Assembly (NCBI GenBank): GCA_001823695.1
Contig: MHVD01000017.1
Span: 1-59,238 of the forward strand
Direction of reading: 5' to 3'
From: Candidatus Zambryskibacteria bacterium RIFCSPHIGHO2_01_FULL_43_25
GTDB taxonomy: Bacteria; Patescibacteriota; Minisyncoccia; Phycocordibacterales; Zambryskibacteraceae
DNA length: 59,238 nt
Shown here: positions 1-59,238 of the stretch, piece by piece
Numbering within the stretch: the first letter of the stretch is position 1
How the letters are laid out: the number at the start of each line of letters is the position of its first letter
Notes under the pieces: model-generated
What the model saw: the letters and a program-made list of their open reading frames with translations, nothing else
What the model was told of the DNA's origin: nothing
The model's database searches: none
Program-made: the position numbers and the translations under genes

Positions 1-72
1 GAGGACGGAGTTTTCAAAGCGGTACAGGGTATTACCACTCTTGAAGAGGTTTTGAGGGTTGTATCTGAATAA
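1..72 (+). CDS. pilB: C-terminal end of type IV pilus assembly ATPase (PilB/GspE family), partial
   Basis: Frame 1 reads EDGVFKAVQGITTLEEVLRVVSE*. GxTTxEEVxRV is the typical PilB C-terminus, and the gene lies directly upstream of pilC. Confidence 0.8.
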   Translation, partial: EDGVFKAVQGITTLEEVLRVVSE

Positions 73-75
73 AAA

Positions 76-1293
76 ATGGCTGTTTTTAAATATAAAGCTA
101 TAAACAAGATAAGCGGTATGTATGAAGATACGGTAGAAGCCAATGACCGCTTTGCTGTCTACCAATTGGCCAAGGACAAAGGGGACACGGTCGTGCACGT
201 TAAGGAGTTAAAAAGCAAGACGCTCCACTTTTTTTCAAGAACCACGGGCTTTTTCGGCAAAATAAAAGCTCACGATAAGGTAATTTTTGCCAGAAATTTG
301 GGCGCTATGATACAAGCCGGCCTTCCCGTGACGCGGGCCCTGTCTGTCATGGAGAGACAGGTAAAAAATAAAAAGCTTAAGAGAGTTCTCTTGAACATAA
401 AGGATGATATAAGCAAGGGACGAAGTTTAAGCGATTCTCTAAGGTCAATGCCGGGGACTTTCTCTTCGCTCTTCATTTCAATGGTAAAGGCCGGAGAGGA
501 AAGCGGCAAGTTGTCCGACGCTCTGAAGGTTATCGGCTTGCAGATGGAGAAGTCTTATGTGCTGGCGAGAAAGATAAAAGGAGCTCTGCTTTATCCTGCA
601 GTTATCGTTGTCATAATGATAATTATTGGTGTGTTGATGCTCGTATATATGGTCCCGACTTTAACGGCGACCTTTGAGGGTTTGGGAGTGGAACTGCCGG
701 CAAGCACCAGGGCGATTATTGCCGTGAGTGATTTTTTAAGAACTCAATATGTTCTGACTATTGTTACTGTTTCGGGTCTCATTGCCGCGACTTTCCTTTT
801 TTCAAGAAGCCGAAGAGGCAAGAGGGTACTGTCTCTCATGCTTATACATCTACCGATTATCGGCTATATGGTCAAAGAAATTAACGCCGCTAGAACAGCC
901 CGCACCCTGTCTTCACTGCTTTCTTCCGGCGTGGACATAGTCGTGGCTATAGAAGTCACGGGCGATGTCGTTCAGAATGTTTTTTTCAAAGAAGTCCTGA
1001 ATAAGGCGCAGCACAATGTAGAAAAAGGGGATTTGATATCTTCTGTTTTTATAGAAAATTCTCATCTATATCCGATTTTTCTGGGCGAGATGGTATCGGT
1101 TGGAGAAGAAACCGGACAATTGTCAGCAATGCTAGCTGAAGTTGCGAATTTCTACGAGGACGAAGTTGACCAAAAAACAAAAAACATATCAACAATTATT
1201 GAGCCGATACTAATGGTTCTTATGGGCATTGTTGTCGGCTTTTTTGCCATTTCAATGCTTGCGCCGACTTACTCGCTCGTAGAAGCCATATAA
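76..1293 (+). CDS. pilC: Type IV pilus inner-membrane platform protein (T2SS F family)
   Basis: Two T2SSF repeats (AGEESGKL, VGEETGQL) with intervening TM helices; MAVFKYKA N-terminus. Confidence 0.93.
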   Translation: MAVFKYKAINKISGMYEDTVEANDRFAVYQLAKDKGDTVVHVKELKSKTLHFFSRTTGFFGKIKAHDKVIFARNLGAMIQAGLPVTRALSVMERQVKNKKLKRVLLNIKDDISKGRSLSDSLRSMPGTFSSLFISMVKAGEESGKLSDALKVIGLQMEKSYVLARKIKGALLYPAVIVVIMIIIGVLMLVYMVPTLTATFEGLGVELPASTRAIIAVSDFLRTQYVLTIVTVSGLIAATFLFSRSRRGKRVLSLMLIHLPIIGYMVKEINAARTARTLSSLLSSGVDIVVAIEVTGDVVQNVFFKEVLNKAQHNVEKGDLISSVFIENSHLYPIFLGEMVSVGEETGQLSAMLAEVANFYEDEVDQKTKNISTIIEPILMVLMGIVVGFFAISMLAPTYSLVEAI

Positions 1294-1300
1294 ATAAAAA

Positions 1301-3115
1301 ATGTTTTTCCAAACAAACAACAGAAGAACCGTCCCGCACGATTTTGGGTTTTCTCTTGCCGAAATAATTGTTGGCGCGGCGCTTTTCGCTCTTATTGCCG
1401 TGGCTGTGTATCAGGGTTATGCCAGTCTGTCGGTCCTTGTTTCGGCTGGAAGGGTGAAGACTCTGGCGGCTGATTTGGCAAACGAAGAAATTGAAATCAT
1501 AAAAAATTTGCCATTTGAACAAGTTGGCATCGTTAGCGGAATACCCGTTGGGGTTATAGAGAGGGATAAGACGGTTAATAAAAGCGGTTTTGATTTTAAT
1601 GTTGTGACAACTGTCAGAAATATTGATGATCCGTTTGACGGTCAAATAGGCGGGGATCCGAACGACTTGTCGCCTGCTGATTATAAACTTGTTCAAGTTG
1701 ATATTTCTTGCCCCACTTGCCGTGATTTTCCAACCATGAACATGTCTGCCAGAATCAGTCCGAAAAATCTGGAAACCGCCTCAGCAAACGGAGCTTTATT
1801 TGTGAAAGTGTTTGATGCCAATGGTATTCCGGTGCCTCAAGCGGATGTCCATATTGAAAATAATCAACTGAATCCGGCAATCATTATTGATGAAGTTACA
1901 AATAACAACGGCGAATTGCAGATTGTTGATGCTCCGCCCGGAGTCAATGCTTATGAAGTCACAGCGACAAAATCAGGATTTACCACGGACCGGACCTATC
2001 CTCCGGGCGCTCCGACGAATCCGAACCCAAGCAAACCGCATTCAACGGTTGTTCTTCAGCAGGTTACTCAAGTCAGTTTTCTTATAGACAAAACCAGCAC
2101 TTTAAACGTCAGTTCAATCACAGACGACTGCGCTATCGTGCCGTCTGCCTCATTCTCAATGGATGGCACGAAGGTTATAGGTACAAGCCCGGATGTCTTA
2201 AAGTACAGCGCCACGCACTCCACTGACAGTTTCGGCTCGCTGCTTATCCCCGGAATTGAGTGGGACAGTTATTTGATACAATCTCTTTCCTCAAGTCTCG
2301 ACCTCGTGGGCACAAACCCAGTCATGCCTTTCTCGGTACTGCCTGACGCAGTCCAAGATGTCCGGCTGATAATGCAGCCGAAAGACCCGAACACTCTTCT
2401 GGTTGTGGTCAAGGACTTAAATTCTCAGCTTCCTCTCTCTGATGTAGCAGTGACTCTAACCGGGACAAACTATAACCAAAGTTTAGTTACAGACAGAGGT
2501 TTTCTAAGGCAGACAGATTGGTCTGGCGGTGGCGGCCAATCTATGATAGGCAATCCAAATCAATACGACACTTCGGATGGCAACGTTGATACTACAACTT
2601 CACCCGGGGAAGTAACTTTGTTTGGCAGTTTTGGAGTCTTCGCTCCGAGCGGCAACCTGACTTCATCCACCTTTGATACTGGGACTTCGAGCGACTTTTA
2701 TCAGATTAACTGGAAACCGGTTGACCAGCCGCCGCAAACTGGATTTCCAAGCGCCAAATTCCAAGTCGGGTCAAATAACACCGATTCCCAATGGCAATAT
2801 GACGGTCCGGACGGAACACAGGGCACGTATTACGACGTAACAAACAGCAACATACATTCTTCTCATTCCGGCCACAGGTATTTCCGCTACAAGCTCTTCC
2901 TTTCAACGGCGGTTTCGACATCAACGCCAAATATATCTGAAGTCAGTGTCGTTTTTACCTCTAGTTGTATTCCGCCCGGCCAGGTCTCCTTTTCAGGTCT
3001 AAGCGACGGCACTTATACGCTCAATGTCACAAAACCCGGTTACGGAGACCATCAAGTGCAACTAAACATTTCAAATTCTTGGCAGAGTTATAGTGTTGAA
3101 CTTTCGCCGTCCTAA
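1301..3115 (+). CDS. Large pilin-like protein (class III signal) with beta-rich carboxypeptidase-regulatory-like domains
   Basis: GFSLAEIIV prepilin cleavage motif plus hydrophobic helix; VKVFDANGIPVPQADV and YTLNVTKPGY CarboxypepD_reg-like motifs. Confidence 0.75.
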   Translation: MFFQTNNRRTVPHDFGFSLAEIIVGAALFALIAVAVYQGYASLSVLVSAGRVKTLAADLANEEIEIIKNLPFEQVGIVSGIPVGVIERDKTVNKSGFDFNVVTTVRNIDDPFDGQIGGDPNDLSPADYKLVQVDISCPTCRDFPTMNMSARISPKNLETASANGALFVKVFDANGIPVPQADVHIENNQLNPAIIIDEVTNNNGELQIVDAPPGVNAYEVTATKSGFTTDRTYPPGAPTNPNPSKPHSTVVLQQVTQVSFLIDKTSTLNVSSITDDCAIVPSASFSMDGTKVIGTSPDVLKYSATHSTDSFGSLLIPGIEWDSYLIQSLSSSLDLVGTNPVMPFSVLPDAVQDVRLIMQPKDPNTLLVVVKDLNSQLPLSDVAVTLTGTNYNQSLVTDRGFLRQTDWSGGGGQSMIGNPNQYDTSDGNVDTTTSPGEVTLFGSFGVFAPSGNLTSSTFDTGTSSDFYQINWKPVDQPPQTGFPSAKFQVGSNNTDSQWQYDGPDGTQGTYYDVTNSNIHSSHSGHRYFRYKLFLSTAVSTSTPNISEVSVVFTSSCIPPGQVSFSGLSDGTYTLNVTKPGYGDHQVQLNISNSWQSYSVELSPS

Positions 3116-3124
3116 ACCCAAAAA

Positions 3125-3742
3125 ATGAATACTTTCAAACCAAAAATGAAAAATGGAATGACACTGGTCGAAGTTCTGATTAGCCTCGGCATTTTTGTAA
3201 TCATCAGTCTGGCGCTATCTGGCTTCGGCCGTGATATATTTTTTCTGCGTTCTTCTGCCGAATCAAACCTTTTAGCCCAAATGGAAGCAAGGCAGGTATT
3301 GAGAAACTTCGTATCGGAAACCAGAGGCGTTTCACCTTCAAGCTTGGGCAGTTACCCGATATCTCAAGCTGGCACATCCACAGTAACTTTTTTTGTTGAT
3401 CTTGACGGTGATAAACTCAAAGAGCAGGTCAGATACTTTCTTGATGGTGGTTCCCTAAAGAGGGGTGTTGTGATACCGAGCACCAACCCTGTCTCGTATT
3501 CGGGCAGTGAATCTGTGGCCACTGTTGTGAAATATGTCATCAACAGTTCCTCGACGCCGATATTTGAATACTATGACGAAAATTTTACCGGTACTTCCTC
3601 TCCTTTAACATATCCGCTTGATATTTCAAGAATCAGGTTGATAAAAGTTACTGTTGTAGTGGATGAAAATATTTCCAGACCTCCGGGGGCGATTGTGTCT
3701 TCAACAAATGTAACCTTAAGAAATTTAAAGAATAGCTTATGA
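3125..3742 (+). CDS. Minor pilin (PilW/PulJ-like)
   Basis: GMTLVEVLI prepilin motif; position in pilus operon. Confidence 0.8.
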   Translation: MNTFKPKMKNGMTLVEVLISLGIFVIISLALSGFGRDIFFLRSSAESNLLAQMEARQVLRNFVSETRGVSPSSLGSYPISQAGTSTVTFFVDLDGDKLKEQVRYFLDGGSLKRGVVIPSTNPVSYSGSESVATVVKYVINSSSTPIFEYYDENFTGTSSPLTYPLDISRIRLIKVTVVVDENISRPPGAIVSSTNVTLRNLKNSL

Positions 3743-5223
3743 GAATATTCAATAACTCAAATAGTAGGCGTTTCAAAGGCGGGCAGATAATTATTCAAGT
3801 GATTATATTCAGTTCGATAGCAGTTCTTTTGATTGGTAGTCTCATAAGCTCTGCGGCGATAAATATCAACTCGGCACGTCACGCGCAGGTGAGGGAGCAG
3901 GCCTTTCAGCTTGCTGAAGCGGGAATAGAGTATTACAGATGGCATCTTGCCCATGCGCCGACCGATTACCAGGACGGCACAGGTCAGCCGGGGCCTTATA
4001 TCCACGATGTGAACGACAAAGATGGCAATTTGTCTGGCCAGTTTTCTCTCAATGTAATTCCACCCTATATCGGTTCAACTTTGGTCCGTCTGGAATCAAC
4101 AGGAATTCCCGCGAACAGTCCGAACACTACTCGAACTATCGCGGTAGAGATGGCTGTCCCTTCTCTGGCAAAATTTGCTGTTGTGGCAAATAGCGTAATG
4201 CGTCTTGGCCAAGGCACTGAAGTTTTCGGACCAATACATTCAAATGGCGGTATTAGGTTTGACGGTCTAGCTCATAATTTAGTCACAAGCGCCCAAACTG
4301 TCTATGACGACCCCGATCACACCGGCAACAACGAATTTGGCGTTCACACGCACGTAAACATTCCTCCGCAGACAGGGATTAACGACACATTTCGCCCGCT
4401 TGAAGCGGTACCGAGTCCGATTATGCCTAGGCCGGATGTCTTCGTAGCTGGAAGGCAGTTCCCAACTCCTGTGACTGATTTTACGAGCATTACTTCCGAT
4501 CTGGCGATAATAAAAAGCCAAGCTCAAACGGGAGGAATTTACTATGGATCGTCTGGATATCAGGGATACCTGCTCATACTTAGAACCAACGATACGGTTG
4601 ATGTATATAGAGTGAGCTCTGTTACCAGTCCTCCGTACGGATGTACAAGCGCAAGTCAGCCCGGTTGGGGTACTTGGAGTGTCGGGACAACCCAATTTAT
4701 TGCCAATCATCCAATGCCTGCCAACGGCCTTATATTTATTGAGGACCATGTTTGGGTTGAGGGCAAAATTGATGGACAGAGAGTGACTATCGCTTCGGGC
4801 CGATTCCCGGATAGCCCTTCAACCAGGACTAGCATCACCGTAAATAATGACTTGGAGTATACCGATCATGGCGGCACTGATGTCATTGCTTTGATTGCTC
4901 AAGACAATATAAACATAGGGCTGGTCAGCGATGACGACTTGAGAATAGATGCGGCGCTGGTCGCTCAAAATGGCCGTGTAGGCAGATATTATTACAGAGC
5001 GCCCAGCAGCGGGCTTCAGAGATGCTCGCCTTACCATATCAGAAATTCGGTAGTTCTCTATGGAATGATTGCCACATACAACAGATACGGCTTCGCATAT
5101 ACCGACGGCACTGGTTATCAGTTGAGAGAAATCAACTATGATGCCAATTTGCTTTATGGCCCGCCGCCAAGCTTCCCTCTTACTTCCGAACATTATGAGA
5201 TTTTATCTTGGGAAGAGCTCTAG
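3739..5223 (+). CDS. PilX/PulK-like minor pilin with large C-terminal domain
   Basis: KGGQIIIQVII N-terminal helix, then AFQLAEAGIE PilX-N motif; last gene of the pilin cluster. Confidence 0.7.
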   Translation: MRIFNNSNSRRFKGGQIIIQVIIFSSIAVLLIGSLISSAAININSARHAQVREQAFQLAEAGIEYYRWHLAHAPTDYQDGTGQPGPYIHDVNDKDGNLSGQFSLNVIPPYIGSTLVRLESTGIPANSPNTTRTIAVEMAVPSLAKFAVVANSVMRLGQGTEVFGPIHSNGGIRFDGLAHNLVTSAQTVYDDPDHTGNNEFGVHTHVNIPPQTGINDTFRPLEAVPSPIMPRPDVFVAGRQFPTPVTDFTSITSDLAIIKSQAQTGGIYYGSSGYQGYLLILRTNDTVDVYRVSSVTSPPYGCTSASQPGWGTWSVGTTQFIANHPMPANGLIFIEDHVWVEGKIDGQRVTIASGRFPDSPSTRTSITVNNDLEYTDHGGTDVIALIAQDNINIGLVSDDDLRIDAALVAQNGRVGRYYYRAPSSGLQRCSPYHIRNSVVLYGMIATYNRYGFAYTDGTGYQLREINYDANLLYGPPPSFPLTSEHYEILSWEEL

Positions 5224-5247
5224 TTTGTATAGTGATATAATAGCCCC

Positions 5248-6009
5248 ATGGCTAGAAAGCTGATTGTAATAGCAAACTGGAAGATGGGTCCCTCTGGTTA
5301 CAAAAAAGCTAGGGAATTGTTTATATCGGAGAAGGCAAAAGCGAAAAAATACAGAAAAGTGAAAACAGTTCTATGCCCGCAGTCGGTCTTGTTGTCAGAG
5401 TTTTCTAAAATGCAGAATGGTTCGGTCAGTCTTGGGGCGCAAGATGTATCTTTTGCCGAGGGGGGCAGTTTTACGGGCGAATTTAGCGCGAGTTTACTTA
5501 GGGATATAGGGGTCTCTTTCGTCATAGTTGGCCATTCGGAGAGACGCGCTCTCGGCGAAACTGATGACGCAGTCTCTCGCAAGCTTGGCTTGGCTGTAAA
5601 GAACGGCCTTACTCCGATTCTTTGCGTGGGAGAAAGAGAGCGGGATATCCACGGGGAATACCTTTCCATATTAAGACAGCAGTTGTTTCTCTCTCTTTCG
5701 GGAATCCAAAGAAAAGATTTATCAAAAATAATTGTCGCCTATGAACCCATCTGGGCCATCGGCAAGACCGCCGACGATGCGGTAACTCCCGACAAACTCC
5801 ACCAAACATCTCTTTTTATTAAAAAAATGCTGCTTGAACGATATGGTGTTTCACCATCCTCTCTGCCGGCAATTATTTATGGCGGTTCAGTGGAGCCGGA
5901 CAATGCAGAAGAGCTCATTTCCGACGGCAATGTTGAAGGATTTTTGGTCGGGCACGCAAGTCTGGACGCCGGAGACTTCGGAGAAATACTGAAATCAGTG
6001 AACGGCTAA
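5248..6009 (+). CDS. tpiA: Triosephosphate isomerase
   Basis: ANWKM, GHSERR, AYEPIWAIG and YGGSV motifs. Confidence 0.97.
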   Translation: MARKLIVIANWKMGPSGYKKARELFISEKAKAKKYRKVKTVLCPQSVLLSEFSKMQNGSVSLGAQDVSFAEGGSFTGEFSASLLRDIGVSFVIVGHSERRALGETDDAVSRKLGLAVKNGLTPILCVGERERDIHGEYLSILRQQLFLSLSGIQRKDLSKIIVAYEPIWAIGKTADDAVTPDKLHQTSLFIKKMLLERYGVSPSSLPAIIYGGSVEPDNAEELISDGNVEGFLVGHASLDAGDFGEILKSVNG

Positions 6010-6017
6010 ACCGAAAT

Positions 6018-7121
6018 ATGAAAACCGTTGATTCAATCCCTGACGTTTCAGGCAAAAAAATTTTTCTGCGACTAGATCTCAATGTTCCCGTTTCAGGGGG
6101 CCGGATTGTAGATGATTTTAGAATTAAAAGGGCTCTGCCTACAGTTGCTTTTCTCAAGAGCCGAGGCGCCCAACTGATTATAGCTAGTCATTTTGAGGGC
6201 GAGAACAAGACTCTAGGTCCGGTATTTGAATACTTCAAAAATATTTATCCGGAAATGGCGTTTGTGAATGATTATTTCCCAAACAATATTGGCGAGGCTG
6301 GCTCTTCGGGGATTGTCTTTCTAGAAAATTTGCGAAAATATCCGGAAGAGAAGTTAAACGACGAGAATTTTGCCCGCCACTTGGCGTCTTTTGCCGAAGT
6401 TTATGTGAATGAAGCGTTTCCCGTGTCGCACCGCAGGCACGCTTCAATCATATCTTTGCCAAAATTCTTGCCCAAGTTTTGCGGTTTTGCTTTTGCTCAA
6501 GAGGTAGAGAAGCTCTCTTACGCTTTTACTCCGGACAAACCATTCCTTTTCATACTTGGCGGCGCTAAATTTGAGACCAAGCTACCTCTTATAAAAAAGT
6601 TTTCGTCTCTGGCAGACAGTGTGTTCATTGGCGGCGCTTTGGCCAACGACCTGCTCAAGGCTCGGGGCAATTCTGTCGGCAAGTCTCTCGTTTCTGATAT
6701 AAAAGCTGACCTGTCCGAAATTCCGGAAGGGAAACTTATCGTTCCTGTTGATGTTGTCGTAAAGAGCGAGAACGGAGAAGTCTCTGTTAAGCCCGTCAAT
6801 GAAATAGCAGAAGACGAGTCGGTGGTTGATTCGGGACCCAAAACAATTGAAATTCTTGGACAGAAAATAAAAGAAGCGCGGTTTATTCTCTGGAACGGAC
6901 CTTTGGGCAATTATGAGTTTGGCTTCAAAAAAGGAACAGAGGATTTGGCAAAACTTATAGCTCAAGCGCCGGCGCATTCAATTGTCGGCGGCGGGGACAC
7001 AATCGCCTCAATTGCCGAGCTTGATATCGGAGACAAGTTCTCTTTTCTCTCATCCGGCGGCGGGGCAATGCTTGAATTCTTGGCCACGGGAACTCTTCCG
7101 GGAATTGAAGCTTTAGAATAA
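6018..7121 (+). CDS. pgk: Phosphoglycerate kinase
   Basis: RLDLNVP, LENLR, GGAKFETK, WNGPLG, GGGDT and SSGGGAMLEFL motifs. Confidence 0.97.
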   Translation: MKTVDSIPDVSGKKIFLRLDLNVPVSGGRIVDDFRIKRALPTVAFLKSRGAQLIIASHFEGENKTLGPVFEYFKNIYPEMAFVNDYFPNNIGEAGSSGIVFLENLRKYPEEKLNDENFARHLASFAEVYVNEAFPVSHRRHASIISLPKFLPKFCGFAFAQEVEKLSYAFTPDKPFLFILGGAKFETKLPLIKKFSSLADSVFIGGALANDLLKARGNSVGKSLVSDIKADLSEIPEGKLIVPVDVVVKSENGEVSVKPVNEIAEDESVVDSGPKTIEILGQKIKEARFILWNGPLGNYEFGFKKGTEDLAKLIAQAPAHSIVGGGDTIASIAELDIGDKFSFLSSGGGAMLEFLATGTLPGIEALE

Positions 7122-7163
7122 ACTTCAATTACTGATTTAAACCAAAATCAACAACGACTCCAA

Positions 7164-7205
7164 AACGACTCCAAACTTCCGCTATAGCGGAAGTTTGGAG
7201 TCGTT
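7164..7205. repeat. 42-bp perfect palindrome, core CCGCTATAGCGG
   Basis: aacgactccaaacttccgc-tata-gcggaagtttggagtcgtt, preceded by a direct copy of part of the left arm. Confidence 0.9.
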
Positions 7206-7263
7206 GTTATTTTTGAGGGCTCTAGTTAGACATTTTTTAATGTTTTTATCACCTTTTTATACC

Positions 7264-7311
7264 TCTATATACGCTACAATTAAGCGATCGCCTAATTGTA
7301 GCGTATATAGA
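7264..7311. repeat. 48-bp near-perfect palindrome between convergent pgk and HIT
   Basis: tctatatacgctacaatta ... taattgtagcgtatataga, 19-bp perfect arms. Confidence 0.9.
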
Positions 7312-7321
7312 AATGGTGCAA

Positions 7322-7735
7322 TTACATCAACTCCTTCCTTATTTTTTGTGCCAGATCTCCGATTTTTTCCTTAGGCGGGTTATTTACAATAGTTTGCATT
7401 ATTCCCCCGCCGTCATTTGCCCACCTTGGAATCAAGTGTATATGCAGATGACGGATTCCTTTTTTTTCTAAATGGTTAATACCTATGGTTATCGAGTCAC
7501 AAGAAAGCACTTTTTCGAGACTGATGGAGGTTTTTCTTACAGTCGTCATTATCTCCCCGAGTTCTTTTTTACTGTAATCTATTACTGATTCCCCATGTCT
7601 TTTGTGTACTACCATTAGATGTCCGGGGGCAGACGGTTTGATTTCTAAGAAAGCGAAAGTGTTCCCATCCTCATAAACTTTATGAGAAGGTATTTCGCTC
7701 TTTATTATTTTGCAAAATACACATTTATCGTCCAT
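7322..7735 (-). CDS. HIT-family nucleotide hydrolase
   Basis: CVFCKII N-terminus and HLHIHLIP histidine triad; ATG at 7735 preferred over the track start at 7747. Confidence 0.92.
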   Translation of the reverse strand: MDDKCVFCKIIKSEIPSHKVYEDGNTFAFLEIKPSAPGHLMVVHKRHGESVIDYSKKELGEIMTTVRKTSISLEKVLSCDSITIGINHLEKKGIRHLHIHLIPRWANDGGGIMQTIVNNPPKEKIGDLAQKIRKELM

Positions 7736-7862
7736 GACGGTTGGCACTTGTCCAGCTAGTTTTTGTTTTACTTATTTTTTAATAAAAACAATCTTTATTC
7801 AACTAAATTTTACCACTTTTTTCAACTATAAAAAATTCTAACGGGGTGGTACAATCTCCCTA

Positions 7863-9575
7863 ATGAAGAATAAAGATTACCGTCTACGCGACCCGATTGA
7901 CAAGTCCGCCGCCCTGGAACTTTCTTCTTTTTCTCCTCTAGTCCAAAAACTCCTTTTTTACAGGGAAATCCGAAATAATCAGTTGGCAACTGACTTTCTC
8001 CGTCCTGATTATGAGAAACATACCCACAATCCATTTCTTCTTAAAGATATGGAAAGGGCGATCTCCAGAATTCTTGAAGCCGTCAAACTTCAGGAGAAGA
8101 TTTTGATTTACAGCGATTATGATGCCGATGGCATACCGGGCGGGGTAATATTGCGTGAATTTTTTGACAAAATCGGACACCAAAATGTTGAAAACTATAT
8201 TCCGCATCGGAGCGCGGAGGGTTTCGGCTTAAATGAAGAAGCGGTAAAGCGTTTTAAGGATTCAGGAGTCAACTTAATTATTACCGTTGACTGCGGTACG
8301 GCTGATTCAGCCCACATTGATCTGGCGAATAGGCTTGGAATTGACGTGATAATCACCGACCATCACGAACCAAACGGACATATGCCGAACGCCTGTGCGA
8401 TAATCAACCCGAAACAAAAAGATTGCAATTACCCTGACAAAAATTTATGCGGTTCGGGAGTGGTATATAAGCTTGTTCAGGCGCTTGCATCGGTGGGCCA
8501 TCTGCCCTTCAAGCAAGGTCAGGAGAAGTGGTTTCTGGACCTGGTCGGGATGGCTACTATTTCGGATATGGTTCCTCTGATAGGTGAGAACAGGACACTG
8601 GCATATTACGGCCTTAGAGTTTTGAGGAAAACTCCTCGCGTGGGGCTCTTGAAACTCTTCAGGAAACTCTACATTTCCGAGCGCAATCTTACCGAGGATG
8701 ATGTTAGCTTCACCTTGGCGCCAAGGATAAACGCCGCGTCTCGCATGGACCAGCCGATGGATGCGTTTAAGCTTCTTATTACCAAGAATCTCTCGGAAGC
8801 CGATGCGGTTTCCAATCACTTAAACAAGATAAACGATGAACGAAAGGGCATAGTCGCGAACTTGATTAAGGAAATAAGACATATAGTAAATGAAAAAAGG
8901 GCATCAGTAGGAGAAAAAGAGGTAATAGTAGTCGGTAATCCCAAGTGGCGGCCGGCGCTTCTGGGGCTCGCGGCCAACGTATTGGTAGAAGACTTCAACC
9001 GGCCGGTATTTCTCTGGGGCAGAGACGGCGGAAGCATAAAAGGATCATGCCGCTCCGAAGGTGTGTCGAATATTTTGTCAATAATGAATGAGAGCAAAGA
9101 TTGTTTTTCAGAATTTGGGGGACACGAGTTTGCCGGGGGCTTCTCCATTGATAATGAAAAAGTGCATTTTCTTGAAGACCGACTAGTGGAGGCCTATAAA
9201 AAGGTGGGCAAAGAAGAAACCGAAAAAATAGAATGGGTTGATTCGCATCTTCATCCGGATGACGCAAACGAAAATCTCTGGAGAGAGCTTCGGGAGCTGG
9301 CGCCGTTTGGCGTAGGCAACTCAAAACCGCTTTTCTTGATGGAAAATGTTCCCGTGAAATCAGTCAGACAATTTGGCAAGGACAACAATCATCTGGAAAT
9401 TTCTATTCCCAACAGTTCCGGCATGGAAATGAAGGCGGTTGCTTTCTTCTCCAAACCCGACTCGTTTAAAATGCTTCCTGAACCGGGAGGGAAGATAAAT
9501 CTGGTCGCCCACTTGGAGAAAAGTTTTTTCCAAAACCGTCCGGAACTGCGCTTAAGGATTGTTGATATTGTTTGA
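7863..9575 (+). CDS. recJ: Single-stranded DNA exonuclease RecJ
   Basis: DYDADG, TVDCG, TDHH, TISDMVPL, PRINAASR and GGHEFAGG DHH/DHHA1 motifs. Confidence 0.96.
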   Translation: MKNKDYRLRDPIDKSAALELSSFSPLVQKLLFYREIRNNQLATDFLRPDYEKHTHNPFLLKDMERAISRILEAVKLQEKILIYSDYDADGIPGGVILREFFDKIGHQNVENYIPHRSAEGFGLNEEAVKRFKDSGVNLIITVDCGTADSAHIDLANRLGIDVIITDHHEPNGHMPNACAIINPKQKDCNYPDKNLCGSGVVYKLVQALASVGHLPFKQGQEKWFLDLVGMATISDMVPLIGENRTLAYYGLRVLRKTPRVGLLKLFRKLYISERNLTEDDVSFTLAPRINAASRMDQPMDAFKLLITKNLSEADAVSNHLNKINDERKGIVANLIKEIRHIVNEKRASVGEKEVIVVGNPKWRPALLGLAANVLVEDFNRPVFLWGRDGGSIKGSCRSEGVSNILSIMNESKDCFSEFGGHEFAGGFSIDNEKVHFLEDRLVEAYKKVGKEETEKIEWVDSHLHPDDANENLWRELRELAPFGVGNSKPLFLMENVPVKSVRQFGKDNNHLEISIPNSSGMEMKAVAFFSKPDSFKMLPEPGGKINLVAHLEKSFFQNRPELRLRIVDIV

Positions 9576-9578
9576 TGA

Positions 9579-9773
9579 ATCCCGTTAGAAATAGGAAATG
9601 CTCAATGGAACTGCTGTTAAATTCGAAATTATTGTATAGACCAAAAAAGAAGCTGAATATAAAATAAGAGCATAAGCATTTCCGTATTTAAACTGCTTGC
9701 AGGTATATAAATATAAACGAGTCGATGATACGAATTTTCATTACAATATCAACCAAGTGATTTTTAACGGGAT
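9579..9773. mobile_element. MITE-like non-coding element with 14-bp terminal inverted repeats
   Basis: atcccgttagaaat (9579) versus atttttaacgggat (9760), 13/14 inverted match; ATGAA occurs on both sides. Confidence 0.6.
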
Positions 9774-10518
9774 GAAAATCTTTACCGACGGCGCGTCGCG
9801 TGGCAATCCCGGCCCGGGAGGATGGGGGGCAATTGTAGTTTTTTCCTCTCGTAAAAACGATGAGAACCGAGAAGTTGTTGAACTTGGGGGAAGAGAGAAA
9901 AATACTACAAATAATAGAATGGAACTAGTCGCGCTTATTCAAGCACTCCAATTTGTAAAGAATCAAGAATCAGGAATAAAGAATAGGGAAATAAAAGTCT
10001 TTACTGACTCGGCTTATTTGTTGAATGGAGCAACAAGATGGCTTCAGTTGTGGGAAGAAAAAAATTGGAAAACAACAGGCAAAAAAGATGTTTTAAATAA
10101 AGACCTATGGAAGAAATTATTCAAACTGCTGAATAATTTTAATATTGAGTTTAAACTTCTTCTGGGCCATTCTGGAATTCCAGCAAACGAAAGATGTGAT
10201 GAGATTGCGACGGCATTTGCTGACCTGCCTGCGCAGGCAAGCGGCAAAAAGCCGAAACTCTATTCTGGTGTTCTTGAGAACTATGGAATAGATTTATCGG
10301 TTGCTTCTGTGCGACCGCAAGCCAAAAGCCGTAAGCTGAAGACTAAAAGCTCTCGCAAGCCGTATTCGTATGTAAGCGAAGTGAAAGGAATTGTCAAAGT
10401 GCATGAAACTTGGGCGGAATGCGAGAAGCGAGTCAAGGGCGTAAGCGGGGCCAGATTCAAAAAAGTGTTTAGCGGTGAAGAAGAGTCCGAGCTTGTCAAG
10501 CAATGGAGTATAGATTAG
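9772..10518 (+). CDS. rnhA: Ribonuclease HI with C-terminal hybrid-binding (Cauli_VI-like) domain
   Basis: FTDGASRGNPGPGGWG, TNNRMEL, TDSAY, GHSGIPANERCD; C-terminal HETWAECEKRVKGVSGARFKK. Start placed at ATG 9772. Confidence 0.93.
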   Translation: MKIFTDGASRGNPGPGGWGAIVVFSSRKNDENREVVELGGREKNTTNNRMELVALIQALQFVKNQESGIKNREIKVFTDSAYLLNGATRWLQLWEEKNWKTTGKKDVLNKDLWKKLFKLLNNFNIEFKLLLGHSGIPANERCDEIATAFADLPAQASGKKPKLYSGVLENYGIDLSVASVRPQAKSRKLKTKSSRKPYSYVSEVKGIVKVHETWAECEKRVKGVSGARFKKVFSGEEESELVKQWSID

Positions 10519-12026
10519 ACAAAGCCAAAATTATTTATTCAGCTCTTTTCGGATTTTTATTCGGCGTTGCCGCTGCCCCATTTCTTGGTGTTTCTATTTT
10601 TACCGCCCTGTGGTTTGCGCTTTTGGCGCTTATTTTAGGATTTTCATTGTTTGTTTTCTTGCCTTCCGAGCTCTCGCACTCTGTGTTTATAGTTATCTTC
10701 CTAATCGCGGCCGCTCTAGGAGTTGTGCGTTTCCAGGAGAAAGACACCGTTGCGCTCAACCCGGTGATTGAGCAGTCGGTCGGCGGCAAGGTGTCAATGA
10801 CCGGCGAGGTGGCCAACTATCCCGAAAGGCGGGAGAGCAATACCAGAATAATTCTCAAGCTGGAAGAGCGCGAGACTAGGGTGCTTGTCTGGGCGCCTCA
10901 TTACCCGGAGGTTTCCTACGGAGATTATCTGGAAGTTACCGGAACCTTGAAAAAACCGGAGATGTTTGCCACCGATGAGGGCGGTGTTTTCAACTATCCG
11001 GAGTATCTGGCCAAGGACGGGATATATTATGAGGTCAGTTTTGCCGATGTTGAAATTGTCGGCCACGGCGGCGGCAACAGAATAGTCTCTGCGCTTTTCG
11101 GCATAAGAAAATCTTTCTCCGAAGCTCTTGAAAGAGTGATAAAGGAGCCGGAATCTTCATTAGCGCGAGGCATTCTCTTGGGGGAGCGCAGCGGCTTGGG
11201 CGAGGAACTTGAAAATTCGTTCCGAACTTCGGGAATAGTTCATATCATCGTGCTCTCCGGATACAATATCGCAATCGTAGCCGCAGTCGTCTTGCGGTTT
11301 TTCTCTAAACTTCCCAAACGCGCCGCTCTTCTGCTCGCGGCAATCGGTATTGTTTTGTTTGCGGTAATGGTCGGCGGCGGCGCGACGGTCGCGCGGGCGA
11401 CCATCTTTGCGCTATTTGTCCTTTTGGCCAAAAGTCAGTACAGAAATGTGCATATCGGCCGGGCGTTGCTTCTCGTTGCCTCCCTAATGGTCGCCATAAA
11501 TCCGAAAATTATTTTCTACGACCCGTCTTTCCAGCTCTCTTTTCTGGCGACTGTCGGCCTAGTCTGGTTTTCGCCGAAAGTTCTGGGTAAATTAAGGTTT
11601 ATGAAAGGCAAATTGGAATTTCTCAAGGAAATAATAGGCACTACCATAGCGACTCAAATAATGGTCTTGCCATGGATACTCCATCTTACCGGCAATCTGC
11701 CGGTTTTCTCACTGCCGGTGAACGCCGTCGTTTTGCCTCTGATACCTTTTGTGATGCTCTCAAGCTTTGTGTCCGCTGTCTTGGGGCTGTTCTCGGCCTC
11801 TCTGGCCTTTCCGTTCGCCATTGTATCCCAGACGGTTCTGCAATTCGTAATCTTTGTCTCCAAAGAAGTTTCCCAGTTTGAATTTTCGGCAATATTATTC
11901 AAACCGTTTCCGATTTTTCTCACGGCCCTCATCTATGCGGTTATCTGGGCGCTTATGTATCGAGTAAATGTTCGGACGGCTATCTCAAAGTTTCTTTTAA
12001 ATTTTTCTCTACCACACTCCAGTTAA
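10503..12026 (+). CDS. comEC: ComEC/Rec2 competence membrane channel (DUF4131 + Competence domains)
   Basis: HIIVLSGYNI motif, SFQLSF motif, many TM helices. Confidence 0.92.
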   Translation: MEYRLDKAKIIYSALFGFLFGVAAAPFLGVSIFTALWFALLALILGFSLFVFLPSELSHSVFIVIFLIAAALGVVRFQEKDTVALNPVIEQSVGGKVSMTGEVANYPERRESNTRIILKLEERETRVLVWAPHYPEVSYGDYLEVTGTLKKPEMFATDEGGVFNYPEYLAKDGIYYEVSFADVEIVGHGGGNRIVSALFGIRKSFSEALERVIKEPESSLARGILLGERSGLGEELENSFRTSGIVHIIVLSGYNIAIVAAVVLRFFSKLPKRAALLLAAIGIVLFAVMVGGGATVARATIFALFVLLAKSQYRNVHIGRALLLVASLMVAINPKIIFYDPSFQLSFLATVGLVWFSPKVLGKLRFMKGKLEFLKEIIGTTIATQIMVLPWILHLTGNLPVFSLPVNAVVLPLIPFVMLSSFVSAVLGLFSASLAFPFAIVSQTVLQFVIFVSKEVSQFEFSAILFKPFPIFLTALIYAVIWALMYRVNVRTAISKFLLNFSLPHSS

Positions 12027-12035
12027 GATTCTCAA

Positions 12036-12079
12036 ACCCCAAAGCAAATCCGCCGGCCGGCGGATTGCTACGGGGCAAG
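12036..12079 (+). repeat. ACCCCAAA-hairpin-TACGGGGC repeat, copy 1
   Basis: accccaaagcaaatccgccggccggcggattgctacggggcaag; same architecture as 15934 and 24783. Confidence 0.8.
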
Positions 12080-12087
12080 GAAATCTT

Positions 12088-12681
12088 CTATTTTGTCGCT
12101 TCAGTAAAATTATTTTCTATCACAGACCAGTTCAGATTTGTGAAGAAGTCTTCAACATATTGTTTTTTTCCTGATGGCTGATAATCGGCGACATAAGAGT
12201 GCTCCCACATATCAATGGCCAAGACGGGAAACGTGCCTACCAAGTGTCCCAAGTGCTGTTCGTCCACCCATTGTGTCAGAAGTCTTTTGGTGTGTCTGTC
12301 ATAACAGAGCATTGCCCAGCCCACTCCGCGCGTCAGAGCAATTGATTTGAACATATTCATCCATTCATCAAAGTCACCCCACTCTTCTTCTATCGCTGTC
12401 CGCAGTTTGCTGTCTTCCGGAAGCGGCGCCGGGCCGTTCTCAAACTCGTCGAAATAATATTCGTGGTTTCGCATACCGCCCCACTCAAAGGAAAATCTTC
12501 TCTGAAGTTCTCCCAAAGCGTAAGCATTTTTCTCGGCATCCTTTTTATACTCGGAAATGGTATCCAATATCAGGTTGGCATTTTTCACATAACCGGCGTA
12601 GAGTTTCAGATGCTCTTCAATATTTCTCGCCGAAATGCCCTTAAGCGCCGGAATGTTAAACTTTCTTTCTTCAAATCTCAT
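12088..12681 (-). CDS. sod: Fe/Mn superoxide dismutase
   Basis: EEHLKLYAGYV, NHEYYF and DMWEHSY metal-ligand motifs. Confidence 0.92.
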   Translation of the reverse strand: MRFEERKFNIPALKGISARNIEEHLKLYAGYVKNANLILDTISEYKKDAEKNAYALGELQRRFSFEWGGMRNHEYYFDEFENGPAPLPEDSKLRTAIEEEWGDFDEWMNMFKSIALTRGVGWAMLCYDRHTKRLLTQWVDEQHLGHLVGTFPVLAIDMWEHSYVADYQPSGKKQYVEDFFTNLNWSVIENNFTEATK

Positions 12682-12750
12682 TTTATCTTTTTTATTTATT
12701 CTAATAGACTAATTATATCAGTCCCTGAAACTAATCGTATAATTTAAGAG

Positions 12751-13614
12751 ATGAAAGAGAAATTAAGCAAGATAAATCTGACCTTTGCCGCCATAGCGAT
12801 TCTTGTTATTGCGGATATCTTCGTCTGGTCTGCGGTATTTTCCGAGAAGCCGTCTGATTCGGCGTCTGTGAGCTTCTTTGACATTGGCCAGGGCGATTCA
12901 ATCTTTATTGAAGCTACGAACGGGAATCAAATCTTGGTAGACGGCGGTCCCGACGGCTCTGTTTTGCGCGAGCTTTCAGCGGCTATGCCTTTTTATGACC
13001 GTTTTATAGATGTGGTGGTGGCAACTCATCCGGACGCAGACCATATCGGTGGCTTGGTTGATGTGGTAGAGAGATACAGAATTGGCGCTTTTATTGAGCC
13101 CGGGGTTTCTTCCAACACTGCCTTTTATCAAGCTCTTAAGTCGGCGGTTGCCGACAAAAAAATTCCGACGTTTCTGGCTAGAAGAGGCATGTCAATTGAC
13201 CTTGGAGATGGCGGTTCACTTGTTATTCTCTTTCCGGATAGGGATGTTTCAGGTGTTGAAACAAATACTGCTTCCATAGTTGCCAAATTTCAGTTTGGAC
13301 AAAACAGCGTAATGCTAACAGGCGATTCACCGCAATCAATAGAAGAATATCTGGTTTCAATAAACGGAGAAAGACTGGCAAGCGATATTCTAAAGGTCGG
13401 ACATCACGGGTCGCGCACTTCTTCATCGGAGAGTTTTGTTTCCGCGGTTAACCCGCAGATGGCGATTATTTCTGCTGGCAAGGACAACCGATACGGCCAC
13501 CCTCACTCCGAGGTGATTGATTTGTTTAGCAAATTTTATATTGAAATGCTAAATACCGCAAAGGAGGGAACTATCGGTTTTGCCTTAAACGGAGCTTCTA
13601 TAATCAGAAAATAA
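12751..13614 (+). CDS. ComEC-associated metallo-beta-lactamase-fold nuclease (stand-alone)
   Basis: DIGQGDS, LVDGG, THPDADHIGG, LKVGHHGS and YGHPH motifs; N-terminal TM helix. Confidence 0.9.
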   Translation: MKEKLSKINLTFAAIAILVIADIFVWSAVFSEKPSDSASVSFFDIGQGDSIFIEATNGNQILVDGGPDGSVLRELSAAMPFYDRFIDVVVATHPDADHIGGLVDVVERYRIGAFIEPGVSSNTAFYQALKSAVADKKIPTFLARRGMSIDLGDGGSLVILFPDRDVSGVETNTASIVAKFQFGQNSVMLTGDSPQSIEEYLVSINGERLASDILKVGHHGSRTSSSESFVSAVNPQMAIISAGKDNRYGHPHSEVIDLFSKFYIEMLNTAKEGTIGFALNGASIIRK

Positions 13615-13656
13615 TCTCAAGTTGATGACTTTATTAAATTTAATAGATTATGGATT

Positions 13657-13698
13657 ACGCATATACCCCTTATTCGCACGAATAAGGGGTATATGCGT
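13657..13698. repeat. Palindrome with 20-bp perfect arms (CCCTTATTCG core family)
   Basis: acgcatataccccttattcg-ca-cgaataaggggtatatgcgt; related copy at 43286-43315. Confidence 0.9.
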
Positions 13699-13749
13699 TT
13701 CTAAATGTCGGACTTTTTTCTTTGTTTCTGACGGTTATGTGGGCGCAAA

Positions 13750-13992
13750 CTAAATAACACCTGCCTTTTTTAGCGTTATATACGCGCCTTTTTTCTGAAG
13801 AGTCTTGATTCCTTTTGTTGACAGAGTTACGACAACGAACTTTTTCAATTCAGGCACAAAGATTCGCTTCTTTTGAAGATTAGTATATTTTCTCTTTTTT
13901 CCGGTAGGGTTAAATTGCGTGGCGCGGGTTCTATTGCTGTAACCACCGCCCATCTTTGAACTTCTTTTTGTTACTGCGCAAATTCTAGCCAT
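13750..13992 (-). CDS. rpmB: 50S ribosomal protein L28
   Basis: MARICAVT...KRKYTNLQKKRIFVPE...LSTKGIKTL. Confidence 0.9.
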   Translation of the reverse strand: MARICAVTKRSSKMGGGYSNRTRATQFNPTGKKRKYTNLQKKRIFVPELKKFVVVTLSTKGIKTLQKKGAYITLKKAGVI

Positions 13993-14120
13993 GGCTGGTT
14001 TTCTTAATGAGTTAGGTGAGTTTTAAAAATTTATAGTCTCCATCAGTTGATGAATCCTTAATTTCAACGATACTATCACACAGTTAAACAGTTCGCAACT
14101 TTAGTGTTATATTTAAAACG

Positions 14121-14732
14121 ATGGGCATTGATTTCATATTCAATATCGTAATCCTCATACTCTCAGTGGTCGTGCATGAGGTCTCTCACGGTTACGCGGC
14201 GTACATTCAAGGTGACCCGACGGCTCACTATCAAGGCAGGCTTTCAGCAAATCCGCTAAAACATCTTGATCCTGTAGGATCTTTTCTAGTTCCTTTTGTT
14301 TCTTATATTCTCGGTGGCTTCATAATCGGCTGGGCCAAACCAGTTCCTTATAATCCGTATAACTTGAGGAATAGAAGGTGGGGTGAGGCCCTTGTTGCTG
14401 CCGCAGGACCTGCCGCCAATCTCATTATTGCAATCATCTTCAGTCTCATAATCAGATTTGGTCTTGGCTCCTTGCCCGAATCGTTCGTTCACATCGCAAG
14501 CGTAGTTGTCTTTATAAACATACTTTTGGCGTTTTTCAACCTAATGCCCATCCCACCGCTTGATGGTTCTAAGATTCTGTTTTCCATAATTCCCCAAGGG
14601 TTGAATATGGTCAGGTCTTTTCTGGAGAGAAATTCTCTCATATTTATAGTCATTTTTATCTTTCTGCTCTGGAGATTTTTGGTGCCAGTGGTCGTTCTCT
14701 TGTTTTCTTTGATGACGGGCCTGAACTTCTAG
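14121..14732 (+). CDS. Site-2 protease (M50 family)
   Basis: HEVSH zinc motif, AAAGP and FNLMPIPPLDG. Confidence 0.93.
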   Translation: MGIDFIFNIVILILSVVVHEVSHGYAAYIQGDPTAHYQGRLSANPLKHLDPVGSFLVPFVSYILGGFIIGWAKPVPYNPYNLRNRRWGEALVAAAGPAANLIIAIIFSLIIRFGLGSLPESFVHIASVVVFINILLAFFNLMPIPPLDGSKILFSIIPQGLNMVRSFLERNSLIFIVIFIFLLWRFLVPVVVLLFSLMTGLNF

Positions 14733-14742
14733 ATATAACAGC

Positions 14743-14771
14743 TTGCAAAAGAAGAAGCGGTGTATTAGAGT
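14743..14771 (+). promoter_or_regulatory. Sigma70-like promoter of the str operon
   Basis: TTGCAA-17 nt-TAGAGT upstream of the rpsL leader. Confidence 0.55.
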
Positions 14772-14945
14772 ATCAGCTGATTGCTTTGGGGCAATTTTCG
14801 TTTACCCTATTAAGTTTTTGGCCATTGTTTGGCGAAGCCAAATGCAGAGCGTAAGCCAGCTAGTTTAGGGTAAAAATGGAGGGAGTAATATCATGGTTAA
14901 CTTGGCTAGGTAATAGTTACTTAGTCAAAAACTTTGTAAGGGTAA

Positions 14946-15356
14946 ATGGCAACAATAAACCAGCTTGTTAGAAGAAAGAGAAAAAAGATAAGCCGAAAAT
15001 CAAAATCGACGGCACTTACGCGTGGTTTTAACACTATAAAAAATCGACCCGTCGCCTACTTTTCTCCGTTTAAGCGCGGTGTTTGCACTAAAGTTACAAC
15101 CAAGACTCCGAAAAAACCAAACTCTGCAATCAGGAAAATCGCTAGAGTTCGTCTGACAAACGGTACCGAAATAACCGCCTATATCCCCGGTATGGGGCAT
15201 GGCCTTCAGGAGCACTCTGTCGTTGTCGTTAAAGGCGGGAGAGTAAAGGATGTCGGACTGCGTTACTCCGTGGTTCGCGGCGTTCTTGATTCTACTGGCG
15301 TTGAAAATCGCAAAAAAGGCAGAAGCCAGTATGGGGCTAAAAGGCCAAAGTCGTAG
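14946..15356 (+). CDS. rpsL: 30S ribosomal protein S12
   Basis: [24 protein letters not shown]. Confidence 0.98.
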
Positions 15357-15414
15357 AAATTAGTGCTGGGTGGCGATTTTCTAAAATTCGCCTAGCTCAC
15401 TAAGAAAATCAGTT

Positions 15415-15882
15415 ATGAGAAGACCGGTAAAAAATAAACCAATAATAAATCCTGATTTGGTATATGACTCTGTCAAAGTTACCAAATTCACCAATTACAT
15501 AATGCTTAAAGGCAAGAAAAACACTGCCCGCAGAGTTGTCAATAACACTTTTAACATAATAAAGGAAAAATCAGGCGGTGAACCCCTTGAAGTCTTTGAA
15601 ACCGCGCTTAAAAATACCAGCCCTAATATGGAAGTCAGATCAAGAAGAGTTGGCGGCGCCAACTATCAGGTGCCCAGAGAAGTCAGACCCGAACGTCGTC
15701 AAGCTCTAGCTATGAAATGGATTATTGACGCCGCTCGTTCAAAAAAAGGAATGCCAATGGAGCAAAAACTTGCCGAGGAAATAATCTTGGCCTCAAAGAA
15801 TGAAGGTGAGGCGGTCAAGAAACGGGAGAATACCCACAAAATGGCAGAGGCCAACAAGGCTTTTGCTCATTTTGCTTGGTAA
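15415..15882 (+). CDS. rpsG: 30S ribosomal protein S7
   Basis: RRVGGANYQVP, MAEANKAFAHF. Confidence 0.98.
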   Translation: MRRPVKNKPIINPDLVYDSVKVTKFTNYIMLKGKKNTARRVVNNTFNIIKEKSGGEPLEVFETALKNTSPNMEVRSRRVGGANYQVPREVRPERRQALAMKWIIDAARSKKGMPMEQKLAEEIILASKNEGEAVKKRENTHKMAEANKAFAHFAW

Positions 15883-15891
15883 CTAGAAAAT

Positions 15892-15933
15892 ATGGAACGC
15901 GATTACCCTTTGGAGCGTGTTAGAAATTTCGGC
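15892..15933 (+). pseudogene. Duplicated 5' end of fusA (false start; the frame runs on to a stop at 16006-16008)
   Basis: Encodes [14 protein letters not shown] versus the real [14 protein letters not shown] at 16013. Confidence 0.88.
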
Positions 15934-15986
15934 ACCCCAAACAAAATAGCGGCCAGCAAGTGGCCTATTTTGTACGGGGCGAGAAG
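15934..15986 (+). repeat. ACCCCAAA-hairpin-TACGGGGCGAGAAG repeat, copy 2
   Basis: accccaa-acaaaatag..ctattttgt-acggggcgagaag immediately after the fusA false start. Confidence 0.85.
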
Positions 15987-16012
15987 GAGTGATTTTAATA
16001 TCTGGTAAGTAT

Positions 16013-18166
16013 ATGCAAAGAGACTATCCATTAGAGCGCGTTCGTAATTTCGGTATCATTGCCCATATTGATGCCGGCAAAACTACTACCTCCGAAAGAG
16101 TTTTGTATTACACTGGTTCTCAGCACAAAATCGGCGAAGTTCACGAAGGCGAGACAACGACCGACTGGATGGAACAGGAAAGGGAGAGAGGGATTACCAT
16201 CACTGCCGCCGCCGTAACATGTTTTTGGGCCCCGACATATCTTTCTGCGGACGAAAGAAGCAAAAAAGAAAATAAGCACCGGTTTAATATCATCGATACT
16301 CCGGGGCATATTGATTTTACTGTTGAAGTGAAGCGGTCGTTGCGAGTTCTTGACGGAGCCGTTGTTGTTTTTGACGGTGTCGCCGGTGTTGAACCGCAAT
16401 CAGAGACGAACTGGCGTTACGCCGAAGAGGCCAAAGTACCGAGAATTTGTTTTATAAACAAACTGGACAGAACTGGCGCCAGTTTTGAAAGATCGTTTAA
16501 ATCAATAATAGGAAGACTCTCTAAAAAAGCTGTCAAATTGCAAATTCCCATCGGTGAGGAAGATAAACACGGGGGAGTTGTTGATCTTTTGACGATGAAG
16601 GCTTATTACTTTGAAGGCGAGTTGGGTGATCAGGTAGTTGAAAAAGAAATTCCGGAAAATCTAAAAGCCGCCGCCGAAAAGTACAGAGCGGAACTTATAG
16701 AAAAAATAGTTGAGAATGATGAAGAGCTGACACACCGCTATCTGGACGGGAAAGAAATCGCCCTTGCGGATTTAAAACGAGTTTTGAGAAAAGCGACCAT
16801 AGACAACAGCATTTTCCCCGTAATGGCCGGTTCGGCCCTAAAGAACAAGGGGGTTCAATTGATTCTTGACGCTGTCGTGGATTACCTGCCGTCGCCACTA
16901 GACGTTCCTCCGGTTAAAGGAATAAATCCTAATACCGGAGAGGAAGTAGAGAGACACGCTTCCGACGAAGAGCCGTTTTCCGCTCTGGCTTTCAAATTAC
17001 AGGCCGACCCGTTCGTCGGTCAGCTTACTTTCTTCAGAGTCTATTCGGGCACGATTGAAGCGGGCAGTTATATCTATAATTCAACCACTGGAGAGAAAGA
17101 AAGATTGGGCAGAATTGTCAGACTTCAGGCAAATCACCGGGAAGAAGTAAAAAAGGTTTTTGCCGGCGAAATCGCTGCCGCCGTAGGACTCAAAAGCGCC
17201 AAAACCTCGCACACTTTTTGTGACGAAGATAATCCGATAATACTTGAAAAGATTAAATTCCCCGAACCGGTTATCTCTCTTCGCATTGAACCCAAGACAA
17301 AAGCCGACCAGGAGAAAATGGGCATGGCTCTCAAGCGTCTGTCGGACGAAGACCCGACATTTAAGATAAAGAGCGATTCCGAAACCGGCGAAACCGTGAT
17401 TATGGGCATGGGCGAGCTTCATTTGGAGATTCTTGTTGACCGGATGAAGAGAGAATTTAGCGTTCTGGCCGACGTCGGGAAACCGCAAGTTGCATACAAG
17501 GAAACCATTACAAGCGAGGCCGAAGTGGAAAATAAATACATCAAGCAAACCGGAGGAAAGGGCCAATACGGACACGTAAGAATCAAGATTAGGCCGATGC
17601 CGCAATACGACCCCAACGAAAAGATTCCTAAGAATACGCACAGGAAAGAAGGTTTTGAATTTATTGACTCAATCAAGGGCGGCGTGATTCCTCAAGAATT
17701 TATTCCGGCCGTAGAGAAGGGGGTATTTGAAAGCATGGAGCGTGGAGTTGTCGCCGGCTACAAGATGACCAATATTACCTGCGAACTGCTTTTCGGTTCT
17801 TACCACGATGTTGACTCTTCGGAAATTGCCTACAAAATAGCGGCCTCGCAGGCCTTTCAGGAAGCGGCCAAAAAAGCCAAGCCGGTGCTTCTTGAGCCAA
17901 TAATGAAAATAGAAGTCGTTGTACCGGAGAAATTTATGGGCGATATCACAGGAAACCTGAATTCCCGACGAGGACAAGTGGAAGGTATGGACGAAAGGGG
18001 AGAAATGAAAGTAATTGACGCCAAAGTGCCTCTGGCCGAAATGTTCGGGTATGTCACGCAACTGCGTTCTATGACCGAGGGCCGTGGCTCTTCCACAATG
18101 GAATTTGACCACTACGCGATTGTCCCTCCTAACGTAGCTTTGACGATCATTGAATCTCGGAAGTAG
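16013..18166 (+). CDS. fusA: Elongation factor G
   Basis: [23 protein letters not shown]; start at ATG 16013. Confidence 0.98.
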
Positions 18167-18197
18167 AGCGAGTCAGCAGGATTAAAAATTACCGTAT

Positions 18198-18219
18198 CTT
18201 GCCCCGTACGAAATCCGCC
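18198..18219 (-). repeat. Right half of the ACCCCAAA/TACGGGGC repeat, copy 3
   Basis: Reverse complement reads ggcggatttcgtacggggcaag. Confidence 0.6.
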
Positions 18220-18329
18220 GCCTACTGTTGGAATCTAGAATTAAGAATCTGGAATTAAGAATAACGAGAACCAACAGACAACCACCTGACTAGTCACGTC
18301 ATGTGGTTGTTTGTATGTATAAATACAAG

Positions 18330-18361
18330 CTATTTTCTAATTCGTACGAATTAGAAAATAG
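18330..18361. repeat. 32-bp perfect palindrome (AATTCGTACGAATT core)
   Basis: ctattttctaattcgtacgaattagaaaatag. Confidence 0.9.
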
Positions 18362-18531
18362 TTGTAAATATAAATATAGAAATAGTTGTTTTGGGTTGAC
18401 TTGTTGGCGTTTGATGTTGTATGGTCAAAGAGGAAGTACATTGATGTCATAGATGCGAAAGCCACGATTCTTGGTGAATCGCGGCAATCACCAAGCTACC
18501 CTTCGGGAGTAGCGCTACATAGGGGATTCCT

Positions 18532-19206
18532 ATGGGCAAAGAAGACAGGACAACTTTCGGACAGGCCAACCATGTGCTGACTTTGATAAGTCAGCACAAC
18601 CCAAGTGCCGCCGATCTGGACATTATCTGCGACGGCTATATCACCGACCTGGTGATGGCGGCAAAAGCGCGGACTCTTCCCGTGAGGGATAAGTTCAGAG
18701 AGGCGTGTGGCCTCGTGAAGCTGGCTCCCATTCCCCTCCCACCCCTCCTCATCCCGCGCGGCACCGTCACGGTGACGCTCAAGGAGCGCCACAATCCGGA
18801 CGAGTTCTACCGGACCCGTTCCGGCCTCTTCGTACAGCCGGACTTTCGGGCGGGAGTCATCGCGGAGGCGAATCCGTCTGAAGCGGGCGAGAGCTTCAAT
18901 CTTAAGTACGCAGACCTCGGTAGGGATGCCTCGGACAGTGAGATTGAAGAAGTGCTCGGCAAGAGCCACTTCTTCGGCGAGACGCAAGTCTGCGCCATCG
19001 TGGCAGACTTCATCGCCAAACAGCAAAACGGCGAGGACGGCACACTGCTCAACGGTGGACGTGCGAACCTTTTCTACACAGGCTCCTGCGTCGTGGACGT
19101 TCACTGGTATGCCGGCCGCGGGTGGCGCGTCGTTGTGTGGTCTCGCGGCGGCGACGAGTGGCGCGCCGGCCGCCGCGTCTTCTCTCCCGCCCCGAAGCAA
19201 GCGTAG
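18532..19206 (+). CDS. Orphan protein resembling CPR DGR target proteins (C-type-lectin-like C-terminus with variable region)
   Basis: GTLLNGGRANLFY..VVDVHW..GWRV..W....EWRAGRRVFS motif; only 5 A in 19091-19190; GC-rich, with an SD-like AGGGG upstream. Confidence 0.7.
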   Translation: MGKEDRTTFGQANHVLTLISQHNPSAADLDIICDGYITDLVMAAKARTLPVRDKFREACGLVKLAPIPLPPLLIPRGTVTVTLKERHNPDEFYRTRSGLFVQPDFRAGVIAEANPSEAGESFNLKYADLGRDASDSEIEEVLGKSHFFGETQVCAIVADFIAKQQNGEDGTLLNGGRANLFYTGSCVVDVHWYAGRGWRVVVWSRGGDEWRAGRRVFSPAPKQA

Positions 19207-19252
19207 CTTGCAACGGGGCAAGCAACTGCAACAGACATTAAGTAGCACACAG

Positions 19253-19284
19253 GGGGCGTCCGTCGGATGACGGACGCCCCTTTC
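19253..19284 (+). terminator. Intrinsic terminator after the orphan gene
   Basis: ggggcgtccgtc-ggat-gacggacgcccc 12-bp stem followed by ttt. Confidence 0.7.
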
Positions 19285-19485
19285 TGCTGGTCGTCATCTG
19301 GTTGAGTGCCAATACCTAGCGCCTGAGGCCTAAAACTAATTCAACCCATTGACCCCGTAGTAGAAAATGACATTGTGGATGGGCCACTGTGAGACAAATA
19401 TAGACAGCAAATATGGTATTGAAGTTACAGATTGAATTAATAAAACAATTTACTCAAAAGAGTGATGTCATTTTTCACTATGGGG

Positions 19486-19513
19486 TTGACTAAACCCAGA
19501 CATTTGCTACTAT
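19486..19513 (+). promoter_or_regulatory. Promoter candidate upstream of tuf
   Basis: TTGACT-16 nt-TACTAT with an extended TGn. Confidence 0.45.
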
Positions 19514-19728
19514 TGTTTCCATCGCATTTTTGTTTCCACTCCGTCTCGAATTTGCGGGACAGAGTGGGGCGGGCGTGTTTGCCTGTTGTCTCAATTCGCA
19601 CGAAGAGCCGAATTGCCACAAACGGTCAGACGGGCGTCTCTTTAGACGCAAAAGTTTATTAAGCTAAGTATTAGCTTCCTCAACAAAGCTTTTCTCGCGC
19701 GTTTCGTTGAGGCAGTTACAAAATTAAC

Positions 19729-20919
19729 ATGACAGTATTTGATCGTTCCAAGCCGCACATCAACGTAGGCACAATCGGCCACGTTGACCACGGCAAGACG
19801 ACCCTAACCGCGGCCATTCTGGGCGTTTTGAACCGCTCCGGCAAAAAGGCTGAAATAAAGGGCGTTGATGATATTGACAAGGCGCCGGAAGAAAAGGCGC
19901 GTGGCATTACCATTTCTCTGGCTCATATGGAATATGAGACGGACGCCAGGCACTACGCGCACATTGACGCTCCCGGCCATGCCGACTACATAAAGAATAT
20001 GATTACCGGCGCTGCCCAGATGGACGGCGCGATTCTCGTTGTCGCGGCAACCGACGGTGTGATGCCCCAGACCAGAGAGCATGTGCTTCTGGCGAAGCAA
20101 GTCGGCGTTCCGAAGATAATTGTCTTTCTCAACAAGTGCGATATGGTTCCTGATAAGGAGCTTATTGACTTGGTTGAAGAGGAAGTTCGCGACCTTCTTA
20201 ACAAGTATGAGTTTGACGGTGCCAATGTTCCGATAATCCACGGTTCAGCCCTCAAGGCGCTTGAATCGGGGGATGTCAACGATGAGTGGTCAAAGAAAAT
20301 TATTGAACTGACAAACGCGCTTGACACATATATCCCGATGCCGGTTAGAGATATGGATAAGCCATTTCTCATGCCCGTTGAAGACATATTCTCAATTGAA
20401 GGACGCGGAACTGTCGTTACTGGAAGAGTTGAGAGAGGAGTTGTCAAGGTTGGTGAGGAAGTTGAAGTTGTTGGTCTCAAGCCGACCCAGAAGACTACTG
20501 TTACCGGCGTTGAAATGTTCAAGAAATCTCTTGACCAGGCTCAAGCCGGAGACAATGCCGGAGTTCTAATCCGCGGTCTCAAAAAAGAAGATGTTACCAG
20601 AGGACAAGTTCTGGCAAAGCCGGGCTCTGTTACACCCCATACCGAATTTGAGTCCGAGGTTTACATTCTGAAAAAGGAGGAAGGCGGCCGCCACACCCCG
20701 TTCTTCACTGGTTATAAGCCGCAATTCTATCTTAGAACAACCGATGTTACCGGCGAAGTTACTCTCCCAGAAAAGGTTGAGATGGTTATGCCCGGCGACA
20801 CTGTCACCTTCAAAGTTAAGCTGGTTGCTCCTGTCGCGCTTGAAGCGCAACAGCGATTCGCCATCAGAGAGGGTGGCAAGACCGTTGGCGCCGGTGTTGT
20901 AACGAAAGTTGTCGCTTAA
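19729..20919 (+). CDS. tuf: Elongation factor Tu
   Basis: [36 protein letters not shown]. Confidence 0.99.
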
Positions 20920-21006
20920 GCAAACCCTAGACTGGCGGTTGGCAACCCGAAACAATCGTAAGTGAAAAATCGTTGACGGTTAGCTGTGCCGCAAATTGAG
21001 GCCACT

Positions 21007-21396
21007 ATGGCAAAAGAAAGCACAAAAAAACAAAAGAAAACCAAGGAGCCGAAAACTCTTAAAACTCCTAAAAAAGAAAAGGCCGGTGACACAGCCCGTC
21101 TCCGGATAAGGGTCAGGGCCTATGAGTACAAAATTCTTGATGTGTCTGTGAAGCAGATTATTGATACGGCAGTCAGGTACGATGCCGAAGTCTTGGGCCC
21201 GATACCTCTACCGACGGAAACCAAGAAATATACCGTCAATCGTTCCTCGTTCGTACACAAAAATGCGCGAGAACAATTCGAAATGAGGGTTCATAAACGA
21301 TTGATTGATATTCTGAATCCAACGCAGAAGCTGATAGAGTCCCTGACTAACCTGTCTCTTCCTTCTGGGGTGAACATTGACGTGAAATTGATGTGA
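21007..21396 (+). CDS. rpsJ: 30S ribosomal protein S10 with Lys-rich N-terminal extension
   Basis: RLRIRVRAY, GPIPLPT, REQFEMRVHKR; start ATG 21007 (GTG 20986 possible). Confidence 0.95.
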   Translation: MAKESTKKQKKTKEPKTLKTPKKEKAGDTARLRIRVRAYEYKILDVSVKQIIDTAVRYDAEVLGPIPLPTETKKYTVNRSSFVHKNAREQFEMRVHKRLIDILNPTQKLIESLTNLSLPSGVNIDVKLM

Positions 21397-21436
21397 TAGA
21401 AAAACAAGGAGCGTAAGCGACTATGTTTTTCATCAC

Positions 21437-21568
21437 CCAGCGCTTACTTTGCCATTGTTGCAAATACACAAAAGTTTAATTAGTACAAACGAGTTTGACT
21501 AGATTGTCAGAATCTGGTAAATCAGGTTACCGAAACAATAAAATAAATAATGGCAAAGTAAGCGCTGG
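21437..21568. repeat. Element bounded by 20-bp perfect inverted repeats
   Basis: ccagcgcttactttgccatt ... aatggcaaagtaagcgctgg. Confidence 0.8.
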
Positions 21569-21613
21569 TCTAGATTGTTTATAGTCCACCTCGCTCACGA
21601 GAAAAATCACTTG

Positions 21614-21714
21614 TCCCGTTAGAAATTTAACCGGGCTTAAGTCAATGCCAAGTGGACAAGAGCGCTGTCATAAGTAATATGACGTATACGTTAATAATTA
21701 AATTTCGCACGGGA
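21614..21714. mobile_element. Second CCCGTTAGAAA-type TIR element abutting the rplC ATG
   Basis: tcccgttagaaattt (21614) versus aaatttcgcacggga (21700), 13/15 inverted match. Confidence 0.5.
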
Positions 21715-22331
21715 TGAAATTCATATTGGGAAAAAAGCAGAATATGAGCCAAATCTTTGACAACGATGGCAGGGTTATCCCAGTCACGGTTATTTCTGCT
21801 GGCCCGATTGTTGTAACTCAAGTCAAGAATGAAGAGAAAGACGGATACGGGGCGGTGCAATTTGGATTCGGCCAAAAAAAGCCCAAAAATATTGCCAAAC
21901 CGCAGTTGGGCCACTTCAAGAATTTGGGGAACTTCGGATTTGTCCGTGAATACAGGTTGGCGGGCAAGGAGGAGCCGAAACTTGCAGTCGGCGAGAAGGT
22001 GGATGTTTCCGCATTTTCCGTCGGAGACAGAGTGTCCGTTGCCGCGCTGTCAAAAGGGAAAGGATTTCAGGGTGTGGTTAAGAGACATGGCTTTCATGGC
22101 GGCCCCAGAACTCATGGCCAAAAGCACTCCGAGCGCGAACCCGGCTCAATCGGCGGCGGTCTTAGGTCCCGTGTGCCGAAAGGTATGAGAATGGCGGGTA
22201 GAATGGGCGGGGACCGCATTACCGTAAAAAACCTAGAGGTTGCCGCGATTGACCAGGAGAACAATCTGCTTATGATAACCGGCGCGGTGCCGGGCCGAAG
22301 GGGCACGCTAGTTGAAGTCAGAGCAAGCTAG
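21714..22331 (+). CDS. rplC: 50S ribosomal protein L3
   Basis: ILGKKQNMSQIF, SKGKGFQGVVKRH, MAGRMG. Confidence 0.98.
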   Translation: MKFILGKKQNMSQIFDNDGRVIPVTVISAGPIVVTQVKNEEKDGYGAVQFGFGQKKPKNIAKPQLGHFKNLGNFGFVREYRLAGKEEPKLAVGEKVDVSAFSVGDRVSVAALSKGKGFQGVVKRHGFHGGPRTHGQKHSEREPGSIGGGLRSRVPKGMRMAGRMGGDRITVKNLEVAAIDQENNLLMITGAVPGRRGTLVEVRAS

Positions 22332-22353
22332 AACTGGCAATTTTTTAATTTAT

Positions 22354-23109
22354 ATGGAGACAACGGTTTACAACCAAAAAGGCGAGGTGGCGGGGAAAAC
22401 AAAACTTCCTGAAAATATTTTCGGCGTGCCTTGGAATGCAGACCTTATGCATCAAGTAGTTGTGTCAATGCAGGCCAATGCCCGCAATCCGATTGCTCAC
22501 ACCAAAAACAGAAGCGAAGTTTCCGGCGGAGGGAAAAAACCGTGGAAGCAAAAGGGTACCGGCCGCGCAAGGCACGGTTCAATCCGATCTCCAATTTGGG
22601 TTGGCGGTGGCGTAACTCATGGACCGAGAAACGAAAAGATTTTCAGCAGAAAGATAAATAAGAAAATGAAAGCCAAGGCCCTATATGCCGCTCTTTCTAA
22701 GAAATTTGAGGGCAACGAGGTGCTGTTTATTGATGACTGGTCTTTCAATAAGCCCAAGACCGCCGAAGCTGTGGTGTCACTTCGGGGACTTTCAAAAATA
22801 TCGGGAATGAATACCCTCAAAGCCGGCGGACATCCGATACTTTTGGTTAACCCGAAAAGAGACGAGAAATTTGAAAAAAGTTTTCACAATATCGGCAATA
22901 TTAATCTTTTGGAAACCAGAAACCTCAACCCTGTGGCTGTTTTAAGCAATAAATACATCGTCTTGCTTGACCCGAAGAGAACCATTGAGATACTTTCTTC
23001 CCGTTTCGGTGATTCTTCGGACAAGGGAGAGGTCTCGGTTGAACCTGCAAAGACCAAGCTGAAGAGTATCCGGGCCAAGAAGAAGACATCTGTAAAGAAG
23101 AACAAATAA
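22354..23109 (+). CDS. rplD: 50S ribosomal protein L4
   Basis: TKNRSEVSGGGKKPWKQKGTGRAR; start ATG 22354. Confidence 0.97.
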   Translation: METTVYNQKGEVAGKTKLPENIFGVPWNADLMHQVVVSMQANARNPIAHTKNRSEVSGGGKKPWKQKGTGRARHGSIRSPIWVGGGVTHGPRNEKIFSRKINKKMKAKALYAALSKKFEGNEVLFIDDWSFNKPKTAEAVVSLRGLSKISGMNTLKAGGHPILLVNPKRDEKFEKSFHNIGNINLLETRNLNPVAVLSNKYIVLLDPKRTIEILSSRFGDSSDKGEVSVEPAKTKLKSIRAKKKTSVKKNK

Positions 23110-23110
23110 A

Positions 23111-23485
23111 ATGACTTTTTTCAAAAAAAACAAAAAAGAAGAGGCTGAAAAGCCGATTGAAGAGAAGAAAGAAAAAAAATCTGCCCCCGCTGTTTCTCCT
23201 GCCTTTTCCGCGCCGAAGTCGGTTTTGATTAGGCAGAGAGTTACGGAAAAAGCGACGGAAAAATCAATGAATGACAATGTGTATGTCTTTGAAGTTCAGA
23301 ACGATGCCACCAAAAAGGAGATTTTATCGGAGGTGAAATCTGTGTATAATGTTTCCCCGACCAAAATCGCAATCTCAAAAATTCCTTCCAAAAGCAAATT
23401 TATCAGAGGCAAGTGGGGCAGGACGGCTCACGGCAAAAAAGCCTACGTTTACTTAAAGAAAGGGGACAAGATAGATATCACATAA
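23111..23485 (+). CDS. rplW: 50S ribosomal protein L23 with N-terminal extension
   Basis: RVTEKA, YVFEV..DATK, KKAYVYL. Confidence 0.93.
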   Translation: MTFFKKNKKEEAEKPIEEKKEKKSAPAVSPAFSAPKSVLIRQRVTEKATEKSMNDNVYVFEVQNDATKKEILSEVKSVYNVSPTKIAISKIPSKSKFIRGKWGRTAHGKKAYVYLKKGDKIDIT

Positions 23486-23487
23486 TC

Positions 23488-24336
23488 ATGGCAATAAAGA
23501 AGTACAAACCGGTAACTCCGTCGCGCCGTCAGATGTCTGACGTTAAATTGGGCTCCATCCTAACTGCCAAAAGTTCGCACAAACCACTTACTAGAGGTAT
23601 GTCGCGGTCAGTGGGGCGCAATAATGCCGGCAGAATAACCGTTCGGCACAAAGGCGGCGGCCATAAAAGACTTTTTAGAGACATTGATTTTCTTCTTGAT
23701 AAGAAAGACGTGCCGTTTGTTGTAGAGAGTATTGAATACGACCCGAACAGAAGCGGCCTTATCGGCTTGGTCGTCTATAGAGACGGCGCCAGAAGATATG
23801 TTCTGTTGCCTAAGGGAGCTCAAGTCGGCGACTCTTATCTGATATCGGAAAATGCGCCGGTCAAAACAGGCAACCGCCTGCCTCTAAAGAATATTAGCGT
23901 CGGCACTTTTGTTTTCAATGTAGAACTGAAAAAAGACGGCGGCGCCAAGATGGGGCGATCAGCCGGAAATTATATAGAAGTTTTGGCAAAGGACGGCGGT
24001 TTAGTTGACCTTAAAATGCCCTCTACTGAAATCAGGAAAGTGAGCGAAAACTGCTGGGCCACTGTGGGAGAGGTCTCAAACGAAGAGCATCATCTGGTAA
24101 ATTTTGGAAAAGCTGGCCGTAGCCGATGGCTCGGCATTAGACCGACCGTGCGTGGTTCCGCTATGAATCCAGTAGATCATCCTTATGGGGGAGGTGAAGC
24201 ACGCTCTGGCCGCGGTCTCCGCCGGGCGAAAAGCGCCTGGGGCAGGCCTACGGGCAAGGGTCAGAAATCAAGGCGAGCCAAGAAATACTCCAATATATCT
24301 ATTGTTTCAAGAAGAAAGGTGGGCAAGAGGCGCTAA
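23488..24336 (+). CDS. rplB: 50S ribosomal protein L2
   Basis: GRNNAGRIT, EYDPNRS, RGSAMNPVDHPYGGGE; start ATG 23488. Confidence 0.98.
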   Translation: MAIKKYKPVTPSRRQMSDVKLGSILTAKSSHKPLTRGMSRSVGRNNAGRITVRHKGGGHKRLFRDIDFLLDKKDVPFVVESIEYDPNRSGLIGLVVYRDGARRYVLLPKGAQVGDSYLISENAPVKTGNRLPLKNISVGTFVFNVELKKDGGAKMGRSAGNYIEVLAKDGGLVDLKMPSTEIRKVSENCWATVGEVSNEEHHLVNFGKAGRSRWLGIRPTVRGSAMNPVDHPYGGGEARSGRGLRRAKSAWGRPTGKGQKSRRAKKYSNISIVSRRKVGKRR

Positions 24337-24380
24337 CTAAAGCCAAAAATCAATATCAATCCGAGGGGGTTACCATGAGG

Positions 24381-24571
24381 GTAGCAGACCTCTACTTTCA
24401 GTAAGGTCGAACCTTGCTGAAATTGCGCTTGACGACAATGAAGCTCGCTCTTGAAGCGAGAAAACCCCAAACGCTCTAGTAGCAGACCTCTACCCAGAGG
24501 AAGACAGGGGTGTGCTACAGGTACACGCCAAGAGTGCATCCGGGTGCACCGTAGCAGACCTCTACCCAGAG
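24381..24571 (+). repeat. Three direct copies of GTAGCAGACCTCTAC interspersed with unique hairpins
   Basis: Copies at 24381, 24479 and 24551; copies 2 and 3 share 21 bp (adding CCAGAG). Confidence 0.9.
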
Positions 24572-24588
24572 AAAACCACAAGAAAGGA

Positions 24589-24621
24589 GCCGTCCGTGTA
24601 TTCTATACCGGCGGTTTTTTG
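24589..24621 (+). terminator. Intrinsic terminator inside the S10 operon
   Basis: gccgtc-c-gtgta/ttc/tatac-c-ggcggt stem followed by a T run. Confidence 0.7.
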
Positions 24622-24640
24622 TTACTTTTCTTGATTTGTA

Positions 24641-24667
24641 TTGACATTATGGGTCTTATTCTATAAT
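24641..24667 (+). promoter_or_regulatory. Internal promoter candidate upstream of rpsS
   Basis: TTGACA..TATAAT consensus hexamers, but the spacer is only 15 nt. Confidence 0.5.
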
Positions 24668-24756
24668 ATCTTTGCAAGCTCGAAGCGAGCTTTTTGTATT
24701 CTTGTTGGCTGTTTCTCTTTTAAGGAATTCAGAGCCAATGCCAAACAAGTAAGTCT

Positions 24757-24782
24757 ATGACTAGATCGTCACACAAAGGTCC
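24757..24782 (+). pseudogene. Duplicated 5' end of rpsS (false start; the frame runs on to a stop at 24856-24858)
   Basis: Encodes MTRSSHKGP versus the real MTRSSYKGP at 24868. Confidence 0.85.
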
Positions 24783-24827
24783 ACCCCAAACGAATCCGTC
24801 AGCCGGCGGATCGTACGGGGCGAGAAG
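24783..24827 (+). repeat. ACCCCAAA-hairpin-TACGGGGCGAGAAG repeat, copy 4
   Basis: accccaa-acgaatccg..cggatcgt-acggggcgagaag immediately after the rpsS false start. Confidence 0.85.
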
Positions 24828-24867
24828 TTGTAAAGCCGATCTAGGTGTGAATTTATAAGTAAAATCA

Positions 24868-25212
24868 ATGACACGATCATCTTACAAAGGTCCGTACGTT
24901 TACGACAGACTCCTCAAAAAGATTGAGGGGAGAAAACCCGACCAGGTTGGAGTTGTTAAAACCTGGGCGCGCGACAGCCAAATATCGCCGGAGATGGTTG
25001 GCTTTACCTTTGGCGTTCATAATGGACGCGAGCACTTGGAAGTTTTTATTACTGAAGACATGGTGGGCCACCGGCTTGGAGAGTTTTCTCCGACTCGAAA
25101 GTTTATTAAGCATGGAGGCAAGATGCAGAAGGAGATTGAACAGCAGAAGAAAGACTCGGAAATAGCCGCAGCTCAAGCCGCTAAGGCCACCACTGCGCCT
25201 CCGCAAAAATAA
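24868..25212 (+). CDS. rpsS: 30S ribosomal protein S19
   Basis: [32 protein letters not shown]. Confidence 0.98.
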
Positions 25213-25217
25213 AAGAC

Positions 25218-25616
25218 ATGGCCCAAATAACGGCACAACTGAATAACCTGCGCCATTCGCCTAGAAAGGTTCGTTTGGTTGCCGACCTGGTCCGCGGAAA
25301 GAGTGTAACTTCCGCTCTCAATTCTTTGGCCTTTGCCGACAAAAAAGCGACAAGACCAATCATAAAACTTATCAAGTCCGCGATTGCCAATGCCAAGACG
25401 CAGAGTCTGTCAGAGGACAAACTAACGATAAAAGAAATCAGGGTTGACGGCGGTTCGGTGCTCAAGCGTTTCAGACCGGCTGCCTTTGGCCGCGCCCACC
25501 CGATTAGGAAAAGGTCAAGCCATGTAAGAATTATACTGACAACAAACAACAAACAACCTGCAACTAAAGCCAAGATTGCAAAGAATTCAAGGAAGTCTGT
25601 TGTCAGCAGCAAGTAA
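25218..25616 (+). CDS. rplV: 50S ribosomal protein L22
   Basis: SPRKVRLVADLVRGK, SAIANA, KRSSHVRI. Confidence 0.98.
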   Translation: MAQITAQLNNLRHSPRKVRLVADLVRGKSVTSALNSLAFADKKATRPIIKLIKSAIANAKTQSLSEDKLTIKEIRVDGGSVLKRFRPAAFGRAHPIRKRSSHVRIILTTNNKQPATKAKIAKNSRKSVVSSK

Positions 25617-25626
25617 TTAGCCAACC

Positions 25627-26292
25627 ATGAGCCACACCGTACATCCATATTCCCATAGACTGGCAATAATCCGCGACTGGAAATCGCGCTGGTTTGGCGT
25701 CAAATCAAAATACAAGGAGCTTTTGAGGAGCGATATAATCATTCGCCAGTTTTTGGAAAAGAGATTGCACGGTTTCTTTGTCTCAAGTATTGAAATCGAA
25801 AGAAGCGAAAAGGTGTTGAGGGTGATTATTGAAACCTCAAGACCGGGCGTGATAATCGGGCGAAGCGGCGATGGCGCCGTGAAGCTCAAAGACGACCTCG
25901 TAAAAATTCTGAAAAAGAACAATGTCTATAATCCCACCGGGGAGCTGAAAGTGGATATAAAAGAAATAAAATCTCCAGAATCAAATGCCTCTATTGTGGC
26001 TCAAATGGTTGCCGAAGGCCTTGAACGCAGACTTCCATATAGGAGGGTTGCCAAACAGACCGTAGAGAAAGTAATGGCCAACAGAGACGTGCTTGGAGTT
26101 AAGGTTACAATCTCGGGGCGTTTGGGTGGCGCCACTATCGCCAGAACCGAGACTAGAAAGCTGGGACGTATTCCACTGCAGACTTTTCGGTCTGATGTTG
26201 ATTATGCCAGGCATGAGGCGAAACTGCCGTATGGAAATATTGGTCTTAAGGTGTGGATTTACAGAGGAGACATCTTCTCTAAGAAACCATAA
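25627..26292 (+). CDS. rpsC: 30S ribosomal protein S3
   Basis: HPYSHRL, RPGVIIGRSG, GRIPLQTFRSDVDY. Confidence 0.97.
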   Translation: MSHTVHPYSHRLAIIRDWKSRWFGVKSKYKELLRSDIIIRQFLEKRLHGFFVSSIEIERSEKVLRVIIETSRPGVIIGRSGDGAVKLKDDLVKILKKNNVYNPTGELKVDIKEIKSPESNASIVAQMVAEGLERRLPYRRVAKQTVEKVMANRDVLGVKVTISGRLGGATIARTETRKLGRIPLQTFRSDVDYARHEAKLPYGNIGLKVWIYRGDIFSKKP

Positions 26293-26330
26293 ATGCGGCG
26301 GCTAAGGTTTTCTGATGTTTAAAATCAACC

Positions 26331-26747
26331 ATGTTATTCCCCAAAAAAGTAAAATTTAGAAAGTGGCACACGATGCGCAAAAATCCGGCGAAAGTCGGGG
26401 TTGCTAGTCGCGGGGCAGTCATCGCTTTCGGAAGCTACGGACTCAAGGCCCTTGAGCCAGCCCGCATCAGGTCAAATCAGATAGAGGCTGCTAGAAAAGT
26501 ACTTTCCCGTGCAACGGGCAAAGTGGGAAAAGTCTGGATAAGAATTTTCCCCGATATGCCCTATACGCAAAAACCGGCCGAAGTTAAGATGGGCAAGGGC
26601 AAAGGCGACCCGCAGGGGTATTGCGCCCCGGTCAAGCCGGGCAAAATACTTTTTGAAATTGACGGCCTGTCCGAAGCAGAAGCCAAAGAAGCAATGAGAA
26701 AGGCCGCCGCTAGGCTTCCGATGAAGACGAAATTTGTAACTAGATAA
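26331..26747 (+). CDS. rplP: 50S ribosomal protein L16
   Basis: QIEAAR, WIRIFPD, KMGKGKG. Confidence 0.98.
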
Positions 26748-26751
26748 ATTT

Positions 26752-26952
26752 ATGGCTGATAATTTGCAAAAGGCGGACGAAAAGGATTTAATGAAGCTTC
26801 TCAATGAAAAGAGAGTCGCTTTGCGCGGTTTCAGATTTGGCATTGCCGGAAGCAAAATCCGCAATGTAAAAGAGGGCCGGTCTCTCAAGAAAGATATTGC
26901 CAGAATACTTACCGAAATCAGCCACCGGCATAATCAAAAACCAGCTGAATAA
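26752..26952 (+). CDS. rpmC: 50S ribosomal protein L29
   Basis: FRF....KIRNVK....KKDIARILT; position between rplP and rpsQ. Confidence 0.9.
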   Translation: MADNLQKADEKDLMKLLNEKRVALRGFRFGIAGSKIRNVKEGRSLKKDIARILTEISHRHNQKPAE

Positions 26953-26955
26953 ACC

Positions 26956-27216
26956 ATGGAAGAACAAGACAAAGTACAAAAAATTTCAGTTGCGAAGGCA
27001 AAGACCCTGAAAGGTTTTGTTGTGTCAGACAAAATGAAAGATACGGTTGTGGTTAAAGTTGAAAGTTATCGCAAGCACAAGCGTTATGGGAAATATGTCA
27101 GAAGCCAGAAAAAATACAAAGCCCACGACGCCGGCAATACTAAGAAAATCGGAGATGCAGTAACGATCACGGAAACAAGGCCGATATCCAAAGACAAGAC
27201 ATTCAAAGTTATATAA
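26956..27216 (+). CDS. rpsQ: 30S ribosomal protein S17
   Basis: [27 protein letters not shown]. Confidence 0.97.
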
Positions 27217-27220
27217 AAAT

Positions 27221-27592
27221 ATGATCCAGCCGCGTTCAATTGTAAAAATTGCAGATAATTCAGGCGCCAAAATCGGACGCGTTTTCAAAGTGCTTGGCGG
27301 TTCCAAAAAAAGATACGCGCAGATAGGCGACATCGTCGTTTTGTCTGTCCAGTCCGCCCAGCCCAGAAAATCCGTGAAAAAGAAGGATATTTTATATGCT
27401 GTTGTAGCGCGCCAGAGGTTTCCCTATCGCAGGATTGATGGGTCGTATATCCGTTTTGATGAAAATGCCGTAATTATCGTTGATAAAGCGAAGCATGAAC
27501 CTATAGCCGGTCGGGTATTCGGACCTATTCCGAGAGAATTGGCGGAAAAAGGTTTCCAGCAGATTATCTCTCTAGCTCCGGAAGTGGTCTAG
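27221..27592 (+). CDS. rplN: 50S ribosomal protein L14
   Basis: MIQ...IADNSGAK, IRFDENA, GPIPREL. Confidence 0.98.
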   Translation: MIQPRSIVKIADNSGAKIGRVFKVLGGSKKRYAQIGDIVVLSVQSAQPRKSVKKKDILYAVVARQRFPYRRIDGSYIRFDENAVIIVDKAKHEPIAGRVFGPIPRELAEKGFQQIISLAPEVV

Positions 27593-27635
27593 AAAAATAA
27601 TGATCCGTCAGCCGACGGAGAATATATTTTTCTTG

Positions 27636-27785
27636 ACCCCGCCCCAATTTCGCAAAACAAAATGAAACAAAGAAAAACTTACAACAGGATGCAAAATAAA
27701 AACAGCAGCGCGTTTTGGCGAATAGCCAAGCCCTATTCGGGCGCAGCGCTGTGGGATAACACGGATAGCGAAATTGGGGCGGGGT
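27636..27785. repeat. Element bounded by 18-bp perfect inverted repeats between rplN and rplX
   Basis: accccgccccaatttcgc ... gcgaaattggggcggggt. Confidence 0.8.
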
Positions 27786-27825
27786 TCATGATTATTTCCA
27801 ATTCGCTTTGCTTATAAGAAAAATC

Positions 27826-28134
27826 ATGAAAATAAAAAAAGACGACAATGTCATAGTGCTTTCAGGAAAAGACCGAGGCAAAACCGGCAAGGTTGTTTTG
27901 TCACTGCCGAGACAAAACAAAGTCATAGTCTCCGGCCTTAACACAAGAAAGGTGCACAAAAGACCGAAAAAGTCCGGGCAAAAGGGCCAGATTATTGATC
28001 AGAGTTTTCCTATGCATGTGTCTAATGTGATGATTATTGATGCAAAAACCAACAAAGGTACAAGAATCGGCATAGAAGAAAGAGATGGAAAGAGAGTAAG
28101 AATCTCAAAGAGAAGCAAAACGGTGATTGAGTAA
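27826..28134 (+). CDS. rplX: 50S ribosomal protein L24
   Basis: MKIKKDDNVIVLSGKDRGKTG, HVSNVM; start ATG 27826. Confidence 0.97.
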   Translation: MKIKKDDNVIVLSGKDRGKTGKVVLSLPRQNKVIVSGLNTRKVHKRPKKSGQKGQIIDQSFPMHVSNVMIIDAKTNKGTRIGIEERDGKRVRISKRSKTVIE

Positions 28135-28139
28135 TTAAA

Positions 28140-28697
28140 ATGATTAATTCAAGAGAAAAAATAAATAAAACCTTCGCTGCGCTAAAAGATAAAGTGGGTT
28201 ACAAAAATCCAATGCAAGCTCCTCGCATTGAAAAGATGGTCATCAATGTAGGCACGGGCTCTTTCAAAGACCCAAAGAAAAAGGATTTAGCGGCGGATAG
28301 ACTGGCCAAAATAACCGGCCAAATGCCTGCCGTCAGGGGAGCCAAACAATCAATCGCGGCGTTTAAAACAAGGCAGGGCGATCCAGTGGGGGTTCAGGTG
28401 ACCCTAAGAGGAAAGAGGATGCATGATTTCCTAGATAGACTTATAAATATAGCCCTGCCAAGAACGAAAGATTTCAGAGGCGTATCGGTAAAAGGCATTG
28501 ACCAAATGGGCAACTACACCATCGGCATCAAAGAACACACTATTTTCCCCGAGACTTCGGATGAAGAGTTGAAAGACGTCTTTGGGCTATCGGTGACCAT
28601 AGTCACCACGGCCGGCAATAGGGAGGAGGCGGAGTCTTTTTTTAGACATTTGGGTCTGCCATTTAAGGCTAGTGAGTCTGATTCTCCCCGCAAATAG
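28140..28697 (+). CDS. rplE: 50S ribosomal protein L5
   Basis: PRIEKMVINVG, VTLRG, PRTKDFRG, GNYTIG. Confidence 0.98.
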   Translation: MINSREKINKTFAALKDKVGYKNPMQAPRIEKMVINVGTGSFKDPKKKDLAADRLAKITGQMPAVRGAKQSIAAFKTRQGDPVGVQVTLRGKRMHDFLDRLINIALPRTKDFRGVSVKGIDQMGNYTIGIKEHTIFPETSDEELKDVFGLSVTIVTTAGNREEAESFFRHLGLPFKASESDSPRK

Positions 28698-28713
28698 GGC
28701 TATGGTGCCTTGT

Positions 28714-28742
28714 TTGACAGTGCTTATTCGTCCTGATAATAT
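28714..28742 (+). promoter_or_regulatory. Internal promoter candidate upstream of rpsN
   Basis: TTGACA-17 nt-TAATAT in a 145-bp gap. Confidence 0.5.
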
Positions 28743-28842
28743 AGCCGCAAGCTTCCAGAAGCTTTTTTTGTTACGATGAGCGAGGGCGGGGGCTTGCTTC
28801 CGCCGTGCGGGTGCCAAGCAAGCGCCGCTTGAAAATTTAAGT

Positions 28843-29028
28843 ATGGCAAAGAAATCAGTCATAGCGAGGTCTCTAAGAAAACCGAAGTATAAGAGCCGTG
28901 TCGTAAGGCGTTGCTTTAAGTGTGGCAGAAAGCGCGGATTTATGAGGGATTTTGATCTTTGCCGAATCTGCTTCCGCGAACTTGCAAATGAAGGCAAAAT
29001 TCCGGGGGTCAGAAAATCATCCTGGTAA
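28843..29028 (+). CDS. rpsN: 30S ribosomal protein S14 (zinc-binding, type Z)
   Basis: RCFKCGR..LCRICFRE, 61 aa. Confidence 0.97.
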   Translation: MAKKSVIARSLRKPKYKSRVVRRCFKCGRKRGFMRDFDLCRICFRELANEGKIPGVRKSSW

Positions 29029-29029
29029 C

Positions 29030-29419
29030 ATGACCGACTCAATAGCCGACATGATAATAAGGTTTAAAAACGCCGGCGCTTCCGGAAAAGAGTCGCTATC
29101 TGTTCCGTATTCAAAATTCAAGCATGAAATCTGCAACTTTCTTGAAAAGGAAGGATATATCAAGTCTGTAAGCAGGCGTGGCAAAAAGATAGCAAAGTCG
29201 CTTGAGGTTGAACTTCTTTACGAAAACGATAAGCCGAAGATAAGGGAGGTGAAGCGGGTATCGAAGCTTTCTCGCCGCGTTTATAAAAAGGCAAAAGACA
29301 TCCGTCCTGTGAAAAACGGATATGGCATTCTGGTAATGTCTACTGCTCGGGGTCTCCTGTCAGGGAAAGATGCCCGTAGAGCTTCGCTTGGCGGTGAGGC
29401 GCTGTTTGAGATCTGGTAA
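29030..29419 (+). CDS. rpsH: 30S ribosomal protein S8
   Basis: MTDSIADMIIRFKNA, SKLSRRVY, STARG; start ATG 29030. Confidence 0.97.
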   Translation: MTDSIADMIIRFKNAGASGKESLSVPYSKFKHEICNFLEKEGYIKSVSRRGKKIAKSLEVELLYENDKPKIREVKRVSKLSRRVYKKAKDIRPVKNGYGILVMSTARGLLSGKDARRASLGGEALFEIW

Positions 29420-29449
29420 GCTTCAACGCTGAATTTTAAATTTTCCATT

Positions 29450-29983
29450 ATGTCACGTCTAGGGAAAAAAATCATAGCAATACCCGAAAAGACACAAGTT
29501 CTGATTTCGGACGGCAATGTCTCCGTTAAAGGGCCGCTAGGCGAGCTGTCGCGTAATTTCAACCAAGACATAATCGTCTCTTTACGGCCTGAAGGTGTTG
29601 AGCTGAAACCAGCAAAAGAAACAAAAGAATCAATGGCACTTTGGGGGACTTATGTCTCACACATAAGCAATATGATAAAGGGCGTTAATAAACAATTCGT
29701 TAAAAAGCTGGTTGTCGAAGGAATCGGCTTTAAGGTTGACCTGAAGGGAGAAAAGCTGGTGTTCGCGCTGGGATTTTCTCATCCCGTAGAAGTGTCCGTA
29801 CATCAAGGCATTTCTGCCAGTGTCGAAAAAAATGTGATAACCATCTCCGGCGTAAGCAAGGAGCTGGTGGGGGAATTTACTGCCCGCCTCCGCGACCTCA
29901 AAAAGCCCGAACCGTATAAAGGTAAGGGGGTTAGGTACGAAGAGGAGGTAGTCAAAATCAAGCAGGGTAAGAAATCTGTTTAA
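29450..29983 (+). CDS. rplF: 50S ribosomal protein L6
   Basis: MSRLGK, VKGPLGEL, LGFSHPV, PEPYKGKG. Confidence 0.98.
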   Translation: MSRLGKKIIAIPEKTQVLISDGNVSVKGPLGELSRNFNQDIIVSLRPEGVELKPAKETKESMALWGTYVSHISNMIKGVNKQFVKKLVVEGIGFKVDLKGEKLVFALGFSHPVEVSVHQGISASVEKNVITISGVSKELVGEFTARLRDLKKPEPYKGKGVRYEEEVVKIKQGKKSV

Positions 29984-30020
29984 TCGGGGATTTGGCCTTA
30001 GATCCGGAACTTTGTGAGAT

Positions 30021-30374
30021 ATGAAAAACAAAAATATTTTAAAAACTAAAAAACGAGAACGCAGACACGCAAAAATCCGCGCGAAAATCATTGGCACCAG
30101 TGAAAAGCCCAGAATGAGCGTGTTCAAATCCAATCGCTTTTTGTATGTCCAAATAATTGACGATGAAGCCGGCAAAACCTTGGTAACCGGCTCTACCAAA
30201 GGCATCTCCGGTAAAAATCAGCTAGAAAAGGCGCGCTCTCTGGGAGAGAACATTGCTAAAAAGGCCATTGAAAAGAAAATAAAAAAAGTCGTCTTTGACC
30301 GTAGCGGATATATATATACAGGAAAAATAAAAAAAGTCGCTTCTGCTGCAAGAGAAGGCGGACTTAAGTTTTAA
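30021..30374 (+). CDS. rplR: 50S ribosomal protein L18
   Basis: PRMSVFKSN, QIIDD, FDRSGY.YTG, AAREGGLKF. Confidence 0.97.
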   Translation: MKNKNILKTKKRERRHAKIRAKIIGTSEKPRMSVFKSNRFLYVQIIDDEAGKTLVTGSTKGISGKNQLEKARSLGENIAKKAIEKKIKKVVFDRSGYIYTGKIKKVASAAREGGLKF

Positions 30375-30376
30375 AT

Positions 30377-30970
30377 ATGGAAAAGGAGAAGAAAAATAAT
30401 GTTGAGAATATCGAGCAAAAGAAGGCTCAAGCCAGTCCTGCTTTTTCGCGCCCTGAAGCGTCAAAAGACAGAGAAAGAAATACCAGGAGGGGCTCCAGAC
30501 GGTCTTCTAAAAAAGATGCCAGAATCAAACCCGAATTTGACAACAAGATAATCAGTATCCGCAGGGTTACAAGAGTAGTTGCCGGCGGGCGCAGGTTCAG
30601 CTTCAGTGTGACTATTGTAGCCGGAAATCATAAAGGCACAGTTGGCGTAGGACAGGGAAAATCTTCAGATACTCCGCTAGCCATTGAAAAGGCCTTGCGC
30701 GACGCGAAGAAAAATATGATTCAAGTCAGCGTTACGGATAACATGTCTATCCCGCACGACGTTGAAGCGAAATTTGGCAGCTCCAGGGTTATTATTATGC
30801 CGGCGCCCGGCCGCGGAATTTTAGCCGGAAGTTCGGTAAGAGTGGTATTGGAACTGGCTGGCCTTACTGCCATAAATGCCAAAATTCTCTCCGGAAGCAA
30901 AAACCGCGTCAACAATGCCAAGGCGGCGATTGAAGCTCTGAAAAAACTTTCAGTTGTTAAGAAAAGATAA
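30377..30970 (+). CDS. rpsE: 30S ribosomal protein S5
   Basis: RRVTRVVAGGRRFSF, PAPGRGILAG. Confidence 0.97.
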   Translation: MEKEKKNNVENIEQKKAQASPAFSRPEASKDRERNTRRGSRRSSKKDARIKPEFDNKIISIRRVTRVVAGGRRFSFSVTIVAGNHKGTVGVGQGKSSDTPLAIEKALRDAKKNMIQVSVTDNMSIPHDVEAKFGSSRVIIMPAPGRGILAGSSVRVVLELAGLTAINAKILSGSKNRVNNAKAAIEALKKLSVVKKR

Positions 30971-30975
30971 TCTTC

Positions 30976-31413
30976 ATGCAACTAAATTCTCTACAAAGAA
31001 ATACCTCTCGCATAAGAAGTCGACAGGTTGGCCGTGGCGGCAAGCGTGGCAAGACTTCTGGTAAGGGTACAAAAGGCCAGAGCGCAAGAGCTGGAAGAAA
31101 GAAGCGACCGGAAATGAGGGATATCATAAAACGAATACCGAAACTGCGTGGCCGCGGGAAGTCCAGTCTAAAGAGTATAAGGCAAAGAAATATTGCGATT
31201 AACCTGTCTGCCGTGAGCCGGGCCTTTTCGGCTGGAGAAGTTGTATCTCCGAGTTCGCTTAAGTTAAAAGGCCTGATAGGCTCTTCCAAATCGGCGCTTA
31301 GGATAAAAATTCTCTCTTCGGGAGATATCACAAAGAAACTGACTTTCAACGGCTGCGATATGTCAGCTGGGGCCAAAGAGAAAATAACCGCTGCGGGTGG
31401 TATCATTAAATAA
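30976..31413 (+). CDS. rplO: 50S ribosomal protein L15
   Basis: RVGRGGKRGKTSGKGTKGQSAR-type N-terminus, RIPKLRG. Confidence 0.95.
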   Translation: MQLNSLQRNTSRIRSRQVGRGGKRGKTSGKGTKGQSARAGRKKRPEMRDIIKRIPKLRGRGKSSLKSIRQRNIAINLSAVSRAFSAGEVVSPSSLKLKGLIGSSKSALRIKILSSGDITKKLTFNGCDMSAGAKEKITAAGGIIK

Positions 31414-31424
31414 AAATTGAGAAG

Positions 31425-32696
31425 ATGAGCAGTTTCACAGATAAAGCCAGGTTGATTATTCAGGACAGAACGCTAAGAAAGCGCATAATCTTTCTTCTGG
31501 CCGCCTTGTTTCTGTTCAGAGTTTTAGCAATTATTCCTATTCCCGGAGTCAATGCCGCCGAGCTGTCCAGATTTTTTTCAGGCAATGAATTCCTGGGCCT
31601 TTTGAATATATTTTCCGGAGGCGGGTTGTCCAACCTCTCCATTATTATGCTTGGAGTCGGTCCATATATTACAGCTTCAATCATAATGCAGCTTTTGACA
31701 ATAATGTCGCCCAGACTCAAAGCTCTTTATCAGGAAGAAGGCGATGCCGGCCGGAAAAAATTTGCCCAATACAGCCGACTGCTTACAGTGCCGATGGCTG
31801 TGATTCAAGGTTTTGCATTTCTGACTCTTCTAAACAGGCAGGGCGTACTGCCGTCGCTTTCGGGCTTTGATATGCTTATGAATGTCATAATCATAACTGC
31901 CGGCTCCATGCTCTTGACTTGGATCGGTGAACTGATAACCGAATTCGGAGTGGGCAATGGTGTTTCTATAATCATCTTTGCGGGTATAGTGTCGGCCCTG
32001 CCGGGCGCTATTACCCAGCTTGTCTTCACCTTTGATCCGTCACAGATTCCGCTTTATCTGGCGTTCTTGGTAGCGGCTCTGGCGATAGTCTTTGGCGTTG
32101 TCATCATTACCGAAGCGGAGCGGCCAATACCCATAACCTATGCGAAGAGGGTAAGGGGAATGAAAGTCTATGGCGGCATCTCAACTTATCTTCCGATCAG
32201 GGTCAACCAAGCCGGAGTTATTCCCATAATCTTTGCCCTCTCTATACTTCTTTTCCCTCAAATGTTCTTCAGTTTTCTGGCTAATGTTTCAAATGCCACC
32301 GTTCAGACAATCGGCTCTACTATGCTTAGCATTCTGGCCAATCCGTGGTTTTACTCAATTGCTTACTTCGTTTTGGTGTTCGCTTTCACTTATTTCTACA
32401 CGGCCATCACTTTTGATCCGGAATCAATATCAACCAACTTGCAAAAGAGCGGAGCTTTTATCCCCGGTGTAAGGCCGGGAACGCCGACGGCGGAATACAT
32501 CGGCAGAATACTCTCCAGACTCACTCTTGTCGGGGCGATTTTCCTCGGCGCTATAGCTGTTTTACCTTTGGTTATGAGAGGTATTACCGGCATTCAAGCC
32601 CTCTCTATCGGCGGAACAGCTCTTCTTATCGTGGTCTCCGTAGTCATTGATCTCATAAAGAAGATCGACGCCCAGATTTCTATCAGAGAGTACTAA
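31425..32696 (+). CDS. secY: Preprotein translocase subunit SecY
   Basis: LGVGPYITASII, GNGVSIIIF, NQAGVIPIIFA, IPGVRPG, GGTALLI. Confidence 0.98.
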   Translation: MSSFTDKARLIIQDRTLRKRIIFLLAALFLFRVLAIIPIPGVNAAELSRFFSGNEFLGLLNIFSGGGLSNLSIIMLGVGPYITASIIMQLLTIMSPRLKALYQEEGDAGRKKFAQYSRLLTVPMAVIQGFAFLTLLNRQGVLPSLSGFDMLMNVIIITAGSMLLTWIGELITEFGVGNGVSIIIFAGIVSALPGAITQLVFTFDPSQIPLYLAFLVAALAIVFGVVIITEAERPIPITYAKRVRGMKVYGGISTYLPIRVNQAGVIPIIFALSILLFPQMFFSFLANVSNATVQTIGSTMLSILANPWFYSIAYFVLVFAFTYFYTAITFDPESISTNLQKSGAFIPGVRPGTPTAEYIGRILSRLTLVGAIFLGAIAVLPLVMRGITGIQALSIGGTALLIVVSVVIDLIKKIDAQISIREY

Positions 32697-32776
32697 TCGA
32701 TTTTACCAGTCGGACAAATTTCTAAGCTGGGCAAAAAGGTGTGCTAAAATTACCCCATTCGTAAGCTTAATTTTTT

Positions 32777-33376
32777 ATGTCTCCCAAAACCTTTATCTTT
32801 ATAGGCCGATCGGGGTGCGGTAAGGGTACTCAGTCCCACCTGCTTCAAGAATATATTTCAAAAAAAGACAATCGAAAAATAGTTTACATTGAAACCGGTC
32901 TGGAATTCAGGGAATTTATAAAAAACGACGGCTATTCAAACAAACTGTCTCACGAAGTATATGATCGCGACGAAAGACAACCCGGCTTTTTGGCCTGTTA
33001 TATGTGGACAAAAGCCCTGTTGAATAATTTTACCGGTGAACAGAATCTTTTCTTTGACGGGGCGCTAAGGTCGCTTCCTGAAGCCAGACTTTTTGAAACG
33101 GTGGTCAATTTCTACAAACTTAGCAAAGCGATTGTTATCTTTATTGATGTATCACGAGAGTGGTCCGAGATGCGTCTTATGGAGCGTGGCCGCTCTGACG
33201 ACTTGGGAAAAGAAAAGATAGCAAAGCGGCTGGATTGGTTTGAGAAAGACACTCTGCCCGCTCTGGATTTTCTAAGGGCGAGTGGGTGTTTCAATTTTGT
33301 CAGGATAAACGGCGAGCAGACAATAGAAGAAGTCCACCAGGAAATAGTCAATTCTGTCGGACCTCTCTTAGAATGA
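32777..33376 (+). CDS. adk: Adenylate kinase family protein (short LID)
   Basis: GRSGCGKGTQ P-loop, DGALR, RGRSDD; located after secY. Confidence 0.85.
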   Translation: MSPKTFIFIGRSGCGKGTQSHLLQEYISKKDNRKIVYIETGLEFREFIKNDGYSNKLSHEVYDRDERQPGFLACYMWTKALLNNFTGEQNLFFDGALRSLPEARLFETVVNFYKLSKAIVIFIDVSREWSEMRLMERGRSDDLGKEKIAKRLDWFEKDTLPALDFLRASGCFNFVRINGEQTIEEVHQEIVNSVGPLLE

Positions 33377-34143
33377 TAACTTATAAAACACCTGAGGATA
33401 TTGAAATTCTTAAAGAGGGTGGCAAGAGGCACGCCGATATACTCGGGGTGCTGGTATCATTGGTTTTCCCCGGGCAAAGTACGAATGTTTTTAACGGAAG
33501 GGCGCTAAAGCTTATTCACGATTCCGGTGATGTGCCGGCTTTCCTTAGGTACAGGCCGGAAGGCGCCAAAAGGCCGTACCCGGCCGCTGTTTGTGTCTCT
33601 CTTAATGAGGAGATAGTCCACGGAATTCCAAACGAAAATCCGAAGATCCTTAAAGAGGGCGATATCGTGACTCTTGACCTCGGACTCCGCCATAGAGGAC
33701 TGGTAACAGATATGGCGGTAACAGTTCCGGTGGGAGAGGTATCGGCTAAAGACCAATTGCTTATTGAAGCGACAGAGGCCGCTCTTTCTGCCGGCGTTGT
33801 CGCAGCCCAGTGTGGTTTTTACATAGGAGACATTGGTTTTGCGATTGAATCTGTAGCAAAGAAATATGGATTCAAGGTTGTTGAGGGACTTGCCGGCCAC
33901 GGTGTGGGCTATGAAGTGCACGAAGACCCTTATGTTCCGAACACTGGCAAGCCGGGCAGGGGCGAAGAGCTTAAGCTCGGAATGGTTTTGGCGATAGAGC
34001 CGATGCTGACTTCGGGTTCGGGCCAAATTTATCTTTGCAATGACGGTTTTACATTTTCTACCAAGGACAAAGCCAAAAGCGCCCACTTTGAACACACGGT
34101 TTTGATAACTGATTCCGAACCAGTAGTATTAACAAAAAGTTAA
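33373..34143 (+). CDS. map: Methionine aminopeptidase type I
   Basis: SLNEEIVHGIP, DLG..TDMA, GHGVG, AIEPM, SAHFEHT; start ATG 33373. Confidence 0.96.
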   Translation: MITYKTPEDIEILKEGGKRHADILGVLVSLVFPGQSTNVFNGRALKLIHDSGDVPAFLRYRPEGAKRPYPAAVCVSLNEEIVHGIPNENPKILKEGDIVTLDLGLRHRGLVTDMAVTVPVGEVSAKDQLLIEATEAALSAGVVAAQCGFYIGDIGFAIESVAKKYGFKVVEGLAGHGVGYEVHEDPYVPNTGKPGRGEELKLGMVLAIEPMLTSGSGQIYLCNDGFTFSTKDKAKSAHFEHTVLITDSEPVVLTKS

Positions 34144-34147
34144 AATT

Positions 34148-34762
34148 ATGAAAGACAAAAATCATCCCGCCAAAGAAAGAACCTTAGCGATTATAAAACC
34201 CGACGGCGTCCAACGTTCACTCATAGGTGACGTTATACGGCGTTACGAACGCATTGGGCTCAAGCTTGTTGGCATAAAGATGGTTGTGCCGACTGAAGAA
34301 CACATTGAGCAACACTACACTCTTGATCCGGACTGGCGCCGCAGAACAGGTCAAAAGACGATAGACAGTTACAAAAAGAAGGGTCTGACGCCGCCCTCCG
34401 AAGACCCGCTGGAGATTACAGGCAAGGTTTTGGTTATGCTTAAGAAATATATGACTCTGGGTCCAGTCGTGCCAATGGTTTGGCAGGGGGCGAACGCAGT
34501 CGCTGTGGTCAAGAAAATTACCGGCGGAACAGAACCGCTAACTTCTGATGTTGGCACAATACGGGCCGATCTTATGCTTGATTCTTACTCATTGTCCGAT
34601 AGGGACCAACGCGCAGTCAGAAACATCGTTCATGTTTCCGGCTCGGTAGAAGAAGCGGAGGCGGAAATAAAGCACTGGTTTTCGGAAAATGAACTCATAG
34701 ATTATCGGCTGGTTCAGGAAGCGATTCTCTACGACGTGAATGTGGACGGAATTTTTGAGTAG
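34148..34762 (+). CDS. ndk: Nucleoside-diphosphate kinase
   Basis: ERTLAIIKPDGVQR, GTIRAD, RNIVHVSGS. Confidence 0.93.
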   Translation: MKDKNHPAKERTLAIIKPDGVQRSLIGDVIRRYERIGLKLVGIKMVVPTEEHIEQHYTLDPDWRRRTGQKTIDSYKKKGLTPPSEDPLEITGKVLVMLKKYMTLGPVVPMVWQGANAVAVVKKITGGTEPLTSDVGTIRADLMLDSYSLSDRDQRAVRNIVHVSGSVEEAEAEIKHWFSENELIDYRLVQEAILYDVNVDGIFE

Positions 34763-34892
34763 TTTCCCGACTGGCCCTCGCTTAACCTTTTTTGTAGCTT
34801 TATTTTAGACACAGGTGTTTGGTTTTTGGACCTTTTGTTTTCTAATGGTCTTTGTGGGGTTGCCACGGCAACTGCCGGTGTATAATTACTGT

Positions 34893-35056
34893 AGGGTTAT
34901 TTGGCATATTATCTAGATTTAAGTTATTTAAAGGGAGTTTAATATCTTTGTCGGCCTTGGCCGGCGAATGCAAGCACCCACCTAGTGAATGCTAGGGCAA
35001 TATGCATAAATAACCCCGCTCAAGATGTCCTGCACTCTGGAACGCAGGACGTTTTG
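34893..35056 (+). ncRNA. Candidate rod-shaped small RNA (6S-like) with terminator
   Basis: TATAAT at 34881; gggttattt.gcatatt pairs with aatatgc.taaataaccc; apical gtcggcc/ggccggc hairpin; terminator at 35020-35056. Confidence 0.4.
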
Positions 35057-35125
35057 ATTTTCAAATCAGCAGAACAAACAAAATCAGTTTCCATATTTCG
35101 TAATATGTTCATATAATTCAACTTA

Positions 35126-35533
35126 ATGATTCACGGATTATTCTTTGCCCCGATAGTAGCTCTTTTATGCATTGTCGGTTTTCTGCATTTACTGGCCCTA
35201 TCCGAGTCTCTCTATTTTATTTATGGCTGGCTTGATCTAGTCGTCCATTTTCTCTCTGGTATCGCCATCGGCGTAACTTTCCTGTGGCTTTATATGAAGC
35301 AAGCCCTAAAAAACGGCCAGAGGAAAACTTTCGCAAAAGTTCTTTTGGTCTCTATCTTCACCGCTCTTCTTATAGCTTCTGCTTGGGAAGTTTTTGAATT
35401 CAAGATCGGTCTTACATTCACTTCCAACAACTACGCCTTTGATACTCTGACGGATATATTGATTACTGTTGTTGGCGGGCTCATCTCTGCTTTCTATATT
35501 CGAGCGATTATGCGCAAAGAGCTGGCTGTATGA
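35126..35533 (+). CDS. Small 4-TM membrane protein (VanZ/DUF2238-like)
   Basis: DLVVHFLSG..., WEVFEF and DTLTDI pattern. Confidence 0.6.
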   Translation: MIHGLFFAPIVALLCIVGFLHLLALSESLYFIYGWLDLVVHFLSGIAIGVTFLWLYMKQALKNGQRKTFAKVLLVSIFTALLIASAWEVFEFKIGLTFTSNNYAFDTLTDILITVVGGLISAFYIRAIMRKELAV

Positions 35534-36915
35534 ATAACAGACAATTTTCAATTTCCTTTTGGGGCGGGGTAGAATCCGTTACTGGGGCCAATTTCCTTCT
35601 GGAAGGTCCCGATTTTAAAATACTTGTTGATTGCGGTTTGTTTCAAGGTACGACCATTTCGGAAACGCAAAATAGAGAACCCTTTCCGTATGATCCCGCT
35701 GGCATTGATTTTCTTTTTGTTACTCACGCCCATGCCGACCACATAGGCAGAATTCCTCGGCTGGTGAAAGGGGGTTTTTCGGGGAAGATTTATTCCACTC
35801 CCGAAACCAAGATGATTGTGAAGGTTATGTTTAAGGACGCGTCTAGACTGGTTGAATCAGAGGCGAGGGAAGAGGGCATTCTTCCGCTATACGATAAGAA
35901 AGATGCGGAAAAAGCGCTCGGGCTGTGGGAAGATGTTCCTTACCGAGAGGATTTGAAAATCTCCGATTCTGTATCTGTCCGGTTCAAAGATGCCGGCCAC
36001 ATACTGGGGTCTTCTATGGTTGAATTTAGTCTGGCTTCCGAGTCTGGCAACCCCGGGAAAGTCCTCTTTACCGGCGATTTGGGCAACTCGCCCGGAACTC
36101 TGCTTAAAGATACGGAAGATCCCGGAGAGGTCCACTATTTGGTAATGGACAGTGTTTATGGCGACAGAAACCACGAATCAAAGGAAGAGCGAGAGGCAAA
36201 ATTTCTCAAAGTAGTCAGTGAAGCTGTAAAAAATGCCGGCACTCTGCTTATTCCGGTATTTTCTCTGGAACGGGCGCAGACTGTTCTCTACGAACTTGAC
36301 AATCTTTTTGAGAGAAAGAAGATTCCTCCGGTGCCGGTATTTCTGGATTCTCCTCTGGCGATTGAACTAACCGAAATATATGAATCGGTAACCTCGCTTT
36401 ACAATCAAAGCGTCAAGGAAGAAATGGCGCGAGACAAGCAAATTTTTAATTTTCCGCGCCTGAAGCAGACAACAAAAGTTTGGGACTCAAAAAAAATTCA
36501 AGAAGTTCCAAATCCCAAAATTATTTTGGCTGGTTCGGGTATGTCTACCGGCGGCCGAATACTTTACCACGAGAAATGTTTTCTTCCGGACGCAAAAACG
36601 ACATTCTTGATTCTGGGCTTCCAAGCCCCGGGTACTCTCGGTCGGCAAATACAAGACGGTGCCAAAGAAGTAGAGATAGACGGAGAGAGGGTGTCGGTCA
36701 AAGCGAGAGTTGAAACGATAAGCGGCTATTCGTCACACAAAGACTCCGACCGCCTGATTGAATTTGTAGAAAAGACCGCCGAAAGCTTGAAGAAGGTTTT
36801 TGTTGTTATGGGTGAGGCGAAAGCTTCCGCCTTTCTGGTTCAACGTCTGAGGGATTATCTTGATGTCAGCGCTTTGGTGCCGAAAAGAGGGGAAAAGTAT
36901 TATTTGGATATCTAA
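35530..36915 (+). CDS. MBL-fold beta-CASP RNA-processing hydrolase
   Basis: LVDCG, THAHADHIG, AGHILGS, FTGDLG, GSGMSTGGR, YSSHKD. Confidence 0.9.
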   Translation: MNNRQFSISFWGGVESVTGANFLLEGPDFKILVDCGLFQGTTISETQNREPFPYDPAGIDFLFVTHAHADHIGRIPRLVKGGFSGKIYSTPETKMIVKVMFKDASRLVESEAREEGILPLYDKKDAEKALGLWEDVPYREDLKISDSVSVRFKDAGHILGSSMVEFSLASESGNPGKVLFTGDLGNSPGTLLKDTEDPGEVHYLVMDSVYGDRNHESKEEREAKFLKVVSEAVKNAGTLLIPVFSLERAQTVLYELDNLFERKKIPPVPVFLDSPLAIELTEIYESVTSLYNQSVKEEMARDKQIFNFPRLKQTTKVWDSKKIQEVPNPKIILAGSGMSTGGRILYHEKCFLPDAKTTFLILGFQAPGTLGRQIQDGAKEVEIDGERVSVKARVETISGYSSHKDSDRLIEFVEKTAESLKKVFVVMGEAKASAFLVQRLRDYLDVSALVPKRGEKYYLDI

Positions 36916-37034
36916 ATGGGTTCTATTTAGTTTATCTCTTATTGTTTCTTGCCGCATTCTGTCAACACGTTAATATTATGCTATAGCATAAGTGCAACGT
37001 ATTGGGGAAAGAAGAAGCTGAAACGAAAGTTTAT

Positions 37035-37382
37035 TTAATTTTTTACACCTTCAACCACCTGTTTGAATATCTCCGGCTTTGTTATCGCTAGTTCAGAGAG
37101 CACTTTTCTATTTAAACTAATTTTTTTCTTTTTTAGCGCATCAATAAACCTGCTGTATGAGAGTCCATATTCGCGGACGGCGGCATTTATGCGGACATTC
37201 CAGAGTTTTCTCTTGTCGTTCTTTTTATCTCTTCTGTGAGCAAAAGAATAAGCGCCAGCATGAGAAATCGCCTCGTAGGCCTGACGTTCTTTCGTGCTTC
37301 TGCCAAATCGGTATCCCTTTACCTGTTTTAGAATATTTCGGCGGGTCTTAAGTGCATTTACTCCTTTTTTTACTCTTGTCAT
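37035..37382 (-). CDS. rplT: 50S ribosomal protein L20
   Basis: MTRVKKG, LWNVRINAA, NRKVLSELA. Confidence 0.98.
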   Translation of the reverse strand: MTRVKKGVNALKTRRNILKQVKGYRFGRSTKERQAYEAISHAGAYSFAHRRDKKNDKRKLWNVRINAAVREYGLSYSRFIDALKKKKISLNRKVLSELAITKPEIFKQVVEGVKN

Positions 37383-37425
37383 TTGGTTATTTGGTCAAAG
37401 TTAGGACGGGATTAAACAAAACTAT

Positions 37426-37608
37426 TTAGATGACTAAAAATCTGGCTTTATCCTTATTTTTCATGAAAATAACACCTACACCCTTTTTGGCATGCTGGCT
37501 TCGTCTGGACTCCTTGGCGTTGAAGTGATTTTGGCCTGCCTTGCGGGCTAAAATCTTGCCCTTGCGGGTCACTCTAAGTCTCTTGCTGTAGGATTTGTTG
37601 GTTTTCAT
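37426..37608 (-). CDS. rpmI: 50S ribosomal protein L35
   Basis: MKTNKSYSKRLRVT..GKI..HFNAK; position between infC and rplT. Confidence 0.9.
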   Translation of the reverse strand: MKTNKSYSKRLRVTRKGKILARKAGQNHFNAKESRRSQHAKKGVGVIFMKNKDKARFLVI

Positions 37609-37731
37609 TATTTCGTAAAACAGAGTTAAATCTTACCTAATTCTTTAGTTTTGTAAAGCGTCTGCTCTCCGGCGAAGTCTAGCGCCGATTTGGTTGTCCT
37701 GGTGCCTAAGGCCTAGTAGCTAGCGTCTAGT

Positions 37732-38247
37732 CTACGCTTTCTCTATGATTACCATCAAACCTTTGGGACTTTTTTTGGGTTCTTCTGCCGTTTTGTATTC
37801 TTTTGGGATCAATTTCAGGAATCTCTCCATCCTATCTTTCAAAAACTTTGGGTCCAAATACTTTGTTCTTCCAGGCAAAAACAAATCAATCTTTACCCTA
37901 TGGCCCTCGGAGAGCCACTCTGCCACCTTCTTGGCTTTTAGCGTCAGGTCGTGCTCACCGGTGCCTATCTTTATTTGTATACTCTTTATCTCAACTGTCC
38001 GCGATTTTGTCCTGGACTGCTTCAGTTTCTTGTTCTCCAAATATTGGTACTTCCCATAATCCATTATTTTGGCTATGGGGGGGTTGGAATTAGGTGATAT
38101 TTCAATGAGATCAACGCCGGCCGCCTTGGCCTGCTCTAGCGCATCTTTAAGAGATAAAACGCCCAAATTTTGCCCTTCAGGGCCGATGATGCGCAATTCT
38201 TCCGCTCGTATGTATTGGTTTATTCTTATTCTTTTCTGCAAGTTTAT
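37732..38247 (-). CDS. infC: Translation initiation factor IF-3
   Basis: RINQYIRAEELRII, DLIEISP, KIMDYGKY, HDL..K; start probably ATA 38247 or TTG 38241. Confidence 0.93.
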   Translation of the reverse strand: MNLQKRIRINQYIRAEELRIIGPEGQNLGVLSLKDALEQAKAAGVDLIEISPNSNPPIAKIMDYGKYQYLENKKLKQSRTKSRTVEIKSIQIKIGTGEHDLTLKAKKVAEWLSEGHRVKIDLFLPGRTKYLDPKFLKDRMERFLKLIPKEYKTAEEPKKSPKGLMVIIEKA

Positions 38248-38257
38248 TGTGAAATTA

Positions 38258-38286
38258 TTTATAGCATTATGACTGCTTCTTGGCAA
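38258..38286 (-). promoter_or_regulatory. infC operon promoter
   Basis: Minus strand reads TTGCCA-17 nt-TATAAA with TGn. Confidence 0.55.
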
Positions 38287-38409
38287 TGTGGTTTGAACCA
38301 AAGCTGATTTTTGTGTTGAAGATTCTTTTCCACTTGTCTGGAGTTTTTCTTAATGCTTCAATGATAAATGGACTCTAGTTTTTTATTTGACCAAAGGGGG
38401 TGAGGAGCA

Positions 38410-39054
38410 ATGGCGCTTCCAGCCGGGCAAGACATCAGGCTCTGTCAGGAGCTCAAGAGCGATGATGTGGATTCCATGTTGCCGCTTCTTGAGATCTTTG
38501 AGAGACTGGACAGGAGGAGCGCCTCGGCTCAAGTTTTTATGGCAAGAGCGCTCTCAATCTGCGACAGGATCGACTTTCTCAAGGGTGAAGGGGGCAAGGA
38601 CTTTCGGGGTTGTCCGATCGGCATCGCCGCTGAATTCGCTCAGCTTGTGCAATCTCGTGCAAACCGTGCCGAAAACGCGGAAGAATTCAGGGCCAGGTTT
38701 TCATACCTGGTCAAGTTTGTCTACCACCGCTCGAGAAAGTTCGGAGCCGATCTGGTTATACCGGTTCTGGATTTTCTGGGAGATGCCAACTCGCATGGCA
38801 TGTTTCGCCAGGCTGTCTTGATGGTCTGCGCCGAGATTGACCGGGCGGCCGACGCTGGAGCTTCGGAGTATATGGGGTGTCTTATTGAACCCTGTCAGGA
38901 ATTCGCCGGGTTCTTGAGGCGTCTGTCTCTTGGTGTTGCGGATGACGCCACCTTCTACTCCAAGGTTCAACGGACTCGGCAGTGTATCCAAGGCATTACC
39001 AATCACAACGCCTGGGTGCCAATCTGCCAGCTCTACGAACTCATCTCAACGTGA
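38410..39054 (+). CDS. Orphan helical protein
   Basis: 214-aa ORF with SD GAGGAG, GC-rich codons and a downstream stem-loop at 39067-39095. Confidence 0.7.
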   Translation: MALPAGQDIRLCQELKSDDVDSMLPLLEIFERLDRRSASAQVFMARALSICDRIDFLKGEGGKDFRGCPIGIAAEFAQLVQSRANRAENAEEFRARFSYLVKFVYHRSRKFGADLVIPVLDFLGDANSHGMFRQAVLMVCAEIDRAADAGASEYMGCLIEPCQEFAGFLRRLSLGVADDATFYSKVQRTRQCIQGITNHNAWVPICQLYELIST

Positions 39055-39217
39055 GGAGGTCTTGTGCCCCGCACTGCGTCTAACGTCGTGCGGGGTTCAT
39101 CTATATAGATTTTGTACTGCGATTGTGTTCTAGGTGGTAATTCACAAGCGTTCTGGTTATTTTTGTGTTTCAATATCGTAGGACCAGTCCTTATTCCGCG
39201 CAACAGGAGAGAACGCA

Positions 39218-39526
39218 ATGGAAGTCGCACAGACGGAGTTGCCAATTCGTAGCTTCATGGAAGCATCAGCCCACGGTAGCGAACCATCTCCTGCCCAGAA
39301 GGCAAGGGCGCTGATGGACAGGCTGGTAAGCGAAGAGGTTACCAGAATGCAGAACCTAGTGGAGTTTCACCGGCCGGTTCTGGAGATGGTTGCCGACCTG
39401 GCAAACTTCTACAGAAACCAACCAAGCAAACTTCTGTCGGAGCTCGACAGGATTCCAATCATCATCAGCACCAGTCGGGAGCCAATCAGTATACAAGGCC
39501 TCCGTACTCGTCTTCTCGGCCTCTGA
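39218..39526 (+). CDS. Orphan helical protein
   Basis: 102-aa ORF with SD AGGAG; followed by a 19-bp perfect stem (39544-39602). Confidence 0.6.
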   Translation: MEVAQTELPIRSFMEASAHGSEPSPAQKARALMDRLVSEEVTRMQNLVEFHRPVLEMVADLANFYRNQPSKLLSELDRIPIIISTSREPISIQGLRTRLLGL

Positions 39527-39616
39527 AGCCGATCCGCTACGCGGAAAACCGCACCGCCTCGTTATCTCTGCCAATCGGCGGAGACGAGGCGGTGCGGTTT
39601 TCTCACGGCAATTTTT

Positions 39617-40024
39617 CTAGCTCAAGAGAACCAAGATTATGCCGGCAAGAGCCAAAGCTACAAGTCTCTGCAAACTATTGAGAAGAAATAATTTGAACGG
39701 CTTCTGTTCCCAGATTGTTTGGCTCACAAATATAGGCACTACAAACCCAAGCCAGGCGAAGAAGACCAAAGACAGAACTTGGCTTACAGTTTCTATGTTT
39801 ATAAGAAAGACAAAATAGGCCAAGACATAAACTGCCACGATTTCAAATATAAAACTCACCGTGTAAGGTTTCTTCATTCCTTTGGATTTCGCTTTTTCCA
39901 TTGTTTCTGCCGTTATGCCTGAAAGTTTCATCCAAAGGTTGCCGAAGGCGGCAGGGGAGTACCACAAGGCTCCTGAAGCCATTGATACAATAGCTGCTAC
40001 CAGAATTATCCAAAAATTTGCCAT
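39617..40024 (-). CDS. DUF1761-like 4-TM membrane protein
   Basis: GALWYSPAAFGNLWM and WLGFVVP motifs typical of DUF1761. Confidence 0.75.
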   Translation of the reverse strand: MANFWIILVAAIVSMASGALWYSPAAFGNLWMKLSGITAETMEKAKSKGMKKPYTVSFIFEIVAVYVLAYFVFLINIETVSQVLSLVFFAWLGFVVPIFVSQTIWEQKPFKLFLLNSLQRLVALALAGIILVLLS

Positions 40025-40059
40025 TTTATTTTTTATTTAGGTTAAAAGTTTTATTGTGA

Positions 40060-40103
40060 TTGCGAATTCACTCCCGCCGCCTGTGGCGGGGGTGAATTCG
40101 CAA
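40060..40103. repeat. Palindromic element
   Basis: ttgcgaattcactcccgcc-gcctgt-ggcgggggtgaattcgcaa. Confidence 0.8.
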
Positions 40104-40194
40104 ATATAGATATGTGTCGGCGGAGCCGACCCTGCTGCAACAAAGTTTGCCCTGATGTCCCGACGTTACGTCGGGGCCAAACTTTATTATACAA

Positions 40195-40305
40195 AAGAAA
40201 AGACCCCCACACGCAAACCTCTGTGTGGGGGCCTCTCGTACAGGGATGGCAACCATCTCAGGCAATCAATCCGCAAAGCGGATGTGGGTTTTCGCTCACT
40301 TCCAC
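40195..40305 (-). ncRNA. Candidate promoter- and terminator-bounded small RNA
   Basis: Minus-strand TTGACA-18-TATAAT at 40340-40311, then stacked hairpins ending cccccacac..gtgtggggg-tcttttc. Confidence 0.4.
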
Positions 40306-40355
40306 ATTGTATTATAGCATAGTGTGTATCTATTTGTCAAGTATACGTAATGTTT

Positions 40356-41281
40356 CAGGACCTTCGCAACACCTAGAGGTTAAGATTAAATATATGGCTT
40401 ATACACAAAATCCAAACATGCCTAAGGTGAGAAGAGATGCGGTGAATCTAGTTAAGTATCGTGGTTGGAGCATGAGGAAGGTATCATTGAGATACGGGGT
40501 GGAACCAAGCACTGTTTCAAGATGGTGTAAGAAAGATTATTGTGGTGGCTTTAGGATAATACTTACTGAATCATCAGCTCCTAAGACCCATCCCAATGCC
40601 TTAAGTAGAGAGATTATAAATAAGATTATTGAGAAAAGAGTTGGGAGAAGAAGATGTGGTCAGGTGATACATAGAGAATTACTGAGAGAAGATGTGAAAG
40701 TGTCTCTCTCTAGTGTCCATAGAACTTTAGATAGGCTGAACCTCTTAAAGAAAAAGAGTCCATGGAAAAGACCTCATGATTGGACCCCCAGACCAGAACC
40801 AGCCTTTGCTGGAGCCCTTCTAGAGGTAGACACAGTACATATTCATGCACCTGATGGAAGTAGAATTTATGTCTATACTCTCATTGATCTATTCTCACGG
40901 TGGGCTTACGCAGAGATCGGAAAAAATCTATTAGCAAGGAGTGCTGCTCACTTTGTTTTAAAAGCCCAAGAGAAAGCTTTCTTTAAGTTTCAGATGATTC
41001 AAACAGATCATGGGTCTGAATTCTCAACTAGATTCAGCCACATCCTTAAAAGCAAGGATATGAATCATAGACACTCCAGGGTTAGGCAGAAAGATGATCA
41101 AGCTCATATTGAGAGATTTAACAGAACCATTCAGGAGGAATGTTTAGACCGAACAACGCATACAATTGCTGATTTTAAGAAAGCTTTAAAAGATTACTTA
41201 CCATATTATAATAACAAGCGATTGCATATGGGAATTAATTATCAAACTCCCCTAGAAGTGTTGCAAAGGTGCTGGGGATAA
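40356..41281 (+). mobile_element. IS481-like insertion sequence (imperfect IRs 40356-40372 and 41258-41274)
   Basis: ccttcgcaacac versus gtgttgcaaagg inverted 11/12 match, flanking the transposase. Confidence 0.7.
40394..41281 (+). CDS. DDE transposase (HTH + rve integrase core, IS481-like)
   Basis: HTH SMRKVSLRYGVEPSTVSRW; VDTVH, QTDHGSEF and IERFNRT DDE triad; YNNKRLHMGI; start ATG 40394. Confidence 0.9.
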   Translation: MAYTQNPNMPKVRRDAVNLVKYRGWSMRKVSLRYGVEPSTVSRWCKKDYCGGFRIILTESSAPKTHPNALSREIINKIIEKRVGRRRCGQVIHRELLREDVKVSLSSVHRTLDRLNLLKKKSPWKRPHDWTPRPEPAFAGALLEVDTVHIHAPDGSRIYVYTLIDLFSRWAYAEIGKNLLARSAAHFVLKAQEKAFFKFQMIQTDHGSEFSTRFSHILKSKDMNHRHSRVRQKDDQAHIERFNRTIQEECLDRTTHTIADFKKALKDYLPYYNNKRLHMGINYQTPLEVLQRCWG

Positions 41282-41348
41282 AACGGGGTATAAAATTTGG
41301 ATAATAACACAAAGAAAAAGCGCACCTTTTAGCACGCTTTTTCTTTTA

Positions 41349-41642
41349 TTACAATTGGGATATCTCACCTCGGATAGTGGATATTTGTTCGTGTAGCAAT
41401 CCAATGACCTGCATCTGCAGTGTTCTGATTTTTGCTTCAATTGTTTTAGTAATTTCTGACTTTAGCAAATCAACCGTGTCTTCAAGTACGAGGACGAGCT
41501 GACTTTGAGCCTTAATCAACTCATTCTCTATTGTTTTGACAGAATGTTCTGTTGTGTGGTCGGCATATACTGAGACAGGATTGAATACTCCTACAACAAC
41601 AACAAACGAGGTAATGACAAACCCAGTAAGCCACTTTTTCAT
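41349..41642 (-). CDS. Small exported coiled-coil protein
   Basis: Signal peptide ending VYA; heptad-rich mature part. Confidence 0.65.
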   Translation of the reverse strand: MKKWLTGFVITSFVVVVGVFNPVSVYADHTTEHSVKTIENELIKAQSQLVLVLEDTVDLLKSEITKTIEAKIRTLQMQVIGLLHEQISTIRGEISQL

Positions 41643-41720
41643 TTTATTTGCTTATTTGGCTTGTAACTTCGACCTCTATCTTTGTAGACGATTGGAGATT
41701 AGGCATATTACAAAAACGAG

Positions 41721-41750
41721 CCCCACGGGCGCGCAAGCGCGCCCGTGGGG
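41721..41750 (-). terminator. Intrinsic terminator
   Basis: 14-bp perfect GC stem with a T-run on the minus strand. Confidence 0.75.
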
Positions 41751-41767
41751 TCTTTGCCATCTCCCGT

Positions 41768-42025
41768 TCAGGAGACCCGCCGTCTCCGTCTGCAGGGTAC
41801 GATCGCCGGACTGTTCAGCCAATCCGGCGGCTTGTGTCCGTTCCTCTGACTGCTCACGATTCGGTCTGCCTCCTTGTGCTTGAGTCTGACGAGTTCTGGG
41901 ACAGTGATGCCGAGTTCCCGCGCCTCCTGGGAGAGGGCTTCTTCTTTGGCCCGCCTCCGCTCCCGCTTTCTGGCGCTTGCCCTCTGCTGGTTCGCTGTCG
42001 CCTCTACCCTCGTCCTTTGAGGCAT
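41768..42025 (-). CDS. Orphan basic protein
   Basis: 85-aa ORF with SD GGAGG 5 nt before the ATG and a terminator downstream. Confidence 0.5.
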   Translation of the reverse strand: MPQRTRVEATANQQRASARKRERRRAKEEALSQEARELGITVPELVRLKHKEADRIVSSQRNGHKPPDWLNSPAIVPCRRRRRVS

Positions 42026-42148
42026 GAGTCCTCCGTTCGGAGTTTGAGTGAGCGGTGATGGTGCCTGTACTGCCTTGTAATAGATTAGTTATTTTTTCAG
42101 AGATGTCAAAGTCATTCTTTTTCAAACAAACACTGTCAAATTGAATTG

Positions 42149-42221
42149 TGGACCGTACCGGAATTGCACCGGTGACCTCCCGAATGCGAATCGGGTGTTC
42201 TACTGACTGAACTAACGGCCC
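42149..42221 (-). tRNA. tRNA-Ala(CGC)
   Basis: Cloverleaf gggccgt...acggtccA with G3:U70; anticodon arm cccga-tt-CGC-at-tcggg. Confidence 0.92.
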
Positions 42222-42295
42222 ATATCGTATAAAAGAGTAGCTTAAAATTCCGCGGAATGGTAGTATTTGGCTGAAATAAAAATTTAAAAAATAAT

Positions 42296-42514
42296 ATGGC
42301 AGGAATAAAACTCACGTTTGATTATTTATCAAAAAATTTGGCAATCGTTATAGGGTTGGTGCTTATCTGGAGGGGGATATGGTATGTTTTGGATGAAATA
42401 GATTTAGTGTTCTTGGGCGGTTCGCATTTCTTTACTGCGGTCGGCGGTATAATTTTAGGCCTTGCGATTCTCTACATTCCGGACCATGACCTCAAAGAGA
42501 TACAGAAATTATGA
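42296..42514 (+). CDS. Small 2-TM membrane protein
   Basis: Two hydrophobic helices; LIWRGIW motif. Confidence 0.7.
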   Translation: MAGIKLTFDYLSKNLAIVIGLVLIWRGIWYVLDEIDLVFLGGSHFFTAVGGIILGLAILYIPDHDLKEIQKL

Positions 42515-42707
42515 TTCGAATTTTATGAAGTAAATCTGGTGATACTAATAATATAGAATATGGTGACATCCCAATTCGCTAGCTGGCGTATTGGGATGTT
42601 ATCTTCGAGAGAAAAGAGCCAACAAGCAATAGATATTTTAGGAGGTTAAAGACGTACTGTTTTTAATTTGATAGAATTAAAGTAATTATTAGCTTGTATA
42701 ATTTATT

Positions 42708-43226
42708 ATGAATACCGAACTTGTAGGTGCTGCATACGGAGGTTTGTCACCCTTGTTAGCCGCTTCCTCGTTTGATATAGTCAGTGCTTTTTTTGCTTTT
42801 GGGTTTTTTATTGCACTACTTGGATTGGCAGTAGTTATTCTGTATATAATCGGGTTGATGAGGATATACCGTAAAGCAAATAAGCCACAGTGGGCTGCAA
42901 TAATCCCAATTTACAATACGTTTGTTTTACTTCAGATAATAAGAGCGCCAATTTGGTGGATGATAATCTTCCTTCTCCCATTGTTACAATTATTTGTAAC
43001 CTTGCCTAGTATTATCACTGCCGTTATAAATATAATTGCCATAATATTTGGTATTGTCATAACATATAAACTAGCGAAGGTTTTTGGAAAGGGAATTGGT
43101 TTTACAATAGGATTAATATTATTACCTCCAATTTTTTACATGATACTTGGATTTGGTAAGTCTACATATCAATCAGGTAATCTAACCCCAAACTTGAACG
43201 AGAGTCAGAATCAGATAGCAGGTTAA
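42708..43226 (+). CDS. DUF5684-like membrane protein
   Basis: IYRKANKPQWAAIIPIYN and FGKGIGFTIGLILLP motifs. Confidence 0.8.
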   Translation: MNTELVGAAYGGLSPLLAASSFDIVSAFFAFGFFIALLGLAVVILYIIGLMRIYRKANKPQWAAIIPIYNTFVLLQIIRAPIWWMIIFLLPLLQLFVTLPSIITAVINIIAIIFGIVITYKLAKVFGKGIGFTIGLILLPPIFYMILGFGKSTYQSGNLTPNLNESQNQIAG

Positions 43227-43401
43227 TAAAATAAATCAAAAATTATAATTAATCGTGTTTTTTGATGAACAAGACACGTATTATCATATCCCTTATCCGC
43301 GCGAATAAGGGATATAGTTGAATTAATAAAACAACAAAGGCGCGGCTTATGCCGCGCCTTTGTTGTCATTCCGTTTTCGTTCGGTCTGATATGGATAGAA
43401 T

Positions 43402-43599
43402 TTATGCTTTTTGTACGTTCACAGCATTCTTTCCTTTTTCGGTATCCTCTACTTCAAAAGAAACGGTATCACCTTCGTGAAGTTCATTAAAACTTACGCC
43501 GACAAGAGAGTTTGAGTGAAAGAAAATATCCTTCTCTCCATCCTCCGGGCTGATGAAACCGAAACCTTTGTCCATAGTCTTTTTTATAACGCCTTTCAT
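43402..43599 (-). CDS. Cold-shock protein
   Basis: KGFGFI and DIFFH RNP motifs; start ATG 43599. Confidence 0.95.
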   Translation of the reverse strand: MKGVIKKTMDKGFGFISPEDGEKDIFFHSNSLVGVSFNELHEGDTVSFEVEDTEKGKNAVNVQKA

Positions 43600-43797
43600 T
43601 GGTTGGTTTATTATGTTTGTAATATGCAAAATGTTCTAGAATTCGACTCCTCTTTTTAATCCATAACCTTTTGTAAGCCGTAAGAGTAGCATACTGTGCT
43701 GATACTGTCAATTAAAACATGGGGGGATTTTGCAAATATCGAAAAAACACCAATTATTACACTCTAATTCGTTAGCTGACGGACTAAAAACACAAGT

Positions 43798-43837
43798 TAC
43801 AACATTCTCATATTCTTGAGAATATGAGAATGTTGTA
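43798..43837. repeat. Palindrome with 19-bp perfect arms
   Basis: tacaacattctcatattct-tg-agaatatgagaatgttgta. Confidence 0.9.
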
Positions 43838-43935
43838 GTTGTAGAAAAATATAAAAAAAGAAGAGCCCCACCAGTGTGAGTGCGGGGCTCTTCGCAGGTG
43901 GGGCTTGGGTGGTCGGGCTGACGTTGTCACGCGAG

Positions 43936-44151
43936 TTATCCAGGTGCCTTGACTCTGCAGTCCGGGCAGAGCCCCGCTTTATTCAGGTAATTGACTCGTG
44001 TGGTCCTCTGACAACTGGAACACCTTTCGGCTAGGCCCGACACCAGAAGAAAGAACTCGTCAGCGAGTTCAGTTTCCTTGAGCCACGGGCTCTTGCCCTG
44101 TGTCTCGCGTGGCGGGTCATTATTCGTCGGTCGCCTACTCAGATAACCCAT
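43936..44151 (-). CDS. Orphan small zinc-ribbon protein
   Basis: CSSC...CPDC; SD AAGGAG; terminator at 43861-43892. Confidence 0.65.
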   Translation of the reverse strand: MGYLSRRPTNNDPPRETQGKSPWLKETELADEFFLLVSGLAERCSSCQRTTRVNYLNKAGLCPDCRVKAPG

Positions 44152-44236
44152 GAGTATCTCCTTGAGAAGTGGAACAAGTGTCCGAATTCACCTTACCTTT
44201 TTGTCTTAAAAATGCAAACCTGATTTAACGTACCCA

Positions 44237-44713
44237 ATGGAGGTTATTGAACAATCGTTTCAGATGTGTAATGTTGGTGTACTAGTGAGAAGCTTAATAA
44301 CCATTATATTAAAAAGAATTTTAAGAACCTTTCTGGGGGTCGGGTATCTGTTTGGTGGCAAAACTATAAGGATACTGTCACATATTTGGTTTAAACAACT
44401 AGAATGGGCCGCATTAACCTCTGCTTTGTTTTTGCTGGGTATGAGAACTGAGAAATATGGTGTGAGTGGACTATTTTACTTTTTTGGGGTGTTAAGTTTA
44501 ATACTTATAATAATTAGTACCAGTCATTCTTTCAACAAGATTACAGACGGTTTGTCTTTAGATTTGGAGTGTTTCAACAAGAAACATGAAAGATTAAGTC
44601 TGGGAAAATATTCATATGGTACACATTTTGGTTTAGTTGCAGTTATAATAATTTTTCTATTGAGTATAGGAAACATATTTATTATTTTTTTTGCTATGTC
44701 AGCGTTCCTATAG
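44237..44713 (+). CDS. AT-rich hypothetical membrane protein
   Basis: Open frame with 3 hydrophobic segments; start uncertain. Confidence 0.5.
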   Translation: MEVIEQSFQMCNVGVLVRSLITIILKRILRTFLGVGYLFGGKTIRILSHIWFKQLEWAALTSALFLLGMRTEKYGVSGLFYFFGVLSLILIIISTSHSFNKITDGLSLDLECFNKKHERLSLGKYSYGTHFGLVAVIIIFLLSIGNIFIIFFAMSAFL

Positions 44714-44879
44714 ATGAGGTTACTCTAGATTCGTTCTCTCTCCTAGTTTAATTCCGTCTGTATAGACGAAAAGAAAACTGGTTTTTGCCAGTTTTTCTTT
44801 TCGTCTAGGGGATATAGGCGGATACTCATATCTGGGAACTAACTGTCAAAAAAGTGTCAATTTCTGATATGATTTCCTT

Positions 44880-45320
44880 ATGTCACTTCTGGAAAACAAG
44901 AAAGCGTATTTTGATTACGAAATTCAGGAAACCTTTGAGGCCGGAATTGAGCTTTTAGGTTTTGAAGTGAAGGCGCTTCGCGGCAAACTTGGCTCTCTTG
45001 AGGGTTCGCATGTTGTTGTGCGTGGAGGTGAAGCATTTCTGACGGGGGCAACTATTCCGCCTTACCAGCCGGCAAATACTCCAAAAGATTACGACCCCCA
45101 CAAAAACAGAAAACTCTTGCTGACAAAAAAAGAAATCGGCGAACTAGGCGGATATGAATCAAAAAAAGGGTTGACTTTAATACCAATTTCGGTGTATAAT
45201 AAAAACAATCGAATCAAGATTTTGGTTGGAGTCGCGCGAGCCAAGAAAAAACACGACAAGAGAGAAACAATAAAGAGGCGCGAAACCGAGCGCGAGATGA
45301 GAAGGTCTTTGAAAGATTAA
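44880..45320 (+). CDS. smpB: SsrA-binding protein
   Basis: NKKAYFDY, EAGIELLGFEVK, RKLLL, KKKHDKRE. Confidence 0.97.
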   Translation: MSLLENKKAYFDYEIQETFEAGIELLGFEVKALRGKLGSLEGSHVVVRGGEAFLTGATIPPYQPANTPKDYDPHKNRKLLLTKKEIGELGGYESKKGLTLIPISVYNKNNRIKILVGVARAKKKHDKRETIKRRETEREMRRSLKD

Positions 45321-45360
45321 TAGGGCTTACTTTTTTCGCTAAAAGCGAAAAAGTGCTTAA

Positions 45361-45766
45361 GGGGATGATCGGCTTAGATGGCAGGTTTGCTTCAAGCTGA
45401 TGCATGAGAGAGCTGTGGTGACTCTTAAATCCGCCACAAAGACTAAACGCAAACACTATAGTCGCAAAGGCAAAATCAGTTGTTTCTCCATTTTTTGGGG
45501 TCAATGATCTAGCTTTCGCTACAGCTCGAGCGTAAGTTCGCTGTAGTGACGTCAATTTCTGTGAGGCTTCATAGCGGAACATTGGTGTAATATTTTGAGG
45601 CTCTGGAGTGTGAGTGCTTCGGCACATTCCGAAATGCAGGAGCTCGGTACGGTGATGTTTTGCCAACTTTTAAGTCATCGCACTCAAATATCAAAGTCGG
45701 CTATCTCATGAAGAAATTAGTTTGATTCCCTTCCACACGGCGGTTCGATTCCGCCCATCTCCACCA
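45361..45766 (+). ncRNA. ssrA: tmRNA; tag frame 45449-45535 ANTIVAKAKSVVSPFFGVNDLAFATARA*
   Basis: 5' GGGGATG, 3' GGTTCGATTCC..CATCTCCACCA, resume GCA after TAAAC; directly downstream of smpB. Confidence 0.93.
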
Positions 45767-45964
45767 AAATAAAAAAACCTCGCTACAAGGCGGGGCTTTT
45801 CTATATTTTGGTAGCCCTTACAGGATCGTCGAGATGCGGCATGAAATGCGGCGCCACCGTGGAGATGAGCGAGCAAACTGCTTTGCTCGCGTTTTAATAA
45901 ATTCTTGTTTGATATCAAAAATATAAAAATTATGTATAATAATGGTCTAATTATTGTCTGAATT

Positions 45965-47920
45965 ATGGCCAACCCTAACAATAAAAATCAATCCACCGAT
46001 CGGCGGACGAAGGGCAAAAAGCAATTCAAAATCGTGATACAAGGCGGCGGCAAAAATCCGCGGGGCGCAATGTGGCGCAACTTTCTATCAACCATTCTAC
46101 TAATTCTGGCAGTTCTCATCCTTTATTCGGCAATAACAGAAGGCAGAAGTAAAAATCCCCAAATATCAATTTCTGAACTGGCGCAAAACATTAGTGCTGG
46201 TGAAATTTCCAAAATAACAGTGGAGGGCTCAAAGCTCACAGCTGATTACTCCGACGGAGTGGTTAAGGAGTCAAAAAAAGAAAGCGATATCGCTTTGTCG
46301 GAAACTCTGGTCAACTACGGCGTTACGGCGGAAGAACTCCGTGCCGTAGAGTTAGATATAAAAGAACAAAGCGGATTTGTGTTCTGGCTCGTTACTCTCT
46401 CCCCGATAATTTTGCCCCTGCTCTTCATCATCTTTTTCCTATGGTTCTTGTCCCGTCAGGTTAAGGGCGCCGGTATGCAGGCCTTCACTTTCGGCCAATC
46501 AAAAGCGCGAATGATTTCGCCGACCGACAAAAAACAGAGAGTAACTTTCAAAGATGTTGCTGGGGTAAAAGAAGCCAAGCAGGAACTTCTGGAAATTGTT
46601 GATTTTCTGCGCAATCCAAAAAAATTTCTAGACATCGGCGCGCAAATTCCTAAAGGCGTGATTCTCATGGGCGCGCCGGGCACGGGCAAGACACTTCTGG
46701 CGCGAGCCGTTGCCGGCGAAGCTGGCGTAGCTTTCTTTTCCATTTCGGGTTCTGAATTTGTGGAAATGTTTGTCGGCGTTGGCGCGTCCCGCGTCCGCGA
46801 CCTCTTCCAGCTTGCCAAGAAAGCGGCGCCGGCGATTGTTTTCGTTGATGAGATTGACGCGGTAGGACGAGTGAGAGGAATAGGGGCGGGCGGGGGAAAC
46901 GACGAGAGAGAGCAGACTCTGAACCAGATTCTAGTTGAGATGGACGGCTTTGAACCCAATGAAAAGGTGATTGTTATGGCGGCGACCAACAGACCAGATG
47001 TCTTGGACCCGGCGCTTCTGCGGCCGGGCCGCTTCGACCGGCGTGTCATACTTGACCTTCCAGACAGGTCAGACAGGGAAGAGATACTCAATATCCACGC
47101 CCGCAAGAAGCCGTTTGCCGAAGATGTGGACCTGAAAGTGATTGCCGAGCGCACCCCGGGATTTTCCGGAGCCGACCTCTACTCTCTGATGAACGAGGGC
47201 GCGATTCTTGCGGCCAGAGAAAACAGGACCAAAGTTTCCCAGTACGACTTCATTCGTTCAATTGAGAAAGTAATGCTGGGGCCTGAACGCAAGAGCCACA
47301 TATTATCAAAGAAAGAAAAAGAAATTACTGCTTATCACGAAGCCGGACACGCGCTTGTCGCTTCGGTACTGCCGTACGCCGACCCGGTTCACAAGATTTC
47401 CATAGTTGCCAGAGGGCGCGCCGGCGGATATACATTAAATCTGCCCATTGAGGACAGGCGTCTTCAGTCAAAAAACGAATTTTTAGACGATATCGCAATG
47501 GCCTTGGGCGGATATGTTGCGGAGCGGGAAGTTTTCGGTGACACGACCACCGGACCTTCAAATGATTTGCAGGTTTCTACCGCTATTGCCCGCGATATGG
47601 TTACCAAATACGGAATGTCCCCGAAAATGGGGCCGGTTGCCCTTGAAGGACAGGACGGCAAAATGCTTTTCGGCAGGGGAGTTCCCGACAGAGATTATTC
47701 GGAGAGGGTCAGCGCCGAAATTGATGCGGAAGTTTCAAGAATAATAAAGGAGGCCTTAGACAGAGCGGCGGAAGTAATCACTGGCCACAGGCCGCTTCTT
47801 GACGCGATAGCCCAGAGGTTGATTGAAGTTGAGACTCTGGAGAGGGAAGAGTTTGAAAATATTTTGATTGCCGGCGGTATCACGCCTAAAAAGAAAAAAG
47901 ATATAGAGCATCAGGGATGA
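45965..47920 (+). CDS. ftsH: ATP-dependent zinc metalloprotease FtsH
   Basis: [42 protein letters not shown]. Confidence 0.98.
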
Positions 47921-48045
47921 ATTAGAATCTAGAATAAGGAATAGGGAATAAGGAATTAACCCGCCCGAACGACTGGCATCGTTCAGCCTGCCCGTACCGA
48001 ATTGGTACGTTCGGGCGGGTCGGGCAGGGAATTAAGAATAAAGAT
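47920..48045. repeat. Heptamer tract (AATnAGG-like) interrupted by two interleaved GC palindromes
   Basis: aatctag aataagg aataggg aataagg; acccgcccgaacg..cgttcgggcgggt and cctgcccg..cgggcagg. Confidence 0.75.
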
Positions 48046-48110
48046 AAATGAAAAAGGGCCCCGACGACGCGTGTGCGTTATCGGGGCCCTCACCGTTCTT
48101 CTGGTCGCTG

Positions 48111-48638
48111 TCAGGCGACCTTGACCCGCTTCCTGTTTCCGCCGGTCTTCGGCGGAGAGGAGTTGTGTCCCTTCATCTGCTCGCGGCGCAAGTTCTTGAC
48201 CGGCTCGATGAGCTGAGCCGTGAAGATGCGCAGTTTCCCGTTGTCGAAAACGGGTTTCGCCGCCACCTCGCATTCCCAGCGAGGAATGTCATTGCTGGGG
48301 AAGTGCTGGCTCTTGCGGTGGACGACGAAGATGTCATCCCCGACGCGCGACTGCCACCTGAGCTCACCGGTACGTGAGTGTTCCACTTCGGCGAACCGAA
48401 GTGTCTCCTGCCGAAGCGGCAGGATGAGATCGGCGATGTAGAGCTCGAAGCCGATCTGCCCGGCGACCGGGTCATCGGTGATGTTGCACAGCCAGCGCGG
48501 GTTTTCCACCGTCGGCTGTTCCCCGATTGTACCGGGGACGCAGAGCTGGCGGATGAACCCGTTGTTACTCCAGCACTGCCACTGCGGTGCGCCCGTCTTG
48601 GCGTGCTTGCCGAGTTCGAAAGTGACGACCGTACGCAT
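48111..48638 (-). CDS. Orphan protein made of two tandem ~68-aa repeats
   Basis: HxxTGxxxWQ...PRWxCxI/V...LIxP occurs twice; SD AGGAG; terminator at 48055-48090. Confidence 0.7.
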   Translation of the reverse strand: MRTVVTFELGKHAKTGAPQWQCWSNNGFIRQLCVPGTIGEQPTVENPRWLCNITDDPVAGQIGFELYIADLILPLRQETLRFAEVEHSRTGELRWQSRVGDDIFVVHRKSQHFPSNDIPRWECEVAAKPVFDNGKLRIFTAQLIEPVKNLRREQMKGHNSSPPKTGGNRKRVKVA

Positions 48639-48700
48639 GGCGTTCTCCTATGGAGGGGGCCAAAAGGCCGGTGAATTGAAGAACTGTTGTCCTACTGTGT

Positions 48701-48730
48701 ATTATATCATACTTCGTATTGTTTTGTCAA
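48701..48730 (-). promoter_or_regulatory. Consensus sigma70 promoter for the 48638 orphan
   Basis: TTGACA-18 nt-TATAAT with TGn. Confidence 0.7.
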
Positions 48731-48889
48731 GCAGAAAATTGACTATTTTTAATCTAAACTCAAAAATATGGCTTAAAACAAGGATTTTTGGCAAACAAAA
48801 ACCCGTGAGCTAGTCGTCCGTTCACGCTTGTTGGCGGATAACGGAGACTATCTCACGGGGCGGACGGGATGTCGAGGGTGGAGCGATGG

Positions 48890-49105
48890 TTAGGGAAGTG
48901 GCTTGAGTAACAGGTAGAATCCATATAACCCCATGCCCGAGCTAAAGAATCCCAAGACAGCAAAAACCGCAGTCTCTAATCGCCTCTTGACGCTGGTGTT
49001 GCCGTCGTAGGATAGGAGGTTCTTGTCAACGATCCAAAGCAGGAAACCTCCTGCCAGCGTGAGAAGGGCGGCGAAGAAAACCCACCACACAAGAAGCAGA
49101 CGCAT
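48890..49105 (-). CDS. Orphan 2-TM microprotein
   Basis: SD AGGAGGAGG; two hydrophobic helices. Confidence 0.6.
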   Translation of the reverse strand: MRLLLVWWVFFAALLTLAGGFLLWIVDKNLLSYDGNTSVKRRLETAVFAVLGFFSSGMGLYGFYLLLKPLP

Positions 49106-49118
49106 ACCTCCTCCTAGG

Positions 49119-49346
49119 TTAAGGGAACTGGATTATTGTCTCACCCACTCTCCGGAACGCATCGGTTATTAGATATGTGAAGCAAAGACCGAATACTACG
49201 CTGAAGAAGAGCATCCACCATACTGGTCTTCGGCCGGGGAATTCATGTCCCCTTGCGATGTCGTACGCCATGACAATCGCGGCGACTCCGCAGATTACTC
49301 CAACGGCCATTGCCATTAGGGTCTTCTCGGGCAGGTTTGAAAACAT
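49119..49346 (-). CDS. Orphan 2-TM microprotein
   Basis: SD GGAGG before ATG 49346; two hydrophobic helices. Confidence 0.6.
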   Translation of the reverse strand: MFSNLPEKTLMAMAVGVICGVAAIVMAYDIARGHEFPGRRPVWWMLFFSVVFGLCFTYLITDAFRRVGETIIQFP

Positions 49347-49513
49347 TCTTTCCTCCAATGAAAGAGCGGTATCCTCCCACAGTGAATCACTCTAGGGCAG
49401 TTTAGTCAATCTTGCCCGGTAATTTTATAAGTTTGAGTTGAAAGCGGTTTTATGTTAATGTCGCATGGTTAATTGAGATTATTTATCCATTAGTTAAAAG
49501 TTAAAACAGATAT

Positions 49514-52500
49514 ATGAAAAGAGCGGAGTCTTTTATACCGATTTTATTAATTGTTCTATTTTTATTTTCAATATTACCAATACCAAGTCAGGCCGCGTCA
49601 GGCCTTACTCTGGGTTACGGTTTCGACGAAGGTTCGGGAAATATAACCGCTGATGCTTCTGGGAATGGCAACAACGGCGTCCTTATAAATAGTCCCGCGT
49701 GGACTACAGGAAAATACAGCAACGGTCTAAACTTCACCGTAAATTCGGAGCACGTTAATGCCGGATCAGCTAGTCTAATTGATAACTCGACCGCAATGAC
49801 CGTTTCTGCCTGGATCTACCCACGATCAGAGGGGGGAGCCGCCCGCGCCGTTATTGCGGCTAAAGGCACTACCGGTTTTAACGGCGGATGGTTTTTCCGT
49901 TTTAATCCGAGTGGCACAAACAGTTTACACTTCTATATTGATCATTCGGGTGCCGATGTTTACAGGAATACGGTAGATAACGCAGTTACTTTAAATCAGT
50001 GGCAATACGTAACCGCTACGTGGGACGGCAGCGCTAGCGCTTCTAGCATACGAATGTTTGTAAACGGGATAGAGGCTGCCTACCTGCCAAGTGTTCCGGG
50101 TTCCGGGACGAAAGTTAGCGACGCTTCGGCTAATCTTCTTATAGGCACCAACGCCAATTTAGCGGCAACTTGGGACGGCTTAATTGACGAGTTTCGTCTC
50201 TACAACCAAGTTTTGTCTTTGTCGGAGATTGCGGATGATATGAATACGCCCGTTAGCGTCCCCGACACCACCTCTCCGACTGCAGTGATAACCTCGCCGC
50301 TTGACGGCGCCGCTGTATCCGGCAACGTAGCCGTCAACGCCAACGCTTCGGACAACAAGGGAGTCGTAGGAGTTCAATTTTTTGTAAACAGTGTCGCTTT
50401 GGGTCTGGAAGATATTTCTGCTCCGTTTTCGGCTCTCTGGAACACAGTAGGGTTGCCGGACGATGTCAACTACACGCTAACTGCAACAGCTCGTGACGCG
50501 GCAGGCAATCTAGGTACTTCAAATCCAATTGTTGTGCTGGTTGACAACTTGCCCCCGCCAGACACGACTGCGCCGTCACTTTCAAATCCTCTACCATCCG
50601 GAACCCTGCCTTCTGGCACTACCGACACAGATATAAGCATTGTCTCCAACGAAAACGCAGTATGCAGATATGACACTGTTGCCGGCACAGATTACACTGC
50701 GATGCCAAACACTTTCGGCATTACAGGAGGTACGCTCCATTCAAGTCCGGTTTCTTCTTTGACCGACGGCAATTCTTACTCTTTTTATATTCGCTGTCAG
50801 GATTCTTCGGGCAATGCCAACACGACGGATACTCTAATTAACTTTGATATTGCTCTACCACCTCCGCCAGACACGACTGCACCAGTCATATCAAACATTT
50901 CTGTGTCTTCCATTACCACAAATTCGGCAGTTATCAGTTGGATAACCGACGAACCCGCCGACTCGCTGGTAGAATTTGGCTACGATATAGGATACGGATC
51001 TTTATCTGCTCACGACCTTATATATGTTACCAACCACTCAATGTGGCTCACCGGACTTAATCTCGGCACAACCTACCACTACCGCGTTCATTCAATTGAT
51101 TCTTCAGGAAATCCTGCTGTTTCTTCAGACTCCACATTCTCAACTCTCTCTACACCGCCGATTACTCCAGACCTAGTCCTAGGCTACGGCCTTGAAGAGG
51201 GTACAGGCACTACGGCTGCGGACGAATCCGGCAACGGAAACACAGCGACTCTAGCCAACGGCCCAGTTTGGACTACACAAGGCAAATATGGAGGAGCTTT
51301 GTCTTTTGACGGAGTGGACGACAATCTAAACGCCGGTTCAGCCGCAGTTTTAGACGACCTTCCCGCCTTTACCGCTTCTGCCTGGGTCAACCCAAACAGT
51401 ATGGGTGGTAGTGGCAGAGGCATAATTGCAGGTAAGTATTCAGGCACCAATGGCTGGAAACTTCAATTTGCTCCCGGCACAACCAACGCACTGCTTTTAG
51501 AAATCAAACACACAACAACCGGCGTCCCGAGTGGTTCTTGGACTGGAATCTTTAGAACTACGGTTAATAACGTTCTTCCTCTTAACCAATGGAGTTATGT
51601 AACGGCTACTTGGGACGGCACCAATAATTTCTCGGGCATAAGATTTTATGTGAACGGTCAAGAAGTGTCATATAGCACTGGTAGCGGCAATTCTGGCATT
51701 AAAATCAGTGACACTACTTACAACCAATATGTTGGTGGCGGCTGGGATGGCTTGATTGACGAATTCCGTCTCTACAACCGAGTCCTGTCTTTGTCGGAGA
51801 TTGCAAGCGACATGAATACCCCGCTTGGCACTCCTCTTTCTACTGATAATACGCCCCCAGCCGTTTCTATTACTTCGCCGGTTAGTGGATCAACAGCTAC
51901 AGGAACTATTGCTGTCCAGATTTCTTCTTCTGACGATGTAGGGCTTCAGTACGTGGAACTTTATCGAGATGGAATACTTGTGGGCAAGGACGCAGTTGCT
52001 CCTTATCAATTGATGTGGAGCACGACTTTAGTGCCGAACGGCACTTATAACCTCGCCGCGCGAGCCGTTGACACTTCTAACAATTCGGCTACTTCAAGTA
52101 CTATCAGCGTCACTGTAGATAATGCGGCCGCTTCTCGGTTCAACATCGTCTTTGTTATAACCGACGATCAGCGCTGGGATACAATGCAGTACATGCCACT
52201 GACCACGACGTTGATTGGAGACGCGGGCGTAACCTTCACAAATTCTTTCGTCGGCACACCGCTGTGTTGCCCGAACCGAGCCGCTTTTCTTACCGGTCAA
52301 TACTCACACAATACCGGAGTCTTGGATAACATAATTAATACCGGAATAAGGGCGCTCGACGACACGTCAACCATCGCCACATGGTTAGAGCAAGCCGGCT
52401 ATAGGACGAGTCTTATCGGTAAGTATTTCAACAGATACGGGTCAATTGATCTTGGTCCGCCTTATATCCCGCCGGGATGGTCTGACTGGCATTCTCACAG

Positions 52501-53437
52501 CGAATTTGGAAGCTCTGGCCTTTACTACAACTACAACTTGTTTGAAAACGGTACCACTGTAAGCTATGGTTCCCAGCCGCAGGATTACTCAACGGATGTG
52601 TTAGCGGTAAAAGCGGTTCAGTTTATTGAAAGTACGCCCCAGAACCAGCCACTGCTCTTGTACTTTACGCCGCACGCGCCTCACTCAAGCGGTGGTCCAC
52701 CCATACCAGCTCCGGCAGACATCGACTCGTTCTCTTCTCTTTCGCCGTGGCGGCCCATCTCCTATAACGAAGCCGATGTCAGTGATAAGCCCCTATGGAT
52801 TAGACAACTTCCCCTCCTTACGCCAACAGATGATTCTGCGGGAGATACCTTCCGCATAAAGCAGATAGAAAGCTTGCAGTCTGTGGACCGTGCCGTTGAA
52901 AGTATGGTTAATGCCTTGCAGAGAACCGGAAGATTGGACAACACTGTCATTATATTCACTTCAGACAATGGCATGACTTGGGGGGAACACCGCTGGTTAG
53001 ATGATAAGTGGTGTTTGTACGAAGAGTGTATTCGAGCGCCTCTAATGGTTAGGATACCGGGCGTTACCCCAAGAGTGGAAGACAATCTCGTATCAAGCGT
53101 GGACCTGGCTCCCAGTATAGCCGAGTGGGCCGGAGCTCTACCCACAAACTCGGTTGACGGGTTAAGTTTAAACACTCTGCTGAACGACCCGACTTCGGCT
53201 TGGCGGGATGAGCTTTACGCAGAGTACATTGGCCCGACCTACCCTTTCGGCGCAAGCTCTATCTTCCGAGCCGTACGAACCGATGACAGCGTTTACGGAG
53301 AATACGACAATGGCGACCGAGAATTCTATGACCTTACACTGGATCCGTACCAGCTCAACAATGCCGTTAACAATCCGAGTTATTCAGGGGAAATCTCCAA
53401 CTTGGACAAGACCCTTGAGATACTAAAGACTCAGTAA
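49514..53437 (+). CDS. Secreted multidomain protein: 2x LamG-like, Ig-like/FN3 domains and a C-terminal sulfatase
   Basis: Signal peptide; two WDGLIDEFRLYN LamG ends; DTTxP Ig linkers; NIVFVITDDQR and CCPNR (CxPxR) sulfatase motifs. Confidence 0.88.
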   Translation: MKRAESFIPILLIVLFLFSILPIPSQAASGLTLGYGFDEGSGNITADASGNGNNGVLINSPAWTTGKYSNGLNFTVNSEHVNAGSASLIDNSTAMTVSAWIYPRSEGGAARAVIAAKGTTGFNGGWFFRFNPSGTNSLHFYIDHSGADVYRNTVDNAVTLNQWQYVTATWDGSASASSIRMFVNGIEAAYLPSVPGSGTKVSDASANLLIGTNANLAATWDGLIDEFRLYNQVLSLSEIADDMNTPVSVPDTTSPTAVITSPLDGAAVSGNVAVNANASDNKGVVGVQFFVNSVALGLEDISAPFSALWNTVGLPDDVNYTLTATARDAAGNLGTSNPIVVLVDNLPPPDTTAPSLSNPLPSGTLPSGTTDTDISIVSNENAVCRYDTVAGTDYTAMPNTFGITGGTLHSSPVSSLTDGNSYSFYIRCQDSSGNANTTDTLINFDIALPPPPDTTAPVISNISVSSITTNSAVISWITDEPADSLVEFGYDIGYGSLSAHDLIYVTNHSMWLTGLNLGTTYHYRVHSIDSSGNPAVSSDSTFSTLSTPPITPDLVLGYGLEEGTGTTAADESGNGNTATLANGPVWTTQGKYGGALSFDGVDDNLNAGSAAVLDDLPAFTASAWVNPNSMGGSGRGIIAGKYSGTNGWKLQFAPGTTNALLLEIKHTTTGVPSGSWTGIFRTTVNNVLPLNQWSYVTATWDGTNNFSGIRFYVNGQEVSYSTGSGNSGIKISDTTYNQYVGGGWDGLIDEFRLYNRVLSLSEIASDMNTPLGTPLSTDNTPPAVSITSPVSGSTATGTIAVQISSSDDVGLQYVELYRDGILVGKDAVAPYQLMWSTTLVPNGTYNLAARAVDTSNNSATSSTISVTVDNAAASRFNIVFVITDDQRWDTMQYMPLTTTLIGDAGVTFTNSFVGTPLCCPNRAAFLTGQYSHNTGVLDNIINTGIRALDDTSTIATWLEQAGYRTSLIGKYFNRYGSIDLGPPYIPPGWSDWHSHSEFGSSGLYYNYNLFENGTTVSYGSQPQDYSTDVLAVKAVQFIESTPQNQPLLLYFTPHAPHSSGGPPIPAPADIDSFSSLSPWRPISYNEADVSDKPLWIRQLPLLTPTDDSAGDTFRIKQIESLQSVDRAVESMVNALQRTGRLDNTVIIFTSDNGMTWGEHRWLDDKWCLYEECIRAPLMVRIPGVTPRVEDNLVSSVDLAPSIAEWAGALPTNSVDGLSLNTLLNDPTSAWRDELYAEYIGPTYPFGASSIFRAVRTDDSVYGEYDNGDREFYDLTLDPYQLNNAVNNPSYSGEISNLDKTLEILKTQ

Positions 53438-53456
53438 TCCAAATTTGGAGTAGCGT

Positions 53457-53492
53457 TACACACAAAACCCCCGTATACGGGGGTTTTGTGTG
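53457..53492. terminator. Bidirectional terminator
   Basis: cacacaaaacccccgtatacgggggttttgtgtg perfect palindrome between convergent genes. Confidence 0.75.
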
Positions 53493-53497
53493 GTGGG

Positions 53498-53570
53498 TGC
53501 GCGCGGAGGGACTTGAACCCCCGACCAATCGAGTATAAGTCGACCGCTCTACCAACTGAGCTACGCGCGC
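53498..53570 (-). tRNA. tRNA-Ile(TAT)
   Basis: Cloverleaf gcgcgcg...cgcgcgcA; anticodon arm gtcga-ct-TAT-ac-tcgat. Confidence 0.9.
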
Positions 53571-53776
53571 GTTGCATACAGCTTAAAGCTAAAGACAAAA
53601 AGCTTCAAGTTTTATTAGCGACGTAGGGCGAGTGAAATGTGAAAGTAAAACTTTCACATTTCCGAGCCGAGGAGCTAACACAGGTGCAATGTCGCGCGGT
53701 TTGCCGCGCGAAAGTACGATCCGCCAGCTAGCGGAGAGTTCCGATAATACCTCGGAGCTTTGCTCCGAGGACACCT

Positions 53777-55957
53777 TTATTCAAAATGAATTCTGTCTTC
53801 GGTTTTTTCGGCTATCTCTTTAAGCTGTGGGAAGCTCTCTAATCCCGCGCCTTTTTCCACTATTGTCGCCGCTTCTTGCCGCGCTGCTTCAACCATTTTT
53901 ATATTTCTTATCGCTTCCATTCCAATATCGGAAATTCCCCATTGCTTGCCGCCGGACAATTCTCCGGCTCCTCTTTGCGCAAGGTCGTACTCGGCCAGTT
54001 CAAAACCGTTTGCCGCTTTTTTAAGCGCCCGCAGGCGGGCGACGCTATTACCTGACTTTGTTTCCGAAAATATGTAGCAGTACGGCTGATAAGTGCTTCG
54101 CATTACGCGGCCGCGTAGCTGATGAAGCTGGGCTAGGCCGAATCTCTCCGCGCCTTCAATGACGATTATCGTCGCGTTAGGCACGTTGACGCCGACTTCA
54201 ACTACCGAAGTGGCAACCAAAATGTCTATCTTGCCCGCTTTGAAATCAAGCATTACACTCTCTTTCTCTTTTGGTTTCATTTTGCCGTGTAGAATTCCGA
54301 TTCCAAATTCCGGAAATACTTCTTTCTCCAAACGTTTGGCTTCCTCCTTCACCGACTTTACATTGAGAGCAAGCTCTTTGGTCGGGTCGGGCAAATCTAT
54401 GCGCGGACAAATAACAAAAGCCTGCCGGCCGCCCCTTATCTCTTTCCTTATCTTTTCGTAAGCGGTGCCTCTTTCTTCCGGCAGTACAATCTCCGTAAGT
54501 ATTGGTTTTCTTCCCGGGGGCATTTCATCCAGAATGGTTAAGTCCAAGTCGCCGTATATCGTAAGCGCCAAAGTTCTCGGTATGGGGGTAGCGGTCATAG
54601 AAAGCAAATGCGGTATGAGCGCAGAACTACGCGGACTTGACGCGGACTTCTCGCGAACCAGCGCCTGGCGCTGTTTTATCCCGAAGCGGTGCTGTTCGTC
54701 AATGATTACATAAGCCAAATGTTTGAACTTGACCGTCTTTTGTATGAGTGAATGAGTGCCGATAAGTACTGGGATTTCGCCGTTTGCCAGCCATTTTAGA
54801 AGCTGATTTCTTGATATGTCTGTCCAGCCGGAAGGGTTCACTTTTGAGGGGAATTTTCGGCAGCCGCTTGAAGTGATAAGTCCTATTGAAATGCCTGACC
54901 CTTTGAAATATTTTATAAAAGACTCAAAGTGCTGTTGGGCCAATATCTCCGTCGGCACCATGTAAGCGGTTTGCAGATTGCCGAATGACTGGCCATTGGG
55001 CCTTGTTGTATAAACGGCTTGAACGGCGGCGGCGGCAACGGCGGTTTTGCCGCTGCCGACATCTCCCTCAAGAAGCCGAGACATCGGATGGCCTTTCCTG
55101 AAGTCCCAGAGTATTGCGTCAATTGCCCTCTCTTGCGACTTGGTCAGCGGGAAGGGGAAGTTTGAAATAAAATTTTCCAAGTCTTCTCTTTTTTTGTCTA
55201 TTGCGAAAGCGCCGTGCTCTTTCCACAATCTTTTTTCTTGCTGTTTGAGAAGTTGGATGAAGAAAACTTCTTCAAAGGCGAAACGTTTCCTCGCAGACAG
55301 CGCGTCCGACTGATTTTTCGGGCTGTGAATCCAGACCAGAGCGGTTTTCCACGGCGGTAAATGGTATCTCTCTAAAATATTTTGCGGTATCGGGTCTTGC
55401 GTCTGCTCCAAAATCCCTGACTTGAAAATTTTTTGGACCGAATGATAAAGCCAGTTTGAAGTCAGCCCCCTTGTTTCTGGATAAATAGGGTAGAGGCGTG
55501 CCTCTCCTCCGTTTTCTCCAAACAACGAATCCCCGGCAACGGCAGGAAGCGCCGATAACCGCTCAACTTTCGGATTGGAGAGGTATATTTCCCCTTTTCT
55601 CTCACTGACCTTGCCTTCAACTCTCACTGGGGTGTCGCTTGGAATCATTTTGGCGATATAGGGCTGATGAAACCAGACAACGTTTATCGTGCCGGTGCTG
55701 TCGGAGAATCGGGCTTGCGCCATTGGTATCTTTTTGCGGAACGCCTTTGACATCTTAAGTCCGGAAAAAGTGCCGAAGAGGACTGCCGAACTGCCTGGAG
55801 AAAGATTGGCGATTGTGTTTGTCTGGGACGGGTCGCCGTATCGGACGGGGAAGTGGTAAAGCAAGTCGCGAACGGTCTTTATGCTGAGTTTAGTCAGGGC
55901 TTTTTTGTGAGTTTCTAAGATGCGAATATGGTCGGATAGGGAGTCGTCTATGTTCAT
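53777..55957 (-). CDS. recG: ATP-dependent DNA helicase RecG
   Basis: GDVGSGKT, IDEQHRFG, MTATPIPRT, QLHQLRGRV, DLAQRG. Confidence 0.97.
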   Translation of the reverse strand: MNIDDSLSDHIRILETHKKALTKLSIKTVRDLLYHFPVRYGDPSQTNTIANLSPGSSAVLFGTFSGLKMSKAFRKKIPMAQARFSDSTGTINVVWFHQPYIAKMIPSDTPVRVEGKVSERKGEIYLSNPKVERLSALPAVAGDSLFGENGGEARLYPIYPETRGLTSNWLYHSVQKIFKSGILEQTQDPIPQNILERYHLPPWKTALVWIHSPKNQSDALSARKRFAFEEVFFIQLLKQQEKRLWKEHGAFAIDKKREDLENFISNFPFPLTKSQERAIDAILWDFRKGHPMSRLLEGDVGSGKTAVAAAAVQAVYTTRPNGQSFGNLQTAYMVPTEILAQQHFESFIKYFKGSGISIGLITSSGCRKFPSKVNPSGWTDISRNQLLKWLANGEIPVLIGTHSLIQKTVKFKHLAYVIIDEQHRFGIKQRQALVREKSASSPRSSALIPHLLSMTATPIPRTLALTIYGDLDLTILDEMPPGRKPILTEIVLPEERGTAYEKIRKEIRGGRQAFVICPRIDLPDPTKELALNVKSVKEEAKRLEKEVFPEFGIGILHGKMKPKEKESVMLDFKAGKIDILVATSVVEVGVNVPNATIIVIEGAERFGLAQLHQLRGRVMRSTYQPYCYIFSETKSGNSVARLRALKKAANGFELAEYDLAQRGAGELSGGKQWGISDIGMEAIRNIKMVEAARQEAATIVEKGAGLESFPQLKEIAEKTEDRIHFE

Positions 55958-56001
55958 TGGCTTATTATACGTTAAAGCTTGTTTGCTCTGAATATAACAA
56001 C

Positions 56002-56045
56002 AAACAACACATAAAATCCGCTATAGCGGATTTTATGTGTTGTTT
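56002..56045. repeat. 44-bp perfect palindrome, core CCGCTATAGCGG
   Basis: aaacaacacataaaatccgctatagcggattttatgtgttgttt. Confidence 0.9.
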
Positions 56046-56064
56046 TTGCTAATCCTCTAATTGA

Positions 56065-56547
56065 CTATTCGTAATTTACTACAACTGTTCCTTTGCGGGT
56101 CGGGTACTCCTTATTGATGTAGACGTACTTGCCGGTATTGTTGAATATGAAGCTGTAAGTGCCGCCGCGGACAACCGCTACTCCTTGGTTTAAGGCGGGA
56201 AGCGAACCATCGGACACAATCCACATTTTTTCGTCGCTTTGATTCAGGAAAATTACCTTCTGGCCGCGGGTTATGACGGCAATACTCGGTGTGAATCTGT
56301 CCCCGGTATAGACGACAACAGTCGGTTCTTCTGTTGATGCTGGAACAGGAACTGTTGTACCGGTTTTGACGGTTGGCTTAGGTGCCGAGACGGAACTGCC
56401 TGAAGTTGTCGGCGCTGGCTTCTCATCTGTCGCACCGGTTTGTTCTGTGTCGGCAGGAGCTTGTGTTTCCTTGCTTCCTGCCAGCAAAAAACCCAAGAGC
56501 ACAAGGACTACAATAACGAGAACCGCAATAATTGTGTTTTTATTCAT
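56065..56547 (-). CDS. Membrane-anchored cupredoxin-fold-like protein
   Basis: N-terminal TM, P/T-rich linker, FTPS...GQKVIFLN...YSFIF..TGKYVY..KGTVVV; canonical Cu ligands appear absent. Confidence 0.7.
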   Translation of the reverse strand: MNKNTIIAVLVIVVLVLLGFLLAGSKETQAPADTEQTGATDEKPAPTTSGSSVSAPKPTVKTGTTVPVPASTEEPTVVVYTGDRFTPSIAVITRGQKVIFLNQSDEKMWIVSDGSLPALNQGVAVVRGGTYSFIFNNTGKYVYINKEYPTRKGTVVVNYE

Positions 56548-56594
56548 ATTAAAAATGTTAACTGAAAATTATATTTGTATTATACAACATAAAA

Positions 56595-56969
56595 TCAACC
56601 ATCCAGCACCTTTCTGGCTTTTCTTCTTATAAAAGCCAGAAAACCAGACAGCGAAAGTAGCAGTGTAATTACGGTCGTAATTACAACTACTGACAGTGCT
56701 CCGTGTATAAATACGTCTTTAGCCAGAAAGAAAAATGAAAAGCCGACGTAATTTATAACCAAATCAGCAATCTGGTTTGAAGTTACTTCTATCTTGTAAA
56801 TGTGTTCAAAAATCTCCCAGACAGCAAAGGTTATTGCGGCAATCCCGACAGATGCATACAGGGGCGCGCCTAGAAAGAAAAGCCACCCTGCCAGTACGAA
56901 CCCGCTCAAAAAATGCACCAATGACCAGAGGTCTATGTATTTTCCTTCTCTCCAAATATCTTTTTCCAT
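56595..56969 (-). CDS. Small membrane protein
   Basis: DLWSLVHFLSG..WEIFE motif; start probably ATG 56969. Confidence 0.65.
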   Translation of the reverse strand: MEKDIWREGKYIDLWSLVHFLSGFVLAGWLFFLGAPLYASVGIAAITFAVWEIFEHIYKIEVTSNQIADLVINYVGFSFFFLAKDVFIHGALSVVVITTVITLLLSLSGFLAFIRRKARKVLDG

Positions 56970-57019
56970 TTTTATCAGTATCTCCACTTTCCCGCTATAG
57001 CGGAAAAATGGGGATGTTT

Positions 57020-57511
57020 TCATCCCGGCGGGCAGGTTTTTAGGCCCTTTTTCTCCAGGTATTTCTGATGATATTCTTCGGCTCTGTAGAACTTCTGGGC
57101 CGGTAGAATGCCGGTAACTATTCTTTTGGGCTTATATGCGCCGGAATTTTGCAGTTCTTCTTTTGATTTTTTGGCCGTCTCCTCTTGTTCGGGAGTGTGG
57201 AAGAAAATGGCCGAAGCGTACTGGCTCCCGATATCGGGGCCTTGGCGATTAAGCTCGGTTGGGTCGTGGATCTTCCAGAAGGTCTCAAGGAGTTTTTCGT
57301 AAGTAATTTTTTGCGGGTCGTATTTTATATTTACCGCTTCAATATGGCCAGTTTTGTCTGTGCAAATCTTTTCGTATGTCGGGTTTTCGGTTGTCCCGCC
57401 TGTATAACCGACCTGTGTTTCCACGACTCCGGGTAATTCCGCAAACGCCGCCTCTACCCCCCAGAAACATCCGGCTCCAAATGTCGCTTGCTGTAACCCG
57501 TCCGGTTCCAT
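57020..57511 (-). CDS. msrA: Peptide-methionine (S)-S-oxide reductase
   Basis: [31 protein letters not shown]. Confidence 0.97.
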
Positions 57512-57541
57512 AATTTTTGATTTTGTTACCTGACTCGCGCT

Positions 57542-57973
57542 CTATTTGAAATACAACTTTTCCGAACTTATCGTGATATTACCGCCCATTGATTTTTTTT
57601 CGGTCTTTATAACTACCGTTTTGGTTTCCTTGGCGTTAAATGTTTTCTCCTCTTCCAGATTTCTGGTCTCGTCAATAAATTTAACGGTGTGCGTTCCCGA
57701 CAAATTCAAACTTTTGTTAAATACTACTGGCGGCATAATCTGTTGCGGCCCAACTTTGCCTGAAAACAATGCATCTCCGTCAAGCAAGACCTTGATTGAG
57801 AGGGTTTCTCCTGTTTGGTGATCTGCCAGAACTACGATACTAGTCGTGGCCGGCGCCAGCCCGATTTTTGCCCAAGTATTGACCCGATGCGCACCCCCTT
57901 CTTCCGGTCTGGGCCAGATGGGGACGAAACTAATGATAATTATAATGATGACTATTATTAAAAATATTTGCAT
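57542..57973 (-). CDS. Hypothetical membrane-anchored beta-rich protein
   Basis: N-terminal hydrophobic helix; 143-aa open frame. Confidence 0.6.
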   Translation of the reverse strand: MQIFLIIVIIIIIISFVPIWPRPEEGGAHRVNTWAKIGLAPATTSIVVLADHQTGETLSIKVLLDGDALFSGKVGPQQIMPPVVFNKSLNLSGTHTVKFIDETRNLEEEKTFNAKETKTVVIKTEKKSMGGNITISSEKLYFK

Positions 57974-58232
57974 ATCCTATATTCTAGCACTAGTTTCAAT
58001 CTGGCGGAGAAATTATATCCTTTGCGCGAACCTTTTTCGAGGGACGATGACCCGCCCCGTTGCCCGCCTCCGCTAACGCTCCGGCGGCAACCTCGCAGAA
58101 AAATATCCTCGTCCTTTATAGAAAAAATCGAGCGCGCGCAAATCAGAAATGCGTACGCCGCTATGGTAATCACGCCAAGTGCAGATACAACTCATGCTCC
58201 ATACGCAATCTTTTTCATTTTATCTTGTAACT

Positions 58233-58685
58233 CTACTGAGTACTGTTGGAGACGGGCTGATAGAAAGATTTATTGAATCCTAAAATAGGATAGAAGATGA
58301 AGGGAAGAAGGATAAGTCCTAAACTCATGCCGATACCGTGACCGAATACTCGAGAGATGCGCGAAGGAACAATAAGGCCAATTACAACTAAGGCAACAAT
58401 GCCCAGTATCATAGCAATCGGCAACAACAAACTTGTTAATCTACCAAGAACCATGAATGCAGAACCACCTGACGCTGTGCCAAAAAACATGGTAATTCCC
58501 CATAGAGTCACAGACACCAAAGGGATGAATGAAGCCCAAAACCACCAGACAGAGGTTCGACTTACTTTGATTAAAAGATAAATGTTGTAAATCGGTATTA
58601 TTGCTCCCCACCAGGGTTTGCCTGCTTTTCTAAAAACTCCTGCCATTCCAGCGATTACCAGAACAATCAATAATAACTTGGTCAT
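58233..58685 (-). CDS. DUF5684-like membrane protein
   Basis: VFRKAGKPWWGAIIPIYN and FGHGIGMSLGLILLP motifs. Confidence 0.8.
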   Translation of the reverse strand: MTKLLLIVLVIAGMAGVFRKAGKPWWGAIIPIYNIYLLIKVSRTSVWWFWASFIPLVSVTLWGITMFFGTASGGSAFMVLGRLTSLLLPIAMILGIVALVVIGLIVPSRISRVFGHGIGMSLGLILLPFIFYPILGFNKSFYQPVSNSTQ

Positions 58686-58885
58686 TATATTCTTTATGAT
58701 TTATTAATATCTATACCTAAAAAATTATACCATGAAAACCAGTGGAGATACTCTATGTAGAACTTGAGAAGCACCTCGTAAGCGCATCTCGTGCAGGATA
58801 ACCTATCACGACTTGGCGGAACGAGTTCGAAGCCCTTCACTTCGTTCAGGACTCTCGCAAAATATATTCGCAAGAGCTCATTATT

Positions 58886-58906
58886 TTGCGGAGACGGTGG
58901 GATTCG
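58886..58906 (-). repeat. 21-bp duplicate of the tRNA-Ser 3' end (att-like)
   Basis: ttgcggagacggtgggattcg is identical to 59076-59096. Confidence 0.85.
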
Positions 58907-59078
58907 GTCACGAGTTACTAAGTCTTTTGTTGCTAATCGCACAAAAGCCAAAGTACTCTCGACCCCGCCTCAGCTGCAGTCGCTTCGCAACTGACTTCGC
59001 ACCTGCGGCTTTCGAATTCCGCCTATCGCGCGCCGACACCTCGCTCGAACATCTCCCAGATGTTCTTGCGAGTCGTTG

Positions 59079-59165
59079 CGGAGACGGTGGGATTCGAACC
59101 CACGAGGGGGTTACCCCCCTAACACCTTAGCACGGTGCCGCTTTCGACCACTCAGCCACGTCTCC
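59079..59165 (-). tRNA. tRNA-Ser(GCT)
   Basis: ggagacg acceptor, gcacc-gt-GCT-aa-ggtgt anticodon arm, long variable arm, G73. Confidence 0.95.
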
Positions 59166-59238
59166 AGTCGTTTACCACAACACACTACCACAATTAAATT
59201 TCATTTTCTAATGCGCCAGTGTTATGGCTATTATTTTC

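Follow-up and report, generated by a model that had tools for sequence, protein, structure and literature searches.

The window, by which we mean the whole 59,238-nt stretch of DNA analysed here, carries a fusA gene (encoding EF-G) with two starts downstream of rpsG. The first of them (T1) repeats the opening codons of fusA and runs into a small hairpin module, while the second (T2) opens the functional gene. The features of the locus, all on the + strand, are as follows:

15415–15882: rpsG, ribosomal protein S7 (basis PF00177), with its stop at 15880–15882
15892–15933: T1, the false start, an extra set of fusA codons 1–14 whose ATG (15892) lies 9 nt past rpsG
15892–16008: false ORF of 38 codons plus stop, leading from T1 through the module to a stop at 16006–16008
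15935–15983: hairpin module, fusA copy, 49 nt, with the tail CGAG and a conserved extension AAG ending at 15986
15984–16012: spacer leading from the module to the true start
16013–16054: T2, the functional fusA codons 1–14
16013–18166: fusA, 717 aa counted from its ATG (16013)

After T1, the false ORF continues through A-CCCCAAA (15935), the hairpin and then TACGGGGCGAGAAG up to 15986, and its stop lies 4 nt upstream of the true ATG. In the hairpin, stem P1 pairs CCCC (15935–15938) with GGGG (15976–15979) and has an AA/AC internal loop on its inner side; P2 is formed by ACAAAATAG and CTATTTTGT, and P3 is GGCCA-GCAAG-TGGCC (15951–15965). T1 and T2, with 79 nt between them, are identical at 31 of 42 nt and at 13 of 14 amino acids. 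What a previous sequence-only reading had stated about the fusA sequence was borne out except for its codon tally: nine codons do differ, but eight of these changes are synonymous and the other is the replacement GAA/CAA.

The doubled start is real. Its flanks reach a similarity score of 73, where the null maximum is 32, and the junction is base-identical among nine independent assemblies. Moreover, in each of six public sequencing runs, one k=31 Logan contig covers 15884–16012 with 0 differences and no alternative joint. Misassembly, a concern of the sequence-only reading, is ruled out by this agreement. A variant contig, L010, departs from the window sequence exactly at 15987; because the two split precisely there, the CRAG-AAG end of the module is also a junction. 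The alternative L010 junction was not seen in the six runs. The L010 tail was considered as a longer autonomous element with an NYN gene and rejected, as it is the ordinary host LabA/NYN gene that follows rpsO in relatives.

The pattern CCCCAAA-N(10–40)-ACGGGG occurs three times in the window against 0.08 expected, and the window holds three canonical copies of the module, at the 3' end of SOD and at the 5' ends of fusA and rpsS. Two related sequences lie downstream of fusA:

18198–18222, − strand: half module (one hairpin arm together with TACGGGGCAAG), located 31 nt past the fusA stop, present also in L220, a relative that is ~95% identical
19190–19222, + strand: variant module CCCCGAA...AACGGGGCAAG, located where a high-GC ORF (18532–19206) ends; the ORF has an ortholog in L220

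For the family as a whole, we analysed 20 copies, four from the window and 16 from other genomes (15 labelled CPR and one MAG labelled Planctomycetia, L106). All 20 adopt a common fold of P1, AA-AC loop, P2 and a variable P3, and the module is polar, reads CCCC-AA-P2-P3-AC-GGGG-CRAG and measures 33–52 nt. P2 covaries across the set, pair 2 being GC in 14 copies and CG in 6, and pair 3 being CG in 7, GC in 9, AT in 3 and TG in 1. Six copies have no duplicated gene end beside them; all six lie in frame inside long ORFs, and their lengths (33, 33, 33, 36, 33 and 39 nt) are all multiples of 3. These data show that the module is a discrete, structured and exact insertion unit running from CCCC to CRAG, within ORFs too, and that multiple-of-3 copies landing in coding sequence persist as in-frame peptide insertions. 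With its CCCC/GGGG clamp, AA/AC loop and covarying stem, it is a candidate binding site for a CPR protein. Among the matches listed, module-like copies are nearly confined to CPR genomes; counts across taxa are not quantitative, because chance matches predominate in the genome-wide pattern scan. For phage carriage, 0 of 27 IMG/VR pattern matches were module-like.

Ten of the 20 copies score above the null maximum: in these, the gene end present on the CRAG side recurs as a diverged duplicate in the CCCC-side flank. These duplicated flanks are 14–57 nt long, gene-specific and diverged, and the targets (recognised by Pfam or motif) comprise fusA, rpsS (twice), rpmB, leuS, dnaJ, tatD, rpiB, transketolase, SOD, a PaaX-like gene and a tRNA. 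Copies that break the frame near a gene end co-occur with a second gene end that restores an intact ORF. An N-terminal duplicate at a HIT gene was discarded (score 34, weak, no module).

Pooled over ten loci, substitution between T1 and T2 amounts to pS 0.86 and pN 0.14 (pN/pS 0.16); amino acids are conserved, and synonymous sites have reached saturation. Codons are identical in 34 of 78 pairs, when random encodings of the same peptide predict 29.6 ± 4.1 at saturation, and the mutual distance of T1 and T2 is as large as their distance to any ortholog. Given this saturated synonymous divergence, the two ends separated in different lineages, each as part of a working gene. The sequence-only reading had likewise proposed copies selected in separate lineages instead of a fresh duplication, and the comparison with orthologs agrees with it, each fusA copy being equally far from the other and from any ortholog. 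Over-dispersed, "active" recoding of synonymous sites was rejected, since codon identity equals the saturation expectation. The tandem layout would suit a local duplication of the fusA start that diverged in place; untranslated decay, however, would have left mostly amino-acid-changing differences, and 10 of the 11 nucleotide differences at fusA fall in synonymous codon changes, in line with the pooled ratio. Together with the concordance of nine assemblies and six runs, which speaks against an artefact, this makes either origin hardly credible.

The SOD locus supplies the sole clean empty site, with the following features:

11980–12036, − strand: displaced native SOD 3' end (FENLNWSVVEKNLKETLR and stop), still overlapping the comEC 3' end as in L220
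12037–12079, + strand: hairpin module, SOD copy, 43 nt
12037–12145, no strand assigned: SOD insert of ~108 nt, made up of the module, GAAATCTT and, in reverse complement, the new SOD C-terminus plus stop
12088–12147, − strand: T2 of SOD, a functional C-terminus of foreign type (FFTNLNWSVIENNFTEATK and stop)

L220 has SOD without the ~108-nt insert, and the displaced end of the window is identical to the functional SOD end of L220 at 50 of 57 nt. T2 of SOD has ~67% nucleotide identity to T1, and its tail resembles those of distant Parcubacteria SODs. At this site the displaced fragment is the native end, and the module and the new end are one insert. No donor with the same module beside the same gene was found; the best amino-acid match to the SOD tail (P0249, L221) was rejected as donor, having 70% DNA identity and no module.

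Among 53 Parcubacteria relatives with a fusA start, none has the module or a second RDYPL motif, so a conserved leader can be dismissed at fusA. None of the three canonical copies is present in the nearest relative, which has an unrelated gene at the rpsG–fusA position. The search for empty sites suggested by the sequence-only reading thus succeeded, in that relatives without the module exist and the SOD site is clean. A host regulatory device for fusA (leader peptide or attenuator) in place of a mobile scar would fit the false-ORF stop 4 nt before the ATG, a spacing whose like recurs elsewhere, and the inner hairpin of the fusA copy, which is followed by a T-run and is the only one to score as terminator-like. 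Nevertheless, we regard such a device as very unlikely: a conserved leader peptide is rejected by its absence from the 53 relatives and the nearest relative, the same module lies antisense at the SOD 3' end and also inside ORFs, no module matched any Rfam 15 covariance model at E up to 5, and a leader peptide needs no copy of the EF-G N-terminus. In addition, the 3' side of the consensus, (C)TACGGGGCRAG, lacks a U-tract, which together with the copies within ORFs rules out the module as an intrinsic terminator.

T1 of fusA sits where the gene begins in relatives with a tight rpsG–fusA junction, 9 nt past rpsG. The first 14 fusA codons of the nearest relative match T1 at 34 of 42 nt and T2 at 34 of 42 nt, codons 8–14 being T1-like and codons 3–7 T2-like. 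The earlier proposal that the element entered with a replacement gene end is supported at SOD; at fusA itself the polarity could run either way. Compared with the nearest relative, the genome is a mosaic of 95% and 72–80% blocks, and the block at 14.1–18.0 kb is a divergent tract of ~72–80% identity; because this entire block is divergent, the fusA composite may have been inherited or imported whole instead of arising in this lineage. The genome carries comEC, recJ and pilus genes, and the presence of comEC (10503–12026) and type IV pilus genes in or beside the window, noted earlier, was confirmed. Entry by homology-anchored illegitimate recombination during transformation is plausible.

A second 5' case in the window is found at rpsS, again on the + strand:

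24757–24783: T1 of rpsS, the false start MTRSSHKGP
24757–24858: rpsS false ORF, with its stop 9 nt ahead of the true ATG
24784–24824: hairpin module, rpsS copy, 41 nt, with the conserved extension AAG to 24827
24868–25212: rpsS (S19), with T2 at 24868–24894 (MTRSSYKGP)

A Nomurabacteria locus (L067) has the module behind the same rpsS codon. Residues common to T1 and T2 were considered as lineage-specific and dismissed, since S19 N-termini of both the MTRSSH and the MTRSSY type are widespread. The spacer ahead of T2 resembles the native upstream sequence of a relative at ~22 of 30 positions by eye, with a local-alignment shuffle p of 0.13, and the region ahead of the false start is unlike that native upstream sequence. 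In the relative L219, a shared 156-nt promoter cassette is followed directly by sequence like the pre-T2 spacer of the window. This likeness of the spacer fits the reverse polarity, and the polarity of the rpsS site is ambiguous.

Under the reverse polarity, the working start of fusA and its spacer would be resident, and a foreign start with the module would have been inserted just upstream. The tandem layout is formally symmetrical, and the exact split between the window and L010 at the CRAG-AAG end points the same way as the L219 arrangement. Three observations make this reading rather unlikely: at SOD, the CCCC-side copy is the native one and keeps the ancestral overlap with comEC; T1 of fusA stands at a native-like coupling distance from rpsG; and the donor would need the module within its own essential gene.

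Gene homology restarts right behind the module in five copies, namely SOD (GAAGATTTC), rpiB (8/8), dnaJ (7/9), tatD (FNAF with synonymous changes) and tRNA-Lys (CAGCT). Because of this restart, a two-step origin in situ is also possible, in which a bare module would first break the frame and a foreign or duplicated gene end would later rescue the ORF. These five targets are all plausibly dispensable, and the six in-frame copies are examples of simple insertion. On the other hand, no inner homology arm lies behind the module at fusA, rpsS (twice), rpmB or leuS, a frame break past codon 14 of fusA would be lethal until rescued, and at SOD a single event is more parsimonious because L220 is without both parts; we hold the two-step course to be distinctly improbable. 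The bases common to both ends at the junction are AATTTCGG at fusA, ACAAAGGTCC at rpsS and 14 of 14 nt at the tRNA, and just 2–3 nt at tatD, rpiB, rpmB and leuS. A whole-fusA cassette between two inverted modules is unsupported and was abandoned, as its displaced 3' "copy" (LLESRIK) falls within an AT-rich repeat family.

We therefore favour, with a probability of roughly 55%, the reading that the fusA double start is one member of a family of gene-end replacement cassettes built round the small polar hairpin module. T1 (15892–15933) would be the former start of fusA, which has kept its coupling to rpsG, whereas the module, the spacer, the working start and possibly much more of fusA would come from another Parcubacteria lineage. 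Recombination guided by conserved gene-end homology would have brought these in, most probably following DNA uptake. In an essential gene, the course would have been a single event or the import of a preformed composite via flanking homology.

Translation across the site may be maintained by a relay, in which ribosomes coming from rpsG would start at T1, traverse the stop-free module, end 4 nt before the ATG and reinitiate. The placement of the false-ORF stops suggests such a relay, because 7 of the 9 false ORFs in 5' cases traverse the module and stop at the true start, ending −7 to +15 nt from the true ATG (P about 1e-5). Alternatively, the segment could be skipped at the RNA or ribosome level as a mini-intron or by programmed bypass, with T1 (MQRDY...) as the real N-terminus. 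The same amino acid is specified by the codon preceding the module and by the final codon of T2 (Gly, GGC/GGT, at fusA; Pro, CCA/CCG, at rpsS), which recalls take-off and landing pairs. We give this next to no credence, as T2, with an ATG of its own, is an intact and conserved start although nothing would then keep it from decaying; skipping is also unworkable for the 3'-end and tRNA copies, and no ribozyme or intron family matched.

Beyond fusA, the replacement-cassette reading can be extended, tentatively and with less than even odds, to CPR-wide mini-cassettes without an enzyme of their own that practise "homing with rescue". Each would consist of the module plus a foreign gene end and would enter the same gene of new genomes after DNA uptake, with that gene end as its homology guide; essential genes (fusA, rpsS, rpmB, leuS) would be kept working by the spare end and the relay, and each transfer would leave the recipient's own end behind as a fossil. 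If this is true, a selfish or neutral insertion of ~110 nt lives harmlessly in essential gene ends by means of a spare, differently encoded end. Such insertions would also serve as dated markers for the exchange of DNA among CPR lineages, the displaced end representing the recipient and the working end the donor. For annotation, gene callers set wrong or extended starts and spurious short ORFs at module sites; the fusA product is 725 aa from a GTG at 15989 in some assemblies and 717 aa in others.

To our knowledge, no described family comes with a recoded spare gene end. Replacement-end integration as such is familiar from phage 21 and e14 in the 3' end of icd and from tRNA-targeting islands. 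SXT/R391 also belongs here, inserting at the 5' extremity of prfC with an attP that brings a replacement gene end (PMC5812530). As in these integrative elements, the target works through an incoming diverged end, with the displaced native end persisting as a fragment on the opposite side. Unlike them, with their kilobases of DNA, integrase, one fixed target and identical core repeat, the insert here is about 110–125 nt without a gene, one module family is linked to at least 11 different genes, at both 5' and 3' ends, and the flanking copies have no consistent identical core. No integrase linked to the module was found, only 79 nt separating T1 and T2 at fusA, nor any linked recombinase or transposase.

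Small palindromic repeats (MITEs, REP/BIME with RAYT, and Rickettsia palindromic elements, RPEs) are reviewed in PMC10969869. The module resembles them in being a short, multi-copy, conserved hairpin, and certain copies are in-frame insertions inside protein genes, as RPEs are. Terminal inverted repeats with a target-site duplication, the MITE hallmarks, were not found: the module consists of a single hairpin, and its flanks show no short direct repeat of constant form. Its copies are not extragenic. A search of 80 kb of this genome and 470 kb of relatives turned up no related autonomous IS whose ends match. The reverse-strand sequence of the module, CCCCGTA[G/C]-hairpin, is GTAG-like as in a REP foot, yet copies of the module lie within genes. 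A RAYT-like gene (NF047646, E 2.5e-9) lies near the window, at L217:1627–2315, but its flanking palindrome, CAGCAAGGTTCGACCTTGCTG, differs from the module, and a role as mobilising enzyme is therefore unsupported.

Like integron attC sites, the module combines conserved short ends, a hairpin variable in length and sequence, conserved unpaired bases and polarity. The attC end motifs, RYYYAAC and GTTRRRY, differ from CCCCAAA and ACGGGGCRAG, and unlike integrons the module has no integron integrase, attI or cassette array, its copies being scattered inside genes. A diversity-generating retroelement was also rejected, as the differences (C/A, G/A, T/C, C/T, G/T) are at third positions and in both directions, and no RT lies nearby.

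Finally, homology-facilitated illegitimate recombination (HFIR) and transformation merodiploids combine a homologous anchor with a non-homologous join, which places foreign DNA beside a conserved gene and creates partial duplications (PMC3240628, PMC3784515). The comEC, recJ and pilus genes and the mosaic genome found here are in keeping with HFIR. Its joins, however, are scattered at microhomologies, whereas those described here always coincide precisely with the end of a single conserved hairpin module and, unlike in HFIR, in-frame copies show this module acting as its own insertion unit.

The double start of fusA is a real feature, and it is part of a new family of small elements in CPR bacteria. 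As the sequence-only reading had described, a false start, a hairpin unit (CCCC...CRAG, 33–52 nt; hereafter the module) and the true start follow one another at the rpsG-fusA junction:

15882, end of rpsG
15892, false-start ATG, 9 nt after rpsG
16006-16008, stop of the false ORF, 4 nt upstream of the fusA ATG
16013, true fusA ATG

The frame of the false start passes A-CCCCAAA, then the hairpin, then TACGGGGCGAGAAG, before stopping. The extra gene end on the CCCC side (T1, 15892-15933) and the working one on the CRAG side (T2, 16013-16054) each comprise codons 1–14 and share 31 of 42 nt and 13 of 14 residues. The recoding claimed earlier is thus present, although the count of nine synonymous codons has to be amended to eight, plus one (GAA/CAA) that changes the residue. 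Misassembly had also been considered; the junction shows no base difference among nine independent assemblies (Rifle-aquifer and related samples), and six public runs each yield one k=31 contig spanning 15884-16012 with 0 differences, no alternative joint being present there in the k=31 contigs of these runs. One short contig (L010, ENA ERZ28563557 scaffold_94692) matches the window across rpsG, the false start and the hairpin, and leaves it exactly after GAGAAG (15986) to continue into sequence upstream of LabA/NYN, an ordinary host gene, which marks the right end of the module as a junction. This contig represents a rare rearrangement, or else it is chimeric, and its junction is absent from the Logan contigs of the six runs.

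The pattern CCCCAAA-N(10-40)-ACGGGG occurs 3 times in the window versus 0.08 expected, and a variant and a half copy are also present:

12037, + strand, canonical module just past the 3' end of the minus-strand superoxide dismutase (SOD) gene; the other flank codes a second SOD C-terminus
15935, + strand, canonical module at fusA
24784, + strand, canonical module at rpsS, adjoined by the false start MTRSSHKGP at 24757; the true start MTRSSYKGP is at 24868
18198-18222, half module
19190-19222, variant module

A wider scan used one genome per species, and the matches listed are mostly chance; among them, at least ~18 are perfect-hairpin matches in CPR (Nomurabacteria, Nealsonbacteria, Andersenbacteria, Paceibacterota, Saccharibacteria), and one further (L106) lies in a MAG labelled Planctomycetia. 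Of 27 IMG/VR pattern matches, none was module-like, and the other Parcubacteria loci compared, 470 kb in total, contained a single module copy, the ortholog of the 19190 variant. Two 33-nt modules, from Nomurabacteria (L012, 4513-4545) and Saccharibacteria (L033, 2213-2245), read CCCCAAACCAAAGCAAGCTTGGTACGGGGC[A/G]AG and differ at one position (the R of CRAG); both are in frame within ORFs.

Twenty copies share a common fold, made of a CCCC/GGGG clamp, a 2x2 internal loop with AA against AC, a P2 stem whose first pair is A-T, usually one bulged A, a P3 hairpin free in sequence and length, and a 3' tail CRAG. P2 shows covariation at pair 2 (G-C in 14 copies, C-G in 6) and at pair 3 (C-G 7, G-C 9, A-T 3, T-G 1). 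No Rfam family matches the module. Since it is found sense, antisense and within ORFs, we infer that a single RNA role is less likely than one at the DNA level or on both strands.

With CCCC set to the left, we then scored protein-level similarity between the left 90 nt and the right 300 nt of each copy, using mismatched pairs as the null. Ten of the 20 copies score 33–73, above the mismatched-pair maximum (32 or less), and inspection by eye adds three duplicates, those of dnaJ, of rpmB and of a tRNA in which 14 of 14 nt are repeated. The genes with duplicated ends are fusA, rpsS (twice, in the window and in Nomurabacterium, with the module after the same codon in both), rpmB, leuS, dnaJ, tatD, rpiB, a transketolase subunit, SOD, a PaaX-like regulator and tRNA-Lys. 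For 5' and 3' gene ends alike, the module faces the working gene with its CRAG side and the extra fragment with its CCCC side, without exception. For ten pooled pairs, pS is 0.86 and pN 0.14, and 34 of 78 same-residue codon pairs are identical versus 29.6 ± 4.1 expected for two independent encodings; the copies have therefore diverged to saturation, with selection acting on the protein encoded by each. Decay of a duplication in place is thereby excluded, in agreement with the earlier argument against a fresh duplication. There is no sign of deliberate over-recoding either, codon identity being near the independent-encoding expectation. Either fusA copy matches other Parcubacteria orthologs at 25–38 of 42 nt, and is thus as distant from them as from its partner.

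The comparison across Parcubacteria yielded the empty sites that the sequence-only reading had in mind: neither the module nor a second RDYPL motif occurs in any of the 53 relatives whose fusA start could be recognised. The nearest relative found (contigs L219 and L220, one sample) is syntenic with the window, with a SOD protein 93% identical and DNA ~95% identical over 7800-14000, and has none of the three canonical modules. Its SOD gene ends uninterrupted, ...GTTGAAGACTT running directly into TTTTCAGAATCTTAACTGG...TAG, versus ~108 extra nt in the window (12037-12145), in which the module is followed by 8 nt and then by a new, stop-terminated C-terminus. The SOD fragment past the module is identical to the relative's working C-terminus at 50 of 57 nt. 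This displaced fragment and the comEC end overlap convergently over the 47 nt at 11980-12026, an overlap that L220 shares. The fragment differs from the relative mostly by amino-acid-changing substitutions, as a gene end that has lost its function would be expected to do. The last 15 comEC codons are encoded opposite it, and its decay is therefore constrained. The new C-terminus has only ~67% DNA identity, and its tail (NFTEATK, then stop) resembles SODs of distant Parcubacteria. The proposal that a small element came in with a replacement gene end, displacing the native end, holds exactly at SOD. The claim made for fusA is thus supported in kind, and demonstrated at a sister site.

For fusA itself, we propose that T1 is the old start, with a probability of roughly 0.55–0.6, because of its native-like 9-nt distance from rpsG and by analogy with SOD. 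Over codons 1–14 of fusA, the relative is no closer to T1 than to T2 (34/42 for either), codons 8–14 being T1-like (20/21) and codons 3–7 T2-like. An unrelated PF05635 (23S rRNA IVP family) gene separates rpsG from fusA in this relative (122 aa, L220 reverse complement 9757-10191, AT-rich repeats on its flanks). The junction appears to be an insertion hotspot, because many other relatives hold 0.3–1.7 kb inserted there. Identity to the relative falls to 72–80% in the 14.1–18.0 kb block, which covers the M50 protease, rpsL, rpsG and most of fusA, against 91–99% in the flanks, indicating that one of the two genomes replaced ~4 kb; the fusA composite may have been imported whole. Along 7150-19900, identity to L220 is ~95% at 7800-14000 and 91–99% at 18000-18600, with 48–66% patches at 7400-7800 and 9600-10200, a pattern that looks like recombination tracts with diverged lineages.

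At rpsS, the evidence points weakly to the opposite polarity. In the relative, 30 nt like the window's spacer ahead of the working rpsS start (~22/30 by eye; local-alignment shuffle test, p 0.13) come after a 156-nt promoter cassette (window 24550-24705), which contains two hairpins and a perfect TTGACA-17-TATAAT promoter. The cassette looks recently exchanged or mobile, as it is 98% identical in L219 and the surrounding operon ~72%. The rplB-rpsS spacer is ~530 nt long, with three copies of GTAGCAGACCTCTAC.

Other repeats and inserts were observed. The fusA-tuf interval holds a 1.56-kb insert (18167-19728) with a 224-aa ORF (18532-19206) of high GC (55–63% versus 46% for the window), conserved in L220, without Pfam or NCBIfam match and terminating inside the variant module. 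Some 8 kb to the left of the window, the palindrome CAGCAAGGTTCGACCTTGCTG flanks a RAYT-like gene (REP-associated tyrosine transposase; L217:1627-2315), with one copy in frame within that gene and another in the window's rplB-rpsS spacer (24399-24419); these palindromes are a second family, separate from the module. AT-rich repeats TTGGAATCTAGAATTAAGAATCTGGAATTAAGAAT (9950-9998, 18228-18262, 47922-47956) adjoin insertion-prone spots, and long palindromes centred on CCGCTATAGCGG at gene ends (7163-7208, 56002-56047, 56976-57021) look like terminators.

The six duplicate-less copies sit within long ORFs (one of at least 1100 aa, rpoB-like in appearance) and measure 33, 33, 33, 36, 33 and 39 nt from CCCC to CRAG, all multiples of three; lengths of duplicate-bearing copies mostly are not. 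Gene homology restarts directly past the module in five copies (SOD, rpiB, dnaJ, tatD, tRNA-Lys) and in none of the essential-gene copies (fusA, rpsS twice, rpmB, leuS). On the simplest reading, the module would insert into coding sequence, in-frame copies would persist as peptide insertions, and frame-breaking copies near a gene end would be kept only where a second end copy restores the ORF. Insertion and rescue could be two steps in dispensable genes; essential genes would have to undergo a single event, or import an existing composite through flanking conserved-gene homology. The genome encodes comEC, recJ and type IV pilus genes, and its mosaic structure implies frequent exchange with diverged lineages.

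In seven of nine 5'-end cases, the extra-copy ORF crosses the whole module and stops from 7 nt inside to 15 nt before the true start (P ~1e-5, composition null), with two ATGA overlaps among them. The true fusA ATG has no good Shine-Dalgarno at the right distance; from the spacing, ribosomes would pass from rpsG through the false start to the true fusA ATG.

Junctions of this type could arise by homology-facilitated illegitimate recombination or through transformation-made merodiploids (PMC3240628, PMC3784515), but neither accounts for a join that coincides every time with the exact end of a single conserved hairpin. The module is close to REP, MITE and Rickettsia palindromic elements (PMC10969869) in its size, its copy number and its in-frame residence. 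It departs from them in defining traits, and it is accompanied by spare gene ends. To our knowledge, spare gene ends accompanying such a palindromic element have not been described, and our literature search yielded no relevant account of palindromic or MITE-like elements in CPR. Phage 21/e14 in icd and tRNA islands are integrative elements carrying a replacement gene end. SXT/R391 likewise carries one into the 5' end of prfC (PMC5812530). Module inserts, at ~110 nt, differ from SXT/R391 and phage 21/e14 in being without integrase, fixed target or constant core, but the replacement-gene-end logic is common to all of them.

What the first reader, a model, noticed from the sequence alone, without database searches (positions are those of the whole stretch)
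18532..19284. Stand-alone putative DGR target gene inserted between fusA and tuf
Seen: a GC-rich 224-aa orphan whose last ~35 codons contain only 5 adenines in 100 nt (19091-19190). Putative variable positions carry NNC/NNT codons (cac, tat, cgc several times) of the kind reachable from AAC/AAT. Two hairpins follow (19206-19223 and 19253-19280). Established: diversity-generating retroelements mutate template adenines, are abundant in CPR, and diversify C-terminal C-type-lectin-fold regions, including remote targets. Inference: this is a remote target parked in the normally contiguous fusA-tuf junction. I found no RT or template repeat in the window.
Basis: partly seen in the sequence, partly recalled or inferred. 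Interest (0 to 1): 0.72.

Follow-up and report, generated by a model that had tools for sequence, protein, structure and literature searches.

The report
Stand-alone DGR target gene, retroelement missing
A small GC-rich gene between the elongation-factor genes fusA and tuf of a tiny groundwater (CPR) bacterium belongs to an unannotated family whose tails are rewritten by diversity-generating retroelements; this copy carries that signature, but no retroelement lies nearby and it looks frozen in the sampled population.

Summary
ORF 18532-19206 (224 aa, 61% GC against 46% for the window) ends in a 100-nt stretch with 5 adenines, followed by two significant hairpins.

The main interpretation holds. 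The protein belongs to a large family (about 1,500 clusters at 50% identity) with no Pfam, NCBIfam or PHROG match. In at least 20 other loci this family sits directly upstream of a template repeat (TR), an Avd gene and a DGR reverse transcriptase (RT). TR-to-variable-repeat (VR) changes there are nearly all at adenines.

The window's VR (19083-19189) differs from the nearest TR at 18 of 22 adenine sites and at 3 of 85 other sites (p = 7e-14). Against an ortholog at the same fusA-tuf site, VR changes are at adenine sites and all non-synonymous (dS = 0).

Three parts of the reading are not supported:
- No TR, Avd or RT was found in about 79 kb, nor any TR-like contig in the metagenomes that hold the locus.
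- The VR is identical in every assembly and has a private 3-nt deletion.
- A pLDDT-98 model gave no C-type-lectin (CLec) match.

The fusA-tuf spacer is also not "normally contiguous" here; it is hypervariable in this clade.

Verdict: a real DGR target, detached from its retroelement and probably orphaned or quiescent.

The parts
18330..18361 (.). Perfect 16+16 nt AT-rich palindrome after fusA, probably a (bidirectional) terminator. It separates fusA from the inserted unit.
18396..18425 (+). Sigma-70-like promoter match (TTGACT-18-TATGGT) upstream of the gene. A consensus match only.
18426..18531 (+). 5' leader, 97-98% identical to the ortholog in L010. It has two small hairpins (z = -1.4, not significant), the second covering the start codon. 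A 45-nt piece (18494-18538) recurs in other contigs of the same metagenomes.
18532..19206 (+). CDS of the variable protein, 224 aa, no signal peptide or TM segment by eye. Residues 1-66 are a poorly conserved helical N-terminus. Residues 67-220 are the conserved family domain (pLDDT about 98).
19083..19189 (+). Variable repeat (VR), codons 184-220. Against the nearest TR (L011), 18 of 22 TR-adenine positions are changed, 3 of 85 non-A positions are changed, and there is one private 3-nt deletion.
19172..19189 (+). GC-rich 3' end of the VR (GCCGCGTCTTCTCTCCCG), identical to the 3' end of the L011 TR and VR. This is the IMH-like segment where homology with the TR ends. It is unique in the window.
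19189..19219 (+). GC hairpin abutting the VR, with the stop codon TAG in its loop. Family members carry a hairpin in the same position with a different sequence. Candidate target-recognition hairpin or cruciform.
   Evidence: Guo et al. 2011 (PMC3240598)
19253..19280 (+). Perfect 12-bp GC stem with loop GGAT, followed by TTTCT. Probably the intrinsic terminator of the gene.
15989..18166 (+). fusA (EF-G), upstream neighbour. Its last 170 nt or so belong to a tract 91-99% identical to L010, while the rest of fusA is about 80% identical.
19729..20919 (+). tuf (EF-Tu), downstream neighbour, with its own promoter-like site at 19486-19513.

Best explanation
The ORF encodes a small, probably cytoplasmic binding protein of an unannotated CPR family. 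The C-terminal 36 or so codons of this family form the variable repeat (VR) of a diversity-generating retroelement (DGR).

Shown: the present VR sequence was written by adenine-specific mutagenic retrohoming. A DGR reverse transcriptase copies a template-repeat RNA carrying AAY/AAG codons, misincorporates opposite adenines, and the cDNA replaces the VR up to a GC-rich 3' boundary next to a hairpin. The template was nearly identical to the TR seen in locus L011.

Shown: the gene now stands alone as its own transcription unit (promoter-like site, terminator hairpin). It lies in the fusA-tuf spacer of a Candidatus Zambryskibacteria genome, a spacer that is an insertion hot spot in this clade. The scaffold is under purifying selection, so the protein is in use.

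Inferred: in the sampled population the gene is detached from its retroelement. Either the TR-Avd-RT module was lost, or the target was acquired without it through recombination in the hot spot. The VR is now a fixed specificity that is starting to drift, as the private 3-nt deletion suggests. The cis elements needed for homing are intact, so it could be rewritten again if a matching DGR were present.
For: Family membership and DGR linkage:
- 13 close homologs and 1,497 clusters.
- Canonical target-TR-Avd(-)-RT(+) cassettes in L011, L018-L020, L022, L030, L035-L038, L045, L051, L052, L054, L056-L060, L062, L063 and L067.
- 72 of 72 TR-to-VR substitutions are at TR adenines in five cassettes, and 80-100% in the others.

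Window VR:
- 18 of 22 A sites against 3 of 85 non-A sites differ from the L011 TR, p = 7e-14.
- 0 of 32 family-invariant non-A columns are changed, and 11 of 15 conserved A columns are changed.

Ortholog L010 at the same fusA-tuf site:
- It differs at 11 of 22 A sites against 3 of 85 non-A sites (p = 6e-7).
- In the VR, dN = 0.195 and dS = 0. The adjoining domain has dN/dS = 0.25 with dS = 0.36.
- So homing occurred after the two lineages split, and the scaffold is under selection.

Cis elements: the IMH-like 18-mer and the adjacent hairpin are conserved in position across the family.

Detachment:
- No RT, Avd or TR in the window or in 10 kb beyond either end.
- No TR-like piece in Logan contigs of 5 runs; four of them carry the locus at 6-15x and one (X5) at about 3x.
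- Identical DNA in the nine stored contigs, and an identical protein in all 21.
- The 3-nt deletion is unique among the 14 family members aligned.

Precedents for both routes to detachment:
- A full DGR cassette sits in the secY-adk junction of a Zambryskibacteria genome (L151), the junction where a decaying stand-alone copy sits in L014.
- A recombination-like high-identity tract (about 18000-19350) is shared between the window and L010.
Against: The whole genome could not be searched. The window's genome is absent from the searchable genome collection, so a TR/RT more than 30-50 kb away is not excluded.

A DGR RT of the nearest clade (P0017, 73% identical to the L011 RT) occurs in the same samples, on 1.7-1.8 kb contigs that stop inside avd before any TR.

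The VR scaffold shows no decay: 0 of 32 invariant non-A positions are changed. dS = 0 in the VR argues that the last homing was recent.

Contigs drop rare variants, so low-frequency VR diversity would be invisible.

The 3-nt deletion could be present in an unseen cognate TR.
Confidence: 0.55

Rival explanations
1. Active remote target. A complete DGR (TR-Avd-RT, probably with its own cis target) lies elsewhere in the same genome and still rewrites this VR in trans. It would recognise the shared GC-rich 3' end and the hairpin. The sampled population is dominated by one selected variant.
For: - All cis elements are intact, and the ORF and scaffold are under purifying selection.
- A-site-only differences and dS = 0 against ortholog L010 imply homing at this stand-alone site after the lineages split.
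- An RT of the closest clade is present in the same samples.
- Family DGRs can serve two targets, including one about 3 kb from the TR (L056, L063, L059).
- Trans action and remote targets are established for other DGRs (Wu et al. 2018, PMC5758913; Guo et al. 2011, PMC3240598).
Against: - No TR-like contig in five runs holding the locus, although the aligner reported pieces as short as 22-33 nt.
- No L011-type paralog or TR from these samples in the protein and locus searches. The cassettes from the same JGI samples (L035, L036) have 15 non-A mismatches.
- The VR is invariant in the nine stored contigs (DNA) and in all 21 at protein level.
- The private 3-nt deletion would be erased by homing from a full-length TR.
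- Wu et al. found remote targets only in non-CPR lineages.
Confidence: 0.35
2. Remnant of a cassette that once sat in this very spacer. A full target-TR-Avd-RT unit was inserted between fusA and tuf, and the TR-Avd-RT part was later deleted cleanly. This is a sub-case of the orphan reading.
For: - L151 shows a full cassette inside a ribosomal-operon junction (secY-adk) in the same candidate phylum.
- L014 has only the target at that junction, with signs of decay: 3-5 non-A changes, two scaffold Trp residues lost, and a weak hairpin.
- Degenerate cassettes exist, such as L021, L048 and L064.
Against: - No trace of TR, avd or RT at E <= 10 in 19285-19728 or anywhere in the window.
- The ortholog L010 lacks them as well.
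- None of the 80 related fusA loci carries a cassette or a target there.
Confidence: 0.15
3. Not a DGR feature at all. On this reading it is a GC-rich horizontally acquired orphan whose adenine-poor tail is a by-product of composition, or an assembly chimera.
For: High GC alone lowers the A count. The window holds no TR or RT.
Against: - The position-specific pattern against independent TRs gives p = 7e-14.
- Homologs sit in cassettes.
- 21 contigs from several assemblies, and a syntenic ortholog from another site, carry the same arrangement.
- All family targets are GC-rich relative to their flanks, even next to an AT-rich RT.
Confidence: 0.02

Closest known systems
CPR (Patescibacteria) DGRs. 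These are cellular 'clade 2' of Roux et al. 2021 (PMC8144416) and the CPR lineage of Wu et al. 2018 (PMC5758913). Paul et al. 2017 is cited from memory; the paper is not held.
   Same: The family's cassettes have the target-TR-Avd-RT layout, and the RTs are 57-79% identical to one another. Adenine-only TR-to-VR changes fall on AAY codons in a C-terminal VR. The hosts are Parcubacteria (Zambryskibacteria and relatives) from groundwater.
   Different: The window copy has no TR, Avd or RT within about 79 kb. [quoted passage not shown] Roux et al. could not detect remote targets by design.
Treponema denticola DGR with TvpA and remote targets; Legionella LdtA
   Same: The concept of one TR/RT serving targets far from the cassette, with a C-terminal VR followed by a hairpin.
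   Different: For those systems the cognate TR is known and matches at all non-A sites. Here none was found. No sequence or fold match to TvpA was detected.
Bordetella phage BPP-1 mtd target site (IMH plus hairpin/cruciform; Guo et al. 2011, PMC3240598)
   Same: A GC-rich 3' end of the VR shared with the TR, and a GC-rich inverted repeat just downstream around the stop codon. Stem structure is conserved across the family rather than sequence.
   Different: The stems are 6+6 bp interrupted, or 6-8 bp, with 3-5 nt loops and no GRNA loop. The function of the hairpin here is inferred, not tested.
AvpA and other small CLec-fold variable proteins of nanosized archaea (Handa et al. 2016, PMC5006420)
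   Same: A small single-domain variable protein of an ultra-small symbiont-type organism, unclassifiable by sequence. The order of elements, beta-alpha-alpha-beta-beta-beta-beta (residues 121-219), fits the CLec core.
   Different: No structural match was returned, so CLec membership is unproven. The VR here is at the very C-terminus.

Membership tests
DGR variable (target) gene | The VR pairs with a TR, and the differences fall only at TR adenines | tested here: met
   Against the nearest available TR, from another genome (L011): 18 of 22 A sites against 3 of 85 non-A sites differ, p = 7e-14. Against 18 TRs: 11 of 15 conserved A columns changed and 0 of 32 invariant non-A columns changed. The cognate TR of this genome was not found.
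DGR variable (target) gene | A DGR-type RT (with Avd) and a TR in the same genome | tested here: inconclusive
   Absent from the window and from 10 kb beyond each end. No TR-like contigs in runs holding the locus. The full genome was not searchable. An unlinked RT of the nearest clade is in the same samples.
DGR variable (target) gene | Homologs are demonstrable targets inside canonical cassettes | tested here: met
   At least 20 loci with target-TR-Avd-RT. 72 of 72 substitutions are at adenines in five of them.
DGR variable (target) gene | The VR is at the 3' end of the ORF, with variable codons derived from AAY, no synonymous change, and no stops | tested here: met
   The VR spans codons 184-220. 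Variable positions hold residues encodable from NNC/NNT or NNG codons. Against the ortholog, dN = 0.195 and dS = 0.
DGR variable (target) gene | IMH-like GC-rich 3' boundary plus a downstream hairpin/cruciform | tested here: met
   The 18-mer 19172-19189 is identical to the TR end. The hairpin 19189-19219 has z = -4.7. Hairpins occupy the same position in family members. Function not testable here.
DGR variable (target) gene | Ongoing diversification: VR heterogeneity within the population | tested here: not met
   Identical DNA in the nine stored contigs, and an identical protein in all 21; single unbroken Logan contigs in 4 runs. This is contig-level only. Raw reads of these 2015-2016 runs are not available, so rare variants are untested.
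C-type lectin (CLec) fold variable proteins | CLec fold: beta1/beta5 pairing, two helices, and a four-stranded sheet carrying the VR | tested here: inconclusive
Mobile element or genomic island with defined ends | Terminal repeats, target-site duplication, or an integrase | tested here: not met
   No flanking direct or inverted repeats bound the GC island. No integrase is adjacent.

The most novel reading that the evidence does not exclude
A CPR bacterium runs a trans-acting DGR whose remote target is a cytoplasmic protein on a scaffold that is not a recognisable C-type lectin fold. On this reading, such targets, and whole cassettes, are preferentially placed in the variable junctions of the highly transcribed ribosomal-protein and elongation-factor operons (fusA-tuf, secY-adk, the NDK to beta-CASP to rplT stretch, i.e. 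NDK-rplT). That would hint at a functional link between operon context and either expression or retrohoming of variable proteins.
Probability: 0.15. Interest if true: 0.75.

Novelty: new member of a known kind. Interest (0 to 1): 0.5.

Why it matters
DGR surveys of metagenomes only count targets next to an RT, as Roux et al. 2021 state explicitly. This locus shows that a widespread, unannotated CPR variable-protein family also exists as detached copies. These can be recognised from the VR alone by scoring it against family TRs.

Such copies record either trans-diversification in ultra-small symbionts or the afterlife of DGR targets as fixed binding proteins.

The family also offers a very confident structural model with no detected relative. 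This bears on whether CLec is really the only scaffold used for DGR hypervariation.

Finally, the locus shows that the fusA-tuf and spc-operon junctions are cargo hot spots in Zambryskibacteria and relatives.

Tried and rejected
Looking for a cognate TR/RT:
- Self-BLAST of the VR against the window found no TR. tblastn of the L011 RT and Avd against the window and all loci found nothing near the gene.
- VR/TR patterns with N at the A sites gave 0 hits in genome contigs, so the window genome is not in that collection. They also gave 0 hits in metagenome contigs.
- A general family TR pattern found only five cassette genomes among the GTDB representatives.
- A pattern specific to the L014 VR found only the VR itself in that genome.
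- Walking from RT P0017 through its partial Avd to a longer contig failed. The best relative extends only 16 codons further.
- Two contig look-ups were wasted because I mis-set minus-strand coordinates.
- RT homolog P0016 turned out to belong to a different target family and TR.

Other checks:
- Rfam on 18100-19800 gave only chance hits.
- Pfam (146 members), NCBIfam and PHROGs (8 members each) and PDB sequence searches gave nothing.
- No RNA-seq run holds the gene.

Readings rejected:
- The GC island as a bounded mobile element: no terminal repeats.
- GC-richness as proof of recent horizontal transfer: every family target is 6-17 GC points above its flanks, even inside cassettes with an AT-rich RT.

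Full report
**1. The observation**

The ORF is at 18532-19206 (+), 224 aa. Its GC content is 61.3% against 45.7% for the window, and a GC island spans roughly 18450-19300. The stretch 19091-19190 holds exactly 5 adenines. Only three places in the 59-kb window reach 6 or fewer A per 100 nt.

Both hairpins are real. 19189-19219 folds at -14.4 kcal/mol (z = -4.7) with the stop codon in its loop. 19253-19280 is a perfect 12-bp GC stem (-18.1 kcal/mol, z = -6.9) followed by TTTCT. The neighbours are fusA (15989-18166) and tuf (19729-20919).

The gene has its own promoter-like site at 18396-18425. An AT-rich palindrome at 18330-18361 separates it from fusA. The only correction is that the gene is not an orphan.

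**2. What the protein is**

There is no hit in Pfam, NCBIfam, PHROGs or PDB sequences, for this protein or for family members. It does have 13 close homologs. A profile search finds 1,497 clusters at 50% identity with E <= 1e-3, and 705 with E <= 1e-10.

The alignment shows a variable helical N-terminus and a conserved domain of about 150 aa. The domain ends in ANLFYTxSCVVxVxWxAxxRxWxVxxWxRxxxRWxAGxRVFSPA. In this motif, invariant Trp, Arg and Val alternate with hypervariable positions, which hold only residues encodable by NNC or NNG codons.

**3. The family is a DGR target family**

Homolog P0003 (L011) is followed by a 116-nt repeat of its own 3' end, then a bAvd gene on the other strand, then an RVT_1 reverse transcriptase. 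The same layout recurs in L018, L019, L020, L022 and L030, and in about 15 metagenome loci.

In the first five cassettes, all 72 TR-to-VR substitutions are at TR adenines. In the other cassettes 80-100% are. Some cassettes serve two targets (L056, L063, L059).

**4. The window's VR carries the same signature**

Window 19083-19189 aligns with the L011 TR. It agrees at 82 of 85 non-A positions but at only 4 of 22 A positions, with one 3-nt deletion (Fisher p = 7e-14).

Scored against 18 TRs, 0 of 32 family-invariant non-A columns are changed, and 11 of 15 conserved A columns are changed. This is indistinguishable from cassette-linked VRs.

The last 18 nt (19172-19189) are identical to the end of the L011 TR and VR. 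Homology stops there, and the first hairpin follows at once. Family members have a GC hairpin of different sequence at the same place. This matches the IMH-plus-hairpin target site defined for phage BPP-1 (PMC3240598).

**5. Evidence from an ortholog**

L010 comes from another site's metagenome. It carries an 83%-identical gene in the same fusA-tuf position.

Within the VR the two copies differ at 11 of 22 TR-adenine positions and at 3 of 85 other positions (p = 6e-7). In the VR, dN = 0.195 and dS = 0. The adjoining domain has dS = 0.36 and dN/dS = 0.25.

So the scaffold is under purifying selection. The VR was rewritten from a nearly unchanged template after the two lineages diverged, while the gene already stood alone at this site. 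The alternative is that each lineage received the island separately.

The identity profile supports some lateral exchange. About 18000-18600 is 91-99% identical, against about 80% for the rest of fusA.

**6. Is a DGR still acting on it?**

Evidence against:
- No RT, Avd or TR in the window or in 10 kb beyond either end. That is about 28 kb upstream and 50 kb downstream.
- Logan contigs were checked in five runs; four carry the locus at 6-15x and one (X5) at about 3x. They show one unbroken contig across the VR, or (in two runs) a contig that begins or breaks outside the VR, and no TR-like piece. Yet pieces of 22-45 nt at 84-95% identity were reported for other elements.
- The nine stored contigs are identical in DNA over the gene and up to 400 nt either side, and all 21 contigs encode the identical protein.
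- The window VR has a 3-nt deletion seen in none of the other 13 aligned family members. Homing from a full-length TR would erase it.
- Cassettes from the same JGI samples (L035, L036) have 15 non-A mismatches, so they are not cognate.

Evidence for:
- The cis elements and the scaffold are intact.
- dS = 0 in the VR implies recent homing.
- An RT of the nearest clade (P0017) occurs in the same samples, on short contigs that end inside avd.

The genome itself could not be searched, and raw reads are not available. I put an orphaned or quiescent state at about 0.55-0.6, and an active remote target at about 0.35.

**7. Context**

The closest EF-G relatives are Candidatus Zambryskibacteria and other Parcubacteria. 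Among 55 species representatives with both genes within 4 kb, the fusA-tuf spacer ranges from 167 to 3,750 nt. It holds unrelated small ORFs, and in 25 further loci no tuf was found in the sequence held downstream of fusA (under 1 kb to 4 kb), where PNPase, L10/L12 or other genes follow. None of the 80 carries this gene or an RT. So the junction is a hot spot, not a normally contiguous pair.

Other detached family copies lie:
- between secY and adk (L014);
- after NDK-PemK (L012);
- between the beta-CASP gene and rplT (L042);
- in unrelated contexts (L040, L044, L050).

A complete cassette of a sister target family sits between secY and adk in a Zambryskibacteria genome (L151). This gives a plausible route from a cassette in an operon junction to a lone target. 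L014 shows decay: non-A changes, two lost Trp residues and a weak hairpin.

**8. Fold**

**9. Comparison and novelty**

The gene works like a DGR variable protein. It meets the sequence-level membership tests against a heterologous TR, but lacks a demonstrated cognate TR/RT.

Remote targets are known, for example in Treponema. Wu et al. found them only outside the CPR lineage, and Roux et al. could not detect them.

I file it as a new member of a known kind. It is a detached copy of an unannotated CPR DGR target family. Two open extras could raise its interest: trans-targeting in CPR, and a scaffold that is not recognisably CLec.

Noticed in passing
window 19352-19486 (L010 10827-10962): A segment of about 135 nt bounded by imperfect 22-nt inverted repeats (ACCCCGTAGTAGAAAATGACAT / ATGTCATTTTTCACTATGGGGT). 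It is in the opposite orientation in the ortholog L010 at 90% identity, while everything around it is collinear. It sits just upstream of the tuf promoter-like site. It could be an invertible segment or a small palindromic element inserted either way round. A low-depth contig in the same metagenomes carries the repeat motif as a tight palindrome.
   Followed up: partly
L068-L147 (fusA-tuf junction of 80 related genomes): The fusA-tuf spacer is hypervariable in Zambryskibacteria and Parcubacteria. It ranges from 167 to 3,750 nt in 55 species and holds many unrelated small ORFs. In other lineages fusA is followed by PNPase or L10/L12 instead of tuf.
   Followed up: partly
L151 5050-7304 (GCA_016180955.1, JACPAD010000005.1): A complete DGR cassette (target, TR, Avd, RT) is inserted between secY and adk inside the spc ribosomal operon of a Zambryskibacteria genome. 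Its target is of a sister family (like that of L148). It appears frameshifted at the start of the VR and has one G-to-T non-adenine change.
   Followed up: partly
L010 7082-7450: The ortholog contig has a PF05635 (23S_rRNA_IVP, Avd-like four-helix bundle) gene between rpsG and fusA. The window lacks it; there the rpsG-fusA spacer is 106 nt.
   Followed up: no
all family loci (for example L011 10001-10681 against 11520-12500): Target genes are always 6-17 GC points above their flanks (59% against 43% in L011). This holds even inside cassettes whose RT is 36% GC. It looks like a family-wide compositional constraint rather than recent horizontal transfer. Unexplained.
   Followed up: partly
window 18494-18538: A 45-nt piece of the 5' leader, including the start codon, recurs with 6-7 mismatches in two or three other contigs of each metagenome that holds the locus, among them a 3,368-nt contig common to three of the runs. 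It may be a shared leader motif. It was not found in any locus fetched here.
   Followed up: partly
window about 18000-18600 against L010: The last 170 nt or so of fusA, the spacer and the start of the gene are 91-99% identical to L010. The rest of fusA is about 80% identical and rpsG about 75%. This looks like a recent recombination or gene-conversion tract.
   Followed up: partly
window 40112-42221: A DDE/rve-type transposase-like ORF lies at 40112-41281. It is followed by a GC-rich stretch that is adenine-poor on the + strand (41893-42010). On the minus strand this stretch overlaps an Arg/Lys-rich 85-aa ORF, next to tRNA-Ala (42148-42221). No VR-like pattern.
   Followed up: partly
L149 and L150 (ERZ27254763, ERZ28563625): A DGR RT (P0017, 73% identical to the L011 RT) with a partial Avd occurs in the same sample series as the window's contigs. 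Both assemblies break at the same point inside avd, so its TR is unseen.
   Followed up: partly
L021, L048, L064, L053: Degenerate arrangements occur in the family. In some the target ORF runs directly into a truncated RT. In others there are tandem partial target copies without an intact cassette.
   Followed up: no
TR 3' flanks in L011, L018-L020, L022: Every TR is followed by AAACT, a short stem, then a conserved hairpin CTCCCGN(n)CGGGAG plus TTTT facing the end of avd. Every cassette VR, and the detached L014, is followed further downstream by a conserved terminator-like element containing TTTGACACTGTGTCAC. The window and L010 have different 3' elements.
   Followed up: no
window 45361-45766: A tmRNA gene (tag ANTIVAKAKSVVSPFFGVNDLAFATARA) and an smpB homolog lie nearby. 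This is ordinary.
   Followed up: no

What the first reader, a model, noticed from the sequence alone, without database searches (positions are those of the whole stretch)
24375..24621. Three-copy GTAGCAGACCTCTAC hairpin array in the rplB 3' region
Seen: an identical 15-mer (GTAG stem, 7-nt loop, CTAC) at 24381, 24479 and 24551, with periods of 98 and 72 nt. The spacers themselves form hairpins (tttcagtaagg/ccttgctgaaa, ctcgct/agcgag, gtgca/tgcac), and the array ends in a terminator. Possible readings (inference): a multi-site protein-binding or processed ncRNA cotranscribed with rpsJ-rplB; recombination sites delimiting mini-cassettes; or a decayed SD-led orphan with VADLY repeats (GAGGGG-ATG MRVADLYFQ* at 24375; copies 2 and 3 are in one frame). 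Exact DNA identity of the repeats favours a nucleic-acid-level role.
Basis: partly seen in the sequence, partly recalled or inferred. Interest (0 to 1): 0.68.

Follow-up and report, generated by a model that had tools for sequence, protein, structure and literature searches.

The report
Leftover CRISPR array between ribosomal genes
The three identical 15-base words are the front ends of CRISPR repeats: a small leftover of a miniature (Cas12f, type V-F) CRISPR locus between two ribosomal-protein genes of a tiny groundwater bacterium that has lost the matching cas genes, so it is a known kind of element in an unusual place.

Summary
GTAGCAGACCTCTAC occurs exactly three times (24381, 24479, 24551), nowhere else in the 603-kb genome, and in no shuffle.

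It is not a set of 4-bp hairpins (dG -0.1 kcal/mol). It is the 5' arm of a 40-nt palindromic CRISPR repeat.
- 24479-24518 is one intact repeat.
- 24519-24550 is a 32-nt spacer.
- 24551-24590 is a degenerate terminal repeat, followed by a terminator.
- 24381-24478 matches the conserved stretch upstream of the first repeat in relatives (putative tracrRNA tail plus leader). A 27-nt hairpin is inserted in it.

Evidence:
- The repeat and leader are homologous to arrays next to cas12f (PADLOC V-F, E 1e-144) and cas1 in related Paceibacterota.
- One relative carries the whole cas12f-cas1-tracr-array cassette at the same rplB|rpsS junction.
- Near relatives keep leader and repeats but carry different spacers.

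The window's genome (93% complete) has no cas12f, no cas1, and lacks the conserved ~110 nt that lie further upstream in the cas-linked loci. The best reading is a vestigial, cas-less mini-array, probably read through from rplB and probably inert. This is a new member of a known kind, of moderate-low interest. The side observations are more interesting than the array.

The parts
24337..24380 (+). Short post-rplB stretch with the SD-like GAGGGGG and the ATG at 24375. No function is assigned and the 9-codon ORF is probably fortuitous.
   Evidence: Only the first ~25 nt (GCCAAAAA..ATCAATC) align securely with the post-rplB sequence of relative L062. The alignment further on is ambiguous. No promoter-like site was found.
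24381..24395 (+). Copy 1. It is 15 nt identical to the 5' arm of the CRISPR repeat. It sits where cas-linked loci have the invariant GTAGCAG motif (putative anti-repeat segment of the tracrRNA tail).
   Evidence: Exact match. Its position relative to CCCCGTAGCAGGGCC of L062, L071, L074, G006 and G267 is shown. Near relatives have GTAGCAGGGCCGTCTC here.
24396..24422 (.). A 27-nt hairpin, TTTCAGTAAGGTCGAACCTTGCTGAAA. It is an insertion of an IS200/REP-like hairpin and accounts for the 98-nt period instead of about 72-74 nt.
   Evidence: The same hairpin occurs three times on contig C19, flanking and inside a Y1_Tnp (IS200-like) gene with Pfam E 7.5e-11. It is absent at this position in relatives X13, X14 and L062, whose period is 74 nt. 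It is present inside the array of L062.
24423..24443 (+). Rearranged remnant. It is either the broken first stem-loop (SL1) of the tracr tail or the -35 region of the tracr promoter (TTGCGCTTGACG) joined to the leader by a deletion.
   Evidence: Two competing alignments to L062 exist. SL1 pairs are broken in the window row of the RNAalifold table.
24444..24460 (+). Stem-loop SL2 (CTCGCT CTTGA AGCGAG) of the conserved tracr-tail/leader.
   Evidence: It is conserved with compensatory changes in L071 (CTGGCT/AGCCAG), G006 (CCTAGG/CCTAGG) and L074. Five of its 6 pairs show changes on both sides.
24461..24478 (+). AAAACCCC motif plus a 10-nt linker at the end of the leader. AACCCC is complementary to GGGGU of the repeat's 3' arm.
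   Evidence: The AAACCC core is invariant in all 7 aligned loci. 24433-24478 is 45/46 identical in L062, 24433-24502 has 1 difference in the X13 contig, and 24438-24502 has none in the X14 contig.
24479..24518 (+). The single intact 40-nt CRISPR repeat, GTAGCAGACCTCTACCCAGAGGAAGACAGGGGTGTGCTAC. Copy 2 is its first 15 nt.
   Evidence: It is homologous to the repeats of the cas12f/cas1-adjacent arrays of G006, L071, L069, L074/G095, G267 and G048, with an invariant 3' end GGGGTxTGCTAC. It folds as a 12-13-bp palindrome at -16.7 kcal/mol. Rfam gives a weak CRISPR-DR31 match (16.6 bits, E 3, below threshold).
24519..24550 (+). A 32-nt spacer, AGGTACACGCCAAGAGTGCATCCGGGTGCACC.
   Evidence: Near relatives carry unrelated 31-33-nt sequences between unchanged repeats. 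No target was found in IMG/VR (exact match), in GenBank phages, or in the own genome.
24551..24590 (+). Degenerate terminal repeat. Its first 21 nt are identical to the repeat (copy 3) and its 3' arm is lost.
   Evidence: The same kind of terminal repeat, including a shared CCACAAG(A/G)AA, ends the arrays of L071-L073, L069 and L074. It is conserved in relative X16 with one change at 24572.
24588..24621 (+). Intrinsic terminator (hairpin plus U-run) that closes the array and the rpsJ-rplB transcription unit.
   Evidence: Fold and sequence. An equivalent terminator follows the arrays of L071, L069 and L074. The simple consensus scan did not list it.
24641..24692 (+). Context, not part of the array: the rpsS promoter (TTGACA-17-TAATAT) and a 5' leader hairpin AAGCTCGAAGCGAGCTT followed by a U-run.
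   Evidence: It is conserved upstream of rpsS in most of the family gaps read in full, including the 101-104-nt gaps that hold nothing else.

Best explanation
The array is a vestigial, cas-less CRISPR mini-array of a miniature type V-F (Cas12f) system, lodged between rplB and rpsS.

The 15-mer is the first 15 nt (the 5' arm) of a 40-nt palindromic repeat. Read 5'->3', the locus contains:
- the tail of the conserved stretch upstream of the first repeat (putative tracrRNA tail plus leader): a GTAGCAG motif (copy 1), a broken stem-loop 1 with a foreign 27-nt hairpin inserted, an intact stem-loop 2, and AAAACCCC;
- one intact repeat (copy 2);
- one 32-nt spacer;
- a terminal repeat that keeps only its first 21 nt (copy 3);
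- an intrinsic terminator.

Shown: homology of the repeat, leader and trailer to cas12f/cas1-linked arrays. Shown: a complete cassette at the same junction in another Paceibacterota genome. Shown: spacer replacement between unchanged repeats in near relatives. Shown: absence of cas12f, cas1 and the conserved upstream ~110 nt from this assembly.

Inferred: the stretch has no promoter of its own, so it is transcribed by read-through from rplB and stopped by the terminator. Without Cas12f and a full tracrRNA the transcript cannot act as a guide, so the locus is an inert relic. Its terminator still serves as the end of the upstream operon. The confidence given is for 'CRISPR-derived remnant'. 'Inert' on its own is about 0.75.
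For: - Relative G006 has a 40-nt repeat 80% identical to window 24479-24518, in an array of period 71-72 nt. The array lies next to Cas1 (Pfam E 4.8e-20) and a 416-aa Cas12 V-F effector (PADLOC PDLC01225, E 4.6e-144).
- G095/L074, G267, G048, L069 and L071 have repeats of the same family with an invariant 3' end.
- In L071-L073 the gene order is rplB - cas12f - cas1 - tracr - leader - 4 to 5 repeats - degenerate terminal repeat - terminator - rpsS promoter - rpsS. This is the same junction as in the window. Leader plus repeat match at 95/124 nt and the trailer at 89/130 nt.
- The window's 72-nt period equals a 40-nt repeat plus a 32-nt spacer. The 98-nt period equals about 71 nt plus the 27-nt inserted hairpin.
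- Logan contigs of relatives (X13, X14, X16) and JGI contig L062 keep the leader (45/46 identical in L062; 0-1 differences in the X13 and X14 contigs), the repeats and the terminal repeat. Their spacers are different, and X13 has at least two.
- L073 lacks the leader-proximal spacer of L071 and L072.
- The stretch between GTAGCAG and the repeat forms two stem-loops, and 8 of 13 pairs show compensatory changes across 7 loci. This matches the compact tracrRNA architecture described for ultracompact type V systems (bioRxiv 10.1101/2025.01.29.635576).
- The own genome has no Cas12f homolog, no Cas1, no conserved upstream (tracr 5') part and no other array.
Against: - Only one full repeat and one spacer remain, so the classical 'clustered, regularly interspaced' criterion is met only marginally. 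Rfam gives only a sub-threshold CRISPR-DR hit.
- No protospacer was found for any spacer.
- No RNA data exist, so transcription is only inferred.
- The genome is 93% complete, so cas genes could lie in the missing 7%.
- Leader, repeat and trailer are 98-100% identical to those of relatives whose L2 protein is only 77% identical. That is more conservation than expected for a decaying relic. It points to recent transfer or to retained function.
- The origin of copy 1's full 15-nt identity to the repeat is unresolved, because relatives share only 7 nt there. Two alignments of 24381-24443 compete.
Confidence: 0.85

Rival explanations
1. A working orphan guide module. The remaining anti-repeat-like copy 1, stem-loop 2, AAAACCCC, the intact repeat and the spacer are transcribed at high level from the ribosomal operon. 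They are used by a Cas12f supplied in trans, from the unassembled 7% of the genome, a plasmid or phage, or a partner cell.
For: - Leader, repeat and trailer are 98-100% identical to those of relatives whose r-protein genes differ by 11-15% at DNA level.
- The one spacer differs from all spacers seen in relatives.
- Relatives (L062 type) also lack cas genes between rplB and the tracr, yet carry several different spacers.
- Copy 1 can pair with the whole 3' arm of the repeat (sequence).
Against: - There is no cas12f, cas1 or upstream (5') tracr part anywhere in 603 kb.
- In cas-linked loci the effector lies directly beside the array.
- Stem-loop 1 is destroyed and interrupted by a foreign hairpin.
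- The array is identical in nine assemblies, so no ongoing acquisition is seen.
Confidence: 0.1
2. A CRISPR-independent structured small RNA or protein sponge whose three GTAG-loop-CTAC hairpins bind a protein.
For: - Three exact copies.
- The + strand of 24337-24625 folds better than shuffles (z = -3.95).
- A terminator lies at the end.
Against: - The 15-mer hairpin has dG -0.1 kcal/mol.
- Homologous repeats do not conserve a CTAC at that position.
- The excess folding energy is explained by the palindromic repeat, stem-loop 2, the inserted hairpin and the terminator.
- The motif is absent from 86 family genomes except as part of CRISPR repeats.
Confidence: 0.02
3. Recombination (att-like) sites bounding mini-cassettes at an insertion hotspot.
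For: The rplB-rpsS gap is a hotspot with different cargo genes in different genera. Gaps range from 101 to 1000 nt and many hold a promoter, an ORF and a terminator.
Against: - The cargoes of other genera are not bounded by this 15-mer.
- No integrase lies nearby.
- The repeat geometry is fully accounted for by CRISPR homology.
Confidence: 0.02
4. A decayed SD-led orphan gene with VADLY peptide repeats.
For: - GAGGGGG-N6-ATG lies at 24375.
- Copies 2 and 3 are in one frame.
- The 21-mer's only JGI hit (L057) lies in frame after a stop codon.
Against: - Relatives replace the 32 nt between copies 2 and 3 by unrelated sequence of different length (net indel not a multiple of 3 in the X13 and X16 contigs).
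- Copy 1 is in another frame.
- The ORFs have no Pfam family.
Confidence: 0.01

Closest known systems
Type V-F (Cas12f / Cas14-like, ultracompact) CRISPR-Cas loci with a tracrRNA, as found in CPR/Patescibacteria and DPANN (PADLOC/CRISPRCasTyper model Cas12_x1; compact tracr architecture in bioRxiv 10.1101/2025.01.29.635576)
   Same: - The repeat family is the same, with an invariant 3' end GGGGTxTGCTAC.
- The 71-73-nt period and 31-33-nt spacers are the same.
[quoted passage not shown]
- The array ends in a degenerate terminal repeat and a terminator.
- One full locus lies at the same rplB|rpsS junction.
   Different: - There is no cas12f and no cas1.
- The conserved ~110 nt that lie further upstream in the cas-linked loci are missing.
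- Stem-loop 1 is broken.
- Only one repeat-spacer unit is left.
- The effector family itself has no sequence relative among solved structures.
Orphan / isolated CRISPR arrays (for example the E. faecalis CRISPR2 locus, PMC4580645; survey of isolated arrays, PMC5294841)
   Same: An array without adjacent or genomic cas genes, whose repeats match those of a cas-bearing locus in related genomes.
   Different: E. faecalis CRISPR2 keeps several spacers and works when Cas9 is supplied. Here a single spacer remains, the co-required tracrRNA is truncated, and function in trans is untested.
REP/RAYT and IS200/IS605 end hairpins (applies only to the 27-nt insert at 24396-24422)
   Same: A perfect short palindrome whose other copies flank a Y1 (HUH) transposase gene in the same genome.
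   Different: There are only four copies in the genome. One lies in frame inside the transposase ORF. No conserved GTAG head was seen at the C19 copies. Mobility was not shown.

Membership tests
CRISPR array | Direct repeats of about 23-50 nt, regularly interspaced by unique spacers of similar length | tested here: inconclusive
   One full 40-nt repeat, one 32-nt spacer and one terminal repeat with 21/40 nt (period 72) are present, plus a 15-nt fragment upstream. This is the minimum possible array, and it would not pass a standard array finder on its own.
CRISPR array | Repeat homologous to repeats of a bona fide cas-adjacent array | tested here: met
   The G006 array lies next to cas1 and cas12f, and its repeat is 80% identical. 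L071, L069, L074/G095, G267 and G048 belong to the same repeat family.
CRISPR array | Repeats and leader conserved while spacers differ between related strains | tested here: met
   X13, X14, X16 and L062 keep the leader and repeats (98-100%) and carry unrelated 31-33-nt spacers. X13 has at least 2 spacers. Within the window's own population there is no variation.
CRISPR array | Spacers match mobile elements (protospacers) | tested here: not met
   No exact match in IMG/VR for two spacers. Only chance-level hits in GenBank phages. No self-target. CPR phages are poorly sampled, so this is weak negative evidence.
CRISPR array | Transcribed and processed into crRNAs | not testable with these tools
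   No RNA run holds the stretch.
Type V-F CRISPR-Cas system (complete) | Cas12f effector gene in the locus or genome | tested here: not met
   No match in G000 by the genome search at E <= 0.001 or by tblastn at E < 5 (only chance hits). The assembly is 93% complete.
Type V-F CRISPR-Cas system (complete) | Adaptation gene cas1 | tested here: not met
   PF01867 is not found in G000, while the control genomes do give matches. tblastn is also negative.
Type V-F CRISPR-Cas system (complete) | Conserved non-coding (tracrRNA-like) region upstream of the array | tested here: inconclusive
   The 3' ~100 nt (GTAGCAG motif, SL2, AAAACCCC) are present. The upstream ~110 nt (GTGAGAAAAACA...TTTTTCTCAC...TTCCTTGTGG) are absent from the locus and the genome, and SL1 is broken. 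That this region is the tracrRNA is an inference from conservation and covariation, not shown by RNA data.
REP/RAYT or IS200-type hairpin (27-nt insert only) | Palindrome copies flanking a Y1/HUH transposase gene | tested here: met
   Copies lie at C19:1818-1842 and 2560-2584, flanking the Y1_Tnp gene 1844-2533 (Pfam E 7.5e-11). A third copy lies inside it.
REP/RAYT or IS200-type hairpin (27-nt insert only) | Many dispersed extragenic copies | tested here: not met
   Only 4 copies exist in 603 kb.

The most novel reading that the evidence does not exclude
The cas-less module (anti-repeat-like segment, stem-loop, repeat, one spacer) is not a relic. On this reading it is a mobile guide-RNA cassette that moves between species. 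It is 98-100% identical in genomes whose L2 proteins are 77% identical. It is expressed from the ribosomal-protein operon and serves a Cas12f supplied in trans by another replicon, a phage or a partner cell, or it acts as a Cas-independent antisense regulator.
Probability: 0.08. Interest if true: 0.7.

Novelty: new member of a known kind. Interest (0 to 1): 0.33.

Why it matters
CPR/Patescibacteria are reported to be almost devoid of CRISPR-Cas (PMC4742961; PMC6509639). This locus documents how such a system disappears. A complete miniature Cas12f cassette sits between rplB and rpsS in one Paceibacterota lineage. A tracr-plus-array module without adjacent cas genes sits there in a second lineage. 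A one-spacer stump sits there in this genome.

It also shows that the rplB|rpsS junction, normally one of the most invariant gene boundaries in bacteria, is a cargo hotspot in this family, with rpsS running from its own promoter. For annotation, very short CRISPR remnants will be missed by array finders and can be mistaken for novel ncRNAs. For Cas12f tool development, the aligned set of six natural leader/tracr-repeat loci with covariation may be of some use. None of this changes what is known about CRISPR mechanisms.

Tried and rejected
- An Rfam scan of 23800-25300 at E <= 10 gave only a sub-threshold CRISPR-DR31 hit and a PsrR1 hit on the promoter. No tRNA or tmRNA lies in the gap.
- I first read the locus as a REP/BIME-like mosaic, because the 27-nt hairpin recurs at a Y1 transposase. 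I dropped that for the 15-mer once the G006 array was seen. It stays for the hairpin only.
- Pfam on the gap ORFs (71, 82 and 33 aa) found nothing.
- An exact search for the 21-mer in JGI metagenomes gave one unrelated high-GC contig (L057). In GTDB genomes it gave none. A degenerate 40-mer pattern found only G006.
- Spacer-target searches in IMG/VR, GenBank phages and the own genome were negative.
- A search for RNA-seq runs found none.
- The closest L2 homologs (P0002, P0008) were looked up. P0002 gave the informative contig L062. P0008 has a short gap without an array.
- The exact deletion history of 24381-24443 could not be fixed. Two alignments to L062 score similarly.
- MAFFT alignment of the 36-41-nt repeats is not structure-aware, so I did not run pair counting on it. 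I folded each repeat separately instead.
- A PDB sequence search with the G006 Cas12f gave no hit.

Full report
**Observation.** The window is contig C17 of a 603-kb, 93%-complete genome. Homologs of its L2 protein are annotated as Parcubacteria/Paceibacterota, and the same locus occurs in groundwater and soil or sediment metagenomes. rplB ends at 24336 and rpsS starts at 24868, leaving a 531-nt gap.

GTAGCAGACCTCTAC occurs exactly at 24381, 24479 and 24551, with periods of 98 and 72 nt. Shuffles give a mean of 0.06 matches. The word is found nowhere else in the genome or in 86 genomes of the family. Nine contigs from independent assemblies are identical over the whole gap. The supposed GTAG/CTAC hairpin is not real: its energy is -0.1 kcal/mol.

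**The clue.** A DNA search of relatives with the gap gave a short match of 24475-24518 to genome G006. There the matching sequence is a 40-nt direct repeat with a 71-72-nt period. It lies next to a Cas1 gene (Pfam E 4.8e-20) and a 416-aa protein that matches the PADLOC type V-F effector model Cas12_x1 end to end (E 4.6e-144).

In the direction of transcription the G006 repeat reads GTAGCAGAACTCTCTCTGAGTTAAGACAGGGGTATGCTAC. Window 24479-24518 reads GTAGCAGACCTCTACCCAGAGGAAGACAGGGGTGTGCTAC. More loci with the same effector family carry repeats of the same family, all ending in GGGGT(G/A)TGCTAC. These are G095/L074, G267, L069 and L071-L073, all with cas12f adjacent, and G048, where the context was not examined. 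Each full repeat folds as a 12-13-bp palindrome, -16.7 kcal/mol for the window's. The 15-mer is simply its 5' arm.

**Anatomy under this reading.**
- 24479-24518 is one intact repeat.
- 24519-24550 is a 32-nt spacer, and 40 + 32 gives the 72-nt period.
- 24551-24590 is a terminal repeat that keeps 21 nt and then degenerates.
- 24588-24621 is a hairpin plus U-run.

The arrays of L071-L073, L069 and L074 end the same way, with a half-degenerate last repeat and a terminator. The window's trailer aligns with that of L071 at 89/130 nt, including a shared CCACAAG(A/G)AA.

Upstream of the intact repeat, 24444-24478 is a stem-loop followed by AAAACCCC and a linker. This stretch is conserved in all cas-linked loci. 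An RNAalifold run on seven loci finds two stem-loops between an invariant GTAGCAG motif and the AAACCC motif, and 8 of 13 pairs show compensatory changes. GTAGCA is complementary to the repeat's 3'-terminal TGCTAC, and AACCCC is complementary to its GGGGT. Two stem-loops plus two unpaired repeat-complementary segments is the compact tracrRNA architecture described for ultracompact type V systems (bioRxiv 10.1101/2025.01.29.635576). That this region is a tracrRNA here is my inference.

Copy 1 of the 15-mer sits at the position of that GTAGCAG motif. In the window stem-loop 1 is broken. The further conserved ~110 nt upstream (GTGAGAAAAACA...TTTTTCTCAC...TTCCTTGTGG) are missing from the locus and from the genome.

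**The 98-nt period.** Between copy 1 and the rest lies a 27-nt palindrome (24396-24422). It recurs three times on contig C19, on both sides of and inside an IS200-like Y1 transposase gene. Near relatives lack it at this place and have a 74-nt distance instead. It is therefore an insertion, and it explains why the first period is 98 nt. The same hairpin also sits inside the array of relative L062.

**Behaviour in relatives.** JGI contig L062 has an L2 protein 77% identical to the window's. It carries, after rplB, a terminator and the full tracr-like region. Then follow a leader 45/46 identical to 24433-24478, the same repeat with one extra base, and other spacers. No cas gene lies between rplB and the tracr.

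Logan contigs from runs X13, X14 and X16 show the same leader, unchanged repeats and unchanged terminal repeat. Their 31-33-nt spacers are unrelated to the window's. X13 has repeat - TGATCGGTGAAAACGCTCGGGCCTTTGGCGCTT - repeat - a second spacer - terminal repeat. Run X5 holds a further relative with the same leader and a diverged repeat. Conserved repeats with exchanged spacers are the signature of a CRISPR array, and they exclude a conserved ORF.

L071-L073 (Paceibacterota; L2 64% identical to the window's) carry the complete cassette between rplB and rpsS: cas12f, cas1, tracr, leader, 4-5 repeats, terminal repeat and terminator. L073 lacks the leader-proximal spacer of the other two. The window thus holds the stump of a cassette that exists intact at the same junction elsewhere.

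**What is missing.** The own genome has no Cas12f homolog, no Cas1, none of the conserved upstream (tracr 5') part and no other array-like locus. No promoter-like site precedes the array. Transcription, if any, comes from rplB read-through, which is an inference because no RNA run exists. No protospacer was found.

**Interpretation.** I take the locus to be a vestigial cas-less type V-F mini-array. I am about 0.9 confident that it is CRISPR-derived and about 0.75 confident that it is inert in this genome.

The main reservation concerns conservation. Leader, repeat, trailer and the following rpsS promoter are 98-100% identical to those of relatives whose rplB and rpsS differ by 11-15% at DNA level. 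This suggests recent horizontal spread of the module, or retained function with an effector supplied in trans. I give that rival 0.1. The origin of the full 15-nt identity of copy 1 is unresolved, since relatives share only GTAGCAG. Two alignments of 24381-24443 to L062 compete.

**Comparison with the known.** Orphan arrays are well known (PMC5294841, PMC4580645). Cas12f-type systems in CPR are known. CRISPR-Cas is rare in CPR (PMC4742961, PMC6509639). The finding is therefore a new member of a known kind. Its location inside the S10 ribosomal-protein cluster, and the three-stage decay series at one junction, are the modestly new aspects.

Noticed in passing
window 24337-24867, and loci L018-L047 (rplB-rpsS gaps of the family): In this family the rplB|rpsS junction is a cargo hotspot. 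Of 30 loci fetched from the family, the 17 in which both genes lay on the locus have gaps of 101 to 1000 nt. Different genera hold unrelated small genes there, each with its own promoter and terminator. In the other 13 loci rplB was not found within the 1.5-kb flank.
   Followed up: partly
window 24641-24700; L005, L006, L011, L019-L041: rpsS has its own consensus promoter (TTGACA-17-TAtAAT), followed at once by a conserved hairpin AAGCTC-loop-GAGCTT plus a U-run. This holds in most of the gaps read in full, including the 101-104-nt gaps that hold nothing else. It could be a 5' stabiliser or an attenuator or autoregulatory leader for the rpsS-rplV-rpsC unit.
   Followed up: partly
G000 contig C19:1800-2800 (L017): An IS200-like Y1 transposase gene (229 aa) is flanked by the 25-27-nt palindrome TTCAGCAAGGTCGAACCTTGCTGAA and also carries one copy in frame inside the ORF. 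A fragment of a second, oppositely oriented transposase C-terminus follows (2577-2774). The 10-nt arm TTCAGCAAGG equals the loop of tracr stem-loop 1 in G006 and X5.
   Followed up: partly
window 24706-24876: A Logan contig of a relative (run X13) joins 24705 to 24877 with 34 other letters between. It therefore lacks the 'false rpsS start plus CCCC-hairpin-GGGG module'. Genome G002 (L008) has the same module with an exact 26-nt duplicate of its own rpsS start and compensatory stem changes.
   Followed up: partly
L057 (JGI Ga0247773_1051046), 1016-1039 on the - strand: This is the only JGI hit of the 21-mer. It is a 24-nt identity (AGTAGCAGACCTCTACCCAGAGGA) in a high-GC contig. It starts directly after the stop codon of a 30-aa ORF (MADIKKSEVEEIEILEERVATNVGTVGTPK) that lies upstream of a radical-SAM gene. 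There is no second copy and no rest of the repeat. It may be chance or a fragment of common origin, and it is unexplained.
   Followed up: no
L069, L074/L075, L058 (G006), L071-L073: The same cas12f-cas1-tracr-array cassette sits at three different housekeeping junctions: rplB|rpsS, downstream of rplJ-rplL, and between rpoD and a DUF2779 gene. This suggests the cassette moves as a unit into conserved operon boundaries.
   Followed up: partly
L058 4610-4708 (G006:C1:~433109-433207): Part of the G006 CRISPR array is masked as a run of N in the genome collection. The repeats on both sides of the mask are intact.
   Followed up: no
window 24433-24705 versus runs X13, X14, X16 and L062: The non-coding module (leader, repeats, trailer, rpsS promoter and hairpin) is 98-100% identical between lineages whose flanking rplB and rpsS coding DNA is only 85-89% identical (L2 protein 77%). 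This looks like recent horizontal exchange limited to the gap.
   Followed up: partly

What the first reader, a model, noticed from the sequence alone, without database searches (positions are those of the whole stretch)
24757..24900. Independent second case: rpsS false start followed by the same hairpin module
Seen: MTRSSHKGP (atg act aga tcg tca cac aaa ggt cc) precedes ACCCCAAA-hairpin-TACGGGGCGAGAAG; the real rpsS start is atg aca cga tca tct tac aaa ggt ccg. The outer 8-nt and 14-nt flanks match the fusA copy while the inner hairpin differs. In both loci the false-start frame ends in TAAGT a few nt before the true ATG. Inference: two unrelated genes with the same architecture point to a dedicated mechanism that targets gene 5' ends and preserves translational coupling through a short uORF.
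Basis: partly seen in the sequence, partly recalled or inferred. Interest (0 to 1): 0.8.

Follow-up and report, generated by a model that had tools for sequence, protein, structure and literature searches.

The report
Hairpin mobile element that rebuilds gene ends
The "false rpsS start plus hairpin" is one copy of a widespread, apparently undescribed small mobile element of ultra-small (Patescibacteria/CPR) bacteria that inserts into the ends of essential genes and tRNA genes and carries a replacement copy of the displaced end about 71 bases long, so the gene keeps working.

Summary
The false rpsS start (24757-24782), the hairpin module (24783-24826) and the real rpsS start (24868) are as described, and fusA has the same layout.

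The window holds a third full copy at the 3' end of a superoxide dismutase (SOD) gene on the other strand, plus a truncated copy behind fusA.

Scans of public genomes and metagenomes gave about 80 more copies, nearly all in Patescibacteria. They sit at recurrent sites in tsaD, lepA, fusA (both ends), uvrB, clpP, rpsL, rpsS, metG, ychF, tig and many tRNA genes.

The layout is always the same: displaced native gene end, then the hairpin module, then an arm of 70.7 +/- 1.3 nt that holds a spacer and a new gene end joined to the gene body.

- The gene body lay on the module's tail side in all 60 measured copies.
- The spacer is unrelated to the local upstream DNA in 35 of 37 cases.
- The two gene-end copies differ mostly by synonymous changes (87 synonymous against 37 non-synonymous codons).

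So the module and its arm arrive as one unit, and the arm's gene end was a working gene end, most simply from another lineage. uORF coupling is not conserved. The enzyme and the 71-nt ruler are unknown.

The parts
24747..24783 (+). D1 at rpsS. This is the displaced native rpsS start: ATG at 24757, MTRSSHKGP, with the final A at 24783 shared with the module. About 10 nt of upstream sequence also align with the real copy.
   Evidence: (repeat family D3). The local alignment pairs 24747-24782 with 24857-24893.
24783..24831 (+). Hairpin module M at rpsS: ACCCCAAAC, a variable stem-loop, then GTACGGGGCGAGAA and the tail GTTGT.
   Evidence: fold -22.4 kcal/mol, z -3.1.
24827..24894 (+). Arm of 68 nt at rpsS. 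It consists of spacer S (24827-24867) and D2, the functional rpsS start (24868-24894), which runs on into the gene body.
   Evidence: arm length distribution, mode 71.
24868..25212 (+). rpsS coding sequence (114 aa, Ribosomal_S19).
15892..15934 (+). D1 at the fusA 5' end. This is the displaced native fusA start ([14 protein letters not shown]), 9 nt after the rpsG stop codon, which is the native operon junction.
15934..15985 (+). Hairpin module M at the fusA 5' end.
   Evidence: fold -25.1 kcal/mol, z -3.3.
15986..16055 (+). Arm of 70 nt at fusA: spacer plus D2, the functional fusA start (ATG at 16013, [14 protein letters not shown]). Compared with D1, 8 codons differ synonymously and 1 non-synonymously.
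11980..12036 (-). D1 at SOD. This is the displaced SOD 3' end (FENLNWSVVEKNLKETLR*) on the minus strand. It overlaps the end of the ComEC-like ORF 10503-12026.
12036..12081 (+). Hairpin module M at SOD, a variant with a GGGGCAAGGA tail.
   Evidence: fold -26.3 kcal/mol, z -4.2.
12082..12144 (+). Arm of 63 nt at SOD. It contains the functional SOD 3' end (FTNLNWSVIENNFTEATK*, minus strand; SOD CDS 12088-12681).
18197..18225 (-). Truncated module: the right half and tail only, GGCGGCGGATTTCGTACGGGGCAAGA on the minus strand, just after the fusA stop. Its tail end lies 71 nt from the V|P site in the fusA C-terminus, the same site occupied by full elements in other genomes.
   Evidence: and 46/51 (loci L021, L156, L179, L184, L196).

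Best explanation
The locus holds one copy of a small element without an ORF that is specific to Patescibacteria (CPR).

What the element is. It has two parts.
1. A hairpin module (M) of 36-83 nt. Its base is conserved: A-CCCC-A(A/G)(A/T)A-S at the 5' side and S-TAC-GGGG-CGAGAA-GTGGT at the 3' side. Its inner stem-loop varies.
2. A right-hand arm of about 71 nt. The arm holds a spacer (S) followed by a copy (D2) of the last 8-50 nt of the target gene's end.

What the locus looks like. The unit M+S+D2 sits inside a gene close to one of its ends. D2 joins seamlessly to the gene body and becomes the functional gene end. The native end (D1) is left as a stranded remnant directly 5' of M.

What is shown here:
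- the architecture and its strict polarity;
- the fixed arm length;
- that the spacer does not derive from the local upstream DNA;
- that the two copies of the gene end differ mainly at synonymous sites.

What is inferred:
- The arm comes from a homologous gene of another lineage, or at least was a working gene end.
- The unit spreads between genomes by recombination. The remnant plus the target's own end serves as the short left homology, and the conserved gene body as the right homology. This could happen after DNA uptake or after a break at the site.
- An unknown hairpin-recognising activity defines the unit as 'M plus about 71 nt to its right'.
- Insertions survive only where the arm re-creates a whole gene end. 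That explains why they are seen at 5' ends, 3' ends and tRNA 5' parts of highly conserved genes.

At rpsS specifically, the real gene starts at 24868. The 33-codon ORF from 24757 is a by-product of the insertion, not a regulatory device.
For: Recurrence and specificity. Three full copies and one truncated copy lie in 59 kb. About 80 further copies were found in genome and metagenome scans, almost all in low-GC Patescibacteria.

Same sites in different species:
- tsaD after SCD (8-9 genomes)
- lepA after IIAH (3)
- uvrB after PAGD (4)
- clpP (3), rpsL (3), rpsS (2), fusA 5' end (2), fusA 3' end (5 plus the window remnant)
- tRNA D-loop after GG (11)

Structure. All 56 distinct modules pair CCCC with GGGG in the minimum-energy fold. 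The median z-score against shuffles is -3.4 and the median is 14 base pairs, although the stems are unrelated in sequence. The two innermost pairs covary, G-C/C-G and T-A/C-G/G-C.

Ruler. The arm is 70.7 +/- 1.3 nt (n=58) and is independent of module length 36-83 nt (r=0.03).

Polarity. The gene body is on the tail side in 60 of 60 measured copies: 5' ends on the same strand, 3' ends on the opposite strand, and tRNAs.

Not a local duplication. The spacer shows no similarity to the DNA upstream of the false copy in 35 of 37 cases. The only two exceptions are tandem arrays.

The false copy is the native one. At fusA it follows the rpsG stop at the normal operon spacing. In L017 its ATG overlaps the stop codon of the upstream gene.

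Copies were functional orthologues. Over 31 loci there are 120 identical, 87 synonymous and 37 non-synonymous codons, giving P about 1e-14 against in-situ decay of one copy. In L179, three copies of the fusA end encode PENVAKEIIETRK* or a near-identical peptide; the two unit-borne copies differ at about 10 codons, all synonymously, although only one copy can be translated.

Repeated hits at the same site give phased arrays of M plus about 70 nt (L014, L179, L259).

Precedent for the logic. Mitochondrial mobile endonuclease ORFs carry a foreign replacement C-terminus and leave the native C-terminus as a remnant, with mostly synonymous differences (PMC3630166).
Against: - No enzyme has been identified, and no known mechanism gives a 71-nt ruler.
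- No empty or filled polymorphism and no excised form was seen. Only low-coverage Logan contigs were available, and no RNA data exist.
- Hairpin sequences are more alike within a genome than between genomes at the same target: mean identity 0.58 against 0.46, with background 0.40. For example, L191 and L259 are identical and L217/L286 are 93% alike. Meanwhile uvrB spacers are conserved across species that carry unrelated hairpins, and tsaD in L017/L123 shows the reverse. Simple transfer of M+S+D2 as one indivisible unit does not predict this. Some extra process is needed, such as module exchange or conversion within genomes, or enzyme-specific filtering.
- In a few loci (L182, L035, L150) D1 and D2 are identical although the spacer is unrelated. 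That requires a closely related donor or conversion after integration.
- The donor lineage of any arm has not been identified.
Confidence: 0.6

Rival explanations
1. The module alone transposes and makes a long target-site duplication of about 71 nt from local DNA. The two copies then diverged in place. The false copy would be kept protein-like by second-order selection, because recombination with the real copy would otherwise produce defective genes.
For: - The near-constant 71-nt spacing looks like a staggered-cut ruler.
- In L259 the two 71-nt segments are about 89% identical over their whole length, including non-coding parts.
- Hairpins are genome-specific, as expected for transposition within a genome.
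- Module-only insertions without an arm exist inside false copies (L213, L276) and in frame in leuS, pyrG, iscU and secA.
Against: - The spacer is unrelated to the local upstream DNA in 35 of 37 loci. This includes loci whose gene parts are 100% identical (L182, L035, L150). Gradual divergence cannot produce such a sharp boundary.
- A symmetric duplication predicts copies with the gene body on either side of the module, but 60 of 60 are on the tail side.
- The synonymous bias, P about 1e-14, argues against neutral decay of one copy.
- L259, L014 and L179 are phased re-insertions in which the 'local' DNA is itself an older arm.
Confidence: 0.15
2. The false start and hairpin form a cis-regulatory leader: a short uORF with a structured RNA that couples or attenuates translation of the downstream essential gene.
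For: - In the two window loci the uORF stops 4 and 9 nt before the real ATG.
- The hairpin is stable on both strands.
- The module tail resembles an extended -10 promoter or a Shine-Dalgarno-like purine run (GAGAAGTGGTAAT). The element may therefore affect expression as a side effect.
Against: - The same module with the same arm sits at tRNA genes and at gene 3' ends on the opposite strand.
- 13 of 41 false starts lack an ATG, and the uORF stop position ranges from an 11-nt overlap to 89 nt before the real ATG.
- None of 80 related rpsS loci has the module or a false start, so it is not a conserved regulator of rpsS.
- No Rfam family matches.
Confidence: 0.05
3. The module plus arm is removed or skipped at the RNA or translation level, as an intron-like element or a gene-60-type ribosomal bypass. 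The upstream copy would then be the true expressed gene end, which would explain why it stays protein-like.
For: - Deleting exactly M plus the arm would restore an intact gene or tRNA in every case.
- The sequences at the end of D1 and the end of D2 match, like take-off and landing sites.
- A hairpin follows the putative take-off site.
- Orthologous false copies differ mainly synonymously: L017/L123 show 5 synonymous and 0 non-synonymous changes, and the L133/L160 and L185/L219 pairs read point the same way.
Against: - The downstream copy always carries its own start codon, or a complete tRNA 5' part, or its own stop codon, and it is equally protein-like.
- Some false copies lack a start codon.
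- No stop codon follows the take-off position.
- Bypass cannot serve tRNA genes or 3' ends on the opposite strand.
- No ribozyme or intron family matches.
- The gap of 110-150 nt far exceeds known bypasses; this last point rests on background knowledge of T4 gene 60.
Confidence: 0.05
4. These are scars of larger integrative elements (phage or island with an integrase) that integrate into gene ends and carry a replacement end. The interior was later deleted, leaving attL-attR remnants.
For: - Integrative elements classically duplicate tRNA and gene ends; this rests on background knowledge.
- The window has such a case without the module: the last 21 nt of tRNA-Ser are repeated exactly, 190 nt apart start to start.
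Against: - About 80 loci all have the same minimal size and the same arm length of 71 +/- 1 nt. Random internal deletions cannot produce that.
- No integrase or other ORF lies between the copies in any locus.
- The copies are not identical att cores; they differ by synonymous changes.
- No true module copy was found among the three viral-contig hits.
Confidence: 0.05

Closest known systems
Mitochondrial mobile ORF (homing-endonuclease) elements that form 'gene hybrids': Allomyces atp6; Glomus atp6, atp9, cox2 and nad3 (PMC3630166)
   Same: - The element sits near the end of a conserved gene.
- It carries a replacement gene end of foreign origin that is joined to the gene core.
- The native end is left beyond the element as a remnant.
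- The two ends differ mostly by synonymous changes.
- The pattern is interpreted as horizontal transfer.
   Different: - Those elements encode a LAGLIDADG or GIY-YIG endonuclease and are about 1 kb long. Here there is no ORF, only a 36-83 nt hairpin.
- Here the arm has a fixed length of about 71 nt.
- Here 5' ends, 3' ends and tRNA genes are all hit.
- The hosts here are CPR bacteria, not mitochondria.
Small palindromic repeat elements of bacteria: REP/REPIN with RAYT transposases, and Rickettsia palindromic elements (RPE). The comparison rests on background knowledge.
   Same: - Short hairpin-forming repeats with many copies per genome.
- Genome-specific sequence families.
- A GTAG...CTAC motif at the stem base in the commoner variant.
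- A short variant is inserted in frame inside ORFs such as leuS, pyrG, iscU and secA without duplication, as RPEs are.
   Different: - REPs are extragenic and RPEs make no gene-end duplication.
- None of these carries a fixed-length arm that rebuilds the interrupted gene.
- No RAYT-like gene has been linked to the module here.
Integrative elements (tyrosine-integrase phages and islands) that integrate into tRNA or protein gene ends and restore them
   Same: The inserted DNA supplies a copy of the gene end, so the target gene stays intact, and a partial duplicate marks the other junction.
   Different: - No integrase and no cargo are present here.
- The total insert is only about 110-150 nt.
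- Many different targets are each matched by their own arm.
- The copies are homeologous rather than identical cores.
Synthetic 'cleave and rescue' / home-and-rescue gene drives (ClvR, PMC6442612)
   Same: A selfish insertion is associated with an essential gene and carries a recoded rescue copy of the disrupted part.
   Different: Those are engineered Cas9/gRNA systems. Here no nuclease or guide has been found, and the 'recoding' is natural orthologous divergence.

Membership tests
MITE (miniature inverted-repeat transposable element) | Terminal inverted repeats derived from an IS element, flanked by a short (2-14 bp) identical target-site duplication | tested here: not met
   The flanking repeats are 8-50 nt, not identical, and confined to the gene part. 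The spacer is unrelated to local DNA. No IS-like ends are present.
REP/REPIN (RAYT-mobilised) | Extragenic palindromes with a conserved GTAG tetranucleotide, forming genome-specific families | tested here: inconclusive
   GTAS...STAC lies at the stem base and the families are genome-specific. However, the copies lie inside genes and carry an arm.
REP/REPIN (RAYT-mobilised) | A cognate single-copy RAYT (Y1 HUH transposase) gene in the genome | not tested
   Whole genomes could not be scanned with these tools. None of the ten window ORFs scanned against Pfam has such a domain.
Rickettsia palindromic elements (in-frame selfish DNA) | In-frame insertion into ORFs, translated as an extra peptide, with no duplication of the target | tested here: not met
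   This feature is met only by the short GCAAGRA variant in other genomes (L023, L031, L036, L145). The rpsS, fusA and SOD copies are out of frame or duplicated.
Integron attC site / gene cassette | R''/R' core sites RYYYAAC...GTTRRRY, in arrays of cassettes next to intI | tested here: not met
   The module base is CCCCA(A/G)(A/T)A...TACGGGG and does not fit the core sites. Copies are dispersed singly inside housekeeping genes.
Homing-endonuclease mobile ORF with replacement gene end | An endonuclease ORF inside the element | tested here: not met
   There is no ORF between D1 and D2 in any locus; the inserts are 110-150 nt.
Homing-endonuclease mobile ORF with replacement gene end | A foreign replacement end joined to the gene core, with the native end left as a remnant beyond the element | tested here: met
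   Polarity is 60 of 60. D1 sits in its native context. The codon differences are biased towards synonymous changes.
Programmed translational bypass (T4 gene 60 type) | Matched take-off and landing codons, a stop codon right after take-off, and no independent start for the downstream part | tested here: not met
   No stop codon follows D1. D2 has its own ATG. tRNA genes and 3' ends on the opposite strand are also targets.
Diversity-generating retroelement (TR/VR pair) | Differences between the two repeats confined to adenines of the template repeat, with a reverse transcriptase nearby | tested here: not met
   The mismatches between the fusA copies involve all four bases in both directions. 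No reverse transcriptase turned up among the ten window ORFs scanned against Pfam.
Known structured RNA families (Rfam 15) | A match to a curated covariance model | tested here: not met
   Only tmRNA and three tRNAs were found in the window. Nothing meaningful was found at 24300-24900, even at E up to 10.

The most novel reading that the evidence does not exclude
This may be a previously unrecognised class of mobile DNA: a hairpin with no ORF, which an unknown hairpin-specific enzyme packages together with about 71 nt of whatever lies on its tail side. The unit then inserts, guided by homology, at the matching position of the same gene in other genomes. It replaces the ends of essential genes and tRNAs with foreign but functional copies. 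That would make it a natural 'home-and-rescue' element with a molecular ruler, spreading among naturally competent CPR bacteria.
Probability: 0.4. Interest if true: 0.9.

Novelty: new variant of a known kind. Interest (0 to 1): 0.82.

Why it matters
1. It shows that even the most reduced bacterial genomes carry a prolific selfish element inside their most conserved genes (EF-G, S19, S12, LepA, TsaD, UvrB, ClpP and tRNAs). The element is tolerated because it brings its own replacement gene end.

2. The fixed arm of about 71 nt, the strict polarity and the homeologous copies point to an insertion mechanism with a molecular ruler and homology guidance that has no described counterpart. Identifying the enzyme could yield a new DNA-insertion activity.

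3. The stranded native ends and foreign arms are direct records of recombination between CPR lineages. They can be used to trace gene flow in organisms that cannot be cultured.

4. On the practical side, these loci create false starts, spurious uORFs, apparently split genes and partial tRNA calls in CPR genome annotations.

Tried and rejected
- Rfam, at gathering thresholds on the whole window and at permissive thresholds on 24300-24900: nothing relevant.
- 80 related rpsS loci: none has the module or a false start, so there is no comparative 'empty versus filled' pair close enough to date the insertion. Many of those genomes have lost rplB-rpsS linkage.
- Viral contigs: three pattern hits. 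The one inspected (L119) lies inside a large phage ORF, none shows a flanking duplication, and all are taken as chance.
- Public reads: only Logan contigs at about 3-5x depth. They showed no joints and no polymorphism. No RNA runs were available.
- Pfam, NCBIfam and PHROGs on the orphan ORF between fusA and tuf, as a possible enzyme: no hits.
- A conserved -35-like TTGCAA in the spacer: seen in some genomes but not general.
- Average identity profile between the two 71-nt segments: it declines smoothly and shows no step that would define a shorter duplication.
- Literature searches (six queries) found no description of this element. TIGR-Tas arrays of parasitic bacteria surfaced in one search but were set aside: by my own recollection they are tandem guide-RNA arrays, whereas these modules are dispersed single copies.
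- The hits in rpsB of non-CPR bacteria (L009, L029, L030) are the native NPKM..YGAR coding motif, not modules.

Full report
**1.

At 24757-24782 the sequence ATGACTAGATCGTCACACAAAGGTCC (MTRSSHKGP) is followed by ACCCCAAAC, a 21-nt stem-loop, and GTACGGGGCGAGAAG. The ORF from this ATG (24757..24858, 33 aa) stops 9 nt before the real rpsS ATG at 24868, which opens ATGACACGATCATCTTACAAAGGTCCG.

fusA has the same layout:
- false start at 15892 ([14 protein letters not shown]), 9 nt after the rpsG stop codon;
- module at 15934-15985;
- a 38-aa ORF ending 4 nt before the real ATG at 16013 ([14 protein letters not shown]).

The conserved flanks are far beyond chance. The 14-mer occurs twice against 0.38 expected. 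The gapped pattern occurs three times against 0.05 expected. The sequence is identical in independent assemblies of the same organism, a Rifle groundwater Patescibacteria genome (GCA_001823895.1).

**2. The device is not restricted to gene starts**

The gapped pattern revealed a third copy at 12036-12081, between a ComEC-like ORF and a SOD gene on the minus strand. There the 3' end of SOD is duplicated:
- the real end FTNLNWSVIENNFTEATK* lies to the right of the module;
- a displaced end FENLNWSVVEKNLKETLR* lies to its left.

A fourth, truncated copy on the minus strand (18197-18225) follows the fusA stop. Its tail lies 71 nt from the V|P site in ...[16 protein letters not shown], the same site occupied by full elements in five other genomes.

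Module-like hairpins without an arm lie at 19189-19228 and 24463-24513.

**3. The family**

Two scans of species-representative genomes and one metagenome scan gave about 80 true copies. Nearly all are in low-GC Patescibacteria: Paceibacteria, Nomura-, Taylor-, Kaiser-, Zambryski- and Lloydbacteria, plus MAGs labelled 'Saccharibacteria'.

The commoner left end is ACCCCAGTA, which gives a continuous stem with one bulged A. The window carries the ACCCCAAA variant. The conserved tail extends to GAGAAGTGGT(AAT).

All 56 distinct modules pair CCCC with GGGG. They fold well below shuffles (median z -3.4) although their stems are unrelated in sequence. The innermost pairs covary.

Every copy with the GCGAGAA tail shows the same order: displaced gene end (D1, always ending in the A that precedes CCCC), then the module, then the spacer, then a second gene end (D2) continuous with the gene.

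Targets recur across species:
- tsaD after SCD
- lepA after IIAH
- typA
- fusA after NFG, and before PxNVA near the 3' end
- uvrB after PAGD
- clpP after MLIPTV
- rpsL after MPTxNQ
- rpsS after KGP (the window and L010)
- metG, response regulators, ychF, tig
- the D-loop of at least 11 tRNA genes

**4. Four quantitative features constrain the mechanism**

(a) Ruler. The distance from the end of GAGAA to the base homologous to the last base of D1 is 70.7 +/- 1.3 nt (n=58; mode 71). It is independent of module length 36-83 nt (r=0.03) and of how much of the arm is gene (8-50 nt).

(b) Polarity. The gene body is on the tail side in 60 of 60 measured copies. A symmetric target-site duplication would also produce copies with the body on the other side.

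(c) Spacer origin. The spacer is not derived from local DNA. In 35 of 37 loci it has no detectable similarity to the sequence upstream of D1. The only two exceptions are phased tandem arrays. In L182, L035 and L150 the gene parts are 100% identical, yet similarity stops abruptly at the gene boundary.

(d) Codon pattern. Where both copies keep an aligned start, 120 codons are identical, 87 differ synonymously and only 37 non-synonymously. That gives P about 1e-14 against decay of one copy in place. In L179, three copies of the fusA end encode PENVAKEIIETRK* or a near-identical peptide; the two unit-borne copies differ at about 10 codons, all synonymously, although only one copy can be translated.

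D1 is the native copy. At fusA it keeps the normal rpsG-fusA spacing. In L017 its ATG overlaps the upstream gene's stop codon.

Together these features mean two things. The module, spacer and D2 enter as one piece. Both copies of the gene end were working gene ends, and the simplest reading is that the arm comes from an orthologue in another lineage.

**5. How it most likely works**

Shown:
- a polar unit, 'hairpin plus about 71 nt';
- recurrent occupation of the same positions in conserved genes;
- re-insertion at the same site, giving phased arrays (L014, L179, L259).

Inferred:
- Once a unit exists for a given gene end, it can spread between genomes by ordinary recombination. The remnant (D1) of the donor pairs with the recipient's intact end, and the conserved gene body gives the long right-hand homology.
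- CPR bacteria encode DNA-uptake machinery; a ComEC is present in this window.
- A break at the site would give the same product by repair. This is the homing logic of mitochondrial endonuclease ORFs, which also carry foreign replacement gene ends and leave native remnants with mostly synonymous differences (PMC3630166).
- Only insertions whose arm contains a complete gene end survive. That explains the restriction to within about 50 nt of gene ends, without any mechanism that 'recognises' starts.

Unexplained:
- What measures 71 nt, and what first creates a unit for a new target.
- Why hairpins are genome-specific (same-genome identity 0.58, against 0.46 for the same target in other genomes and 0.40 background), while spacers can be conserved across species with unrelated hairpins (uvrB), or the reverse (tsaD in L017/L123: hairpin 46 of 46 identical, spacer diverged). 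This calls for module exchange within genomes, or for enzyme-specific filtering.

**6.

A dedicated device is confirmed. However, uORF-mediated coupling is not a family feature:
- 13 of 41 false starts lack an ATG;
- uORF stops range from an 11-nt overlap to 89 nt before the real ATG;
- the TAAGT motif is private to the two window loci.

tRNA and 3'-end targets exclude a translational rationale. The module tail resembles an extended -10 promoter, so effects on expression are possible as a side effect. In the window the rpsS false start is itself preceded by a promoter-like TTGACA-17-TAATAT and a terminator-like hairpin.

**7. Comparison with known systems and novelty**

- The element shares its logic with mitochondrial mobile-ORF gene hybrids and with integrative elements that restore tRNA genes. 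It has no endonuclease, no integrase and no cargo.
- It shares form with REP/REPIN and RPE repeats. None of those rebuilds the interrupted gene or carries a fixed-length arm.
- It fails the tested defining features of MITEs, attC sites, DGRs, gene-60 bypass and all Rfam families.
- Six literature searches found no description of it.

I therefore rate it a new variant within small palindromic mobile repeats and gene-end-replacing selfish elements. There is a substantial chance (about 0.4) that the underlying ruler-plus-homology mechanism is new in kind.

**8. Limits**

- There is no expression data and no empty-site alleles.
- No enzyme has been identified.
- Assignment of the arm as foreign rests on codon patterns and spacer dissimilarity, not on an identified donor.

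Noticed in passing
window 58886-58906 and 59076-59096: The last 21 nt of tRNA-Ser (gene 59078-59165, minus strand) are repeated exactly, 190 nt apart start to start (169 nt lie between the copies), and no hairpin module lies between them. It looks like the two att-type junctions of a different, very small or internally deleted integrative element.
   Followed up: partly
window 10503-13614: ComEC appears split. The DUF4131 and Competence domains are in ORF 10503-12026, and the metallo-beta-lactamase domain is in a separate ORF 12751-13614. The SOD gene (minus strand) and a module lie between them.
   Followed up: partly
window 18167-19728: A 1.5-kb insertion separates fusA from tuf. It holds an orphan ORF that looks G+C-rich by eye (18532-19206, 224 aa) with no Pfam, NCBIfam or PHROGs match. 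The ORF's last codons (PAPKQA*) are supplied by a module-like hairpin at 19189-19228. A truncated module lies at the left edge of the insertion.
   Followed up: partly
window 24337-24756: The 420-nt stretch between rplB and the false rpsS start contains several small features:
- three copies of the mini-palindrome GTAGCAGACCTCTAC (24381, 24479, 24551);
- a degenerate module-like hairpin (24463-24513);
- a promoter-like TTGACA-17-TAATAT (24641-24669);
- a terminator-like hairpin (24676-24692).
Its origin is unexplained. It may be a pile-up of older hairpin elements.
   Followed up: partly
L023, L130 (leuS); L036, L131 (pyrG); L031, L140, L153, L170 (iscU); L145 (secA); L149: A short variant of the module (36-51 nt, tail GGGGCAAGRA or GCGAGGA) is inserted in frame inside conserved ORFs without any duplication. 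It is always read as (N/D)PK...YGARK. This resembles Rickettsia palindromic elements.
   Followed up: partly
L213, L233, L250, L276 (false copies left of the module): Displaced gene-end remnants have themselves collected further small hairpin insertions, either tail-less modules or other mini-palindromes. These sit at one position in the tRNA D-loop copy or in the typA copy. The remnants therefore seem free to accumulate such insertions.
   Followed up: no
L269 compared with L221 and the other tsaD loci: tsaD has two insertion sites, after IE and after SCD. L269 combines a remnant ending at the IE site with an arm ending at the SCD site. This suggests recombination within the module between two different elements.
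   Followed up: no
L009, L029, L030 (rpsB of Pseudothermotoga and Gastranaerophilales): The native RpsB coding motif W-NPKM-x-PYI-YGAR-N matches the module's conserved flanks (AACCCCAAA...TACGGGGCGAGAA), in the same reading frame as the in-frame module insertions. This is probably coincidence, but it was not tested.
   Followed up: no
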